A stretch of DNA of 63,990 nt, the filler included, from Diploschistes diacapsis (taxonomy: Eukaryota): the NCBI GenBank assembly GCA_023645945.1. It is 4 parts of 4 records of this genome, joined end to end, with 100 filler letters (N's around TTAATTAATTAA, not from the genome) between each part and the next. Parts side by side here need not be neighbours in the genome. Positions count along the whole stretch, not along the records: positions 32,825 to 49,134 come from JALAIB010000514.1; 3 more parts are not named here. The stretch is one strand, 5' to 3'. Within the stretch, counting starts at the first letter, position 1. Every line of letters starts with the position of its first letter. This document shows positions 1 through 63,990 of the stretch, one piece after another. The notes under the pieces are model-generated. The model did not search any database. It was not told where the DNA came from and saw only the letters and a program-made list of their open reading frames with translations. A program made the translations under genes and the position numbers.

Positions 1-45
1 CAACCCTACCCCCTCTCCCCAAAACAAAAGCGAAAGTAAACTCAC

Positions 46-254
46 CCCTGCGTAGCCCCCACATAGTCCTCCTCCCGCACATGCTTGACCCCAACCTTCA
101 TGCCGTCCTTGGTAAACGTGATGTGGTGGTCCTCCATGCTCTTGTTTGTCTTGTCCGCGATGTCGTTGATGATAGTGTAGACCACGTAGCTGACGACGCC
201 GGCAAGGGTAAGGAGAATGAAGAGGATGAGCAGGGGGATTAGGGGGTGCGCCAT
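46..254 (-). CDS. First exon of a small single-pass membrane hypothetical protein; the rest of the gene lies outside the window
   Basis: ATG at 254; hydrophobic N-terminus followed by FTKDGMKVGVK; GTGAG splice donor at 45-41 on the minus strand. Confidence 0.65.
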
Positions 255-1275
255 GGTTTTGTTTGTTGTCTGTTAGGCGAGTGAGTACGCAGATGTTGAT
301 GTGGACGTTGGGGATGAGGACAAATGTTGAGCTGAGAAAGGAGAGAAGAGGGGAGCGAAGCGACGGATGTGGAAGTTGGAATAGAAGTGAGGGAGGAGGA
401 AATATCGAGAGATAACCGCGGATTGAGGAAAGGTCGATTCCAAGGTGTTTTAAGCCCAGTGCTTTGCCGGAGTCTGGTGCACTCTTCCTAGTCTAGGCGC
501 AGTTGTTTTGCTTCAGCGCTGCTGCGCCCAACTCCCAGACTCGCTCGGTAGAAATTGAGAGTAAGCCGCGCGACGCCCTTTCCCGACACGGAGGGTAAGC
601 AGTTCTATCTCTCCTCCTGTCAAATAAAGTATCGAGAATTTCCTGTCTCTTTGCGCTGACAGAAAGGCAGCCTTGAAAAGAGCTCGCCGAAATTGTGACT
701 TGGGGACAGATAAATTGACAGACAGACGGTCGTTATGGTGCACGGCCGATTTACAGAATCACATGCCATGCTGCCACAAAAAAACACGTCAGCCAGCTGA
801 AAAGGCCAGGTTACCAGTAAAAAGGGACAGCTAAAACATAGCGCAAAACCCCCGTTTCCCATGGCCAAAAGCAATTGGGTCAGGGGCTGTCTTGGCATCC
901 GGTAGGCAATCGTTTTCGTAGGTAGATTTTGATATCAGATACAACAAGAGAAAAGACCAGCAAACCTCAGCTTTAAAGGATGATATACATTACTCATTAC
1001 ATCAAGGTACCAGCCAATTCACATCCAAACAATGCTGCGGGGGGTAGGGCGAGTGGGTTTTCAATAGTGGGCATTGGCCCTGTCTGTCTAGCAAAGGGCA
1101 GGAAGAGAGACTGGCTGTTCGCTTATTTTTGCAGCGTGTTCGAAGGAGATTCATTCAGCTCTCGATAAGCATAGCCTATACGGCGACTTGAAATCAACAC
1201 CGGATTTATCCTAGCATATAATGCCTAACCCAGGAAATAGATGTTCATTGCAGACCAAGTACCCCATATCATAAA

Positions 1276-4206
1276 CTAAACTCCCCGAATCTACCAAGAT
1301 CGTTAGCTGTAGTCTACTACTAACAACAGAAGACATGCTTACCAATCTCAAAATCAAAAACCACATCGCCCCAAGAAACCTGAACAATGAGAGCGCCGCC
1401 ACGCTAAACAGAATGACCTGCATGTAGATGATCGACCTCGCCTCCTCGTTCTGCCTCGGGTTCGTGACATCCAAATCATCGATATCCGCGCTGAGGATTG
1501 CGCCCGCAAGTACCAGATTCGAGAACATCCAAACGAGCACGACGCCGGAGCGGAAACCCTTGTAGTAGTCTTGTTGCTTGTCGTCGGCCGAGATGTTCTT
1601 GACTTCCTTCGGCGCCTTCTCCGCGATGATCTTCATCTGCTCGTCGTACTGTGCGTTGAGATCGCCGTCGTTATCCGGGATGTCGACGTCGACCTTGCCG
1701 TCCGCCTTGAGGTTGACGCTGGCGAGCTTCTGGGGTTTGTCGTCGCCCTTGGTGCCCCACGTGATGTCGTGGGTGTTGCAGAAGGCGTAGACGTTAAGAA
1801 TGTTGAGGTAGGTCGGTGTCAGCATAAGGTATTGGACGAACTGCAACAGCTCGTCAGTATGTGTTTCGCTGTGAACACCCGAGGAAGACTTACACAAGTG
1901 ACCATATGCCATGGGTCGAAGAAGAGAAGCGAAGCTAACAGGTACATGACCCACGTTGAGAGGAGCGAGACGATCAAAGTAGCAAATACGGTATTTTTGA
2001 AGAGTTCCGCAACCGTGAAAGGAGTACCGTCGTTGAGCTGCGCTTGCACAGATTTGACGGTGATGAAGATTGAAGCGAACAACAGGTACGTCATGAGGAA
2101 GGCCCAGAAAACTACCATGCTCATGTAGAACTTCCGTGAACCCTGGGGCCGATTGCCGAGAGAGAGAACGAAGCAAGCCAGTAGCACCGCAAGGTACAGG
2201 GCTTGGAAGATAACACCCAGGACCACTCCCGCTTGTCCGAGCAAATTAGGGTCTCCGAGACCAAATGTCAGGATCCTGAAAACCAAAAAGAAGTTTCCCT
2301 ATCTTCTGTCAGCTTGAGTCTTGGAATCTGGGGATCAGCTACTTACAATGCCGAACCATGCGAAAAGCATGTTGACCGTCTGGTAGGTGAATTCAAGAAA
2401 CAGCATAAACTTTCGCAGAAAACTATGAGCACTGCGCCCGATTTGATAGAAATGCGCTACAGCGTAGACAGCAGCAAAAAAACTACCATTGAGCCATCGT
2501 CGACGCTGCGAGATGAACTCTGGAAGCTCGTCGGGCACATCTGTCTCACCGTTCGCCGACTTGACGTACTGCAGCACCCATCGGCAATTGCGTTTCGAAA
2601 CGAGCTCGAAGCAGAGGATACGATCTTCGGCCAGGTACATATTGGCGGTGAAGATACCGGCGTTCGCACCGTGCATCTTTTCGCCAGCAAAGTACTTCTC
2701 GAGAGGGCCTTGGCCGGTCTTGTCGTTCTGGAGAGCAACATAGCGGTAGGCAGAGAAGGCTCCTGGCAAGACCGAGATGAACCCAAATACGGATTCCAGG
2801 GGCTTGTCCAGAATGTTGCTCATCTTGTATTCAAAGTTTTGCGCGGCAACAAGGGGATTGACCAGCTTCGCACCGTGCGATAACATGACCTTGATTTCAC
2901 CGCAAGCACCTCCGCACATGGGCTCCAGGTCAAAGGCCTTCCAGAGCTGGTATATCGAGTCTTTTCCGGGCTTTGTTCCAGCATCGAGCAGAACACAGAT
3001 GTTGGGGTCCAAGACCCTTCCAAATGCCTGGAAGAACCATCGGTGAGAGTTGATCTTCTTCTGGTTCTTCTCCTTCAAACAGAACAACATCTGCACGGGA
3101 CAACCACCCTTCGGCTTCAGCTGGACGATTTTGCCCTTTAGATCAAGGCCTATCTGCGTAGTGTATTCGTAAATATGGGCCGTGACATCCTTCTTATTGA
3201 CCTGTTGCTTGGCGATACCTTCCTGGTAAACACCCAGACCGGCAAGTACGGCTTGTGTTCTCTTGTTGATCTTCGCACGACCGTCGCTAACAACACAGAC
3301 CACGATCTTCTTCCAAGCTTCTTTGCCCCAAGTCTTGCTGTTTGTTCGCGAACACATGAACTCGATGTTTTTGAACACTCCTATCATTGTCCGCGCAAAC
3401 AAGAAGTCATCTTCGTTGTACATTGTCACGACGATGAACAGCTCGGTATGCCGTGGCTTGGCGAAAAGTCGTTGCCGAAGTGTGAAGCGCTCTTCGAAGA
3501 ATTCCGAAGGGTCGCAGGTTGCAGCAGAATACCGCATGTGTGTGAATTCATCTCTTTCCGGCGGTTGAGCATGTGGTATTTGGTTCAGTAGCTTTGGAGG
3601 CACCGGACAGTCGAGAACCAAGTTTCCATTAAAGAGTTGGACTTCCTTCACAGTCTTCCACCTCTTGATCTGACCAGGAGCCTGCGGAGTAACGGACGGG
3701 GGGGGACCTTGTGGCTCATAGTTGACGTCTGATATGTCGGGCCCATAGCTGTTGGTGCCAGTGAGGATCGGCCTCTGATCGTTCTCTTCATAGTATGGTA
3801 ATTGATGCTCTGATTGAGGCATGTATGGATCTCCTTCATGATCATGATAGGGACTCTGCTGCTGATACGGGTCGTGATGATCCTCTGTAGGCGATATGCC
3901 GTATCCTTCCGGCGCGTAGTTGTAATGCGATTCCGGCATCCGTTCATGTTGTGGGAAGTAGTTTGGGTCGTGGGTGTATGAGTGGTCAAAGTTCTCAACG
4001 GAATATGTGGGCTGCGACGCAAGCCTATCTTGAGGCCCGCCTGGCATAGGTAGTGGTGAAACATCGTGTCTGTATGGATCGTCTTCTAATTGATAGCCAT
4101 GCGGTGCCGCTGGTGAGGGTCCTCTTCCGGGAGGACCCATGGCCGCGTTGAAACCTTCTTCTTCAGGGAGATATTCCTGGTGGCCTTGAATTCGCCTGTT
4201 AGCCAT
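1276..4206 (-). CDS. CHS: Chitin synthase, division 1 (most like class I); exons approx. 4206-2347, 2298-1894, 1840-1343, 1290-1276
   Basis: Motifs [70 protein letters not shown] donors and YAG acceptors join the ORF pieces in frame. Confidence 0.97.
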
Positions 4207-4846
4207 GGCTTCTGCCTGCTCCAGAGAACAGTCACCCGCTTATTGGCATGGGAGCTGAGAGACAATTTGGCACTGTGAGAGGGTTTCCCAAACAAAGGAA
4301 ACGACGTTGGATAACAGCCTAAGATAGCCAGTACGAAAGAAGTGCTCACCTATGCGATCATACGCCATTGTAGAATTGTCCTCCGAGGCACCTTCTTCGG
4401 TCAATCAAAGGAATGCACGGCAGTACTGCCAAGCCCTCCTGATTAGGCGGCGCCCAGTCTATGTGAAACTGCCCAAGACTAGAAGTTCTAGGTCGCTTGG
4501 GTCGGGGAAGGAGCGAGTTGTTGTGGTACAGGATCGTGAAAGGGCGTTAAAAGGCACAGCGAAGCCCCTAAAAAACAGAAGCAAAGTTTACTCGAGCGAG
4601 ACTCGTGAGAGTAGGAAGTGGTGCTGCCGTGGGGGGGATCGTTTGACTTGCAACAGCAGCCGAAACTCTGGTTGTTGCTCAGGTTGCTTTGCGGCTAGCC
4701 TGTTGATTAAGTGGAAAGGGACAATGCACGTTGTTAAGTAATTAAGCAAACTAACTTGGATCAAAAGAGGGTATTTCCATCCTGGCATAGAAGGGCTTAC
4801 TACCTATGGATAGTTGCTGCATAACCCCTCAAATCTCCTTCCTAAA

Positions 4847-4870
4847 TATATATATATATATATATATATA
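4847..4870. repeat. (TA)12 microsatellite
   Basis: Read directly in the intergenic region between the divergent CHS and LMW-PTP genes. Confidence 0.95.
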
Positions 4871-5122
4871 CTCAGGGAGAGGCGCAGAATGCTAAGTATG
4901 CCAGAAATGCAGCAAAAAGTGCCATAATATAATAGCCCACACTAACCCAGCCCCAGCCGACGCGAAACGCACAAGGCATTCTCTATATTTAGATATTAAT
5001 TCCTCAAAGATACCAAAACCATCGACTACTTTCACGATAGAAGACCATTCTTAACCTTCTTGCCGAGTTTGTTACTACATTGACTGGGAAATGAGTTCTT
5101 CGAAGAAGCGGCAAATACCGTG

Positions 5123-5788
5123 ATGGCACGCGACGCCAACCCGAAGGACAGTGAGTCCGGCGAGCGCAAGCCCATCTCGGTGCTCTTCGTATGTCTGGGG
5201 AACATTTGTAAGCCCCAGAGAGGCACTCAATTGGTTTCCATTGACGCGTAGCCAGGCCGCTCGCCAATGGCCCAGGGAGTCTTTGAGCACTTGATGGCTA
5301 CTCTGCCCCCTGCCTACCCTCCTGTCAAGGCCGATTCTGCCGGAACGGGTGCCTACCACATCGATGACACACCCGATCAACGCACCCTGGCCACGCTAGA
5401 AGTCCACGGCATCCATGGTTTTGACCATCTCGCGCGCCAGTTTCACAAGTCAGACTTTGACAATTTCGACTATATACTCGCTATGGACCAGGACAATCTA
5501 AAGGATCTCCAAGGTGTTCGTCAACGTCTGAAGTCGGTCAAGAGACCTGAGCCAAAAATATCCCTTTTCGGTGATTATAGCGCCAGAGGAAGCGACGCTC
5601 GAGACAGCAGCAAGCTTATACAGGATCCGTACTATGGTGGCGATTATGGTTTTGAAATTGCTTTCCAGCAGTGCGTAGAATTCTCCCAGGGCTGGCTTCG
5701 CGATGTCCTGGGCATTGATATCGAGATGGATAATGAAGGTAATGTCGCTTTAAAGGTCCCAAAGGGCTCGGCGGACAATGTAGCTTGA
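5123..5788 (+). CDS. LTP1: Low-molecular-weight phosphotyrosine protein phosphatase (1 intron, ~5208-5255)
   Basis: Spliced P-loop SVLFVCLGNI-C-RSPMA, DSAGTGAYH, FDYILAMD and DPYYGG motifs. Confidence 0.93.
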
Positions 5789-6086
5789 AGGGCTCGAGTA
5801 TCGACTACCCATGCTTAGGTCTCAATGCCCATATTCACTGAAGGCAATGCGAACATGGGATCAATGGTTTGATGTGAAGGTCGAATGCATTTTCGGTGTT
5901 GAAGAGCTTCTGACTGCAGGCGAATCTGCTAAAAAAATTTGAAAGCATAAAAAAGCTTCGCTACCTGCTGAGGACATCGCTTGGAGGCCTGGAATCTGAC
6001 GAAAGGTTCTGGACGACCGGGTCTCTCCAGTCGTTGACGACATAGGGCACGAAGGGCAGTGGCATGTAACCAACAACCGAAGACGT

Positions 6087-6624
6087 TCAAGGACCTGGGT
6101 CATCTAGAATGAACGCTCTGCCAGCAGCAGCCATGTCGATTACGTTGTAGTCTTCCCCAATCTCGAATAACTTATTCTTGAGCCATGCCCGCTGCTTGTT
6201 GGGTGCACACGAAACGGCTTGTCCAGCGGATAGCGACTGATAAATCACAAATGCGGCAAAAGTGTCGACCACCATGCGATGAGCGTCTTTGGTCGGTTTG
6301 AGGAGCTTGGTCCTCTACAAGGTCGGCCAGTGCTCTTGAGGGGCTTCCGTCTATGGATTGGCGAATACTTTCTGCATAGCGGTTGATCGGATCTTCAAGG
6401 CCCTGCAAAAAGGGCAGTGTCGCATAAATATTGTCCACGAGATCTTGCAGTATGGCCACGGTTGTTCGATACTCCATGCAGTGTAGAAGCTCTGGAGGTG
6501 CGAATAATCTCTTTAGGCAACTGAAGATGATCGTTCGCACAAAGATTCTCATGGTGCTGCGTCTGTTGTATATCCAAGCTGTCCAAATATAGTGGAACAG
6601 GCCTCCCACACTCAATGTGCACAC
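6087..6624 (-). pseudogene. Probable frameshifted C-terminal relic of a fungal Zn2Cys6-type transcription factor
   Basis: IWTAWIYNRRSTMRIF, LQDLVDNIYATLPFLQG and, in another frame, QRAWLKNKLFEIG resemble the C-terminal region of fungal C6 regulators; no zinc cluster seen; pattern recognition only. Confidence 0.4.
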
Positions 6625-7733
6625 CTACACGTGTGCTTTAGATAGCTGAGTCATGTATCTTTCGAATATAAATATCCGACATGTCTCCTTCTAGATAGTT
6701 TGAATCATCATCCTTCAGTACCTTAACTGGTGCAAGAAAATAAGGAGAATCTAGTATCCGCATAACTCCTTTCGGCGACCTTCTTGAAGGGCATGCTGTC
6801 ATGCAAATAAATCCTGATCGACCATTTCCGCATCCCGAGTAGCTTGGATATTTTCCAAACAAGTTGCGATGTCACGCGCGGGTTTCCAGTCGCCTTAGTT
6901 TCAGCTCTTGGGTTCACTACCTCTCTCCAATTAAAGTAAGCTTATGTGCTGGTAAGTAATGAAATGTCTGTTGAGTTTTCGGCCCAGGTCATCTCAGACG
7001 ACGACGACGACGCCGATGACGCTGAACCTGTGTCAATGCTCCTTGCTTTTATCATGTCTCCGTCTTGTGAGTCTCATTCTGCATTCTTATTCCGATTGCA
7101 TCACGGTACCCTGGGCAAGGCCGTCCTGTAACGATGCATCTTTCATGGCATTATCGAAAGCTTAATCAGGGAGTCAATAAAATAAGGATCTACAACCAAC
7201 TTCGATTCTTCGCTGCCGACATGTTATTGCGGCCAATACACCATTTGGATCGGGTTGCTGACAACAATTCAAACGGGGAACAAATAGAATGAATTAAGAA
7301 GGTCTTCGTCCACCACCATCAATTAGGAAAGAGCTATGAAGCAGTGACTTTTTGTGCTCCGGATGAAGAATTACTTTTCTTTTCTACGAAGACACTTGGC
7401 TTATGGAGGTACTTTAGAACGCGAAACCAGGACCGATCGTTCTGGTGCTTTGTGATCCATCCATATTTTCAGCCTCACCGGGCATACGCACGTACCCATC
7501 TGGAGCCAGTAGGGTAAATCTAGGTGGTAGCAGACACTTCAGGGTGCTTCAGAGAAATCACTCACAGTCAGTCTCGCAGCTCGACAACAAGCTGCATACG
7601 GGTTTTGGGAGAATTGGTAATCTCCGTAAAGTCCACGAACTTTGAACTTGGTGAGGTCAACGGCGAGTCTCGACTGAGTGAGGCTGTAGTAACTCTTTAC
7701 GTATAAGCAAAAGTAGATTTAAGCGTTCAATCA

Positions 7734-9482
7734 ATGGACATCTCGTCAATTCAATTGCGCCTCAGTTCAGCAGAAAAGTATCCTGGTAGGTCAAAGCCCT
7801 GGGTCACGCTTCCGTTGTGCAACATGAGGCGAACTGAGTTGCACCTCTAGCCAAGCAACATGTGCAAAGGGTAGCAAGTAAACTCGGTGTTTCAGACGGT
7901 CTATTGTATCTACTTGGCCAATATGCCTTGGATATTGAGGATAGGTTTGCAATCTCCGCGCTAATCGAACACGTGGATGCTGATCAACATCATTCAGTGA
8001 CCAACAGAAAACATGGAGACAGCGGCGTTATTTCTATTAGTCTGTATTTACATTTGATCAGCAATGCAACCAGATTGACATGCCCATAGCTGCTCGGGTG
8101 TTGACGTGCCAAACTGCTGTTTGACCTACAATATCAAGGAGGATGAGCTCGTCCTCTATATTCCCGAGATCCACCCGGAACGGGTCATATGGATGGGCAG
8201 ACCGCCAACCATCGATGAAGCGAAAGAATTGTAAGGCAGAATCTTTGGCTCTTAGCGTGCTTTTTCCTTTGATTTGTAGGGATATGGATCTCTTGTTGAG
8301 TGACCTATGGCCACATGAGTGGAACTTCCCTCACTACTTTTTCTACTTTTTCAATGTATGATTGCTTACAAAGCTCCCAGATACGACGTCGACGACGTCC
8401 GCCATAACTCCGCCATCTTCCCCGACCTCAAGCACTGGCTTTGCGCCAACACGTCATCCACCTTCTACATCCTCCACCCTGACCACAAACCCGACCTTCA
8501 CTTCCCCAACCTCGACCCCGAGCGCCTCCAGCGCGCCATAGACCAGGCGCGTACCATCAAAGACTCCTACGAAATCGCCCGCATCCGTCATGCCAACGAC
8601 GTCTCCGCCGCCGCCCACACCGCTGTGCTGCGCAATATTCGCTACTTCAGCAACGAAGCGCAGATCCAAGGCATTTTCGAAGGCACCTGCACCTCGCGCC
8701 AGGCGAAAAAGCAAGCTTACTCCGTCATCGCCGGCTCCGGCGCGAACGCCGCCGTGCTGCACTACACGGCGAACAACGAGCCGTTGAAGGACCGGCAGCT
8801 CATGTGTCTCGACGGCGGAGCGGAGTGGGAGAATTACGCGAGCGACGTTACGCGCACGTTCCCCATCTCTGGGGGCGAGTGGCCGAGCACAGAAGCGCAG
8901 GCGATTTATAAGATCGTAGAGGAGATGCAGGAGAGCACGATTGCGATGCTGAAGCCGGGTGTGCACATGCTGGATTTGCACGTTCATGCGGCAAGGGTTG
9001 CCATCAGGGGGCTGCTAGGGCTGGGGATTTTGAAGGGAGAGGAAGACGAGATTTATGCCGCAGGGACGTACAGGGGGTTTTATCCGCATGGGCTAGGCCA
9101 TCACGTGGGGCTCGAGGTGCACGATGTCCTAGGAATTCCAATATTAAAGTACGGCGCGCAGGAACGCAGCTTTGGCGGGCATATGTCCATGGAGCTGCTC
9201 GCGCCATGCCGCGCGGACCAGCCGCCGCTGGAGGAGGGCATGGTGGTGACGGTGGAGCCGGGGATCTACTTTAACAGGTACGAGCTCAAGCGGGCGTATC
9301 TGTCGGATCCGGCGCACTCGAAGTTCATCGACGAGAAGGCACTAGAGGCGTATTGGGCTGTCGGGGGAGCGAGGATCGAGGACGATCTGTTGATTACAAC
9401 GGAGGGGTATGAGAACCTGACTACGGCGCCGAAGGGGAAAGCGGCGCTTGAGATTATTAGGAGGGGGCATGATCATTCCTGA
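7734..9482 (+). CDS. pepP: Xaa-Pro aminopeptidase/prolidase (M24B), multi-exon
   Basis: Exon 1 ends EKYP then AKQH, RQRRYFYY; catalytic exon has LHY, DGGAEWENYASDVTRTFP, HGLGHHVGLEVHD, TVEPGIY and RIEDD. Confidence 0.93.
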
Positions 9483-10287
9483 TGTGATGGTGTTAGTCAA
9501 TGGCATTTTTCAATTGAAATATAGAATCTACGCGGCATTATCATGATTCACGGCTAAGCTGTTGCATCTTCTGCAACTTCGCTCTACGAGTAAGCCATCA
9601 GCGCATTGCGCGTCGCTGACGGCTCTCCAGCTGCCGGCAAAGCCCACCCACCCTCCGTACACACCTATTCTATCCTCTGCTCGTTGTCCCAACGACAGAA
9701 CCGTACAAGCTCCTCAGCCCCGTTCCTCCTACTCTGCTCAAACGTGAGAAGACAATAAGCACACCCTCAAGGTCACTTCTTCCCGAATGAAATACCCCAC
9801 CATGGCACTGATCTAGAAGTTTGCATACGCATTAAAAACTCCAGCATGCCCACACACAACAACACGACTGCGACCCGCCCAAGCTCACGTTTTCCCTCCG
9901 AAGGGGCTTAGCTCGAGGGTTTGGCTGGCTTGCGCTAAGCTCGAAAGCGGTCGGGATGCGAGAGAGGCATCTCAGCTGCTGGGTTTGTAGATACGGCGTC
10001 GCATTGATTGATGATGAGGTGAGAAGTGAGTAGTATTCTGAGGCTGTAGGAAAGTTCTCCTGGCAACCTGGAAGCAAATAATTTATGAGGGTTTGAGATA
10101 AGTGCAGAGATATAAGTTGGACGCAAGGTCTGAAGTTCTTCTTTTGCTGGGTTGCTCATGCTATCTGCGAACACTATCTGGAGATTTTAAAATCCGCTTC
10201 GCCGTTGCCGCTGGGCTCTCGAGCCATTTCAATTTTTTTATTAATCGCTCTTTTCTTGTACATTTCTTTGTTCCGCATCCTTTCAGC

Positions 10288-11145
10288 ATGATCAACGACC
10301 GCGGTGGCCTGGCAATAGCCACCCTCATCTTCTACGTCCTCGCCATCCTCGCCTCCCTCCTCCTCTGCCGTAAGCACGGCTTCGGTCGCAACGGCGGCTG
10401 GATCTTCCTTATGATATTCTCGCTCATCCGCGTGGCCGGCTCCATCGCCGAGCTCGTCGCCGTCAACGACCCCTCCGTTGCTTCCGTAACAGCCGCCACG
10501 GCGCTTGCGGGCTCCGGCTTCTCCGCGCTATTGATGGCTGAAATTGGCGTACTGCAAAGACTGTAAGGACTGCCTCCTTCTTCCTCCCCCCTTCCACAAG
10601 CCCAAGTGGTATCTCCCGAGCAGGACTGATGGCGGTGCAGAAACGAAGGCATCCCCGCCGCAGTCGGCCGCATCCCGCCCATCGTCTTCAGGGTCACGGT
10701 CCTCTCCCTCATTGTCGGCCTTGCCCTCGGCATCAACGGCGGCGTCCAACAAGCCAGCTCCTCCCAGAACCAAGGCCAGACGTACAGCCATGTAGCAGGT
10801 ATCCTCTATGGAGTCGCCTTTGTCATTATGTCCCTCGAAGCGCTCTTCACTGGTCTCCGTATCCGCTACATTATCCATGGCGAGCAGAAACTGCTCATGG
10901 CCATTGCGGCGGCCTTCCCGTTTCTGGTTGTCAGACTGGTGTACACTGAGTTTGTGTACTTTGAGTTCATGTCCGGGACGTTCAATGCGATAACCGGGAG
11001 TGTTGTGGTAGAGGCTTTTGTGAGCTACTTCCCGGAATATGTGGTTATGTTGTTATTCCTAGTGGCAGGATGGTTCACGCCTAGGATTGAGAGGCATCAG
11101 ATACACTCGGGTAAGTATGTTGAGGATGCGACTGGAGTGCCGTGA
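10288..11145 (+). CDS. Multi-pass fungal integral membrane protein (DUF7702/RTA1-like), 1 intron ~10563-10624
   Basis: About 7 hydrophobic segments; RKHGFGRNGGWIFL near the N-terminus and PFLVVRLVY near the C-terminus; GTAAGG...CAG intron. Confidence 0.7.
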
Positions 11146-12343
11146 AACCCTGCGTTTTGCTCTCTTGTTCTGGAAGCGGGGACTGAAGGTGGCTTTGAGA
11201 TTGCAGTGGAAGATGGCTACAACAATACGGGCTCGAAGTACGGCAACCAAACTTCTGGACGCATTGAGCACGCATGAGCGCTTGTTGCAGAGATAGTTGC
11301 TTCTAGTGCCAACTGTTTGGGATCAGTCGGTACCTGCTACAAGCGCATCCAAGTCTGGCTTACCTACCTTCTTAGGGGTTCGTTTGGTGTTCATGGGTAA
11401 CTTAGCGATCTTTTTTCTTTTTTACTCGTCTCGTAAAAAGCAATAGCGCAGGCGGGTTAGTGTTTTATGGTCTGCTTTACCGGCGTAATGGATTTGACGA
11501 GGCAGATTCATCCTCACTAAGCTTCTTTTCCATTTTCCTCCTCTTCTTCATCATATTCTTTTCCGAGTGTCGCAGTGCCCGAACCATCATCATAGAAGTT
11601 CTCATTTTGCGCTACATAAGGATAGCTACATTCTCAAAATTCCTACGCTGTAAGACCTTATCATTCAGAGTTCTTCTACCATCGAAGCTGGAACAATTGG
11701 TATTGTTTGGTGCCTAAAGAGGCAGTTCCCGATCCTTAGACGAGTCATGATAGCTCCTGCACGAAACGGTCCCTAGGCACGATGATAGTGCCAGGTAACT
11801 GCTGAGTCAAGAGGAGGCAGTATATTAGAGCTGCTACGTAATAGAGCCTTGTGATTATGAGAGTCAGCGTCGGTGCTTAAGGCCTGTAACAGCTCGTAAA
11901 GTCCCATGGCAGCATATACGTACCACAAGGGATTTCACCTTGTAAGGCTGAGTAGTCGCGAACGGCGAATCGTTATTCCCTGACTAGAACATGTGACGAC
12001 ACAGACACAGCAGGGCAGCAGCACAGTCACCACCCGGGCAGCCGGGGTGCTGCCTATTCGTACCTAACCTAAAGATGACTATGACCCCATTGGCATTGGG
12101 GTATCCATGCACAGACCGGTCTCCCCCAAGAAAGCTGTCTACTTGTTAGAAATAAAATGTTGGTTGTCTTTGTATAGTATCAACCTGGCCTTGGGAACAA
12201 TCTGTTTAGCTTACTCAAGGACTCGTTTCCCTTCTTCGATCTCCTGACATCAAAAAACACTCTAGCGGCAACGCATCTCCTGCTCCGTCACTCCACCGTT
12301 CATTGTTGTCAGCTCCTTATTGCTTCTCTCTTGGCCAGGCCTC

Positions 12344-15298
12344 ATGGCTCAACAACCTGGCTATGGATACGGCGGGCAATATCCAAACGGTGTTCCCGGA
12401 ACTACACCTCCGCCACCGCCCGCCGAAGCCCACGGTCAGGCTGGTCCCGGCGGACGAAAGAAGAGAAGAGAGTATGCGGGTCAAGCCTACGAATTCGGCG
12501 TTGGCGCAAACGTTCAGCCAGGGCAAGGTCCGGCATCTATGCAAGAGCCAGGCGCATATGATGGCTACGGCGCTCAGGCTCAACCTGCCTACCAGCAACC
12601 AGCTTACGGAGCTGGTTATGGGGCTCCAGCTCAGGAGCAGCAGTTTGGCCAACCACAATATGGACAGCAGCCTCCTGCCGTTGGAGGCTATCAACCTCCA
12701 GATGTTGGTTATCCGCCTCCAGCCCAACCTGACATGGCGGGAATCACACAGGGAGTGAGCCAAATGGGCTTCAGCGGTTCACCTCAGCCTCAACCACAAC
12801 AGCCAGCTCAGAACAGGCCTCACCTCAATCAGCTGTATCCTACGGACATGCTGAACCAGCCGTTCCAAGTATCCGAGCTCGACCTTGCTCCTCCTCCTAT
12901 CGTTCTGCCCCCCAACGTAAGAGCTCAGCTTCATACACGTAAGTGTATGCTAATTTCTATAGACCAGTGTCACTGCTTCCCCTGACGCAAACTGCCCTCC
13001 GAAATATGTCCGCTCCACTCTCAACGCCGTTCCCACTACAAACTCTCTCCTCAAGAAATCTCGACTACCCTTTGCGCTTGTCGTGCAGCCATACTCGTCG
13101 TTACACGACGTGGAAGACCCTGTTCCGGTTGCGACAGATCAGGTCATCGCCAGGTGTAGGAGATGCAGAACGTATATCAACCCATTCGTGACATTCTTGG
13201 ATCAAGGGCACCGCTGGCGCTGCAACATGTGTAACCTCACGAATGAAGTGCCGCAGGCGTTCGATTGGGACGCTGCGGCCCAAAAACAAGTCGATAGGTG
13301 GCTGAGGCCGGAGCTCAACTACGCTGTGTGCGAATTTATTGCTCCTCAGGAGTATATGGTTCGCCCACCCCAGCCATTGGTCTATCTATTCTTGTTCGAT
13401 GTGAGCTATGCTTCAGTGACCAGCGGCCTTCTCGCTACTACTGCTCGTTGCATACTCGAGAGCCTCGATCGAATCCCGAATGCGGATCGAAGAACTCGTC
13501 TTGGATTCATGGCCGTTGACTCGAGCTTGCACTACTTTGCCGTTCCGCGCGACGGCGGCCCCGTAACCGACACCAGTATGCTTGTCATCAGCGATCTTGA
13601 AGAGGCCTTCCTACCAACCCCAGCGGACTTGCTAGTAACTCTGTCAGAGTGTCGCGAGAACATCGAAACCTTCCTTGGCAAACTCCAAGAAATGTTTCAG
13701 AGCAATCAAAACGGTGGAAACTGCCTAGGTCCTGCCCTGAAGGCCGCCCACAAGCTTATAGCCCCGATTGGGGGTAAGATCGTCGTCCTAACAGCTTCAC
13801 TCCCAACTCTGGGCGTGGGGAAGCTTGACATGCGCGAAGACAAGAAGATACTGGGAACTAGCAAAGAAAACAGTCTCCTACAAACCGGCAACAACTTCTA
13901 CAAGAGCTTTGCAGTCGAATGCTCCAAGAATCAAGTCTCTGTAGACATGTTCCTGTTCTCTTCGCAGTACCAAGACGTCGCATCCTTAAGCAATCTCCCA
14001 AGGTACACCGGTGGCCAAACGTTCTTTTATCCCGGTTGGAATGCTGCACGGAGCGAAGACGCCATCAAATTCGCTCGAGAATTCTCCGACCACCTTTCAT
14101 CGGAAATCGCCCTCGAAGCAGTTCTCCGTGTTAGAGCTACAACGGGTCTGCGGATGAGTGCTTTCTATGGCAATTTCTTCAATCGCTCATCCGATCTATG
14201 TGCTTTCCCTGCCTTCCCGCGTGACCAGTGCTACGTTGTCGAAGTTGCTATCGATGAATCATTAACGAAAGGGGTGGTTTGTCTGCAAGCTGCAGTGCTT
14301 CACACCACGTGCAATGGAGAGCGGCGCATTCGAGTTATGACCGTTGCACTACCCACAACGCAAACTCTGGCTGATGTCTATGCATCCGCTGACCAAGGAG
14401 CAATAACCGCGTACTACACCCACAAAGCCGTCGAACGGGCGCTCGGTAGCGGTCTGGAACCCGCACGGGATACCCTACAAACGAAATGCATTGAGATCAT
14501 GCAAACCTACCGAAAGGAGCTGGCTGGTGGTAATATGGGCGGCGGAGGACTTCAGATCCCCGCTAATCTCCGATGCTTGCCTGTTCTCTTCCTTGGTCTT
14601 ATTAAGAATGTTAGTTACCAATCTTGGTTTTACCACACGCTAATGCGAAATGATAGATTGCGCTGCGAAAATCCGCACAGATTCCGAGTGACATGCGGTC
14701 TGCGGCCCTCTGCTTGCTGTCCACCCTACCATTGCCACTTTTGATTCAGTATATCTATCCTCGGATGTATTCGTTACACGACATGCCAGATGCCGCAGGC
14801 GTACCAGATCCCGATTCCGGCGAGATCGTGATGCCACCGACGGTAGCCGCTTCGTCGGCTACGCTAGCTCCCTACGGTCTGTATCTCATAGACGATGGAC
14901 AAACCCAGTTCCTCTGGGTCGGGCGAGATGCAGTTCCGCAACTGCTGGACGATGTGTTTGGCATTCCTGATAAGATGTCACTAAAGGTTGGCAAGACTAC
15001 GGTGCCGGTGCTGGAGAACGACTTCAACGAGAGAGTGCGAGCGGTGATAGAGAAGAGCCGAGACCATCGATCGAAAGGAGTGGGCAGCATTGTAGTCCCT
15101 CATCTGTACGTTGTGCGCGAAGATGGTGAGCCTGGCATCAGGCTATGGGCGCAGACGATGCTGGTGGAGGACCGAGCAGAGCAGGGGTCGAGTCTCAAGC
15201 AATGGCTTGGACTGATGAGAGAGAAGGTAAGCTAGAGAAACCCTATCCAGGGGCCGGAACAAGCTTGATGCTCATGCATAAATTAGGTGATGCAATAA
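12344..15298 (+). CDS. SEC24: COPII coat cargo adaptor Sec24 (3 introns)
   Basis: Q/P/G-rich N-terminus, zinc finger [12 protein letters not shown]...[15 protein letters not shown], trunk domain, ERRIRV, gelsolin-like [13 protein letters not shown], final mini-exon VMQ*. Confidence 0.97.
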
Positions 15299-16313
15299 GA
15301 AAATAGAAAGTGCAGAAGAGAGCCAGGCTAGAGCTAGACCAGAGTCATGGTTGTTTGCTTATGGATGAACCTGTGGCAAGGTTATGGCAAGATGAAGTTG
15401 GCGCTGTGTTGGAGGTTGTATTTGGAAGTTGTCGCCCACGCAACAATGAAAGCAGAAGAGCGCAATACTGCGCCGCGCGCCAGTCTCCTGTCACTCGACT
15501 GCTGAGCTTGCAGTAGCTTCCTGAAGAGTTTCATCAATCAATCATAGCCTCGGTTGCTAGCATTTTTGCTTTTTTGAATCGAACCACTGCTTTTCTTCCC
15601 GACTTCCAGAAGCGGCACATCTACTTGACAGGTACAGTAGGACCTCGTCTCGGGACTATATATATCGTTCAGCCAAGGCAATAAATATTGCAGCAAAAAT
15701 GCACGTGTTGTAATCCGTGAACAAAAGGATGTTCCTAGTGCTATGCAACAATGATGGACCTCATGCAGTATTCTAGAGCTTATGGGCCATTAGAGAGAGC
15801 GATACCCAACCAGCTCCTGAGTCGAGTCCGTGCAAAGGCACAATCCTCAACCCAGCCTGGTCTCCCTCCTATCGTTGAACCGCAGAGCCACCGACCTGTT
15901 TGCTAATTTCAGCTACGATACTACAGCCAACCGCCAACCGCGATCAAACAATGGAGAGTCCAACTGCCTTTGACTGAGATGTTGATGTTGCTTTCTGCAA
16001 ATACACCGACCAACTTCTCCACCGAAGCGTCTAAGCCCCTCCAATTGTCGTACCCGAGACCCGGCCCCGGGCGTCTCTATCTCAGGCAGGGTGTACAGTA
16101 GGAAGGAGGAAGTAGGAAGTAGGAAGTAACGCATATCAGCATTTATTATAGTATAGTAGTGTATTATATATAATTCATATATAGTTCAAAAGTAGACCAA
16201 TTCTTTTCTGACTTCTCATCGAGACTCGATTGATTTCGTAGTCCATTCATCATTCTTCATTCTTCTCCAGTCTCAAAACCCCCCCCCCCTCCATAGCAAA
16301 CACCGCGCTAGGT

Positions 16314-16413
16314 NNNNNNNNNNNNNNNNNNNNNNNNNNNNNNNNNNNNNNNNNNNNTTAATTAATTAANNNNNNNNNNNNNNNNNNNNNNNNNNNNNNN
16401 NNNNNNNNNNNNN
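16314..16413. other. Artificial contig linker N44-TTAATTAATTAA-N44
   Basis: Exactly 100 bp with a core that has stops in all six frames; identical to the two other linkers. Confidence 0.98.
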
Positions 16414-17792
16414 GGGTTTAGGATGAGAACGAAGGAGTTGTTCGTGGAGAGGTTTAAGGGTGGGGCAAGGGATGGGATCGTTAAGGGGGTGGAGGGCTAT
16501 TATTTTGTGATTGGGAGAGTGTTGTTTTGAGTATGCTAGCATTTATATAAGCATAGCTGCATGCTTTTTCTCTTTCCCTTTCAATCTTTCGTCCGAGGCG
16601 TCTAGATCCTCTTACTCGATCCCTCACTACATTCTCTGAACATTTGGCACCACCACACCGTCAGCCTTATCCCATATTTGGCGCTTGCTGATGTACTATG
16701 GTGCCTTTCGTCCTCTCACGCGGAGATATTTCACGTGTTCCTACTAATTAAAGTAAAGCTCAACATATATCGCCCTTACCTAACCTTTATTTAACAACCA
16801 TAGTCACGCCAATAAGCCTTTAACCAAACCAAACCATCTCTGTTCTTCTTCTGCTTGCTTGATCCTTTAGCATCTCCGACACGACACGCCAACAACAAGC
16901 CACCTACTTGCCCCAGGCCCCTTCGATCGACTACGAAGCCCTTGATTATTTTGATACCTTACGATTTTAAGCCCCTAGTATCTTTCATAATAAAACGGTA
17001 CATGTTCACATCGCATGAAACCTACTAATTTTTCCCGCAAGGCCAGGGCTACCTAGCAACCGAAGCTTGCATCACCCCTAACAATCGCCTCGATGCTCGT
17101 GTATTGGCTCCAGTCCTGGGTTAATTCTTCATATGTCATCATAACCTCCACTGATATATATCTATATACCATAAGCCGTAATTTTGGCAATAGCTTCAAT
17201 CTGTGGCCATGAAATTTCTGTGCGTAACACGTGCCCTTGGTTCAGGTAGTGGAGTACGTTGTTGTATGCTAGTTTTCCGCTTCAGGCATATACGACCTAA
17301 GTCATGTAGATGGAAGAAGCTCAAGCTTCTGTTGCTGGAGATTTCTTTGTGAACCACATCTCTTCGATATGGAATGGCCAAGATTGGAGCTTATAAGGTA
17401 GACAAAGTCGAACATTCTTGATTCTTGCTTCTGAAGACGATTGCTGATAGATAGACCTTTTCGAAGGTCACGGGTTCGATTCCCACTGCTGCTTCCACCC
17501 CGAAAAAAAAATTCTCCGCCCCAGGCTTGACAACCTGGCCTCATCCTCAGACGGTTAATCCCGCTTCGATTGGGAGAGAGTAATCGAAAAACAGGCGATT
17601 CAATTTTTGTTACTATGCCAATACGTATCATCATATCGTCATCCCTCCCATAGATGCGTCAAACGCAAAAATCCTCGTAATAATACTTCAGTATGCAACA
17701 CTCGTCCTATGCAGTAAACCATCATCATACCCCACAATCCCCGTTAGCGAACACTCATCAAATGCGGTAGAGTATTATTGAACTACCTAATG

Positions 17793-19203
17793 CTACGACA
17801 CGCTCACTGCCTGCTGGACATATATCTTATCCGGCATCCTGTGCTCAGGAGTCATGTTCGGGTCATTCTCGACGGAATCGGACCGCCGACGCTCAAGATC
17901 GTGATCGTGGCTCGCAACAGACCACCGTCCGTAGCCTTTCGACCATTGTGACACTTGAACGTCCGTGTCGGAGTGCTGCAATACCCGCGAGCCGCGCGCC
18001 TTGACCCCGAGGTTGTTTCGCGGCTGTAGTGGTGCTCGCGATCGTGTGGATGAGTGGCTTCGCTGAAAAAACGGTTTGGCCTTCTTCTTCTTGATGAGTA
18101 TTCCCAATGTAGGCAAGCAAGCAGCGAGAACGCCGGTGGAAATTTCGACAAAGGACCAGATCTCGGGATACACGTCATTCCCTGGTGTATGTCTGTGAGA
18201 TTGGTGCATAGGATTAGGGCGGCAGCTCACTCACAGCTTTGGTCTACTGGGAGGATAGTCGCAACGCTCCAGACTCGGACGACGCCGAAGATGCAAACGC
18301 TAGAAGTTGTCAGCCTTGTTTCGCGGACGGCCTTTAAACTTTAGCTAGACTCACATTGCTCCGGTAAAGAACATAAAGAGGACTTGCAGCTTCCGCGTCA
18401 TCTTCATCTGTAGTCGCCAGACGAAGCGTATCGGTAATGCAAGGATGAGAAAGTCTGTAACGACATTAATGGTGCTGTATAGTTAGCAAGCACCCTTGAT
18501 TACGCTCAGGAAACATACGATATGATCGCATATGGTATGGTAGTGCTAATGCAATGTCCTCCAACTCCCCACATTGTCCATAGGACGTCGAGAGGAATGC
18601 ATTGGAGTGTTGTTACGAGGATAATTGCAATGTTGTAGGCGATGACCACTGCCCCTACCCCACAAGATATCCAAGCAAGGTTTCTTGAAGGAAAGATACG
18701 ATGGTAGAAGAGCAATATAGATGTTTTAACCAGTGCAACCACCGCAGAGTAAGACACCAGTTGGATAATGAAGCCCTAATGGTTTTGTAAGTAACCATCC
18801 CTTGGCCAATGACAACAATAGACTGACTATCAAATAGCCGGCTGGATTCGTTATGAAGATCATGTGCCGCCCATCTCCAATGGAGACGGAGTAAAAGATG
18901 CAGGCCGCATACATAGTCACAGGCAACTAAAGCGCGTTAACGCTAAGGTCTAACACAAGGTATTCCTATACTGCTCTGTAACAGCCGCATGTCTCAACTT
19001 ACTAAAGATGCAACGATTAGCCAGTCATCCCATCCGAACTTTGTTCCGGATGCCCTTCTTGCAAATACCCTAGCAACGACGGCAGTGTACGCTATAACGA
19101 GGCCACACACGCCTGCTGCGATTTCGTTCGGCTGCAAGGTATCATTTGCGTGAGCCTTATAGTAGGCTATCAACTGCGGTGTAAAAGACAATGCCGCCGC
19201 CAT
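17793..19203 (-). CDS. PTH11-like (rhodopsin-domain) integral membrane protein without CFEM, multi-exon
   Basis: ARVFARR...GWDDWLIVASL, GDGRH, KTSILLFYHRIF, LQCIPL, TDFLILALP, WSFVEISTGVLAACLPTL. Confidence 0.88.
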
Positions 19204-20937
19204 ATTTGCACAATGGGAAAAACAGATTACCGTGCAAAGCATAAGAGGGAGGGGAGTCGGAGATCTTATTTAACAGCAATCAGCACCAACGTCCAATTGA
19301 GACGATGCGGACTATGGAGCACGCGCAGCCTAGGTCTGGAATCCTTCGATAGAGAACATATTGAAGCAAACGCCTAAACGGGCACCATGTAGGAAAAGGG
19401 ACACAGGAGTATGGCAACCCGCTCTATAGAACCATGGACTAGTGTGACAGCCCATCTTGCAGTCTAGTAGGCAAGCGACGAGTAGAGAACAATGGTTAAG
19501 TTGAGACAGCGCTGATTCCGCAGTTATGGTGGCCAAAATCTCCAATGACGGGAGTACACGCAATACGAATCATTTGAACAACCCACAGGGCCGCAATAAT
19601 GGAGTTGAGAGGGAAGCCGAATAGTTCTAGCCAAGAGCTAAAAATCCAAGCTCACTTCTCGTGAAATAAGGTCCTGAGTCCTGAGTCCTGACGCCTGAGT
19701 CGGATGCTAGCTACCATGGTCATGTATCCGCTCCGAGCAGCGTAGCAGCACGTTGTTTGCAGGTGCAGCTGAGGAGTATAATATTTCCTCCTGCTTGAGG
19801 TCGGCACGGATCCAGGATTCACCTTTCATCCGAGCCAATCCCGGTTCCGGGAATCCTTCTTGGCGAGCCAAAGCGTGCATTTTCTCTGAAGGATTCGGCA
19901 CACCTTCACATTCGCACACACATTTGCGTAGCCTTGCACCCTCAAGTTATCCTTTGATGCGCCTCGCTATTACTAAGATCTTGGTAAGGTGGGTGGGAAC
20001 GAAGAGTTGTTTCTGTACTTGGCTCGGCAATGTGATAGTGAAGAGAATTTCGAAACTTGAAGTATCATGGAGAACATCGTGAGTTCTCTACATGTAAGCA
20101 ATTCGGGCTCAGCCCTATAGGCCTCATCTTCAGTTGTCGGCCGGCCAAAGAGGCCTCCGCAACAATCAGAGCTTCTGAATAACGGGTGGACACACCCCAT
20201 TAAGCTTCTTCATTCCCTTCTAATATGCCACAACTACTACGTACGGCACATCAGGCACGATATATGGCAACTGCATATGAAGGACTCTCCTCATATGCTG
20301 CCAGCCGTTTTCTCCAGGCTCGGCAATGTCCCTAAGATAACCGGATTGTGCGAGGGTGGCACGCTTCAATGCCAAAACCCAGAGTGCAGTACATTTCTGC
20401 TCTCTTTCTGCATTATTCTTAGAAGTTTCATTCACTGTACGTGGTAAGGATTGAACACGTATTCCGGGGCCTTCGTTCGGACCGCCAAGCCCAGTACTCT
20501 TGATTATGGTTCCCTGACTCTCATACTTCCTGTCTGATCTCTCTTTGGAACGTTTGAAATCGGCTCTTCTTTCTGACGACATGCCGATTCCGCATGCACC
20601 CGTATGATGGCAGACTGTGCATCCTACAAATCGTTGCTCCAGGCTCTTTAATGACAACCCCAACGTAGCCAAGTCTTTCTTCTATCGAGAGAAGATGCTG
20701 ATGTCATAGGCTCAGGAGCACTACCATTCCGCCCAAACGCTTGCCGGCAGAGGAGTGTAGTATTCTCCTATTTGCAAGTCGTCGGCCAAATGTCATTAGC
20801 GGATGCACGAGGAGTTCTGAAGATAATCTGCGCGAAACTGCGCGTCTCTGGCATGGCCGATTCAGGCGATATTGATGGTTTCGTGGCATTCCTAGCCCAG
20901 CTTGCCTGGGAAATTTTCTAGGTTACTCGAGTAGTTC

Positions 20938-23900
20938 TCATGAGCTCCACATAGACTCTGTTATCACAAGGAGGTCCTCCTGCATGGCTCTTTTCGCCTG
21001 AGCAGAAATGTCTCGCTGCGCACTGTTCAGTGCCTCTGAGTAGCAAAGTTCAATGAGAGTCTTCATTTCATCCTCGTTCAGATCTAGGTCACTCCCTTTG
21101 TTCGATTTTGCCTTTTCCACCACAGCCTTGGAGCCTTGCTGGAAGTACTCGAAGAACTGGGCGCTCTTCCTCAGCATGACGTCGCTCTCAACGCTCTTAA
21201 GGTTCTGCTGAAGAACGAGTATGTTCAGCTGCATCCTCCCGCAGCCGTTCAGATTCATAACCTTGATGTTTGCCGTATTCATCATTAGGAAGCTGTCCAA
21301 GAGCAAGCCCAGGCCAGCAGTCATGAACCCGTACTCTTTTTCGGCTAGATGAGAGGTCATTGTGTCGTCAAAGGCCAGCAGGTCGGCATTGAGCCTCAGT
21401 ATGCTAGGATCTGGCTCATTAATTGGCTGACTAAGGACAAATGGCCCTTCCAGCACCTGGCCCATCATAAAGCTGATTCCGTAGCGGATGTCCATGTGCA
21501 GGGTGAGCAGAGCAGTCACGGCAAGCTCGCGGAAAAGAGCTAGAATGTTATCGAAAGGTCTGGTCGCACATTAGCTACGAAGACAAGGAGCTGGTGGCGC
21601 ACTTACGCAACGGCCTCTTCAGTCATGCTGAGCTTGATTGGCTGATCATCGTCCCTCATGTTGGCCGCGCTTACCATTGTCCACCGAGTCGCCTTGCTGT
21701 TCTGTCCGGCGCCTTTCTCACCTTTGTCACTCTTGGTGACAACGCGCAGCTCCTCCAGCTGGTTCGTGAGCCATTGCATTGTGCTGTAGAGCAAGCACAA
21801 GGCGGTACCAGATCTGCGGTCCGCGATGATATCTAGAGGATCGAAATTACTCTCTTTTGTCTGTGCAATCACCATTTTCACCTCTTCCTGCATAAGCCTG
21901 TCTCTGTCGGAATTATCACCATCCCAGATGCTCTTGACCACTGCGGCCAAGGCGCTGCCCTCTCTTACCTTGGTGGCAGCTAGCTTGAGTCGATTATTGT
22001 CTTCCGAATCGGGACGTGATACCATAGATCTGTACCAAGAGGCACATGCTTTATGATAGCCCTCTAATTGGGACACAACAAGTTGACTGAGGGCCTGGTC
22101 TTGGGGAATGTTGTCAAGCAGCCTACAAAAGGCTTTGACAAGTTGCAATAACCTTGAAGCTCCTACGAAAATTGGCATTCTCGAGCGCTCTGCCCATTGT
22201 GGATCTTGCTGGAACGAGCTTGTGTCTATGAAGATCTGTGTACAAAGTTCCGTTATGGTGTCATCTAGCTGAGGATGGAAAATGTTGACAAGAAAATCAT
22301 CAAGAAATGCCGTTAGGGTGCTGACGGCAATGTCGGAATCTGGAGGCACGGTGTCCTTCAGGTGCTGCAGGAATGATAAAGATGGCGGCAGCAACACACT
22401 GATATTGAAGACATTAGGCTCAACCAGAAGTTGATGGCCTACCGCTCGCGACTCGTATGTGACACGGCGGTCAGAACTACTGTTGGTGGTTGATCGGTTA
22501 TGTGATTTGTTGACTAGGCCGGGAACGGAGGCTAGAAGAATCTTATCTAGCTCCTCCTGCTCTTGGTTCAGTATTGTTGATTTCTTATCCATTTCGCCAA
22601 GCTTGAAGACACGCTGATGGTTGTAAGCGTCAGCCTGTTGGTACAATGCTCAAGCCACTTACCTTTTGCTTATCGCGAGGATTCTTCTGGAAAATGTTCA
22701 TACTCAGGTTGAGACTATCACGCTTGCTATACAACGCGTTGTTCCCATCAGTGGCGAGGTAGTCATGTAGTAGCGATCTCATCTAGCAAGGTCAGCTCAG
22801 CAACCTCTGGCTGTGCTCAAATTATACTTCGCTCTGCAGGAGCTTCCACAACTCTTTGAACCCTCCAGTAAGGGCACTACTCTTCCTGATACCTTCCCGC
22901 TCGATGATACCTGTGATGACTTCGTGCACGGCACGATGCCCCTCGGCAATGGCCTCGAATTTAGAGTACAGTGTATAAAGAAGATCGTTCAAGACCAGGT
23001 CGTTCGCTTCTGTCTTACCAAGGTGGAAAAGGCAAGAAGTACGATCGCTGGCTTGGCCGGTGCGAAGGTGGGCTGGATGTCTGTGGTCAACCTCTTGGTT
23101 CGTCTTTTCCACAACAGCAAACAGTTCAATAGGCAGACGCTGCGCCATTCGCTCGACCGCCACATCCAGCCCTCCCATCTTGTTCAAAGCTTCGAGGATC
23201 ATGTGAATGTACTCAAAGTTATCCTCTTCCGGATTTCTAGAAGCATCATCGACCATAGGTATTGAAACAGTCAGGCCTGTAAGAAACCGATACAACGGCC
23301 TCGTGCCGGTAGCCACATTAGACATATCAATATCCGAATTAAGTAAGTCACCCGATGAAGGTGTGTAAGTCTTCCAACGACTTTGACAGTATGGTGACTT
23401 TAGATAAAGATGATCATGCAATTCTTCGAGCAAGATGTCCGTCAAGGAAGATTCCTGGCTGCCGAGATAGCTCCGCAGATCCGCCAGCGCTCCCAAATCT
23501 TCCAAGTTTGGATTCCTGATCAACCGCAAAGCGTCTTGCAGAACCTCTACTGCCGTGATGAAGTGTTTGTCGGATATTTGAGCGTCGAGCTGCTCCGGCA
23601 GAGCTTGAACTTTCTCGATCTGTGCGAAGGTCTGCAGCATCTCGTCAAAGTTCTGGGATGTTGTAGATAACCCTTTCATCTCTGGCTTCGCAACCGTAAG
23701 GTTCAGCTTTGCGTCCGACAGAGCAGACTTCAGTGTTCTTACACGCTCTTGCGAGGTTTGGATACTTGCTTGGATCTTGTGAAATGTGCCTATGGAGCTG
23801 TTGAACCCTTGATGGTTTTCATTGACGATTTGCTTCAATCCGCGGTGCAAAGCGTCGCTTGTCCGCTGGAAATCTTCATAGTCGTTGCCCCGTCCTAAGG

Positions 23901-24333
23901 AGCTTTTGTCCTCCAATAAAAGCGCAACATGCACTGGGATGCATTCATCTTTCGACAGAAAATCCCACTTTTCACGTATATGCTGCACGACTCCTTCAAT
24001 TTGTCGAGCTCCTGGACCGTCGCCAAATTCTGGATTGCGTGCTGCAACCCTTCGACGATCGTCGCTTTCGTCTCGATTTCGAATTTCTCGTCGCCATGTT
24101 GGTACTGGCGGCGCATTGTACGGATCTTGACCAGCAAAATTGAGATTCCCATTCTGCGGTGCCGAGTTTCCCCCTTCTTCATTCACAAAACCTCCATACC
24201 CTCCGGCTCTGCGCGCCCTCCTCGCTCCGGGCGGCTGCTCATTTTGATAGGCTTCTTCGTATCGTGCCGGTAGCTGTTGGTTGCCGTAGCCGTTGGTGTA
24301 GCTGCCGTTGAGACCATCACGGCCATATGACAT
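20938..24333 (-). CDS. SEC8: Exocyst complex component Sec8 (2 introns)
   Basis: IVNENHQGFNSSIGTFHKI, LHDHLYLKSPY, IAEGHRAVHEV, LLVEPNVFNI, MQLNILVLQQNLK. Confidence 0.93.
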
Positions 24334-24652
24334 TGCTATTTATGTCGAAATATAGCATCAGCAAACTACAGGCGCACAAGTGTAATGCGCAACAGCCCGA
24401 GTGACAGATAGATAGATCTGTAGGATATTGCGGCCAATGGCGGAAGAACTCAAAGTCCGGCCAGGGACAAGGTTGGTCGACAAGAACTTTAAAGCCTCCT
24501 AATGATTGAATTGGAACCTTCCTCTGGTATGAGTCAAAAAGGCCAAGGACAAACCATCTATTGAATTGGATATTCTGAGCCGCATATTTTATCTAGTCAT
24601 GTTGTGGACTCCTGCTCAAGGAGCGTCAGAATACCGAATCGAAATTTCTTCA

Positions 24653-26077
24653 ATGTGCCTACAAAATTGCAATATTTCCCTAAAAAGGGTAGGTATTAGA
24701 CGATGGGCGCACACCATTGGACCCTCAACAGCTTCGGCCCATTCACAGATTCGGTTATACTCAGCCCCTGTTGAAGGCTCGATTCCATTTTCGAAACAGA
24801 AATATGTGCCCGATTCAGGCACATATCCCAAAGGTTTCTCCGTCTCGGGGACTCATGTTGGGGTCAAAGCCTCTAATACTCGGCTCCCGGACCTCGCTCT
24901 GATAGCCTCTGACCGGCCATGCTCTGCCGCGGCAGTCTTTACAAAGAACAAATTCCAAGCCGCGCCGGTAACCATCAGTCGTGAGACTCTGCAAGTACGG
25001 AATGGCGAAGGCCTCCGAGCAATCGTCATTAATTCCGGCTGCGCCAACGCCGTAACAGGCAAGCAGGGCCTCAAAGACGCCATCTCCATGGCTAGCACCG
25101 TCGACTCCAGCATCTCCTCCTCGCCCGTTTCCAGTTCACCGTCGAGCACCCTCGTCATGTCCACCGGCGTTATCGGGCAACCCCTCCCCATTTCCAAAAT
25201 CCTCTCCAAAATCCCCTTCGCCCACTCCACCCTCTGTCACACACACGCCTCCTGGCTAGCCGCCGCCCGCGCCATCTGCACAACAGACACCTTCCCTAAA
25301 CTCCTCTCCACAACCTTCACCCTCCCGTCCTCCCCCGGAACAACTTACTCCCTCGCCGGCCTAGCCAAAGGCGCCGGCATGATCCACCCAAACATGGCCA
25401 CCCTCCTCGGTATCTTCGCCACGGACGCTCCAGTCCCAGCCAGCTCCTTACGACCACTCCTCACGCACGCCGTGGACCGCTCCTTCAACAGCATCTCCAT
25501 TGACGGCGACACGTCCACCAACGACACCGTCGCCATCCTCGCCAACGGCGCCGCGGGTGGCGCTCCCATCACCTCGCCCACCTCTGCCGACGGCCGTGCG
25601 CTGCAAGAAATTCTCACGTCCTTCGCCCAGACCCTTTCCCAGCTCGTCGTGCGCGATGGCGAGGGCGCCACGAAATTCGTCCGCGTCCGCGTCACCTGCG
25701 CGAAAGACTACGACTCTGCCAAGGCCATTGCTTCCTCGATCGCGCGCAGCCCGCTGGTCAAGACCGCGCTGTACGGCAAGGACGCTAATTGGGGCCGTAT
25801 TCTGTGCGCGGTCGGGTACACGCCCGTTCAGGACGCTGGGGCGGTAGACCCGGATAGCACGAGCGTGAGCTTTGTGCCGGTGGATGGAAGCCCCGAGCTA
25901 AGGTTGCTGGTGAGGGGGGAGCCAGAGCGGTGGGATGAGGAGAGGGCCAAGAAGATCTTGCAGGGGGAGGAGCTGGAGATTAAGGTTGATCTGGGTACGG
26001 GCGAGGAGGAGGCGAATTATTGGTTTTGCGACTTTAGTCATGAGTATGTGACTATTAACGCGGATTATAGGACGTGA
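24653..26077 (+). CDS. ARG7: Mitochondrial ornithine acetyltransferase (ArgJ family)
   Basis: [73 protein letters not shown]; start codon uncertain. Confidence 0.96.
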
Positions 26078-26442
26078 GGATTGAATGGTGTTTGGAATTT
26101 CGGGCGTTTAAGTAGACTGAGGGTTTGTGGCCCATCAAAAGCACTTTCCCAGGCCTCTTTTATGGATGTTAGAGATATTCCGAAAACCTGATCCTGTTAA
26201 ATCTAAATAGTTGACACATCCGAGCGTGGCTCTTTTATCACGTCATGTAGAATTATGATCATAATCCGTGATTCAATCAATTTTCTTACAACTTATATGT
26301 ACATTGCGAGTAACTTTTAAGCTGGTTGCAGATCCTAACGGCTTCAGCAAGAGGCGTATGGTCTTCTGCTGGAGGAGAAATACACTGGCCAGCTCATTAC
26401 AGAAGTAAAGCTTCAACTGACTGTTCCCCTTTCCTATTGACC

Positions 26443-28088
26443 TCAACCCATTACCATGCCCTTCATGGAGGCCATGTCTCCCTCCTTTGCTGCGATCTCA
26501 AAGTATCCGTAAATAATGCTGACACCTGTTAGCGACTAAGTGCACCAAACGACATCAAGACTTACGTGACGGCTAGCAAAATACCAGTTCCTGAGCCCAA
26601 AGCGCCAATCAGGTCACTAGCAACAGAGAGAGCGCCAATGCAGGCACCACCAAAAGCGGCAGCCGTTGGAATTACTCGCTTGAGTTCCTTGTACATGCTC
26701 TGCTCACGGTGACCAGCCATAACAAGGCCCTGTTCTTTCAATTGCTTGGCAACATCACGTGGAGCAGATCCAGACACTTCGATCCATGTCTTGGAGAATA
26801 TAGCGCAGGCGGAAAGCATAAAGACAATATAGACAGCGGTATGAACAGGATCGAGTAAAGCAGCCTTCAAGTCGAGGGGTGGAGACATATAGTAGGCGGC
26901 TCCAGATGCGGCGTACAGCTGTGCGGAGCCCTCCCGAGGCTCCCAAGTACCGAGAAGCTTGACAATAATGTTATCGGAAAACCGAGAGTAGAGCATCTGA
27001 CTGATGAGAAAATAATTGGAAGCCAAGGCAGACTGTAGCATGATAGGCATGTTCGAGGTGTAAAAAAGGCGAACCGGGTATGAGGCCCGAACACCGCGCT
27101 GGCGAGAAGACATGAGGGGAATCTCAACACGGAAGCCTTGAAGGTAAATGACAGCTGCGAAAACAGCAAGCGTAGCCAGCAAGTTCATGATGTTGGGTAA
27201 GTTTTGACGATAGAAAGCCTCGCGAAGTGCGACCTGCTTATCAGGCCAGGTAAGCAGCAAATGGAAGAGCGCAATGACGGCACCCTCGAACTCGGGTCCT
27301 CTGCCGGTATTGTAGGTAGTCGGGGAGAACGCCTTCCAGATGATGGATTCGCAAATGTTTGTAGCAATGAAGAGGGAGATTCCACTGCCCAAACCGTATC
27401 CTTTTTGCAACAGCTCATCGAGGAGGATAACGATCAAGCCGGCAACAACCAATTGAACGACGAGCAATATGCAGATACCCGCACCCAGATCTGACGGCTG
27501 ACCATACAGACCGGTCAAGACGTAAACAAGAGCTTGGCCAAACGACATGATAATTGCGAACAGTTTTTGGGCAGTCTGGTAGAGCTCGCGATCGCTCTTG
27601 AGGTCGAGATTAACATCGATGAGGTGGGTACCGGCCAGAAGCTTATAGACGGTTAGACGTAGCTTAAGCATAGTATTTTGCACAACATGCCTGAAAGACC
27701 ATGCCAGAAGTAATGATTGGCGTAATACCCAGCTCCATCAATGTACCTCTATTACTGGCCAACATCATACGCAACCAATACAGCGGATCTGAAGTGTCTG
27801 AGGACACAATGCCGTAGAGAGGCATCTGGCTCATGACCAAAAAGATCATGAGCGTCAACTGAGTTATCACGTATTAGCACACTGTTCGCGAAACCATTAC
27901 TATGATCGCAACGTACTCCCGTCCACATGAGCTTCTGGTTGAAGACAACCTTGGTCTCTGGAGACATCACCTCGGGTAAGAAGGGGGTAAAGGGCTTGAT
28001 AAGATCAAGAAATCGTACTAGAGTGCATACAAGTTAGCAATCACAGCTCTCAAACACGATTCGAGCATTGAGACTTACAGCCGCTCAT
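26443..28088 (-). CDS. SEC61: Protein translocon alpha subunit Sec61 (multiple introns)
   Basis: [78 protein letters not shown]. Confidence 0.97.
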
Positions 28089-28636
28089 GTTGATAACGGT
28101 GCCGCGGCGCGGACTTCAACCAGCAGAAAAGCTATACGATGGGAATTAGGGAAAGGATCGAGGTAGGGCAGCTGCAATGTTCAGTAGTCGACTTGGAAAG
28201 GAGAAGATTGTTCAGAGTGAGTGGAAGGGCTTGAAACTTGGATGTGTATTTTGATTTTCGCTGCCTCGAAAGGCCACATTTCCGCCGCGCTAAACCCAAA
28301 GTGACAGCCCAACAAATGTCCAGGTCCTAACCACATGTCCGATCCCTTTCCATTTCTGGGGAAACTGGCCAGTATAAGGAAGAAAAGATATCGAGTAACT
28401 GGTTACATAAGGCTCAGCCGATCCAATGGCTTCACTACTGAAATCCACGATGGATGGTTACTTAACACCAAATCATTAGACTATGTTGTCCTTTCAAAGC
28501 ATAAGATTTTTCTCAGTGCGAATTGCGATAACTAAGGTCCGACAGCTACTTTACATGGAAAGCCTGAAACTGTTGTTTGTTTGCACATCTCTCCTTGATA
28601 ACTATAATATTAAGTTCATGATGTTACTATTCCCTA

Positions 28637-29263
28637 TCATTTGGCTACCGACTTCTTGGCAGCCCCAGTCGCGGGCTTGTTAGGCATACCGGTGACGACC
28701 CCAGGTGTGTATTTCATCTTACTATCTGGTAAGTCAGTCTTCTTGGCCGTTCCCGATGTTGTTGGCTTATTTGCTGGCGCTTTTGCTGGGCTTTTGGATG
28801 GAGTCTTTGATGGACCTTTTGCGGGTGCTGGCAAAGTTTTTGGAACACTAGAAGCAGGCGTCGACTTCGGCTTGACGGCAGACTTGGTACCAACGGAGGC
28901 TGGAGGCTTGAAGGCTGGAGAGCCAGAACTCTTTGGCTGGTATGCTGTCATTGACCCAGGCACCGATGATAAAGATCTTTTGCCGCCACCCTGGGTATCA
29001 GATAGACCAAGTGGGTTAAAGGCAGTGGGTTGTCTGACACCGCTGGCATTCGTCCAATCCTTTATCGAGTTTCCATAATCTTTGGCACCATCACCGTACC
29101 TTCGAATTGAGTTGTTAATGTTCCCTCCGACACCATTTATAGCATTCCCTACAGCAGCGACCCCATCTCCCGCAAATGATCCACCAGCTTGTACCGCGTT
29201 TGCAATCATTGAATCAACGTAACCCCCGACATAATTGGTAACACCCTGGGTAATCCAATTCAT
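28637..29263 (-). CDS. Hypothetical 208-aa protein with a Gly/Asn-rich amphipathic N-terminus and a Lys/Pro/Ala/Ser-rich tail
   Basis: Intact ATG ORF with a coherent low-complexity composition. Confidence 0.75.
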   Translation of the reverse strand: MNWITQGVTNYVGGYVDSMIANAVQAGGSFAGDGVAAVGNAINGVGGNINNSIRRYGDGAKDYGNSIKDWTNASGVRQPTAFNPLGLSDTQGGGKRSLSSVPGSMTAYQPKSSGSPAFKPPASVGTKSAVKPKSTPASSVPKTLPAPAKGPSKTPSKSPAKAPANKPTTSGTAKKTDLPDSKMKYTPGVVTGMPNKPATGAAKKSVAK

Positions 29264-29283
29264 AGTGATGGTAGTAGAGTCGA

Positions 29284-29574
29284 TTACTCAGAGGACTTCT
29301 TGTTTCGAACTTCAATTTTCTTTGGGGCCCGTTTCGATTGAGCTGGACCAACTGATTCGGTCGATTCGGTCGCCTTCTCTGCCGATTCCTGATCTCTGCT
29401 CTTTGCCGGGTTCGCAAAGGCAGCAGTTGCTGGTTGAGGAGGTGTTTTAGGAGGAAGTTTGGGAGCGCTTCTGACTTTCCACTCGGGCTTGACCCTGGGT
29501 GCAGCTTTGCCTCGACTCGCAGTGATGTTGACCGTGTCTTCGTTGAAGAAGATATCAAATGAAATATTAGGCAT
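29284..29574 (-). CDS. Hypothetical 96-aa basic, Pro/Lys-rich protein directly upstream of the 208-aa ORF
   Basis: ATG ORF MPNISFDIFFNEDTVNITAS...; ends 20 nt before the next ATG. Confidence 0.5.
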   Translation of the reverse strand: MPNISFDIFFNEDTVNITASRGKAAPRVKPEWKVRSAPKLPPKTPPQPATAAFANPAKSRDQESAEKATESTESVGPAQSKRAPKKIEVRNKKSSE

Positions 29575-30033
29575 CTGGAATGAAGATGATAGAGGCCTCG
29601 AGATATGCTTTCATGGAGCTCTTGTCCGTTCTAATTAATAGTTTCGTTGGCAAGAGCAGCAGCGTGTGGTGATCAAGTACTCCTCCTCAGGACTCTTGGG
29701 GCTGACGTCGTGTGTATTCCCACCAACACAAACTACAGGGGTTATTCCCAGTTTTTGAGCGCACCGCCACAGCTGTCATCAAAGCCACATATCACGTCAT
29801 CGATGATGATTCAGCCTCTATCATTCGCCGTCACGCGACATCTTTACGCGCCGAGTCTTCAGGGGATGAGAATGGGGTAGCTTTACGGCGGTCATCACAG
29901 CAATATTACGATTGCAAACATGCGGTGCAGACCTTTGGAACTTTATCACGAAGACCTCGCTATAGGTAACGGCTGCCTCTCCTTTGACGCAATGAGCCTC
30001 GTATGATTTGGCTTCTCCCAAGCGGCGCACAAG

Positions 30034-31983
30034 ATGGCAGACGACAAGCCGGACAAGCTATCCCAGCTTATGGGCCTGGGGTCTTATTTTCTGTCGGGGA
30101 TTTTGGCGTAAGGATGTAGACCCGCAAGCTTTGGGTAAGATGCTCATTCTATTATTCAGAATCAATGCGACGCAAGTTCTTGGTGCTCCCTTGGCTCTGA
30201 TCAATCAAGACTGGTACAATGCATGGATTGCCTTTACGAAACAGTCCTTTAACCTGCTTACTATCACCTTAACACAATGGTTCAACCCGACTACCGTCCG
30301 AGTTTCTGGTGATGCTAGTATGCGAGGGCAGCTCTTCAAAAGGGTGGACGGGAATCTGCTCTGCAATTTCCCCGAGCGGATGGTTCTAATCGCCAATCAC
30401 CAGGTAAGACAGACGGACATGTGCCCAATGGTTTTGCTCACTATTCTAAGATCTATACCGACTGGCTGTACCTCTGGTGGATCGCCTTCTGCAGTGGCAT
30501 GCATGGGCGTCTTTACATTATACTCAAAGAAAGTCTACGCCGGATACCTGTCATTGGGTGGGGGATTCAACTCTCGCAGTTCATCTTCCTAAAGCGCAAC
30601 TGGGAGAAGGATAAACCCAACCTTGCAAAGCACTTACAGGGGCTGAACAAGATAACGGATCCTATGTGGCTGCTGCTATTTCCTGAGGGAACCAATCTCG
30701 CGCCAAGCACCCGCGCATCGAGTAAGAAGTGGGCGGACAAGAATGGCATCGATGACATGCAGCATACGCTCCACCCCAGAACAACGGGCTTACTATTCTG
30801 TCTTCAAGAGCTTCGAAGGACGGTGGGTTATGTGTACGACTGCACGATTGCATATGAAGGTGTACCGAGAGGGCAATATGCTCAGGATATCTACACTTTG
30901 CAGGCTCAATACATCCAGGGTCGCTCGCCAAAGTGTGTTCACATGTATTGGAGGCGCTTCCGGATATCAGATATACCAATCGACAATGAAAAGTCTTTCG
31001 AGTCTTGGTTAAGAGCTCGATGGATTGAGAAAGACGCATATATCGAGTATTTCTATCGAACTGGCAATTTCCCAAATGATGTTGGCACGACAAAAATGCG
31101 CGATGGGTCATTGCGGAAGGGTGCCGGATACATTACCACCACCATTAGAGCAACGCAGTGGCATGAGTTCCTCCAGGTGTTTGTTCCAATTGGTGTGCTT
31201 TCCTTGGTCCTCTACACGTTCTACGGCGAGCTGCCCCAGGCATTCATGAAAGCAATAGGGCAGAAAGCTGTCGCTGAGCAAACCCAAGCCGTCAAGAGCC
31301 AATTCGGGCCTTCGCCGAAAACCATCACCACGTACCCCGGAGGTCCTACAATCACGATAAACAGTGACAAGTTGGACCCGAAAGAGGCAGCGCAGCTATT
31401 GCAAAAGACTACCACGCAGCACAGCTCACAAGCTCCGGCGCGTAAAGCGACATCAACAGCGAGTTCGAATACGCCTTCTTTGACGCCGCAAAAGCTCGCC
31501 CAAGTACCTCAGACATCCCCAGCAGGTTTTGCTGGCCTTCGAAGTAGTGCATCTTCGACAGCATGGGAGACCATGACGAACGCCAGTATCAAGTCCATAC
31601 CTAAGCTCGCCCCCAAAGCACTGCATAAGCCTCTTCCGAATCCAGCTACAGCTGCTCAGAAACCGTCAACGGCAGCTAAGCCGGTGGTGAAGAGGTCTGC
31701 CGCGAATGTTGGGAAAAGCAAGGTCGCGATGCCAGCTACAGCTCGGCAAATTCAACCTTTGAAGGCCGTCCCGCAAGGGACGAACCATCCCACCAAGGCG
31801 CAAGCAAAAGCACCCGTCAAAGCCCCTGCCAAAATCCCCAGCAAGCCTGCTACGAAGCCAGTAGCGAATACCACAGCCAAGCCTGCAATAAGAGCACCTG
31901 CAAAGCTTGCCGCTGATAAGCCATCATTAAAGTCCCTGCCTAAGGCGACGCCACCAAAAATCGCTGCTGGAACAAAGAAGTGA
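30034..31983 (+). CDS. PlsC-family lysophospholipid acyltransferase (lysocardiolipin/Cst26-like) with a long K/P/A-rich C-terminal tail; 2 introns
   Basis: Spliced IANHQ-IYTDWLYLW (HX4D), FIFLKRNWEKD, FPEGT, PRTTGL, VYDCTIAY. Confidence 0.9.
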
Positions 31984-32724
31984 GGCAGCGCTGTAGCTCC
32001 GGTTCGCTTTTTGTCACCATAATCATGAAGGCTCAGCCGTCGGCATTCCATCCGAAATCCTTAAGCTACTTTTATCTGGACTAATCTCTGTATGATTTGC
32101 AGTAGGTTGCGAGGGGACCAACCCGACACTCTTGAATTCAAATCAAAGTCTACCTGACCTGTCGAGGCACTGAAGTCCTCCCAAATTAGATGATCAGAGC
32201 ACTTAGGAGATCAGATCACGTTGGCAATCCATTTGGGGAATACTGTCAGGCTAACCCAGAGTCTTCATGATTTATAGCAAGATATCTGGCACGACTGGCA
32301 ACGTTACCAGTCGAATCATTCGACATGCGAGAATGGTTGCAGCAGAGACCTAAAGGGCTATCGTTGCTACAGCATGGACGAAGCCCAAAAATTTGAATAT
32401 GCATTTCACGAAATATGTGCAGTGGCAAGGAGATGGAGCTTTCCATAAGCTATTTAAACAAGCTGCTGGATGTGTAGTTCTAGCGACAGCTGTATAAGAT
32501 TACTTTACACCAGGAATTGAGTATATGTAGCTTGCTCCGGAACCCCCTTTGAGACATTAATAAATTCACTCACGCTTCATTATAATCTCCATCACCACTT
32601 CCATCACCTCCCTATCCCCCGTGCCGACCTTTACAGCAAGCCATCAGCTCGCCTAACCTTCTGGAATTTCCCGCTCAAGCATCTTAATCATCCTCTAGCT
32701 CCACCCCCCAATCCTCGCTTCTTC

Positions 32725-32824
32725 NNNNNNNNNNNNNNNNNNNNNNNNNNNNNNNNNNNNNNNNNNNNTTAATTAATTAANNNNNNNNNNNNNNNNNNNN
32801 NNNNNNNNNNNNNNNNNNNNNNNN
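32725..32824. other. Artificial contig linker N44-TTAATTAATTAA-N44
   Basis: Same 100-bp structure as the other linkers. Confidence 0.98.
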
Positions 32825-32862
32825 TCCCTTCCCTCTCAAGCTAACGCCCCCCCTTCTCGCAG

Positions 32863-33402
32863 ACCTGGCAAGCAATGTCTCACCTCGAAAGCCTCGGTAA
32901 GACCCGCCACATCGGCGTCTCGAACTTCTCGCCCGCGCAGCTCAAGCACCTCCTCGACCACCCCCACACAACCACCCGGCCCTTCGCCCACCAGTTTGAG
33001 GCCCATCCATACCTGCCGCAGACAACCTGGCTCCTGTACCACGCCGAGCAGGGCATCCACGTAACCGCCTACTCGCCCCTCGGCAACGCGAACCCGACCT
33101 ACGGCTCCGCGCACGAGGAAGTCGAGCCCTTGCTTTCGTCGGACGTGATCAAGGGGATAGCGAAAGACAGGGAATGCACGCCCGCGCAGGTGGTGCTGGC
33201 GTGGGGCCTGAGCCGGGGGACGAGCGTGATTCCGAAGAGCAGCCATGCAGGTAGGATTGAGGAGAACTTTGGGGCGCAGAGGTGCGGGTTGGAGTATGAG
33301 GATTATGAGAAGTTGCATAAGATGGGGATGAGGCCGAAGAGGTTTAATAATCCGAGTGGGAGTTGGGGGGTGGGGTTGTATGAGGGATTGCAGGATTCGT
33401 AA
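32863..33402 (+). CDS. Aldo/keto reductase, last exon only (5' part lost at the contig end)
   Basis: GKTRHIGVSNFS, HPYLPQ, TAYSPLG, TPAQVVLAW, VIPKS, RIEENF; preceded by GCTAAC...CAG acceptor. Confidence 0.9.
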   Translation, partial: TWQAMSHLESLGKTRHIGVSNFSPAQLKHLLDHPHTTTRPFAHQFEAHPYLPQTTWLLYHAEQGIHVTAYSPLGNANPTYGSAHEEVEPLLSSDVIKGIAKDRECTPAQVVLAWGLSRGTSVIPKSSHAGRIEENFGAQRCGLEYEDYEKLHKMGMRPKRFNNPSGSWGVGLYEGLQDS

Positions 33403-33773
33403 GAGACGGGCAGTTGGCGAAGCCTAGGGGCATGAAGTAGAGGGAAGGTGCTGGATGGGGGCATGGCAAAGATTGTAAGAGTGGATGTGGACTCCTCTCA
33501 AAAGTTTTGATGTGTGCTTGGCTTTTCCAAGAGCGACTTCCTGACATTGTCATGCGTGTGAACGAACGTTGTATTGGTTTCTTGATGTACGTTAACAACT
33601 ACCGAAATGAAACCGCAAGGCCAATAATAGAGGCTACCAAACCTGCTAAGTAGCGTTGAGGACGTAAAGGCAAGAGAACTCTCCCTTACGAAACCCATAC
33701 CAAAGTATGACCATTACTTGCGTTCCCCATTCATAACTTACGCGTGCAAAAACCGCGGAGCTTTGCTAAGAGA

Positions 33774-36700
33774 TCATCCCGGGCTCTTCCCCGACAGTTG
33801 CTGCACCGTGGCGGTGCCTGCCGTATCTGATGTAGTAGCCGACTCTTCTTCATCTTCATGCTTAAGCTTCCGTCGCCTTATGTTGCCAAGGTGATGTAAC
33901 CCATCCTGCACCCGGTCAGCAACCACGTGGGGCGTACATATCATAAGTCCGGCCTGAAAGTCCAAACGCTGGGCGTCTTCGCCAGCTCGCGGGTCATTCA
34001 TGACTTGAATATATTTGTCAAAGTTATTGCGAACGGTTCTGCCTTCCCGTTGGATGAAGCTGGCTACTGGCTTGTGAAAAGCTCCGATGGATGCAATGGT
34101 CATGACTGCAAGCGATGAAGGTAACATAATCTCGAGAACCCAGTACAGATCGGGTTTGATGTTGCTCCATTGATCAACTGGCATGGCGAAGAATGAACTG
34201 AAGAAGGCAAGGGGAGAGGAAACGATTCTAAGGATAGCTAGTGGGTATATGATATCCTTCAGATAGTCTTACGTGACAATCGTAAAAATAGTAACGACGC
34301 GGGTCTGCCACTTCCGCCTCGTCGGTCGTAACTGTTCTGGGCTTGCTGGAAAATGTTAGGATACACTGTGATCAATCAAACCTTTTCTAGCTAACTTAGA
34401 CAAACCTTCATGCCTATCAAGTTTTGGCACTATGAAGCTTCAGCGGAGCGCACAATTGTGGTGTCATCCTCCACGTACATGTTCTTGTGCGTTATTAGCG
34501 CTTTTGGTTATGAAGTTTACATGATTGCAAGAAGCATCCAATGTTTTCATGGCCTTTCGCAGAGGAAAGGTGGTGGTAGCATCAGAGAAAGGCTTCTTTT
34601 CTTGCATCTGTTGTATGATATTTTGCTCCTTCATAAATAGATTTTCGAAGATTCGTAGTTCGTCCACCACATCATTCTAATCAGAGTCAATATTAGAAGG
34701 AACTAGATAAACCACTAGCGTACAAGCTCGATTAGTATATCCAAATCATGCTCTAAGTCCTGACGCATTCTTGGCTGGAACTTGCCATTGTAAACCTCGA
34801 GGCTCGTTGAAAAACCTTTGATCGAAACTGCGTTGTTTTTAATGAGATCTGCGAGATACTCTATAGGTGTCAAGGCTGGAAAGAAGGAGAGGGCTTAATT
34901 CCAAGATCTTGCCTTCATATCTTGCCAGGACTCCAGGCCTAGCGGGGCTGCTTTCCTAGCACCGACTAAGTTCCGTTTGTGCTACGAATTATGGGAACAT
35001 GCCTCCAACATTCCAGCTACACAGCTCTGAACAACAAGACTCACAAACATATAACGCTTTGTGGAAGATCTGGGTTTCAAGATTCCAGTCACCTTTGCTT
35101 CCCAATCAGCCTTGTCGGTTGCTTGCTCGCCAATCTCTTTATCCTCCGATTCAGGAGCAAATGTGAGGATGGTTTTTAAGCCGAGCTTCCACATTCAGAC
35201 AGTGTCTATGGCCTGTGGGTCTCAGGGTGACCTTCACTAGGATTAAGATCTTGCAATCATGCGACGTCTGTTGGGCTTCCGTAGTCTACTCTGACTGGTC
35301 CCTTCACAATATACCGAATCTTCCATAAACGTGTCATGCCAGGTCAATTTGGAAGAGAGTTTCTTAAAGGCGTGAACAATGCCATCTTTGGTCATATTGA
35401 TCACTCACATGTAAAGCTAGTGAATAGGAGCTTTTCTGTTTTGGAGCCAGATGACTTTTAGTGGGATTGTCCTGGAAATCTGTTAATTGATCGGAAGATT
35501 GCAACCCCGTGCAGCTGGTGACTCTGTGACTTCAGCACAACCTGATCTACATCGCGCTCCTTTGTATCCCATAGGTAAGGATATCCGAATTGGTCGAGGG
35601 TTTGTCTACACTGTTTAGCCAGACCCTAGGAGGCATTGAGAACGACTGGCCGCAATGAGATGGAAAGCTGGGAAGACAGATACCGCCAGATGAGTTTAAC
35701 ATTAAGACTCTCACTATTCGACATTGAGCGTGGTACCTTGGGCGACGTGTGAAGGGAGCGAAGCTCTTCTCTCACGACTACCTCGCGCTTCTGGAATGCT
35801 TCACGATCATCCCAGCGGCTAGACTATTCTTAGCAGAGCGCACTGAAGCCTCCTTGATAGACAATTTTGACTCGGCTTCTTACAGGTGAGGGAAATGAAG
35901 AACCAGAAAATCATTCTTCATCCAGACAAAGGAATCGGGGTATTGCCAACGAGGACGCTCAAGACGAAACTTCTTCAAAAAGTCTTCCTAAGGCTGCTTG
36001 TTCAGAAACTTCTCACGTGTTAAAGGAGCTCTTCTTCCCCGGGCTAGAGCACTTTGTAGCATGGGAACCCAGTTGCCTACACAGCATGGGACATGTACCA
36101 ATCTGTCCAATCATCAGCCTCATTGCCAGGCATATTATAAACCAGGTCTGGGCGCAACGACGTGCCTGTGCGGTTCGGTTGTCCAAGTGAAAAACCGTCT
36201 CCGAGTCCACTTCTGATGAATTGATTGAGACTCATATCATCATAGCGAAGTTTGGATGGAAGGATTCCCAGTGTTGTAGGTTTGTTGTGTGCTTTCCCGT
36301 CCTGTACCCTTATCGCAGTCCGGAACTCGCTTGGGAAACTGTACAGCCGAATTTTGACGTTATCTAAGATATCATTTTGCAGCTCTCGATTGTTTGAAAC
36401 AGTTGTAACTCATATGGACACAATAATTGCTTGAGCCTACCTAGCAGCGAGTCGTAATACTCACCGAGTCCAATCCAGATGGCCATCCAATGATGTTCTG
36501 TTGCAAGAACATCATCAAAGCCATCATCGAAGCCATTCCATTGCGCATATTGAGATAGCTGTGAACTCGATTTTGTTACTAGATACTCCCACTTGGGAGG
36601 CGAATCAGGGCCATAATCGTGAAATTTTACACGAGTCTTCTCTTCTTCAGAATAACACGGCAATGGTATCTCTGTGGAAAAGATACGGAACTGAGTGTAT

Positions 36701-37349
36701 AGATCTGATAGACTCCGATTGTTAGGGCTTATTTGCGCGCATATTTTTTGACCTAACGCTAGGCATGGACCGTGTTCATCAAACAGGGGTTGATTGGGAC
36801 CCGCAAGAACATCGGAACCACGATTGGGAGTTGAAAGGAAAGTGATAAATCCAGTATTGGCGATGGACGAGTTGGGGGATCCGCATAGATCCACGAAGGC
36901 TCTCTTCAGAATGAGACCTCCTAATCCATGACAGATGAATACTAGAGGGGTTTTCTACAATTTTCTTAGCAACTTAACGGCCAGCTATTGGGACATACCT
37001 TGTCCTCTGGACACTCTTTACAAATGTACTGGGAGAGTCGCCAGGCCCAGTAATCAAGATCTTTCCCCAATAGAATGTCGCATGTGTCACCTGAAGCTGA
37101 TCCATCGCGCAGAGGTTTATTTTCGAACAGATCCCGTTCTTCTGGAAGAAGATGGTCATAACGCAAGATTTTGCACTTCAAGCGACCTCGTCCAAGGTCA
37201 TCGGAGAGCTTGTCAAGCCAAGAATATCCAGGAATCCAGTTCCAATAAGGGGTAACGAATAATTCAGGTACTATTATTACAATGCTTTTGAACACTGAGC
37301 GAGGCCACCGAACTCCTTGATGGAACTTACTCCACATTTTGGCTATCAT
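33774..37349 (-). pseudogene. Disrupted gene(s): N-terminal SERAC1/SesB-like alpha/beta-hydrolase domain and C-terminal CorA-like coiled-coil plus 2-TM domain
   Basis: PLVFICHGLGGLILKRA and FLSTPNRGS near 36830-36950; VVTIFTIVT/IVSSPLAFFSSFFAMP and DVVDELRIF near 34180-34680; the middle region is broken into short ORFs. Confidence 0.55.
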
Positions 37350-37594
37350 GTCTTGAAGCTTGCGTCGCAACAGCCTCGGTTTTGTTGGAACATGTATCTT
37401 CAAGAGGATGTCTCGCAGTTTTGGCGTTATTAAAGGACATCTCTGCTCTGAATAAGGGCATTCACATGCTATAGTAGGGGTAAGAACGAAAGCCTTCGTA
37501 ATTCCAACAGGTCCTGACCAAGGAATTGCGGTGATCTTAAAAAAGATTTCATGTCCGCATAACTTGCGCCACCTACGCTCTACGAGGTTTATAA

Positions 37595-38716
37595 TCAGTT
37601 TCTATATTTTGCTAGAGCAGCTTTCATGCTCTCGCTCAGCTCGGGTTCCTGATTCCTTGCTTTCCTAGAAGCGAGCTCTGAAGTTGACTCTCCAGATGGA
37701 AGGGCTGTCGAGGCATCTAGTGACTGCAGAACTCCTCCTCGTTCTTTGTCAACACGACAATTGCTAAAGCGCTCGGTAGCCAACTCTTCACGCGCTTCGA
37801 AGGCAGTGTCCCCAGCCTCTGTTTGCTTATTTTCCTCTAGTGCGACCTTCCTGCTAATCCCTGTAGGCAACATCCCGATCGGCACAGCCTCCGATTCTCT
37901 ACTTCTTCCAGCCTCGCCCTTCTTTTTCGCCGTCTTTTGGATGCGAAAAGGTTCCCGAACACTGTCGTGCCATCTCTTGACCTTGACCTCTCCCCAACCT
38001 TGCACACTGGCAATCTCTTCTTTCCGAGCGTTGACGGCTGCCCGCACGCTTCCAAACGCGCTGACCAGCCCCACGGCGTCGGCTTTATGTATGCCTCGAG
38101 GAACAGTGACAAACTCGACCATTCGCTCCGCATAGCTCATTGCCTGCTGTCCTCGAATGCCGGTTGGTGCTGCATGCTCGAGGACTTTGTAGGCCTCGAG
38201 GTAACGCGCCGCTTCCCGTGCGGACCAAGCGAGTATCAAAGTTAAATTGTTGACCAGACTTGTCTTTGCCAACTCTCGTAATGGCTCCTCATGATTATCG
38301 ATATCGACCATTGACATGAGCACGCGCAGATTGAATTTCCCCGCTAATTGACGTATCCGCTGGTAGATGTACTCAGGATGCAGGCGATGATACTTGAGAG
38401 ACAGAAATAGCGCACAAGTGGTTGCACCGAGGACGTAGTCAGCTATCGTATCGCTGTATTCCCATGGCAGAGCTTTGATTTGAGTCAGGATAGGATTGCC
38501 TTTCTGACGGGGTGATACAAGGATTGAACTAGGACCAGAGGGGCGGGCGATTGCTTGTGGAGTGGGCTGTGTGACCTTTTGTTGAGCAGGATTTGTTTGC
38601 GCCGAAGAAGAGCTTGCAGCAGCTTTGGAGGAATTGGCTCGAAATGGTTTATCTTTCTCAACAGCATTTGCCAAAGCAAGAAAGTCTGCATCTGCAGTAA
38701 GGTCGTCTTCATCCAT
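37595..38716 (-). CDS. RAD10: Nucleotide excision repair endonuclease subunit Rad10/ERCC1 (Swi10)
   Basis: ILVSPRQKGNPIL, DYVLGATTCALFLSLKYHRLHPEYIY, LILAWSAREAARYLE, HhH region GWGEVKV. Confidence 0.95.
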   Translation of the reverse strand: MDEDDLTADADFLALANAVEKDKPFRANSSKAAASSSSAQTNPAQQKVTQPTPQAIARPSGPSSILVSPRQKGNPILTQIKALPWEYSDTIADYVLGATTCALFLSLKYHRLHPEYIYQRIRQLAGKFNLRVLMSMVDIDNHEEPLRELAKTSLVNNLTLILAWSAREAARYLEAYKVLEHAAPTGIRGQQAMSYAERMVEFVTVPRGIHKADAVGLVSAFGSVRAAVNARKEEIASVQGWGEVKVKRWHDSVREPFRIQKTAKKKGEAGRSRESEAVPIGMLPTGISRKVALEENKQTEAGDTAFEAREELATERFSNCRVDKERGGVLQSLDASTALPSGESTSELASRKARNQEPELSESMKAALAKYRN

Positions 38717-39004
38717 GGTGGGAGATAATTTGATAAAGGAGCAAGGCTTGGCAAGTAAAGCTTACAGAGAAATCTGCGTCGCACTCACCCCAGAGCTAGC
38801 CGCCCTAGCGCGCGACTTCGGGTGAGGAGTAAATCCGTCACCTAATTTAACACGCGACGTGGCAACAAATATAATATTTAATAATAAGCGTGTTTTTATT
38901 TTTAGTTTGATTTAGGTAAATGTGAAGGAACTTTATTTGGATCTAATATACCTTTAGTTTAGAAATCTTATTGATTCCAGATTTAACCCATAATGTTATA
39001 CGTT

Positions 39005-39030
39005 ATTCTTAAGCGAAGCGCAGGACTATA
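39005..39030 (+). repeat. Left arm of a long-range inverted repeat (ATTCTTAAGCGAAGCGCAGGACTATA)
   Basis: 39010-39030 is the exact reverse complement of 47029-47049; 25/26 match when extended to 39005/47054. Confidence 0.9.
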
Positions 39031-39189
39031 GTAGTAGATCAGTGTCTTCATGGGCGCAGAGAAAACCGTAGATAAGAAATCAACTCCGAAAGTCGCGGTT
39101 AATTAATCGAACTGAATTATAATTAAATGATAAAGTGTGCTGAGGAACCCGTGCATTACATATGTTCTAGCGATTTCGCATTTTCCGTG

Positions 39190-39976
39190 TCCATATCGCA
39201 TGGATTGCCTCTCGCTCCATAGTCTTCTCCCCGTGATAACCCTCGGCCTGGGCAAAGTAATATCCCCTCTGGTTTGTAAGCAGCCGTGAAATCGCAGTTG
39301 TAATGCGTATGCCCAAACGCCCAAACTTTGACTCTGTCACTCTTGAAGCATACCTCGTCTGATAAGTCCGTTGAGAAAGCGCTCATGATGGGGCTCCCAG
39401 CATGCCTCGGCTCGATCGCACGAACATCCAGCGATGGGCTCCAATGCGAAAAGATGATGATATTAACATCGGACTGTTCAAGGTCTGCGACCTGCGCGTT
39501 GAGCCAGGCAAGATCCCGCGTATGCGCCTCGTTGTGCATGCCGACGTCCCAGTCGCTGGTTTGGAAAAAGTCATTGAGCCCGCGGTTGACCGCCATTTGT
39601 CTTTCAGGCGGGATGGAAGAAAAGAGGCTGCAGTCCAGAATGGTAACGTTCGTGCCGGGCAGCTGGAAGGCTGTGTGGTCGAGCAATATAAACTCTCCCA
39701 ATGACTTGTTCTTACGGACGTCCTGTTCGAAAGCGCGAAGGATATCGAGAGTGTCAGGCCAGTTGGAATGATAGGCTTCATGATTGCCGGGGACGAAAAG
39801 CACAGCGCGGAACAGGTTGAGCTGTAGGGTCAAGCAGGCAAGGTAGTCGTCCTTGTGCAATGCAACGTTGCCCACGTCGCCAAGAAGCGCTAGGTAGGGC
39901 GCCTTTGGACGATCTTGAAGATATCGTAGGCTTTGGGGGCCTCCAAATGCAGGTCGGAGAGAATCTGGACCGCCAT
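39190..39976 (-). pseudogene. Calcineurin-like metallophosphoesterase pseudogene (two frameshifts)
   Basis: MAVQILSDLHLE in one frame; LLGDVG, VPGNHEAY, FSHWSP and FGHTHYNCDF in a second; the family's terminal TNQRGY in a different frame near 39260-39280. Confidence 0.85.
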
Positions 39977-40109
39977 CGCGAGGTTGGTGGTGCAGATGCC
40001 AAGAGGACAGAAATGTGCCCCGACTTCACCCCTCTTGCGGACTAGAGTGATGGCTGCCCTGATTCTCGCGCAACTTGGGTGAAACTTAGGTGAGCCCAAG
40101 TGAGCCCAG

Positions 40110-40697
40110 CTAAGGTGGAACTTTTCTCTGAAAAGGCTTCTATAGAGATCGTACAAATGTTGCTGAAGGCCGGCGCTGATATTAACGCTCAAGGGAGTGT
40201 TTACGGCACTGCTCTACAGGCAGCTTCAACAGGCTGCATGTGCTTCATTCTTACCCGACAAGGAGCTAGTGCAAACACTTTTGAACGCCGACACCGACAT
40301 CAATGCCCAAGGAGGAGTATATGGTAACGCTCTCAAGGCTGCTTCCTACAAGGGCTCTGAGAATCTCGTACGAAGGCTACTAGAGGCCGGTGCAAACGTC
40401 AATGCTCATGGAGGAGTTTATGGTAGTGCCCTACAAGCTGCTTGTGCTTCATGTAAACCTCAAGAGAGCATAGTACGGATGCTTTTAGATGCCGGTGCTG
40501 AAGTCAATGCGCAAGGAGGGAAATTTGACAGCGTTTCGCTGGCTGTTTTATCGAAAATTTACACAGAGGGAATCCAACTCGAACTGCCTGATGAGTACAA
40601 TATTCCTTTCGGGTACGACGAAGGTATACCAGATGACCGGCAAGGGGAAGACTTTTCCTCTTCTGATGAATCCTTACCATTGATTACGGAGAATTAA
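40110..40697 (+). pseudogene. Ankyrin-repeat C-terminal fragment (GADINAQGGxYGxALQAA type, typical of fungal NACHT-ankyrin proteins)
   Basis: About four repeats; frameshift near 40250; no upstream NACHT or start codon. Confidence 0.8.
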
Positions 40698-41009
40698 GGA
40701 CATTTCTGCAAAATTTTCTATTAATAGTCACATTAACCGTCATTCCTATTCCTCACTCTATCCTTTTCTTTGCCTCTGAAAGCTAATGGTGGGAAGACTA
40801 TCCTACGGATATCTCATGAGAACTGGGATTTGTCTTCTGCAAGCGGCATCCAGTAGTGGCCTTCTAGCTATCGGTAAGTACCAGCACTTTCTGTAAGAAC
40901 CTATTGCCAATCGTTTGACCGCCCTAAGCAGTCCATCCTTTTAAAATGATTTGTTGTAGATTGCTGCAAACATTCTGCAACCGTCGCAGACAATAACATT
41001 GCAAACCTT

Positions 41010-41342
41010 CATCAACTCATGCTTCAATGCTGTGATGAACGTTAGTGCGCTGACTATACCGACGTTGACCGATTTGACGCCTTTGGTGAAATTCATCGGG
41101 TTTGCCAGGTCATCGGGGCTGTCCTAGTCAACTATGTTGGGGTCGACATCTGGTGCTTTCTCAACGTCTATTGACGCCTCAACAGGCATGGCCTCTTGAT
41201 CTTCTGCGTCAGAGAGGGACCCATTGATAGCCAGCTCTGGGCTTGCAATTCTCTCGCCGTCTCTAGATGTCCAAATGGGCGTGGAATCTTGTTCTCCCGC
41301 GCTTCTGGAACTCGGTACAGAGGGACTCGAGGTTGTAGCCAT
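41010..41342 (-). pseudogene. N-terminal fragment of a DHA1-type MFS drug transporter
   Basis: DVEKAPDVDPNIVD*DSPDDLANPMNFTKGVKSVNVGIVSALTFIT matches the family VDWDGPDDPxNPxNW pattern, with W replaced by TAG; homology ends after TM1. Confidence 0.75.
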
Positions 41343-42099
41343 GCTGCTGGTACCGTTGATTTAACTCGAAATTGTTGATGGTTCTCATGGGACTTAATAG
41401 CAGGAGGTTCAAATTTAAGAGAGCAAAAGAGTGGATATAGATCAAGAGAGATCTCGAGGAGCTCCATTTCCATCTGTCAACGAATCAGAGATTTTTGAGT
41501 AGTCCATTCTTGAAATCGCTCTGTCCTAGCCCACCTAGGAATTGCCCCTATTCCGGGTCCCTTTCTTAGTCAAGCCAAGATGTCTAAAGGCCACATTTCA
41601 TGCACTTCGTACCATAGCAGGACAACGTTATCTGTTTGGCCTAGAATGCAAAGGAGACAAACCCTTCCCACCTTTTAGATGGTAGGTTAGATGAGTTGAG
41701 ACGATCAAAGAGAGCCATTCGGCTTGATCATGCATTCTCTGCGTTTGCTGGGGATGTCGTCGGAAGAATCTGCTGTGAGACTCCGCCAAATATGATGAAC
41801 CAGGCTGGATTTTGGGCGCATTCGTTAGTAATCTTAACGTCGATGTCTTCAGCGAAGATTGTTCGGATATAACCATAGACAAGACTTGATCGAGAGAATT
41901 ATGAGGCAGCTTCTACTGTTCATGCATCTTCCTGTTCCGGTCAGGTATGTACCCTGCTAGCGGTATCTGAAAAGCAGACTTCTCTGTAGCGATAGCTTGG
42001 TTCGCATGATATCAACCATTTTCCTGTTCCAAGTCTATCCGGAGCCGCAGGATTCAACTCATTCCGCATAGTTAGTCTCATTCCATCCAACGAACTTCA

Positions 42100-43010
42100 A
42101 TGCGATTGCAGCTTGCACAATTCATAGCTAGCAATGTAGCACATCGTAGACTCAAAGCGCTGAACCTTAGTCCTTGAAAAGTTAATGAGAATGCAACGAG
42201 TTTCATCGTTCGGCACATTGTTTCAAGCGATATGCCTGGGTCTGAACGCTCCATGGAGCGGCTGAATAGAGAAGCTATGGTATTGTTCGGTGCCGGCAAA
42301 GCGAGGACTGCACATACAATGGGCTTCATGTCCTAGTAAATTCTACGCAACCAACACGTGAAGGAACGTCTTGGAAGCAAGCTAAAGGATGCCATGGCCG
42401 ACTGTCCCAAAAACCTGCCAAGATGTGCAGACTTAGGGAGTTGCCTTACCTACTGGCGGCGATCAAGGAAGGACTTCCGTAAATCTGATGCAGAACTCCA
42501 GAAGCACTGTGGCTAGTCTGAGCTTCGGCGTTATTTGTCGTCTTGCCCGCTGCTCTTCTGACATTGCGCTCAAGTACAAGCAATGGACTCTTCCTAAGAA
42601 CACCCCTGTTGGAATGGGAGCATATTGGACGCATACTGATCCAGAAGTCAACCAGAAACCCTCCAAGCTCATCTCCAACTGCTGGCTAGGGGACTATGAC
42701 CTAAGAATGACAGAAAATTGGGTTGTTTTCTCCAAGGGATCGAGGAACTGCTTGGGCGTCAAGTAAGGATATCCCATCTTTTTCGATTTTCCTGCAATCA
42801 CCATTGCATTACGTCTTTGAGACTCTTGACTGACAAACATGGTTGTTTGTTATATGCTGAGATGGAGTGGGCACCAGCAGTCATCATCAGACCGAACGCA
42901 CCGGAGCTGTCCTTGGTCGCACCGACAAGTCGGACCTCACGCAAACTGTGGATTTCTTGACCCCCCCGCCAAAGTTGGATAGGAAAGGAACAAGACTCGT
43001 GGTAAAATAA
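42100..43010 (+). pseudogene. Cytochrome P450 C-terminal half, multiply disrupted
   Basis: I-helix EAMVLFGAG, K-helix LPYLLAAIKEGL, WTLPKNTPVGM and heme motif FSKGSRNCLG; in-frame stops (TAG TAA near 42334) and frameshifts. Confidence 0.85.
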
Positions 43011-43286
43011 GTGCAGGGAAAGGGTCTGGATAAGAGCGATGCATAGCGTAGAGATATGGCATCGGACACCGTGCAGTGATAAGAGGATACGTGTCCTGGA
43101 GCGGACCTTATTCTATACGTTCATTAGGTATAGAGCGCCCATATTTTCACGCCTCCTTGAGGTGTGCGACCACTGTTCCAGAAAGGTCAGAAGGGCTTGC
43201 CAATCTCGTTAGTTTCAGTGTCTGGCATACTGTTATCTGAATATCTATTTGAGAATTCGTTGATGGGGCTGACAAGGATCGCCTGG

Positions 43287-45854
43287 TTAAGCCGGTCTCG
43301 ATCTATTGGGAAGAGTCATTTTTGATGCAGTTGGACTGATGTATCCTTCCTCGTCTTCCTCGTCCCTTTCTGGGATATCCGATATTTGGCGCTCGTGTCT
43401 TGCTACTCCTTTCCCCTTCCTATCCATGCTAAGGCCGCGCCCACCGGGTCTGCGGTCTCGGTCGGGTGAGCCAATAGTCCCCGCTTCAGTTTCTCCAGAT
43501 CTCTCCTTCACATGCTTCTTTGTCTTGGCATCCATGGGCGCGTCTGATAGGATGACGTTCAACCACTCGGCGAGCCTCAATTTCGCATGTTCCAGCACCG
43601 GTTCGAAGTAGCTCCACGGCATAAAGGTCGGCAAAGTGACAGCGGACCATGTGTCATGCCTTCCAGCGTAGATGACCTCGAGAAACGGCCTTCCATACTG
43701 GACCCTCCGCTTTCTAGTCGATAAGGCCGCCAGTTGGTTCTGGCGGCTTTCGTCAGCAACTATGTCCACGAAGAAGGCACAAGCCGGGCAACACATTTTC
43801 GTCACTGCCAATACTTTGCTGACTTGTCCCGCTTTATCTATTACATCTTGGTCGATGGCATGGTTCTCAGTTTCTAACACGCCAGCGTACTCCAAGTTCT
43901 CCTTGGTCTTGGTTCTCAAAACGGATAAGCTGAGCAGGGCGGTCTCACAGTGCGTGGTGCCGGTGAACTTCGTCGTTTTCTCCCATGCCTTTCGAATGCC
44001 CATCGCTTCTAGCCACTCGTCCAGCCTTTGCTCGGGCTCCACAGCTGCATTGTACTGGGGCACCTTTCTGAGGTAGTCTTTGAACGGCATGAGTTGCGTG
44101 TCTTGTTCGTCGCTGGATAGATCTATCAGGTGAATTTTCAAGTTACGCAGGAATTGATGGACTAGGTCACTGCCTCTTTTCTTGGGAAAGCAGATCGAAC
44201 GAATGGATCGCCAATGTAAGACCACAAGGTCCAACCATCTCCGAGCGGAGCGAGACCAATGCTGCGGCTGCTCGCTTCTATCTCCAATGCTCTCTGTATC
44301 ATCTTCTTCATCGTCGATTGCTTCTTCTTCGCCGAGTATTTCTTCATCTTGACCGCTACCTCCCGTGGTGGACACGACTGGGGCAATTCTTTTCGACCCA
44401 GAAGATGAGCCCGATCCCCGAGAGCCTTTGCTTGATGGTTCTGTACGCTCACGAGTCTGAGCCCTTGACGCTCTGGTAGGAGCAGCGTAAGAGGGTGTCG
44501 CTACTGGCCTTGCTGCTGCCCTTGTCCCATGAGACCTGCCTATGCTCTTTGATTGTTTCGGAAGGCCCGGCTCCAGACTCCATTGAGGGTACTGTTCGAT
44601 TGTACTCTTCAACTTTTGAGATCTCTCTATCCACATCAGGTACTCTAAGATGAAGTCAAAGGACATCCCCGATCCCGAGTCTATCACGCATACATCCAAC
44701 AGCTTGTCAAGGTTCTCAATGGCGCGCAGGAAACTCGCGACTGCCACTTTCAACTCAGTAGCCTTCGCTTCTCTGATGGTATCGTCGGAGTCCATAACAG
44801 TGGCTTCGAAAAGGTTGAGGGCAACACATGCCCGTTCTGCTTCAGCTGTGAGGTTGATCAAGCTTGTCCTTAGCGCTATGCCCAAGCGCTCCTTCCCATC
44901 TACATCGTACATCTTGTATTTTCTCTGGTCGAGGCGGTTCAGTATCCCGATATCACAGTATACCTGCCGTACTGTGTTCGGAAGAAGAAGTTGTTCTCGC
45001 AGATCCATCTGGTCTTTCTGCGCTCTTAGGCCTAACTGCAGAGGGGTCGAGGTAAGATAGGCATATAGATTGCGCCCAGAGGGCTGTTTAGGCCCTTTTT
45101 TGGTGCTTGCCTTCATTGCATGCTTGCCCCGTTCGATACGGGCCTTGATCTTGAACGCGCTTGCCATAGCCACATATCTCTGTATCATGTGGTACCACTC
45201 TATTTTGCCTTCTTCGTTTGGCGAGGCATGTACTCGGCGAATCATGGCTCCAAGCAGTTCCACATGGCGAGGAAAGGCTACCTTCCAGTGTGTCCTCTCT
45301 TTACCGCCGACCACATTATAGTTAGGGATGTAGTTCGATTTGGTCAGGAGCCATTCCGTTAGCGAGAAGACCGCTTCTGGGTCGGTCATGACTGGAGGGT
45401 CGGAAAGTACTTGGCTGGTGATTCGAGTCTGGTGCTTGTTCTGGGGAGACCCTTGTGTCGGCTGAGTAGCGCGCAAAGTGTTCGGAGGTATTTCGGCGCG
45501 ATAGGGGTTGCGTGTTATTAACAGGTCATCTATCAAGTTATACTCGCTAAGCGTATCCACTGTCTCTGAGAAGTACGTGACATTGATTTTGAATGGGTGA
45601 CCTGGAGAAGCCGCAACAATTTCGGGTCCACGAACCAAAAGGTTGACAAAAGCTGTGCTTAGATGGAACAGAGTGACGTCTACTGGTCGTTGAGCCGCTG
45701 TTTGCGAGATAGCTGTACGGAGGTGCTCCTTTGTATCGAAAGACAAAGCTGCATTCGAGTGCTCGAAAAGCGATAGCATTTGAGTGACTGTTCTAATCTC
45801 GAGCACATCCATGCGATCAGGCAATATCTTTTGTTTCTGGGACGAAGCCGCCAT
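43287..45854 (-). CDS. Large intronless protein (~855 aa) with a C-terminal zinc-dependent nucleic-acid deaminase-like domain (OTT_1508-like)
   Basis: Uninterrupted ORF (open from 45980; first ATG at 45854); FTGTTHCETALL at ~43944-43952, AVTKMCCPAC at ~43779-43793, downstream GRHDTWSAVTLP; N-terminal FVNLLVRGPEIVAA. Confidence 0.75.
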   Translation of the reverse strand: MAASSQKQKILPDRMDVLEIRTVTQMLSLFEHSNAALSFDTKEHLRTAISQTAAQRPVDVTLFHLSTAFVNLLVRGPEIVAASPGHPFKINVTYFSETVDTLSEYNLIDDLLITRNPYRAEIPPNTLRATQPTQGSPQNKHQTRITSQVLSDPPVMTDPEAVFSLTEWLLTKSNYIPNYNVVGGKERTHWKVAFPRHVELLGAMIRRVHASPNEEGKIEWYHMIQRYVAMASAFKIKARIERGKHAMKASTKKGPKQPSGRNLYAYLTSTPLQLGLRAQKDQMDLREQLLLPNTVRQVYCDIGILNRLDQRKYKMYDVDGKERLGIALRTSLINLTAEAERACVALNLFEATVMDSDDTIREAKATELKVAVASFLRAIENLDKLLDVCVIDSGSGMSFDFILEYLMWIERSQKLKSTIEQYPQWSLEPGLPKQSKSIGRSHGTRAAARPVATPSYAAPTRASRAQTRERTEPSSKGSRGSGSSSGSKRIAPVVSTTGGSGQDEEILGEEEAIDDEEDDTESIGDRSEQPQHWSRSARRWLDLVVLHWRSIRSICFPKKRGSDLVHQFLRNLKIHLIDLSSDEQDTQLMPFKDYLRKVPQYNAAVEPEQRLDEWLEAMGIRKAWEKTTKFTGTTHCETALLSLSVLRTKTKENLEYAGVLETENHAIDQDVIDKAGQVSKVLAVTKMCCPACAFFVDIVADESRQNQLAALSTRKRRVQYGRPFLEVIYAGRHDTWSAVTLPTFMPWSYFEPVLEHAKLRLAEWLNVILSDAPMDAKTKKHVKERSGETEAGTIGSPDRDRRPGGRGLSMDRKGKGVARHERQISDIPERDEEDEEGYISPTASKMTLPNRSRPA

Positions 45855-45967
45855 TGTGACACGCGTGAAGAGAATAACTTTATGGATCACGGTCTGCCAA
45901 TATCGAAGAAGAGATCTCTGGGAACGGAGACTTAAAGCCAGGTAGGAGCCGGATGAACACGAGATGT

Positions 45968-46009
45968 GAAGATAGACCAAAGAAGATAGACCAAAGAAAA
46001 TAGATCAAG
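45968..46009 (+). repeat. Three tandem copies of a 14-bp unit (GAAGATAGACCAAA x2 plus one degenerate copy)
   Basis: Read directly; ~115 bp upstream of the deaminase-like ORF ATG. Confidence 0.85.
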
Positions 46010-47028
46010 CAAGATTGAGGCCAATTCTAATCGAGGAAAATCACGTAGGGTAGATTTTCAGTGAATATTCTCCAGGCAAAGTATTAGATGGAAGATAAAG
46101 CAAATGAGAGTGAGTCAGAGCTACATCGAAGGAAATTTCGATAACCCTATTTTACCCACGCACTGATGCACAAAGCAGGCAAAATTGCAATATGTTGAGT
46201 CCGGAGAAAAAGTCAGAAGGGGATTCTGAAGATGTTAATCAATTCTAACTAAAGTGGCTAACTAGACCTTATCACGGTTAAGAAGTAAATTTTTTTCTCG
46301 AGGCCAAGTACAAAAACAGCATATATTGATAGACCGTGCTGTGAGCATATTTGTTATAAGAGAAAGAGTTACTGTAAAGGCAATGACACTACTGAAAGAC
46401 TATCCTACCATGGATTCAGCGCAGCCCGCAGAAAGCGGACAGCTGCACTCTTATATCTGATAACTATCCCAGATACACCTAGCCCTACAGCGTAAGCCGA
46501 AACTACATGCTCTTATATCGATAACAGACTCAACGTATAATGAGGGTGATTGAGCTGTCAACCAAGCGATCGCAACAGCCCAGGCATGACTTTTCGTGGT
46601 GTCATGCTATACACAACACCTATGGAGTACGCCTCATATTCCGTCTTGCCTATAATGACTGCCATTAAGGAGGCTATTTTTGCAAAGAAGCGTTGAACTT
46701 TGCATATACAAACGTGGTTTTGCTACGGAGATAAGGGGTTAAACCCGAATGCTTATTATAAATTACCACGTAGATTCGCTTCGTAGGTCAGTTTTTGCCC
46801 CATTTACGCAATCATCTCACTCGGGCTCGTTATTGCTTATGTACATACAAACCCCCCAAACGACATGATCTAACATCCGATGAGTCGACAACTACGCCTG
46901 CTTTATCAGCAGCAGAGATTTTATGAAATAGTAATCTAGTAATCTTTGTTGCGGGCCCTAAATCCCGTCAGCTACACAATTCTCACTATGCAATCGAATC
47001 ACAAGATAAATCACACGGAGTCATATAA

Positions 47029-47054
47029 TATAGTCCTGCGCTTCGCTTAGGAAT
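47029..47054 (-). repeat. Right arm of the long-range inverted repeat (TATAGTCCTGCGCTTCGCTTAGGAAT)
   Basis: Reverse complement of 39005-39030 with 1 mismatch. Confidence 0.9.
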
Positions 47055-47741
47055 TATGGTTGCTTAGGTAATCCAAAGCCCGCATCCCAAGTTCTTTCTG
47101 CTCCTGAAACTGCAAGGACATCCCCATTTTCAGTACGATGTTTGGACAGCTTCGCAAAATCGCCCAGTTCAGCTACTCGGAGGCGGTGTCCAAATAGTAA
47201 GCGCTTCAAGCTGTGCGGGAAGACAAAGTTCAGGCCGAAATGCCTATCGTCGAGTCAACCGTCTGCTATCAGGCCTTCTATGCCATGCATACTAGTATGA
47301 AGCTCCGTCGTTCTGGCTCAGTATCAGCGTGGACTTTCGCAGCCAACGATTCGTGATCAAAGGAGCGTACACTAATGTTACCAGTGGACTTTCACCACGG
47401 GGATGCCGGGCGGCCCGCAGAAAGCGGTCGACTTCAAGTTATATCCCCCATAGCTTGTTCGATACTGCTTTCGATAAGCTCTGAGGCCCGGGTATTTTTG
47501 GATGTAGAGACCCTTGTAGGGACTTGTCCGTCAATTACGGGCCATTCGTGATAGCTCACATGAGATATCTCACCGAATATCCTGACATTGGGGGCACTAA
47601 TGTTGGTTATCTAATAGTGGCAAAGAGTAGGTGGACGTTCTTTATGTCAATAGAACTTATATAAACTCTGCACCCACGGCTCTACACGAACATATTTTCT
47701 CTTTATCGCCCCTTTCTCTTGTTCAATTGACATCCTTCGCC

Positions 47742-48713
47742 ATGAGCGAACTTAAAACGCTCTCGGAATCGGGAGAGTATCTCACCGAGGAAACCCATGA
47801 AAGCGTCTACAATGAAATAGATCCTTCGAACATACGGCTCGAACGTCCATTCGTTGCATGCGTTATTGGCGCGAGCCGTGGCATTGGGGCGGGCATTGCG
47901 AAAGCCTTCGCCACGGCTAGCGCCAGCACCATTATCCTAGCAGCACGCTCGACGGACCAGCTACAGAGCGTCGCGGAGGAAATCAAGCAGCTCAACTCCA
48001 AAGTCGAAGTTCCGACGATGAAATGCGATGTGACTTCGGAGAGCAGTCTTTCAGAGCTGGCATCCAAGATAGAGGCCGACTTTGAGAGGCTGGATGCGAT
48101 TATTTACAACTCTGGTTATGCTGGGAAATTCGTTATGAAGGTTACGGAAGGCAAGCCATCGGAATTTGAGAGAGGCTTTGCCGTCAACAGCATCGGTACA
48201 TATTACGCTGCGCATTTCTTGATACCGTTACTGCTCAAGTCCTCCAACGGAGCCAAGCTGTTCATCGCTGTATCGACCGCCGGATCCTGGATGAAGAACG
48301 GCCTATTTGCCAGCCCCGGTTACTGCATTAGTAAATTGGCCCAGATGAGGCTACTGGAGATGATCTCGATCCAGTATCGGAACGAGGGGCTATTCGCTGC
48401 GGGTGTTCATCCTGGCGCAGTGAAGACCGAGATGGCGAAAGACGCTCCAGAAGAATTCCTGCCATGTATGTGCCACAGCTTACTCTTCCCTTGGTCGTGC
48501 ATATGGTTTGCTGATATGCTTGACGTTCTAGATTTGGTCGATGACGTTGCCCTGTGCGGCGCGTTCTGCACTTGGCTTGCTGCCAATAGGAAAGAGCTTG
48601 AATGGCTGAACGGACGGTATCTGTCCGCGAAGTGGGATGTGAAACAGCTGGCGTCCATGAAGGATGCCATTGTCAGCGGTGATTTGCTTACTGCCGGACT
48701 TCGGCTTCCGTAG
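47742..48713 (+). CDS. Short-chain dehydrogenase/reductase (one 66-nt intron, ~48466-48531)
   Basis: VIGASRGIG Rossmann motif, CDVT, YCISK catalytic motif, VHPGAVKT, WLNGRYLSAKWD. Confidence 0.92.
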   Translation: MSELKTLSESGEYLTEETHESVYNEIDPSNIRLERPFVACVIGASRGIGAGIAKAFATASASTIILAARSTDQLQSVAEEIKQLNSKVEVPTMKCDVTSESSLSELASKIEADFERLDAIIYNSGYAGKFVMKVTEGKPSEFERGFAVNSIGTYYAAHFLIPLLLKSSNGAKLFIAVSTAGSWMKNGLFASPGYCISKLAQMRLLEMISIQYRNEGLFAAGVHPGAVKTEMAKDAPEEFLPCMCHSLLFPWSCIWFADMLDVLDLVDDVALCGAFCTWLAANRKELEWLNGRYLSAKWDVKQLASMKDAIVSGDLLTAGLRLP

Positions 48714-49134
48714 GCCCCAGACGCAGGCTCAGGTAACGCTAATGTGTGTGCAAACTCATGTACATTGTACGGGATGGAAAGAAACAACACTACCTTGATC
48801 TATTGCCAACGGCGCGTTACTTTAGAAAGATAGACTCAACGCACATGCATATTATTCTGTCGGTCCCCTGAAGCGCAGTTGCTCCCAAGTCTAACATGTG
48901 ACCTATCCCCACAATGACGTCTCGACCAACTCTTACTGCCAGTACAACCAAGTTGCTCCTAAACATCCATACCGTCAACTCCAACTACCATCGATCACCC
49001 TACCGTCGTCGCCAACAATCCCTGCCCCAACACACAGCCCCCTTCTCACTAATCCACCACCCCCATCGCACCGATTCCTGACTAACCCCGCGCGGCAATC
49101 CGCCATCGCCCCACCACACTTCTCCAGTCCGCCC

Positions 49135-49234
49135 NNNNNNNNNNNNNNNNNNNNNNNNNNNNNNNNNNNNNNNNNNNNTTAATTAATTAANNNNNNNNNN
49201 NNNNNNNNNNNNNNNNNNNNNNNNNNNNNNNNNN
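49135..49234. other. Artificial contig linker N44-TTAATTAATTAA-N44
   Basis: Same 100-bp structure as the other linkers. Confidence 0.98.
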
Positions 49235-49445
49235 GGAGATGGGAGGAGGAGTGGGAGGAGGGAGTAGGAGTTGAGGCGTGGAAATGTAAGCATCTTTTTT
49301 GGCGGGTGAAGGGGAATGTGCCGAGTCCAGAGCTGGATTTGGATAAGAAGTGTCCGAAGGATGGGGATGGGGAAAGACGGTTTGTTGATCTTCTTCTTTC
49401 AGCTACTTTTCTTCGCTTTTACTCTGGCTAACCCACGTCAGGCCC

Positions 49446-50474
49446 ATGGCTCAGTATCTCCACATGTACAACCCAGAAGGCGGCTCCCCCTCCAAAAAGT
49501 ACAAGCCCATTCTTCGCTCCTCCTACACGTCAATCGGTGTTCCGTATATCGAAATTCAATTCTCCGACCGCGCCATTCCCGTGGCTCAAGCAAGCCTAGG
49601 CGCCAACTCCAGCCTCACTCAGCACAAGAACGGGGCCACCCTCAAGCTCGAGACTAAAGACGAAGCCGCCTTCGCCGACCTCTACAACTATCTCACCAAA
49701 GGCCGCTATGTTCCGTCAAGGGACGTAGGTAATACGAACCTGCTGACGAGGCCGCCGGTGGTCGAAGTCCTACCGAGTGGTCTACCAGTACTGGTGGACC
49801 CAGGAGACATGATCATCCAGGCCATCATTCCTTCGAACGCTACGCCAATACTACAAGACGTCCGAGCCTACAGAGTCGGCACCACGCTCGAGATACCGGA
49901 GTTGCAGCGGCACGCTCTGCAGAGGCTGTGGAACTGGGGCGTGACAGCCGAGAATCCGGTGCATGTGCTTGAGTACCTGTACCACGGCACGCCGCATGTG
50001 AAAGACGGCAAGGGAGATAAGAAAGACGGGAACAAGGAGAGCGAAAAAGAGAAGAAGGGCGGTGGACTGGCGCCGCCGGATGAGCTGCTGAGGAACTGGT
50101 GCCGGGAATGGTTGAAAACGAAAGAGCGACCGCGTGGAGGTCCGAACAATCTCGAGATCGTCAGAGATCCGATGAGGTGGGGAGCGGAGTTCAGGGCGTT
50201 GAGGGAGAGGGGAGGGCTGTTGATCGCAGACGTGGATTCTGCGGAGGCGGAAGCGAGAGCCGAGGAAATGGAAGCTAGTCGGACAGAGATGAGGGAGCCA
50301 GACGATGCTGCAGGGCCTCTTGCTAGAAGCAGAGGGAGAAAGGTGGGAGGAGTGCGTAATATAGGGAGGATTGGATGGGTGCAGGCTGGACAAGAAGAGA
50401 GAGGAGAATGGGAGAGTGGCACGGGAGGATGCGTGAGAAGAGCGACGGACAACTATGTCCGGATGGGCAGGTGA
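49446..50474 (+). CDS. Hypothetical 342-aa protein, possibly a divergent BTB/POZ-like fold
   Basis: Long ATG ORF; EAAFADLYNYLTKGRY and DVRAYRVGTTLEIPELQRHALQRL resemble fungal BTB helices. Confidence 0.6.
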   Translation: MAQYLHMYNPEGGSPSKKYKPILRSSYTSIGVPYIEIQFSDRAIPVAQASLGANSSLTQHKNGATLKLETKDEAAFADLYNYLTKGRYVPSRDVGNTNLLTRPPVVEVLPSGLPVLVDPGDMIIQAIIPSNATPILQDVRAYRVGTTLEIPELQRHALQRLWNWGVTAENPVHVLEYLYHGTPHVKDGKGDKKDGNKESEKEKKGGGLAPPDELLRNWCREWLKTKERPRGGPNNLEIVRDPMRWGAEFRALRERGGLLIADVDSAEAEARAEEMEASRTEMREPDDAAGPLARSRGRKVGGVRNIGRIGWVQAGQEERGEWESGTGGCVRRATDNYVRMGR

Positions 50475-51589
50475 TTATTTCGAGTGTTGTCAGTTAGTGA
50501 TTCGATTTCTATTTACAGCTTGTAATCAGCGCAAGATCATGGGCAGAGACATTGGGCACTGCGGTTACCTCCCTTTGTAGAATCTGATATTCAGGTAGAA
50601 CAATACTGGGAAGCCCTCCAGAATAAGATTTCAAGAGCTTTTGACAACATCTCGGAATTCAGCATTGAGCAGTGTATCTCTGGCTTAGAGGCAAGGTATC
50701 CATATTACTTCAACATACAGGAGATTAAACATCACACGTACTGGACGAGACTGGCATTCTAGACCCAACAGCAATGGAAGCACTCCCCTCTCGGGTTATA
50801 CGAAGAACACCAACAAGCCTTCAAAGTGCTTAGTAGACACGACTGGATCCTCCGACATCATCGATATTGCTCAGATCATTTTCCCTCATTAGGGACACTC
50901 TATGAAGACAATCAGGTGAAGGCCTCCTTTGGATATCATGCCAACCTAAAGTAGGAAAAGAAGCTTACCTATTCTTCCTCCACATATCAATACCCCTTTT
51001 AATAACAGTCAAGCCCATCGTAGCAAGTCTTGTCTTTTTCCTTACTATACAAGAATCGAGATGTTGGAATTTCTGCCACTGATGGACGCGCCCTGATCAG
51101 GACGATTCGCTCTTCTCTGCTCCCTCTAGACTTCCTTTCATTTCTTTCTTTCACGTTCGCTTTACCCAGTCAACACTTTTTGCTTGCTTGTCTATATCGA
51201 GTAAATTCACTTGAGCCAAATGGTCCCCCGTATACCCTTGAAAGATCGTCAATTACTCGCTAGAGGTCCTGTGCGTCACATAATTTTGACCAATGAAATT
51301 AGTTCCCCCAAAAGACGCTCGAGTACGGCATCATACTCTTCTACGCCGACGCCTAGAGCACTTACGGCTAAATGAAGACTGACGGCAACGAGTCTGGCGG
51401 TGGTTATCTCTGCGGCGTGACGAGCGAAAGCTGTTCGAGCGGGACTAGGGGCTAGAGACAAGCCTACACCAAGTATCTTGTGCATTACATCAAGACTACC
51501 AGGCCAGAGACATCAATTTCTCCTATGTCGGCTTCCTTAACGAACCCGAAGTTGGGTAAGTCAAGTAACCCTCCTTTTGGACAAACCTC

Positions 51590-51950
51590 TCAAGATCAAC
51601 ATACTTCGCTTACCCTCCTTGCTCCACCGCAACCTACTCCGCCATGCTCAGCAATGGCACCCAAGCCGCCTCCATCATCCCCATTCGCCACTCCGTCCTT
51701 TTCTTTGCCGGGCTTTCCCACGTCGGGATAACCTGCTGCGACGTCGAGGACTGGATGACCAGAAGACCTTTACCACGCAGCTCCTCGCCGCTGCTCTCGC
51801 GCATTACGTCGCACGCCTACACCTCCAAACCCAACGGGCCCAGCAGCACCTCTTTACGTACCTGGCAGACTGAGTGCGCGGACCTCAACAGCGCGGAGAC
51901 GACGGCGTGGTACGCGAACGGCAGGACGGACGAGGGATCGACGGGGGCAC
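51590..51950 (+). pseudogene. Internal fragment of a glycoside hydrolase family 30 gene
   Basis: TYSAMLSNGTQAA, ITCCDVEDW, ITSHAYTSKP, TWQTECADL and TAWYANG, spread over frames with frameshifts. Confidence 0.6.
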
Positions 51951-53232
51951 GGGGGCGATAATCCATAGTGTCTTATAGTCGTATCGTACAGTAGGCTGAG
52001 CCATATTGTAAGCATAATCACGTCGAGGGGAAACAGTTTCCCAATAATAGTAATGCATACTGCCCTACAGAAGAGGCTGTTGCAAGAGTACCTTTGCTAA
52101 TGAAAATAAGAGAATTTGCATATCACTAATTTGTTACCGAGACGCAGCACTAGTAAAGTAGCAACCAGATAAATCAATTCGTAAATGAAACTGCGCGGCT
52201 TCACCCTGGAGCCGAGGGTCCTCTTCATGGGGGCAATCGGATCGCTGCGCTTGCAAGTACCCGACGAATTGAGCAGCTAGGTTATATATCGAGGCTATAA
52301 CCTATGGTACTAACAAACCCAGCTTAAGTTTGCAAGTAATAGCAATCAAACAGGAAGATAATCATGAAAATAAGCTACAAATATGTTGTAGCAATTGCGA
52401 TCTTGTTTTCTTCTTTTTGTAACTATGCGTTGTTACTCAGGCGTGTTCAAATTCCAAGAACAGCCAGGGGGATGTCAATCACAAAGGAGCCACCACCTTG
52501 TGGAATTCCGCAATCGCAACAGCAAGTGACAACTGACAAACATCCTATCACACGCAACTAGCATTGCCATGAAGACCTACAAACATAGCCGCTAGCAACC
52601 GCGGATATAGCAGTGATTGTAGCAAGCCAGGAGAAAATGTTACATTTTGGCTCCGTGAACATTCCCCGAACTGACACACGATCAACCGTGTCATCGATAG
52701 TCTAACAGCGCACTAGAAAGTCCCAAAAAAAGGGCCATGAAGCAATGCCTATTTATCGTAAGTCATTCAATGTCCGCCTCAAAATATTCGGCTATCACAC
52801 CTCGAGGACAAGGGTTACGTGATCCTCTGCTGTGCATGGGCACTTGGCTGTCCTTGGGAAATAAAACCGTATGAACAAGCGTCAGAGGAGGTGATAGATC
52901 AGAAAAGTTCAAAGAGGCCTTCAAAGAGTTGCTATCGCATCACAGAGTGCCATAGGTCTCGATACATTGCCGCACTGAGAAGCTTACTTATTGTTCCAGT
53001 CATCTTTGGCAAAGAGGCAATTCATTGCCCAGACGTGGCCGGGTGTTACTGCCAGGATTTTGGCTGTGTAGCCTCGGGTGCATTGAAAGAGGATGCTTTG
53101 GGAAGTGGCCCACTCCTCCTTCCAAGGAGTTTCCTGTAGGCTGGCCAAAAATTGGATGGGGTGGGAAAGAAAGAGCATTTCTCCAGAAAATATTGGCCAG
53201 AATGCGCGTGCTACTGCCATGAACAAGATGCT

Positions 53233-53745
53233 TTACCGGATTGTAAGTTCGGGGAATGCTTCGCAAGCACGCTTGGCTATTTTCTGGTCATCTGAAAACG
53301 TCAAGACCATGAGTGCCTCTTTCACAGGGATCCACTGAGACTCAAAATCTTCTCCTTCCTCCTGTGTATCTGCAGTCCAGAGGCCGGAGGAGTCAGCTTG
53401 AGAAGCATACCAAAGGATGATCTTGCGGACACCATGATTCATTCGCTGTTGGACTGCTATAGGCTCCTTATGCAAGTCCATGTTGCCTGAAGTATCCGGC
53501 GCATTGGTAGGTAGCTTGTGCTTGATAAGCTGGCACGGATACCCAGATTCTTCAAACGTTTCACGAGTGGCAGTGATCTCGAGCTCCTCTCCGCGATCTT
53601 TGCGACCTTTTGGAAGGAGATACTCTTTCTTTGCTCGACAGAACAGCAGTAACATCAAGCCTTTCCTAGGGTGAACGCAAACGGTTCCGCTACCAAGTGA
53701 AAAGCCTTCTCCAAGATCTAGGATTTTATGATTGTTATCAGCCAT
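53233..53745 (-). CDS. Nudix hydrolase
   Basis: Nudix box LPKGRKDRGEELEITATRETFEESG; intact 170-aa ORF. Confidence 0.88.
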   Translation of the reverse strand: MADNNHKILDLGEGFSLGSGTVCVHPRKGLMLLLFCRAKKEYLLPKGRKDRGEELEITATRETFEESGYPCQLIKHKLPTNAPDTSGNMDLHKEPIAVQQRMNHGVRKIILWYASQADSSGLWTADTQEEGEDFESQWIPVKEALMVLTFSDDQKIAKRACEAFPELTIR

Positions 53746-54177
53746 TTCAATGAAGTGTAGGATAATCTCCCCGTGATAACGCTTCGTTGCAGGTTGACAG
53801 TAACCTAGTAATCAAGAGCAAAGTTGTAGCAAAGCTTGGGATGCAAAACTGTGATTGGGAAATGGCTCAATATTATTTGTTGCAATTGCGTGTAGAGGTG
53901 CTGCCTTGAGGAGTAAGTGTCTTTGTGCTTCGACGACCTTCTGTAGCGACAAGCTTTCGCCGCCGAACCCTTGCTTATGTCATGCAGTTCGAAGGAAGTG
54001 ACATCTTGGAATTACTACAGAGCTCAAAACTCCAGACAACAACCATAATCCTTCGAACATTCAGTCTGCCCTATTCAACACTCACAACCTGTTGTTCTTC
54101 GATTTCTTGAGCCTATCTGGGCTCCCACAATCTTCGTTTTCTTGTTTACACCAGACAAGAACACAAGCCTGCTATAA

Positions 54178-56766
<2,589 letters not shown>

Positions 56767-57975
56767 GGCACTGGTAGGCCAACGTCTAACGGATAGTAAT
56801 GGTACGTTGTGATGTCGAAGAAGAACAGGGGAGATTCGATTTACTCTCCGCATACATACATTGATGTGTGCAGCAATGTGGCCCCCATGCACTAGAGCAT
56901 GGCCAGCTGGCGGAGTCTGAGGGCAAATCTTGCGCGTGCTTCAAGTTGCATTACTAGTAGAAAATAGATCAATTCAACCTGTACTATGAAAGCTGTCTGC
57001 GGCTCTGCTTCGGTCTGAGGCTTCGATCGCGCTTGTGTTCTTCATGATTTCTGGGGGTCTTCCTACTACCACCTGTTTCTTTCACTCCTCTAGGACAACT
57101 GACTATGTCCTACCCACGGCAGGAAGCCTTGTCTCGGTTCTTGTCCGCAAATGTACGGCCTGCTTTGCCCTTATCAATGTCTGCACGCAGTCTTCCTTGC
57201 TGTCTCCAGGATGACCTAGGTAGTATCGCCATGCTGCAAGTAGATGGAGCTTTGTTGGAGATGGATGCATCATATCTCAGAGATCTGGGCGGGGGCAGTG
57301 GGAAGTGGGAAGATCGTCCGGGGATATCTTGAGCACGTGATTGGTGATGTTTCTCGATTCTCGGCGTCATGATCCCACGATCCTTCCTCACGCCTGACGG
57401 GCGCACACGATCACCACCTGTACCTAAGTCCGCTCAAATCCCAATCATTCCTTGACCATTTCCTTACAGATAAGCAATTTCCGATGCAGACATGGCTGTA
57501 TTTGAAGTTACATGGTCAACACTGCCAGTGATGCAGGGCAGCAACTGTGTAGATAATACCCGTTTCCTCGCCTTATCAGGAACGCTACACCATTGTTTTT
57601 CTTTTTCTGCTCCTAATCCGCCCATTTATTTCTTGCTGTTGTTCTTATGACCCTGTGCGAGCCCTTTTCTGTTTTCTTTGTCTTTTCCCCAATGTCGAAT
57701 GAATTCCCTTAACGTGAGCTGTTAAGCGTTATATTATCAGGTCTAATCAGTATTCGGGAACCACGGAGCCAACTGTCATCCTCGATAGGCAGCGGCTCAC
57801 CAGGGCTTATTCATCCTTCAGCTTGAGTCACAAGAGCACACGACGACTATCGTGACACTAATCAGTTGATACGCTCTCGATTTCTTATATATCCCTAGAG
57901 ACTGTCCAGTCTCGAGGCTTGGTACGGCTATGGTATATGTAACTTGAGGACCCGATCCGCATTTACATCGCTGAT

Positions 57976-59313
57976 ATGATGCTGCTATGGCGATGGTTGA
58001 ACGGGACGATATCGCTGCCGGAGCATTGTGAACCTCAAAATAGACTGCTGTCGAACCTCTCCTCGTCTTTCGATACCTGCATTCCCACCAGTCTTGCCTT
58101 GCTTTCCACGATATTAGGCAGCTGCAGCATATGTGCTTGGCTATTTGCACAGCTTCCGCAAATATATAAGAACTGGAAACTGAAGTCGACAGCCGGGTTG
58201 TCCATCTATTTTCTAGTGGAGTGGTGCTTGGGAGATACGGCGAATCTCATTGGTGCCATATTAACGAAGCAGGCGACATGGCAGGTTATGGTAGCAGCAT
58301 ACTACACCTTTGTGGACTGCATCCTTGTTTCGCAGTTTATCTACTTTACCTATTTCTTGAAAAAGGAAGATCGATGGATGGCAGCGGTTGCCGATGATGT
58401 GGGCAATCAGGGACCTGGAGCACGGGGTGACGGTCCGCTCCAAGCTTTAAACCCTAAACCATCCCGGGCAGTGAACATAAGTCGCGATCCCATCTTCGAT
58501 ACCTTCCGCTTTCCCACCGGTTCCCCATCGCCTAGGGAAAAGAGCCTCCTCTCAACTTCCCGTCCTCTGGTCAACAGCGCCTCGTCCGGTCCAACAGCCT
58601 CTCCCAAAACAGTTATCTTGGTCTGCACTCTCCTTGCCGTCCTAGCCCATGCCTCGCCTCTGCCCTCCGCTGAAGCTCCCTCCGACCACTTACCTCCACC
58701 GGCAAGCTCAACCTCTGAAACAGCAGGCCAAATAATCTCCTGGTTCAGTACTTTTCTGTACCTCGGCTCGCGCCTGCCTCAGCTCATCAAGAACCATCGC
58801 CGCAAATCTACCTCTGGTCTCTCTGCGTCATTGTTCATAGCCGCCTTCTTTGGCAACCTCTTCTACTCTTCTTCTCTTCTTTCGAACCCTCTGGCCTGGG
58901 GCTCCTACGGACCTCACGGTCTCTATGGCTGGGCACCACCGGAAGGTTCAGATCGAAGTAAGTGGGTAGCGCTAGCAACGCCTTTCTTCCTAGGAGCAGC
59001 CGGGGTTTTGGCACTAGATGCAGCCGTGGGGATGCAATTTTTGATGTATGGCGAAGGCTCCGAGGAGCAGGCGAGGAAAAAGTTGGTGGAGTACAGAGAC
59101 GATACGGGAGCGAGGCATTGGCGGAAGGTCAGCGGATGGATGAGAGGATGGGTGCCTAGCCCAAGGTTAAGACCCGTTAGGACCGACAGCGTTACGAGCT
59201 TTGGTGGGCTCGGGGATGCAGTGGTAAATGATCAGAGGCCGTTGCTTGACAGGGACGATGAGGAAGATAGTCTAGCCGGAAGGAACTATGGGAGCGGCGG
59301 AAGAGCACGCTAA
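57976..59313 (+). CDS. PQ-loop vacuolar cationic amino acid transporter (Ypq-like)
   Basis: Two PQ motifs, WLFAQLPQIYKN...STAGLS and YLGSRLPQLIKN...STSGLS; multiple TM segments; ...PLL dileucine-like signal in the tail. Confidence 0.9.
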   Translation: MMLLWRWLNGTISLPEHCEPQNRLLSNLSSSFDTCIPTSLALLSTILGSCSICAWLFAQLPQIYKNWKLKSTAGLSIYFLVEWCLGDTANLIGAILTKQATWQVMVAAYYTFVDCILVSQFIYFTYFLKKEDRWMAAVADDVGNQGPGARGDGPLQALNPKPSRAVNISRDPIFDTFRFPTGSPSPREKSLLSTSRPLVNSASSGPTASPKTVILVCTLLAVLAHASPLPSAEAPSDHLPPPASSTSETAGQIISWFSTFLYLGSRLPQLIKNHRRKSTSGLSASLFIAAFFGNLFYSSSLLSNPLAWGSYGPHGLYGWAPPEGSDRSKWVALATPFFLGAAGVLALDAAVGMQFLMYGEGSEEQARKKLVEYRDDTGARHWRKVSGWMRGWVPSPRLRPVRTDSVTSFGGLGDAVVNDQRPLLDRDDEEDSLAGRNYGSGGRAR

Positions 59314-59461
59314 GTTCCTAATTTCGTGGGAGTCATTGAGCTCTCTGGCCGTATGTGCCAGTATAGAAACAGCTGGGCAATGCCCTAATGATCCGAAGCG
59401 AGGAACGCAACTATAGATGTGCGAAGACAAGGGACGTTGTATCTCAACTAACACCCTCCGA

Positions 59462-60950
59462 TCAAAATTTCAAAAATTTCACCTCTTTCGTACTCATACC
59501 TGGGCCTCCAGGCTCTGTCAGCTTCTGATCCCCAGCCTCGCTGTTGACTTGGAAACCGCTCGCCCCATCACTCCCGATGCCGAGTCCTCGGATCTGAACC
59601 TCGATATCCGCCTCCGATGAGATCTCAACGACGGCAAGATTGACATACCCCTCATGAACCACCGCGCTCACATCCAACCATAGCACGCCCTTCCCTCCTT
59701 GTCCGTGCAAGTTCTCCAGCCACCCTAATTCCCTCTGCCACCCGTCTCGCCATTCCTCGCTCCTCTCTCAGGAACCGACCAGACTCCACATTCTAGGTGC
59801 AGACGCAACTGCCTCCCCCGCATGTAATTACTGAAAAGCCTCAGAGGCCACCATGTCGTCTGCTTGCTGATGCACTCTTTCGTCGTCATCAGCGGTGACA
59901 CGACGTTCACGCTCTGCGCGATGTTGCACATACCCAACTTATCAGCTTACCGCACGAACCCGTTCAACCACACGCCCAGCGCCAATGCCTCGCTGAGGGA
60001 GTAGTTCCCTCTGAGCCATTCTCGCCTGGGGCGCGCCGAGGTGACCACACGTTCCACTCCTCGAAGCAAATCTTCGGTGGCGCCCACCGCGGGGCCTACG
60101 GTGCCGGCGAGGCGGTGAGTAATGAGCGCCAGGTCGATCAGCGAGCTGGCGATCTTGATGCTCTCTTCGCTGCGAGGGGCGCGATGACGTTAAGCAGGTG
60201 CTGCGCCGCGGCAGTATAGATGTGGATGCTGTGCATGTCTATATGCGGAAGCGCCGCCTGCAAGGCCGTGTGGTCCCACGGCGCATGCCCCGTCTCGCCG
60301 TACAGCACGAAGCTCGATGTTCGGATCCAGCAGCTTCAGCGCCTTAGCCCACTGCCGCGCTTTCTCCGCGTACGTGTCCGCCTTGTCCTACAGCACCTGC
60401 CACGGCCCCCACACCTTGCTACCCAGCGCCTAGTACTTGATGTTGTACGGCTCCGTGCAGCCATTCGTGCGGCGCAGGTTCGCGAAACACGTGTCCCGCG
60501 TGCTGTTGCAACACTCGACCCAATTCAGCGCCTCGTCGAGCGTGCCAGTGCCAAAGTTGAGGCAAAGGCAGGGCGCCGTGTAGGCGTGCTCGCACCAGCG
60601 CAGAAACTCGTCTGTCCCAAACTGGTTCGTTTCGATCCCCTGCCAGGCGAGCCCGGATCTCGACTTGCGCTTCTCGCGCGGGCCGATCGCATCTTCCCAG
60701 TGGTATGGGGCGCAGAAGTTGCCGCCTGGGTAGCGGATCACGGGGACCTTGAGGACCTTGAGGGCGTCAATGACATCCTTGCGGAAGCCGTTGGAGTCGG
60801 AGAGAGCGTTGCCGGGGTCGGAGATGCCGCCGTAGATGCAGCGGCCGATGTGTCTGTGCGAGTTTTAGTTGAATGCGAGCATAGCGGCGCTGGGAGGCCT
60901 CCGGGCTCGCTCGCAGAATCCGCCGTAGATGTGTGTCAATGGATATAGTG
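59462..60950 (-). pseudogene. GH51 alpha-L-arabinofuranosidase pseudogene
   Basis: HIGRCIYGG, GFRKDV, IRYPGGNF, YHWEDAIGP, ETNQFGTDEF, NFGTGTLDEA; KY*ALGSKVWGPWQ shows W replaced by a stop and loss of the catalytic NE; frameshifts downstream; C-terminal WLDVSA. Confidence 0.9.
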
Positions 60951-61849
60951 GCTGCGGAGTTGGACTCCGTGCAAAGGTCGTTATTTTGTAACTTGATATA
61001 ACTTCGCATCGGAGGAGCGGTGGGAGTGGGCAGGGTAGGCAGAAGTTTCTTCTTCGATCACTCGAACAACAGCAACGACAACGACAAGCTTATGCAGACG
61101 AGATTACTTTAACGGTCCGGCACGCAGCCAGCGACAGCGACAACGATAGAAGGAACTTCTCCTACCTGTATAGATACCTACACTATCTACAGTGAATCTT
61201 CCACTGATCTCGCACGTGATGGAGTTCAACGTCTCCCACCGAGTTGTATTTACAATATATGCATGCGTACCTAGTTCGAGATGCGCAACCTACACAAGGT
61301 TAGAGAATCTGCAGGTGACCCGTCAGGCCCAGTTTACCGCAAACGACTACTACCAGCGATGAACATCCTTTTCGCTTGTGTCGTGTTTCTGGAAAGCCGA
61401 CGGTCGTTGATGCCACCCAGTCTGGCCGGCAATTTCTCCACATTTTGCCTTCTAATAAAGAGGCATCCGCTTGCCTGGCAGCAGGGCTCACTCCGCAGCC
61501 GATTAAAGGCTGGGGGAGCAGAGAAGCATCCAAATCCTAGTCGGCCATGTGCCGGATCCACCCTGTAAATGGAAGATGGGGTAGCTATGGGCTTGTGGCG
61601 AGGATGAGCTCTGGCAATAAATAGCATGGGTCGCTCAGGCAAACTTCGACTTTGAGCGAGCTTGTTCTGAATAGGATTTGCCTGTAATGCGAGAGGATCT
61701 AACGATCCAAAGCCGTGGAAGCAAGACTCCTGATTCGCAGTCTTAAAGGCATTCACGATTGCGCTGCCTCCAAAGCTGTACCAATTCCTCATTCGCGTTT
61801 TTGCCTCGCTGGGTTTATGGTTCTAGGGCTACGATTTGGTAAGGAAAGC

Positions 61850-63480
61850 CATGTTCGCGTTTAGAGCTTTGAATAATCTAACAAGGATTATTCAGGGTGC
61901 CATTGCCGGAGCTACTCGAGCGGCAACTGTATCGATACCATCCAAAATCCCTCTGGAAACCATACAGGCTTAATCGTGTCTCTATTCACCGTCGGCGCCT
62001 TCTTAGGTAGCTATTTGGCTGGTCCCGTCGGCGACAGGATCGGACGACGACTGAACATATGTGGAACGGTCATCTTCTGTGGATGGAGCTCTTCAAACCG
62101 GTGCCTCCAGCATCAGCTATCTAAGGGGAGGTTGATTTTTGGCTGGAACTGGGTAGGTGGCATCTCGAAGCTCTTCAAACACTCTGACGCTGAGACTGAT
62201 CACAGTTGGGACTTTGGTCATGACTCTTCCACTTTACCAGGCAGAGCTGGCACACCCTAGTATTCAAGGAACTGAGGAATTCATACTTGGCGTTGGCGCT
62301 CTCATTGCGGGCTGGATATCGTACGGTACCTTCGTAGGACTTCCAAACTCCAATTCCGGCCAATGCGGATTGCATTGGGCCTGCAAATCACACTAGCCGT
62401 GCTCCTTGGGACACTGGTTCTATTCTTCCCTGAATCTCCTTGCTGGCTCATTGGTCACGGTAGAAATGAGCGCGGCCTCCAGGTCCTTGCTCTGCTCCAC
62501 GGTCGCGGCAACGAAAACGATCCGTGGGTTATTGCAGAGTACGAGCAGATTCGCGAGCAGTTGCTTTCGAGCACGAACACGAGGCAAAGTCCTACACAGA
62601 GCTGTTCACCAACAGGTCCAATTTCAGAAGACTCGCCATCGCCATGGCGCTGTAAGCCTCCAACCAGATGACTGGTGTCTCGGCCACCCAATACTATCCA
62701 GTTGCGATCTGCGGCCAAATGGGCATCAGCGGCTCTCGTTAAAGTACCTATGCCATCAACAATATCATTGCTCTTTTGGGCGAAGGCCCTTGCATAGCCC
62801 TGTCAATAAGCTTGGACGACGCTGACCTCTAATTTTCGGCAACTTGGCCAGCTATCTTACTTTTATCTTCGCTTGCATCCAAACTGCTCTGTTCCCTGCG
62901 AACACAACCAGTACGGGTGCTCATTGGGGGATTCATCATCATGCCCTGCCTGTTCTTTTCAGCTTTTCCGCAACATACGGTCCGCTATGTAAGTCGCTCG
63001 ATCACCGTGCAGAGGTTAACGCACTAACTCTGCCAGCATGGCCCTCCGAGCCGAAATACTCGACATCCACACCCGCGCAAAAGGCGTGTCCATGGCCACA
63101 ATGATCAGCTTCGCATTCAAGTAAGCCCCCTTTCCCCCACCATTAAGTCCTCCTGAACCGGCAACCATTGACTCGACCCGAAACCGCCAGCACCATGATC
63201 GGCCAAGTGACCAGCATAGCCATCACGAACATCGGCTACAGGTTCCACTTCGTCTTCGTCGTCTGCAACTCCGCAAACGCCCTCTTCTTTCTGGGCCTTC
63301 TTGCCGGAGACACGCAAGATCCCGTTCGAGGAAATGTACGCGCTGTTGACGAACGCGCCGCTCTTCATGCCGGGCAGGAACAGGAGCGATCACGGCGCGG
63401 CGAGCATTGCGGGCGAGAAGGGGATTGCGGTTCGTCATACGGGAGATATTACGACGGGAGTCAGAAGGCGCTGGGCTAAA
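61850..63480 (+). pseudogene. MFS sugar porter pseudogene, divergent from the GH51 pseudogene
   Basis: GDRIGRR, PLYQAELAHP, FPESP, QMTGVS, KLGRR, PET motifs spread over several frames with stops. Confidence 0.88.
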
Positions 63481-63990
63481 ACATAGACAGAGCCTGTTTT
63501 TTGCTTCGTGGAAAAGGGCCACGGCATCTCGCATCCTCTCGAGTCCTACCAGCTATAAGCTGTATGAAGCGCAAACAGAAGGTACATCCGAGCCTACAGT
63601 ACCTAGAGCATCAATTTTTTTTACATCATGAACCATGAAACCCCCCGTCGAACTTCTCCTATGCATCCCTCCCAGGCCTCGGGCTCCAAAGTCCCCGATC
63701 AAGTTTACCGAGAGGGGAAATTCCTGGTCCCATTCCCTTAGGTAAAAAACGCGGGGGGGAAGGGGAAGAGGTGTTTTGCTTATCAGCCCAACTGCCTCTT
63801 TCTTTCTTTCTTTTTTTTTTCTTCTTCTTTTGGGATTTGGATTCGATGTTCTGCGGTTTATGCAAGAGACGCAGCACGGCTTGTGTGGCGATGTGGGGTG
63901 AGAAACGTGGGCGGATATTTTAAGTTTTATCTGCATCGGATGCAAGGTGGTGTGGGTTGTGCATGCCGGTCGGGGCGGGGAGAAAAGGGG

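Follow-up and report, generated by a model that had tools for sequence, protein, structure and literature searches.

Two Helitron2-like 5′ ends facing each other across a decaying gene patch in Diploschistes diacapsis: a probable case of independent insertion

Results

Gene content of the interval between the arms

The window analysed here, a stretch of 63,990 nucleotides from the Diploschistes diacapsis assembly GCA_023645945.1, comprises four contigs joined by N linkers, and both arms of the inverted repeat under study, together with everything between them, lie wholly on contig C3824. A comparison of the window sequence with itself re-found the exact inverted 21-mer reported in an earlier, sequence-only reading: positions 39010-39030 are the exact reverse complement of 47029-47049, and the identity on lengthening the arms to 26 letters (25/26) was also reported correctly. 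This pair is the sole exact inverted 21-mer in the window apart from an (AT)n run, against a chance expectation of 0.0005. The genes named on either side, RAD10 to the left and a short-chain dehydrogenase to the right, are upheld by Pfam. The features of the locus are as follows.

37595..38716, minus: RAD10/ERCC1, flanking host gene, outside any element (PF03834, E 3e-48)
39003..39006, plus: TTAT, TNAT target half-site of the left insertion (TNAT is found directly upstream of 66 of the 80 5′ ends fetched)
39007..39128, plus: putative Helitron2/HLE2 5′ fragment of ~120 bp containing the left arm, 39010-39030 (80-91% identity to other copies)
39156..39976, minus: metallophosphoesterase pseudogene, frameshift near 39900 (PF00149, E 5e-8)
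40120..40697, plus: ankyrin-repeat gene fragment, frameshifted (Pfam)
42437..42766, plus: cytochrome P450 pseudogene, Pfam-matched part (PF00067, E 1.3e-6)
43287..45854, minus: intact ORF, predicted 855-aa OTT_1508-like deaminase-fold protein (PF14441 clusters, HxE and CCPxC motifs)
47027..47052, minus: 26-nt stub of a putative Helitron2 5′ end, TCCTAAGCGAAGCGCAGGACTATATT then A, containing the right arm, 47029-47049
47053..47056, minus: TAAT, TNAT target half-site of the right insertion
47745..48713, plus: short-chain dehydrogenase (SDR), flanking context gene (PF00106, E 1.7e-31)

Three of the four broken genes claimed for the interior could be given names (metallophosphoesterase, ankyrin and P450, the last of which extends by eye beyond its Pfam-matched part on both sides), but the fourth has no Pfam match at E≤0.01. 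The interior is single-copy save for short repeats at ~39997-40060 and 46700-46760, no paralogous donor copy of it was found in the genome, its RIP indices are host-gene-like, and its ORF coverage is 0.51, versus 0.48-0.60 in the rest of the window. It holds no RepHel, and the interior frames scanned (all six for 40.1-42.1 and 45.9-47.0 kb, and a smaller number for the remainder) returned no match to a transposase, DUF3435 or other recombinase. The 8 kb between the arms are most likely resident accessory DNA, with genes decaying in place.

The single intact 2.6-kb ORF proposed for the interior is present as described, and encodes 855 amino acids with the motifs H635-C-E637 and C688-C-P-A-C692; residues H635, C636, E637, C688, C689 and C692 are nearly invariant across 12 aligned proteins. 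An exhaustive search for relatives returned 61 matches including the protein itself, which was all that a word-index search recovered. The top atlas clusters carry PF14441 (0.91-0.93, with a recognition value below threshold, and so a weak assignment), and PF14441 occurs below its cut-off in 6 of 16 relatives. Together with the conserved HCE and CCPxC motifs, these matches bear out the earlier deaminase-like call, and the prediction of an OTT_1508-like deaminase holds on this evidence. The protein shares with the OTT_1508-like deaminases (PF14441) the HxE and CCPxC motifs, with fungal clusters as its nearest atlas matches, and differs from them in that it matches no Pfam family itself (PF14441 does not rise above the curated cut-off), that its closest full-length relative is 32% identical, and that its activity is predicted.

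The arm motif belongs to a dispersed, asymmetric family

At up to three mismatches the arm motif matches 86 places across the 29.1-Mb genome, 40 of them exactly (control, 1), in either orientation (38 forward, 48 reverse) and spread over 78 contigs; viral contigs gave 0 matches. The genome-wide count, on which the sequence-only reading had beforehand let its bounded island stand or fall, is thus that of a dispersed repeat. DNA directly upstream of the copies is unique; past the motif, the 80 fetched ends divide into 48 with a common conserved stretch of ~100 bp, which in many cases leads into a 15-bp minisatellite, and 32 that lack this stretch. The terminal 13-mer is found at 127 places, by which the opposite terminus of the element came to light. 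Contig C71 carries a complete copy of 667 bp, which opens at TCAT^TCCTAAGCGAAG and closes with the inverted 13-mer, then a 10-bp hairpin and GATATT, and complete copies of 110 bp and 292 bp follow the same plan. The corresponding 3′-end pattern (13-bp ATIR, mostly 30 or 40 nt, GATATT) has 46 matches at 45 places (control, 0), 43 of which carry the common tail by eye.

One complete copy, L049, has the asymmetric inverted repeat at its 5′ end and again before its 3′ end, where the last 54 nt are predicted to form a 10-bp stem (-11.8 kcal/mol). The predicted 5′ hairpin is weak (-3.3 and -2.0 kcal/mol), and a TAAGC-GAA-GCTTA variant of the 5′ end, present at three places, forms a perfect hairpin by eye. 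Insertion falls between TNAT and A: TNAT lies upstream of 66/80 5′ ends, A is the next base at 27 of 30 true 3′ ends (two of an initial 32 rows proved to be 5′ ends and were dropped), and the flanks of three complete copies show no duplication.

A search for a Rep-helicase beside the motif, as the sequence-only reading had recommended, was productive. Helitron_like_N (PF14214) has two matches genome-wide, both ~2 kb downstream of an arm-type 5′ end and in the same orientation. On contig C341, a single stop-riddled frame, read with X at the stops for the domain search, carries DUF6570 (3e-19), Helitron_like_N (4.5e-15) and PIF1 (1.8e-11), and on C4287 a RepHel likewise lies behind a family 5′ end (tblastn). 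The C341 frame is 33% identical to an intact protein over 99% of its own length, has RIP-like dinucleotide ratios, and returned no match to an endonuclease domain, which points to a Helitron2-type rather than a Helentron-type element. DUF6570, reported to be HLE2-specific (PMC11417382), is present in four of the five relatives found. The 3′ part of the C341 element leaves the contig, and nothing in common was seen with 12 non-autonomous 3′ regions. Its termini, its target and the RepHel behind it identify the arm motif as the 5′ end of a putative Helitron2/HLE2 family similar to FoHeli1/2 of Fusarium, and the family as a predicted new FoHeli1/2-type member of an already known kind, in a fungus from a lichen metagenome.

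Two 5′ ends at the locus

Both arms are 5′ ends of one asymmetric Helitron2 family. The left begins at 39007 after TTAT, its likeness to other family copies ends at 39127-39128, and downstream of it there is neither minisatellite nor 3′ end; the right is a 26-nt stub between TAAT and A. They differ in subfamily (TATAGT versus TATATT) and in divergence. No 3′ tail of the family was found in the window at two mismatches, the 3′-end pattern has no match on C3824, nor on C3863, and the hairpin plus GATATT that terminate true elements are absent beyond both arms. For the 8-kb interval to be a single HLE2 cargo element, it would need one 5′ and one 3′ end, but it has two 5′ ends. The original proposal, an island or cargo element with a TIR pair at its borders, is therefore unsupported on three counts: both arms are 5′ ends, the 3′ end is missing from the window, and the motif is dispersed. 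Nor did the AACC(C)ATAAT string noted outside both arms prove meaningful, as its likeness is at chance level among unrelated 5′ flanks: a word of at least seven letters, such as CCATAAT, is common to 197 of 3160 pairs of such flanks, and an equal alignment score is reached in 319 of 3160. An extended TIR was rejected on these grounds.

Same-contig pairs elsewhere in the genome

Five widely spaced pairs of ends share a contig. The suggestion that copies might pair as inverted ends finds some support in a second inward pair on C3863, but is tempered by two outward pairs and one same-direction pair; the outward pairs are partly an assembly effect, through breaks. The C3863 pair spans 9.1 kb and contains NmrA and MFS genes; one of its ends is a stub of 28-29 nt, the other a 26-nt stub, with a MITE inside. 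All four ends of the two inward pairs (8.0 and 9.1 kb) lack a 3′ partner. If ends were placed uniformly, the number of inward pairs expected within 10 kb would be 0.06-0.40, varying with how many ends are counted; the probability of one more inward pair beyond that by which the locus was ascertained is 0.06-0.33, and of two 0.002-0.06, these being rough figures from the sizes of 25 contigs. Each inward pair shows TTA...TTA, which has P=0.21 for each from the TNAT target bias alone. A stub-plus-MITE unit moving as one piece was considered for C3863 and rejected: the MITE of L031 is oriented oppositely to that of L089, and stub and MITE are thus separate insertions.

The interior in other samples

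The sequencing run with the best match to this DNA is a lichen metagenome, perhaps its very source, and no RNA run was among those listed as containing it. Contigs from two further sequencing runs, each of another study, contain pieces of the interior. Those of run X2 cover at least 39284-40115, 42070-44262, 44423-45086 and 45825-46534, and those of X3 at least 39284-39812, 42573-42960, 44894-45702, 45853-46247 and 46348-47056; this last piece includes the right stub, in place and joined to its interior flank. Both runs carry 29 extra letters near 39285 in the metallophosphoesterase, so that the break there is peculiar to this strain, consistent with decay in situ. One X2 contig jumps from 40115 to 42070, skipping a 1954-bp block (40116-42069) in favor of 369 other letters; the ankyrin fragment lies within this block, whose borders are unrelated to the arms. 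The five joints listed include no skip of the whole interval and no change of strand, bearing in mind that such contigs can show presence and not absence, and none of the X2 and X3 contigs listed reaches from an arm into at least 31 letters of the outer flank. Run X4 contains almost none of the interval. The depth of X2 contigs was 28 at 39.3-40.1 and 42.1-44.3 kb versus ~80-130 elsewhere; these values are not copy numbers and were not weighed. Sixteen RAD10 loci from distant fungi in metagenomes (50-68% identity) have no other gene of the window beside them, SDR included, and without any shared neighbour are uninformative on synteny.

Stand-alone 26-nt stubs

Strict 26-nt stubs number 11 genome-wide, the right arm included (control, 0). 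Base 27 is A in 18 of the 32 ends with unique downstream DNA, versus 2/48 of the others, as expected from a TNAT^A target if the unit ends at nt 26. On contig C3006 the 26-nt unit is doubled head-to-tail ahead of a full 5′ end, with an ATATT-to-TC junction, and three places, all of them stubs, carry a variant that has two changes in common. On C3803 a stub sits inside a decayed BCS1-like gene, where omitting exactly 26 letters yields the longest frame and the Pfam match covers only the downstream part. Open-frame continuity was assessed at 18 stub-like sites: removal of 26 nt gave clearly the longest frame at three (L034, L035 and L044, with Pfam backing only the downstream half at L035), and the other 15 were uninformative. 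We lean towards reading the 26-nt stubs as direct insertions after early termination, which would rank them with the smallest Helitron units; had the DNA between the two ATATT words been lost instead, the sequence outcome would be identical. In a title-level search, with subscription literature mostly outside its reach, no title was devoted to stand-alone 26-nt HLE2 stubs.

Discussion

The arrangement at this locus is very probably the product of two independent Helitron2 5′-end insertions, which came to lie head-to-head by chance around a locally decaying patch of accessory genes. The sequence-only reading had offered, as its alternative, a small element inserted twice, independently and in opposite orientations, and this alternative is now the best supported. 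Each arm would have inserted in its own TNAT^A target, the two facing each other by chance. A RepHel acting in trans may have nicked the donor at the 5′ end and then stopped early: in the case of the right arm possibly at the internal TATATT (nt 21-26), a mimic of the true GATATT end, leaving a 26-nt stub, and in the case of the left arm after ~120 nt, unless that copy was trimmed by a later deletion. On this account the 8-kb interior would not have been delivered by the arms.

A linked origin, in which both 5′ ends trace to one RepHel-driven event, whether an inversion of the 8-kb block in place or its transfer as cargo flanked by head-to-head 5′ ends (a composite HLE2), is the strongest of the competing explanations, and we consider it unlikely. 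That it retains some credence is due to the second inward pair and to the reported presence of FoHeli1 at the borders of deletions and rearrangements in Fusarium (PMC13342296). The two inward pairs are moreover of similar size (8.0 and 9.1 kb), have four ends without a 3′ partner and exceed the uniform expectation modestly, and the 13-bp ATIR is contained in the reverse complement of the 5′ end. Against a common event stand the missing 3′ hairpin and GATATT beyond both arms, the unlike subfamilies and divergence of the arms, the single stubs at ~10 other places, and an interior without a paralogous donor copy, pieces of which recur in two other studies with the sole join-supported structural variant ending away from the arms. 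Owing to the symmetry of the sequence, the reconstructed target fits the independent and the linked models alike, and does not discriminate between them. The broader proposition, that 5′ ends lying head-to-head, even stubs cut to 26 nt at an internal ATATT, can serve an HLE2 RepHel as borders for inverting or relocating 8-9 kb of host genes, has at best a slim chance of being correct. If it were, composite islands of TIR-like appearance would be the work of a rolling-circle element, and the two inward pairs, with their accessory-type genes, would be its products.

A Pack-type cut-and-paste element with captured genes (PIF/Harbinger- or Zator-like, with a 25-bp TIR and a TTA target duplication) is suggested by the TTA ahead of 39006 and after 47053, and likewise at C3863, and is very improbable: the match of TTA with TTA, a pseudo-duplication, arises at P=0.21 from TNAT bias alone, complete family members are asymmetric at their ends and lack a TSD, the motif leads into a RepHel gene and not a DDE transposase, and no transposase domain was found among the scanned interior frames. 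A derelict Starship or recombinase-bounded island is the least credible of all, for while broken accessory-type genes (ankyrin, P450 and metallophosphoesterase) resemble Starship cargo, the scanned interior frames gave no DUF3435 or other recombinase and the boundaries are fully accounted for as HLE2 5′ ends.

With two independent insertions as the preferred reading, the locus has no significance as an island, its TIR pair being false. Asymmetric Helitron2 ends, scattered at ~1 per 340 kb, can imitate cargo transposons down to the TSD, and in this respect the locus is a useful warning. The most interesting residue, and the sole feature that merits follow-up, is the 26-nt stubs. Their exact length points to a possible termination site of the HLE2 RepHel, and they may easily be overlooked as 26-bp insertion mutagens, one of which lies in the decayed BCS1-like gene.

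Comparison with known systems

Pack-MULE, Pack-CACTA and Starship cargo elements have inverted ends around gene fragments. The likeness of the present locus to these is superficial, as the arms here are the same end of an asymmetric element, present twice, and the locus shows no TSD beyond chance, no mobilising gene and no paralogous donor copies. Helitrons have been reported as abundant in lichen fungi, with enrichment in some of them (PMC13535494), in a report whose main text does not contain the words HLE2 and Helitron2. The family shares with the HLE2 clade (Helitron2/Helentron), as characterized in PMC11417382, short TIRs of 11-18 nt, a 3′ stem-loop after the right repeat, and DUF6570 upstream of RepHel, and differs from that description in its target, which is TNAT^A here and T^T there.

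The closest likeness is to FoHeli1 and FoHeli2, Helitron2 elements of Fusarium oxysporum, which are described as having an asymmetric inverted repeat located 38-51 bp ahead of ATATTTT, an insertion site between TNAT and A, and multiple and partial 5′ termini (PMC5148889). Common to those elements and to the present family are a 5′ end with a GAA-loop hairpin, a weak fold by prediction in the present family, followed by GACT..TAYATT at nt ~24-26; a 12-13-bp ATIR found again 30-50 nt ahead of the 3′ end, itself in (T)ATT(TT), with a 3′ hairpin; the TNAT^A target without TSD, and multiple or partial 5′ termini; and short non-autonomous derivatives, with assembly breaks at copies (PMC5148889). The present family is set apart by its own termini (5′ TCCTAAGCGAAG, 3′ CATGATATT), by the 15-bp minisatellite of its non-autonomous copies, and by RepHel copies that are full of stops. 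It differs further in the form of its partial copies, which include at least 11 stand-alone 26-nt stubs, versus partial copies of FoHeli1 comprising the first 31 or 65 bp of the 5′ end (PMC5148889).

Window composition and interior

The window comprises four separate contigs of approximately 16 kb, joined by N linkers, so adjacency across the linkers is not real.

16314-16413, 32725-32824 and 49135-49234: N linkers, containing TTAATTAATTAA
33774-37601, minus strand: multi-intron gene to the left of RAD10
39997-40060 and 46700-46760: two further short repeats, each represented elsewhere in the genome by a few copies

The gene to the left of RAD10 looks intact by eye and contains an alpha/beta-hydrolase-like motif (FICHGLGG), with no Pfam match at E<=0.01. 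In X2, a sequencing run from another study, the interval 39284-44262 is represented by a single contig of 4797 nt at a depth of 28, compared with approximately 80-130 over the flanks and 44.4-47 kb. This contig may reflect presence/absence, or a highly divergent allele, from near the left arm to inside the deaminase gene, for which depth alone is insufficient proof. Genomic copies of the short repeats lie in contig C4311 and at loci L113, L038 and L119; two of these copies are close to Helitron 5' ends.

Helitron ends across the genome

In the assembly, the HLE2 5' end occurs as a strict 26-nt stub at eleven places, all of them TNRT^A sites. Two substitutions, found in stubs only, are common to three of the eleven, and the next 10 letters are identical in two of these three.

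C380, C549, C1029, C1291, C1335, C3223, C3257, C3402, C3824, C3887 and C4278: strict 26-nt stubs, by contig
C3803:6931-6956 (L035): decayed BCS1-like AAA gene with a 26-nt stub in its 5' part
C3863:28897-37981 (L031): second inward stub pair, spaced 9.1 kb apart
C341:1-6307, minus strand (L050), and C4287 (L097): RepHel copies (DUF6570-Rep-PIF1)
L031:9235-9460, and in L089, L091 and L120: MITE of ~200-220 bp

The second inward pair encloses NmrA-like and MFS genes. Both RepHel copies are full of stops and RIP-like, with (EP)n linkers, and a genome search with PF14214 found no intact autonomous copy. In non-autonomous copies (L022, L013, L014 and L010), a 15-bp minisatellite of up to 58 or more units directly follows the 5' end, and these arrays account for many contig breaks. 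The MITE has long TIRs beginning ACGTGTT and is flanked by TA. Within the Helitron 5' end it occupies one and the same TA in L031, L089 and L091, in opposite orientations in the first two, and in L120 it adjoins a 3' end.

What the first reader, a model, noticed from the sequence alone, without database searches (positions are those of the whole stretch)
43287..45854. Intact orphan-like ~855-aa protein with a C-terminal HxE...CxxC nucleic-acid deaminase domain inside the island
Seen: this is the only intact gene in the island and it has no introns. It has a long helical N-terminal region (LLVRGPEIVAA motif), an S/G/R-rich and then acidic linker, then THCETALL, TKMCCPAC about 50 residues later, and GRHDTWSAVTLP. 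Established: HxE plus PCxxC/CxxC is the Zn-binding signature of the cytidine/adenosine deaminase superfamily, and the OTT_1508-like clade occurs in bacterial polymorphic toxins and in fungal genomes with unknown substrates. Inference: a candidate mobile toxin, defence or editing enzyme that stays intact while its neighbours decay.
Basis: partly seen in the sequence, partly recalled or inferred. Interest (0 to 1): 0.78.

Follow-up and report, generated by a model that had tools for sequence, protein, structure and literature searches.

The report
Fungal OTT_1508-like deaminase gene in transposon-bounded island
This is an intact gene of a lichen fungus for a divergent member of a known fungal family of zinc-dependent nucleic-acid deaminases, two members of which edit RNA in Neurospora, and it sits among broken genes in an 8-kb stretch bounded by inverted copies of a high-copy repeat.

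Summary
It is not an orphan. A word-index search found only the query itself. An exhaustive HMMER search found 60 relatives, including an 840-aa full-length homologue and relatives in lichen fungi (Thelotrema, Diploschistes). The whole architecture, N-terminal module plus deaminase domain, aligns collinearly with 700-900-aa proteins of other Pezizomycotina.

The C-terminal domain is a divergent OTT_1508-like deaminase:
- The query scores below Pfam's cut-off (14.2 against 27 bits).
- 21 of 60 relatives hit the same model, and four relatives or related loci pass the cut-off.
- All 30 language-model neighbours are PF14441 clusters.
- H635, E637, C689 and C692 are conserved.

The AF2 model (pLDDT 81) matched no solved deaminase, so the fold is unconfirmed.

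The fungal group was described in 2011. Two Neurospora members (OLD-1/2) are A-to-I editors of adjacent zinc-finger genes. No zinc-finger partner exists in this window.

New here: the "island" (39006-47053) is bounded by 29-nt inverted copies of a high-copy repeat, each flanked by TTA. It holds fragments of four unrelated genes plus this one intact gene.

Verdict: a new member of a known kind, of moderate interest.

The parts
43287..45854 (-). Complete intronless coding sequence, 855 aa plus stop (protein P0001)
   Evidence: Collinear with the 840-aa homologue P0002, E 4.9e-115.
44580..45854 (-). N-terminal family-specific module, residues 1-425. It includes the LLVRGPEIVAA motif at 45609-45641.
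   Evidence: Alignment A2. hhalign of A2 against A4 is collinear from residue 7, probability 100. No Pfam family. The AF2 model is only moderately confident for residues 160-415. Only generic helical matches were found, best Z 7.3.
44265..44579 (-). Low-complexity linker, residues 426-530: S/G/R/T-rich, then acidic
   Evidence: Translation. pLDDT is below 50 in both models.
43485..44264 (-). OTT_1508-like deaminase domain, residues 531-790
   Evidence: Pfam PF14441: E 0.043, 14.2 bits, below the cut-off of 27. 21 of 60 relatives hit the same model. All 30 atlas hits are PF14441 clusters. AF2 pLDDT is 80-96 over most of the domain.
43944..43952 (-). HCE motif: H635 is the putative zinc ligand and E637 the putative catalytic glutamate
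   Evidence: H is present in 54 of 56 rows and E in 53 of 56 rows of alignment A1. In the model the motif sits at the N-terminal end of helix 142-158 of the domain.
43779..43790 (-). CPAC motif: C689 and C692 are the putative zinc ligands, preceded by K686
   Evidence: C689 is present in 44 and C692 in 45 of 56 rows (10 gaps each). K686 is present in 42 of 56 rows. The motif sits at the N-terminal end of helix 196-216 of the domain model.
43629..43658 (-). HDTWSAVTLP: conserved H733, W736 and P742
   Evidence: H in 42, W in 42 (plus 4 Y) and P in 48 of 56 rows, with 8-10 gaps. This fits the clade signature 'conserved polar (usually H) and aromatic..P' in Table 1 of Iyer 2011.
43290..43484 (-). 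Charged, disordered C-terminal tail, residues 791-855
   Evidence: pLDDT is below 50 at the end of the model.
39005..39033 (+). Left arm of the inverted repeat. The high-copy stretch runs from 39005 to about 39093. TTA lies at 39003-39005.
   Evidence: pair I1, 29 nt, 93% complementary; 2 matches in the window, 0 expected; word depth about 3400 against about 105 beside it in run X1. Sequence read.
47026..47054 (-). Right arm of the inverted repeat. TTA lies at 47054-47056.
   Evidence: the depth bin 47025-47425 reads 907 against 85-150 beside it in run X1.
39156..40025 (-). Metallophosphoesterase-like pseudogene. Its start codon, at 39976, lies in another frame.
   Evidence: Pfam Metallophos, E 5.1e-8. 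The two reading frames are shown.
40094..40697 (+). Ankyrin-repeat fragment in two overlapping frames. This segment is absent from the related run X2.
   Evidence: the joint 40115->42070 replaces 1954 bases with 369.
42437..42766 (+). Fragment of a cytochrome P450 C-terminal part
   Evidence: p450, E 1.3e-6, profile positions 349-413 of 462.

Best explanation
[quoted passage not shown] It has the architecture typical of the fungal group: a family-specific N-terminal module, a disordered linker, and a C-terminal zinc-dependent deaminase domain.

Inferred chemistry: H635, C689 and C692 hold a zinc ion. E637 shuttles a proton to a zinc-bound water, which replaces the exocyclic amino group of a base in a nucleic acid.

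Inferred substrate: by analogy with the only characterised fungal members (Neurospora OLD-1 and OLD-2), it most likely converts adenosine to inosine at a small number of sites in mRNAs. Expression would probably be conditional, for example under stress or mycovirus infection.

It lacks the adjacent zinc-finger target gene of the OLD-ZAO module, so its targets, if any, lie elsewhere.

The gene sits in an 8,048-bp unit bounded by inverted terminal repeats of a high-copy element. It probably reached or was kept at this site as cargo of a non-autonomous DNA transposon.

What is shown: the ORF, its homologies, motif conservation, the repeats and the decayed neighbours. What is inferred: zinc binding, catalysis, RNA as substrate, and transposition of the unit.

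My odds: OTT_1508-like fungal deaminase 0.85; catalytically active 0.65; A-to-I RNA editor 0.4; moved as a single transposon unit 0.4. The overall confidence figure of 0.5 refers to the statement as a whole, family assignment plus RNA-editing mechanism.
For: Homology:
- Exhaustive phmmer found 60 relatives at E<=1e-3.
- 21 of those 60 hit Pfam OTT_1508_deam at E<=0.01, at the homologous place. One (P0036, 29.4 bits) passes the cut-off, and one hits YwqJ-deaminase.
- ORFs in three of the 19 metagenome loci found with the family pattern also pass the cut-off: L009 29.5, L016 28.2, L012 27.2 bits.
- The query itself hits the model weakly: E 0.043, 14.2 bits.
- All 30 language-model neighbours of residues 530-790 are PF14441 clusters, score 0.93, sharing 204-207 of 256 features.

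Motifs and model:
- Catalytic and clade-specific residues are conserved in alignment A1.
- In the AF2 model (pLDDT 80.9, pTM 0.76), HCE and CPAC each cap the N-terminus of a helix, each just after a short strand residue. Helices 97-132 precede HCE. [quoted passage not shown]
- The N-terminal module plus deaminase architecture is collinear with 14 proteins of 693-907 aa; the eight whose names I looked up are from Dothideo-, Eurotio- and Sordariomycetes: hhalign probability 100, E 1.4e-54, 655 columns.

ORF maintenance in relatives:
- A +1/-1 indel pair 6 nt apart in run X2.
- A 132-nt (in-frame) skip in run X3.

Function of relatives: OLD-1/2 are A-to-I editors of UAG codons in neighbouring zao genes. 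This comes from the commentary PMC12754623, whole text read. The primary paper is not held.

Mobile context. Without the unit, the Rad10/dehydrogenase divergent intergenic region would be about 975 bp.
Against: - The query is below Pfam's own cut-off, and the whole protein gives no Pfam hit even at E<=10.
- No solved deaminase resembles the model: Foldseek best E 0.61; VIA-align over 48,161 chains best Z 3.4, with no deaminase in the 50 rows listed.
- DSSP finds only 1-2-residue strands, so a canonical five-stranded sheet is not predicted.
- No C2H2 or Zn2Cys6 motif occurs anywhere in the 64-kb window, so the defining OLD-ZAO pairing is absent.
- I could not compare the protein with the OLD-1/2 sequences.
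- One Thelotrema paralogue (P0005) has YCE and CCSGS at the catalytic positions, so inactive members exist.
- There is no RNA evidence of expression or editing.
- For the transposon reading: no transposase was found, no empty site was seen, the interior is single-copy by depth, and TTA may simply be the element's preferred target.
Confidence: 0.5

Rival explanations
1. It is a DNA cytosine deaminase that mutates transposons or other foreign DNA in the nucleus. Iyer et al. proposed this role for the fungal OTT_1508 group.
For: Passages of PMC3239186 state three things. The clade shares the extended strand-4/helix-4 loop with AID/APOBEC and 'might all deaminate cytosine'. The fungal versions show lineage-specific expansions and extreme divergence. 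Some are fused to chromatin domains. In this analysis the gene lies in a transposon-bounded unit. In addition, transposon genes adjoin relatives in 2 of the 6 loci whose ORFs were scanned: a Tf2-type integrase with chromodomain in L005 and a Plavaka transposase in L009.
Against: According to the commentary read, the only members tested experimentally edit adenosine in RNA. This protein has no chromatin or DNA-binding domain in Pfam. The window is not depleted in GC as a mutated region would be: GC is 0.46-0.52 across the island.
Confidence: 0.2
2. The deaminase serves the transposon that carries it, as a selfish cargo. It might, for example, blunt a host defence or bias the element's inheritance, rather than serve the fungus.
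For: It is the only intact gene inside the repeat-bounded unit. The repeat family is high-copy in all four runs laid.
Against: The interior of the unit is at single-copy depth in run X1: 123 against 85-105 for the flanks. Codon usage is like the host's: correlation 0.80 with pooled housekeeping genes, whose own range is 0.46-0.85. The same protein architecture occurs across Pezizomycotina, with no evidence that it travels with this repeat.
Confidence: 0.1
3. The protein is catalytically dead or on its way to decay. It would be a regulatory nucleic-acid binder or a young pseudogene that has simply not yet been hit by a stop codon.
For: The model lacks a well-formed sheet and matches no deaminase. 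An inactive-looking paralogue exists in Thelotrema. The neighbours are all decayed. In run X2 the contig covering 42070-44262 has depth 28 while those covering 44423-46534 have 97-114. This could mean that not all genotypes keep the 3' half, but it is weak contig-depth evidence only.
Against: All four catalytic residues, and the clade-specific K, H, W and P, are kept. An 855-codon open frame would not persist by chance (inference: about (61/64)^855). The indels seen in relatives preserve the frame.
Confidence: 0.1
4. It is a secreted or contact-delivered toxin, like the bacterial OTT_1508 polymorphic toxins.
For: The clade was founded on bacterial toxins.
Against: This is a eukaryotic intronless gene with host-like codon usage. 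Pfam finds no RHS, PAAR or other delivery domain and no immunity-type neighbour. The N-terminus (MAASSQKQKILPDRMD...) has no hydrophobic signal-like stretch, judged by eye with no predictor run.
Confidence: 0.03

Closest known systems
Fungal OTT_1508-like deaminases with an N-terminal domain (Iyer, Zhang, Rogozin and Aravind 2011, PMC3239186; Pfam PF14441)
   Same: It has the HxE...CxxC core and a K just before CxxC. It has a conserved H followed by an aromatic residue and P after the CxxC helix. Helical material precedes the HxE helix. A family-specific domain lies N-terminal to the deaminase. The family is found in filamentous fungi, is strongly divergent and has paralogues.
   Different: It scores below Pfam's cut-off: 14.2 against 27 bits. 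The paper calls the N-terminal domain alpha+beta. My low-confidence model is mostly helical with two beta-hairpins. This subfamily's close relatives are in lichen-forming fungi.
OLD-ZAO module of Neurospora crassa (Honda, Yokoyama and Suzuki 2025), known to me only through the commentaries PMC12754623 and PMC13327615
   Same: An OTT_1508-like deaminase of a filamentous ascomycete with the HxE...CxxC centre.
   Different: There is no adjacent C2H2 zinc-finger gene. No C2H2 motif occurs in the whole 64-kb window or in the 19 related metagenome loci. Sequence relatedness to OLD-1/2, virus induction and editing were not testable.
Bacterial OTT_1508-type polymorphic and effector toxins
   Same: The same deaminase clade, by Pfam model.
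   Different: There is no secretion or delivery domain and no immunity gene. This is a eukaryotic host gene with an unrelated N-terminal module.
Gene-fragment-carrying non-autonomous DNA transposons with terminal inverted repeats (Pack-type elements; PIF/Harbinger-like 3-bp TTA duplications). Both names are recalled, not from a call.
   Same: 29-nt inverted termini from a high-copy family, TTA on both outer sides, an interior made of fragments of unrelated genes in both orientations, and no transposase.
   Different: It also carries one complete, conserved gene. The unit is single-copy. Mobility of the unit is not shown. I could not classify the superfamily of the repeat.

Membership tests
OTT_1508-like deaminase clade (Pfam PF14441; Iyer 2011) | HxE and CxxC zinc/catalytic motifs, each at the start of a helix | tested here: met
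   H635-C-E637 and C689-P-A-C692. They are conserved in 53-54 of 56 rows and in 44-45 of 56 rows (10 gaps) respectively. Both lie at helix N-termini in the AF2 model.
OTT_1508-like deaminase clade (Pfam PF14441; Iyer 2011) | Score against the Pfam model at or above its gathering cut-off (27 bits) | tested here: not met
   The query domain alone scores 14.2 bits, E 0.043. The whole protein gives no hit. Relatives link it to the family: 21 of 60 hit at E<=0.01, and P0036 scores 29.4 bits. L009, L016 and L012 score 29.5, 28.2 and 27.2 bits. Membership is therefore by transitive homology and motifs, as a divergent member.
OTT_1508-like deaminase clade (Pfam PF14441; Iyer 2011) | Clade signatures of Table 1: a GxxK motif before CxxC, and an extended loop after strand 4 with a conserved polar residue (usually H) and aromatic-xx-P | tested here: met
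   K686 is present in 42 of 56 rows. H733 is in 42, W736 in 42 (plus 4 Y) and P742 in 48 of 56 rows. The G of GxxK is not evident in this subfamily, and the spacing from W to P is longer than 'axxP'. The match is therefore to the residues, not to the exact pattern (the pattern was read).
OTT_1508-like deaminase clade (Pfam PF14441; Iyer 2011) | Fungal group: helical insert before helix 2, and a family-specific domain N-terminal to the deaminase | tested here: met
   Helices at domain residues 97-132 precede HCE at 141. The N-terminal module is collinear with that of 14 other Pezizomycotina proteins.
Deaminase-like fold (CDA superfamily) | A three-layer alpha/beta/alpha core with a zinc site formed by H/C, C and C | tested here: inconclusive
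   The model has pLDDT 80.9, but DSSP strands are only 1-2 residues long. Foldseek best E is 0.61. VIA-align best Z is 3.4 (rmsd 4.7, 85 aligned), with no deaminase among the 50 rows. Iyer 2011 notes degraded C-terminal elements in this clade.
OLD-ZAO RNA-editing module | An adjacent C2H2 zinc-finger gene (zao) next to the deaminase gene | tested here: not met
   A six-frame motif scan of the whole window found no C2H2 or Zn2Cys6 pattern. A looser pattern gave only 2 isolated matches, at 59420 and 30842, and no tandem array. Pfam on the 36 island ORFs of >=60 aa found no zinc-finger family above noise.
OLD-ZAO RNA-editing module | A premature UAG in the partner transcript, corrected by A-to-I editing; induction by virus | not testable with these tools
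   No RNA run holds the stretch, and there is no partner gene.
Bacterial polymorphic toxin | An N-terminal delivery or repeat domain and a neighbouring immunity gene | tested here: not met
   No Pfam family was found on the N-terminal 485 aa. The neighbours are Metallophos, ankyrin and P450 fragments.
TIR-bounded non-autonomous DNA transposon (the island 39006-47053) | Terminal inverted repeats of a multi-copy family, with a target-site duplication | tested here: met
   29 nt, 93% complementary. Only 2 matches in 64 kb, 0 expected. Depth is roughly 9- to 30-fold above the flanks in X1 and higher in X2. TTA lies at 39003-39005 and at 47054-47056. TTA may be a preferred target, so the duplication alone does not prove a single insertion.
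TIR-bounded non-autonomous DNA transposon (the island 39006-47053) | Evidence that the unit moved: an empty site in a relative, or further copies of the same unit | tested here: inconclusive
   No joint across 39005->47054 appeared in the four runs laid. Contigs break at the repeats. The interior is at single-copy depth.

The most novel reading that the evidence does not exclude
A complete, conserved OLD-type nucleic-acid deaminase gene is the sole working cargo of an 8-kb Pack-type DNA transposon in a lichen fungus. On this reading, hitch-hiking on transposons is what scatters and multiplies this fast-evolving deaminase family across fungal genomes. Relatives also sit beside a Plavaka transposase, a Tf2 integrase and DUF6698 genes. 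The enzyme may act for or against mobile elements rather than as a fixed host regulator.
Probability: 0.2. Interest if true: 0.6.

Novelty: new member of a known kind. Interest (0 to 1): 0.35.

Why it matters
Fungal OTT_1508-like deaminases were predicted in 2011. According to the commentary I read, only in 2025 were two of them shown to be RNA editors that control an antiviral programme through their genomic neighbours.

This gene shows that a lichen-fungal branch of the family keeps the full catalytic signature without any zinc-finger neighbour. So the family probably has targets and roles beyond the OLD-ZAO pair.

The repeat-bounded, fragment-filled setting gives a concrete, testable route for how such genes move and diversify.

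None of this is very surprising to a specialist. It extends a known family rather than opening a new one.

Tried and rejected
- **Word-index protein search:** it returned only the query. I rejected this as evidence of orphan status once the exhaustive search found 60 relatives.
- **PDB sequence searches:** the single-sequence search found nothing at E<=10. The profile of A1 gave 10 rows at E 0.0048-4.3 (best: RSC8), none a deaminase, mostly helical or low-complexity regions outside the deaminase core.
- **Fold searches:** Foldseek on PDB and VIA-align wide for the C-terminal model found no deaminase. VIA-align wide for the N-terminal model found only arfaptin/BAR-like and coiled-coil matches at Z<=7.3. 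That is within the range the tool calls common for helical models.
- **Own genome:** not held, so I made no paralogue count.
- **RNA evidence:** no RNA holder is listed, so nothing can be said on expression or editing.
- **Variant-based selection test:** Read laying printed 40 of 441 differences and 12 of 54 indels, so dN/dS within the gene could not be computed.
- **Uncovered parts in X2 to X4:** these are not interpreted.
- **In-frame TAG codons joining long frames:** there were many chance cases and none convincing next to the gene.
- **Zinc-finger neighbours in the 19 metagenome loci:** none were found, but 13 of the 19 loci are under 4.1 kb, so this says little.
- **First search for related loci attempt with A1:** it failed for lack of a conserved stretch. 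I repeated it with the 7-row alignment A3.
- **Honda et al. 2025:** not held. Searches for the gene identifiers of old-1 and old-2 found nothing usable.
- **Literature link between Plavaka and deaminases:** 0 papers.
- **Foreign origin by composition:** rejected, because GC3 (0.56) and codon usage are host-like.
Full report
**1. The observation**

The window holds one ATG-to-stop frame at 43287..45854 on the minus strand, 855 aa long.
- LLVRGPEIVAA is residues 72-82.
- An S/G/R-rich then acidic linker is residues 426-530.
- HCE is residues 635-637.
- CPAC is residues 689-692.
- HDTWSAVTLP is residues 733-742.

The frame needs no intron. It aligns in one stretch, residues 7-820, with residues 7-824 of an 840-aa homologue (P0002, E 4.9e-115, 32% identity).

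**2. The surroundings**

The window is fungal housekeeping DNA. It encodes chitin synthase, methionine aminopeptidase, Sec24, Sec8, ArgJ, Sec61, an acyltransferase, Rad10, a short-chain dehydrogenase, Cdc48 and a PQ-loop protein.

The gene lies between Rad10 (37595-38716, -) and the dehydrogenase (47742-48713, +). The other coding signals in that interval are all broken:
- A metallophosphoesterase-like frame (39156-40025, -; Pfam E 5.1e-8) has its start codon at 39976 in a different frame, so it is probably frameshifted.
- An ankyrin fragment is spread over two overlapping frames (40094-40697, +).
- A 64-residue piece matches the C-terminal part of a P450 (42437-42763, +).

So 'the only intact gene in the island' is correct. 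GC content is ordinary across the island, 0.46-0.52.

**3. Not an orphan**

The word-index search returned only the query, which explains the orphan impression. The exhaustive HMMER search of 1.84 billion representatives returned 61 proteins at E<=1e-3 including the query. Twenty were at <=1e-10 and 5 at <=1e-30. One of the 60 relatives (P0018, nine short stretches, Glrx-like) looks like a low-complexity false match.

The closest named relatives are from lichen-forming fungi:
- Thelotrema lepadinum. The orthologue is annotated as two adjacent genes (P0003 for the N-half, P0007 for the C-half), and there is also a paralogue, P0005.
- Diploschistes diacapsis.
- Teloschistes.

More distant relatives come from Fonsecaea, Cladophialophora, Exophiala/Elasticomyces, Melanomma, Ascochyta, Didymella, Septoria and Colletotrichum. 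The source run is labelled a lichen metagenome.

**4. The C-terminal domain**

Evidence for an OTT_1508-like deaminase:
- The whole protein gives no Pfam hit at E<=10. Residues 527-775 alone hit PF14441 OTT_1508_deam at E 0.043 and 14.2 bits, below the cut-off of 27.
- Of the 60 relatives, 21 hit the same model at E<=0.01 at the homologous place. One (P0036, 29.4 bits) passes the cut-off, and one hits YwqJ-deaminase instead.
- A pattern scan of metagenome contigs with a 7-row alignment gave 19 confirmed loci. ORFs in three of them pass the cut-off: L009 29.5, L016 28.2 and L012 27.2 bits.
- All 30 language-model neighbours of residues 530-790 are PF14441 clusters, with score 0.93 and 204-207 of 256 shared features.

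I built a 56-row alignment from the query domain plus 55 of the 60 relatives. I left out P0003, P0006, P0014, P0018 and P0051 because they match only the N-terminal part or low complexity. Conservation in that alignment:

| Residue | Rows of 56 with the residue |
|---|---|
| H635 | 54 |
| E637 | 53 |
| C689 | 44 (10 gaps) |
| C692 | 45 (10 gaps) |
| K686 | 42 |
| H733 | 42 |
| W736 | 42 (plus 4 Y) |
| P742 | 48 |

These fit the clade signatures in Table 1 of Iyer et al. 2011. That table lists a K-containing motif before CxxC, a conserved H and an aromatic..P in the loop after strand 4, and a helical insert before helix 2 in the fungal versions (passages read).

**5. Structure**

The AF2 model of residues 495-800 is confident: pLDDT 80.9 and pTM 0.76. 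HCE and CPAC each sit at the N-terminus of a helix, as the two motifs do in deaminases. Helices precede HCE, as the paper says for the fungal versions.

Against this, DSSP labels only 1-2-residue strands, and no solved deaminase resembles the model. Foldseek's best E is 0.61. VIA-align over 48,161 chains gives a best Z of 3.4, and the 50 rows are helical-bundle proteins. I could not read coordinates, so the convergence of H, C and C on one metal is untested.

[quoted passage not shown] That may explain the miss. Even so, the fold remains unconfirmed here.

**6. The N-terminal part**

It has no Pfam family and no named atlas neighbour. The model is poor overall (pLDDT 55.6) and usable only for residues 160-415. 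It gives only generic helical matches, best Z 7.3.

It is nevertheless conserved. A profile of the lichen-fungal relatives aligns collinearly, from residue 7 on, with a profile of 14 proteins of 693-907 aa; the eight whose names I looked up come from other Pezizomycotina classes. The match has hhalign probability 100, E 1.4e-54 and 655 columns. That E-value also includes the C-terminal domain.

**7. What is known about function**

I could read only commentaries: PMC12754623 in full and passages of PMC13327615. The primary paper, Honda et al. 2025, is not held.

According to the commentaries, Neurospora OLD-1 and OLD-2 are OTT_1508-like deaminases that convert UAG to UIG in the transcripts of the adjacent zao zinc-finger genes. 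They prefer hairpin loops with U at -1 and are induced by mycoviruses. The Fusarium homologue of zao, CHE1, has three C2H2 fingers (passages).

I therefore looked for such a partner. No C2H2 or Zn2Cys6 motif occurs in any frame of the 64-kb window. A looser pattern gives two isolated chance-like matches far away. None of the 19 related loci has one either, although 13 of the 19 are under 4.1 kb.

The OLD-ZAO pairing is therefore not met here. The protein may work like OLD, but it is not part of such a module.

**8. The island is bounded by inverted repeats**

Laying contigs of four runs showed two short stretches of very high depth:
- At 39005-39093, depth is about 3400 against about 105 in X1, and higher in X2.
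- Around 47025-47057, the bin reads 907 against 85-150.

These two stretches are the arms of an inverted repeat at 39005-39033 and 47026-47054, 29 nt long and 93% complementary. They are the only two matches in the window, where 0 are expected by chance. If the termini are read as TTCTTAAGCG... on the left and ...CGCTTAGGAA on the right, TTA lies on both outer sides.

The bounded unit is 8,048 bp. Without it, the divergent Rad10/dehydrogenase intergenic region would be about 975 bp. Its interior holds four gene fragments in both orientations plus the intact deaminase gene. No transposase was found.

This resembles a non-autonomous, fragment-carrying DNA transposon. The names Pack-type and PIF/Harbinger-like TTA duplication are recalled, not from a call.

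Caveats:
- TTA may be the preferred target, so two independent truncated insertions are not excluded.
- No empty site was seen.
- The interior is single-copy by depth.

**9. Relatives in other samples**

Run X2 (a coded organism, 46% of words) carries the same arrangement at about 97-98% identity. One contig links 39284-40115 to 42070-44262, with 1954 bases replaced by 369, so the ankyrin segment is missing there.

Within the gene, the listed indels keep the frame. X2 has a +1 at 44659 and a -1 at 44665, and X3 has a 132-base skip. The tool printed only part of the differences, so this is supportive, not complete.

Codon usage and GC3 of the gene are like those of the housekeeping genes in the window.

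**10. Verdict**

The deaminase assignment is supported by sequence evidence but not by the fold search.

The gene is a new, divergent, lichen-fungal member of a family described in 2011 and partly characterised in 2025. The most likely mechanism is zinc-dependent deamination of adenosine in selected RNAs, with DNA cytosine mutation as the main rival. The repeat-bounded setting is the one new element, and it is worth a follow-up with long-read genomes.

Noticed in passing
window 40941-41360 (-): Two short frames are joined by a single TAG. Together they read ...DVDPNIVD*DSPDDLANPMNF..., which I recall as the N-terminal VDW(D/G)PDDP motif of fungal MFS transporters, with the stop exactly where the W would be. 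Pfam found no family on either frame. A TGG-to-TAG change is what A-to-I editing would reverse, but this is only a 138-aa fragment and is more likely plain decay.
   Followed up: partly
window 16313-16413, 32724-32824, 49134-49234: There are three evenly spaced blocks, each of 45 N, 11 letters and 45 N. The gene's own contig is recorded as 16,310 bases, which is the size of the piece 32825-49133. The window may therefore be pieces joined or masked at regular steps, and contiguity across the blocks is not assured.
   Followed up: no
L009:1877-3606, L005:9055-10239, L012:1149-1526, L016:4820-5341: Distant relatives of the deaminase in soil metagenome contigs lie next to a Plavaka transposase (L009, 640 bp downstream on the same strand), a Tf2-type integrase with chromodomain (L005), and DUF6698 genes (L012, L016). 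No paper in the library holds both 'Plavaka' and 'deaminase'.
   Followed up: partly
window 39100-44262 in run X2: In X2 the contig covering the metallophosphoesterase, the P450 fragment and the 3' half of the deaminase gene has word depth 28. The flanks and the 5' half of the gene have 97-190. This might reflect a mixture of genotypes that differ in this part of the island. Contig depth alone cannot show it.
   Followed up: no
P0005 and P0065 (relatives): A Thelotrema paralogue has YCE and CCSGS in place of HCE and CCPAC. An unnamed 944-aa relative has HPE and CCYSC. The family therefore contains both probably inactive and variant-motif members.
   Followed up: no
P0003 and P0007 (Thelotrema lepadinum, locus tags ending 004649 and 004648): The closest named orthologue is annotated as two adjacent genes, one for the N-terminal module and one for the deaminase half. 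I could not see the DNA, so I cannot tell whether this is a real break, an in-frame stop or an annotation split.
   Followed up: no
window 46750-46985 and 39285: There are indel polymorphisms next to both repeat arms in the related runs. In X2, 236 bases left of the right arm are replaced by 36 letters. X2 and X3 have 29-36-letter insertions at 39285 (table 5c).
   Followed up: no
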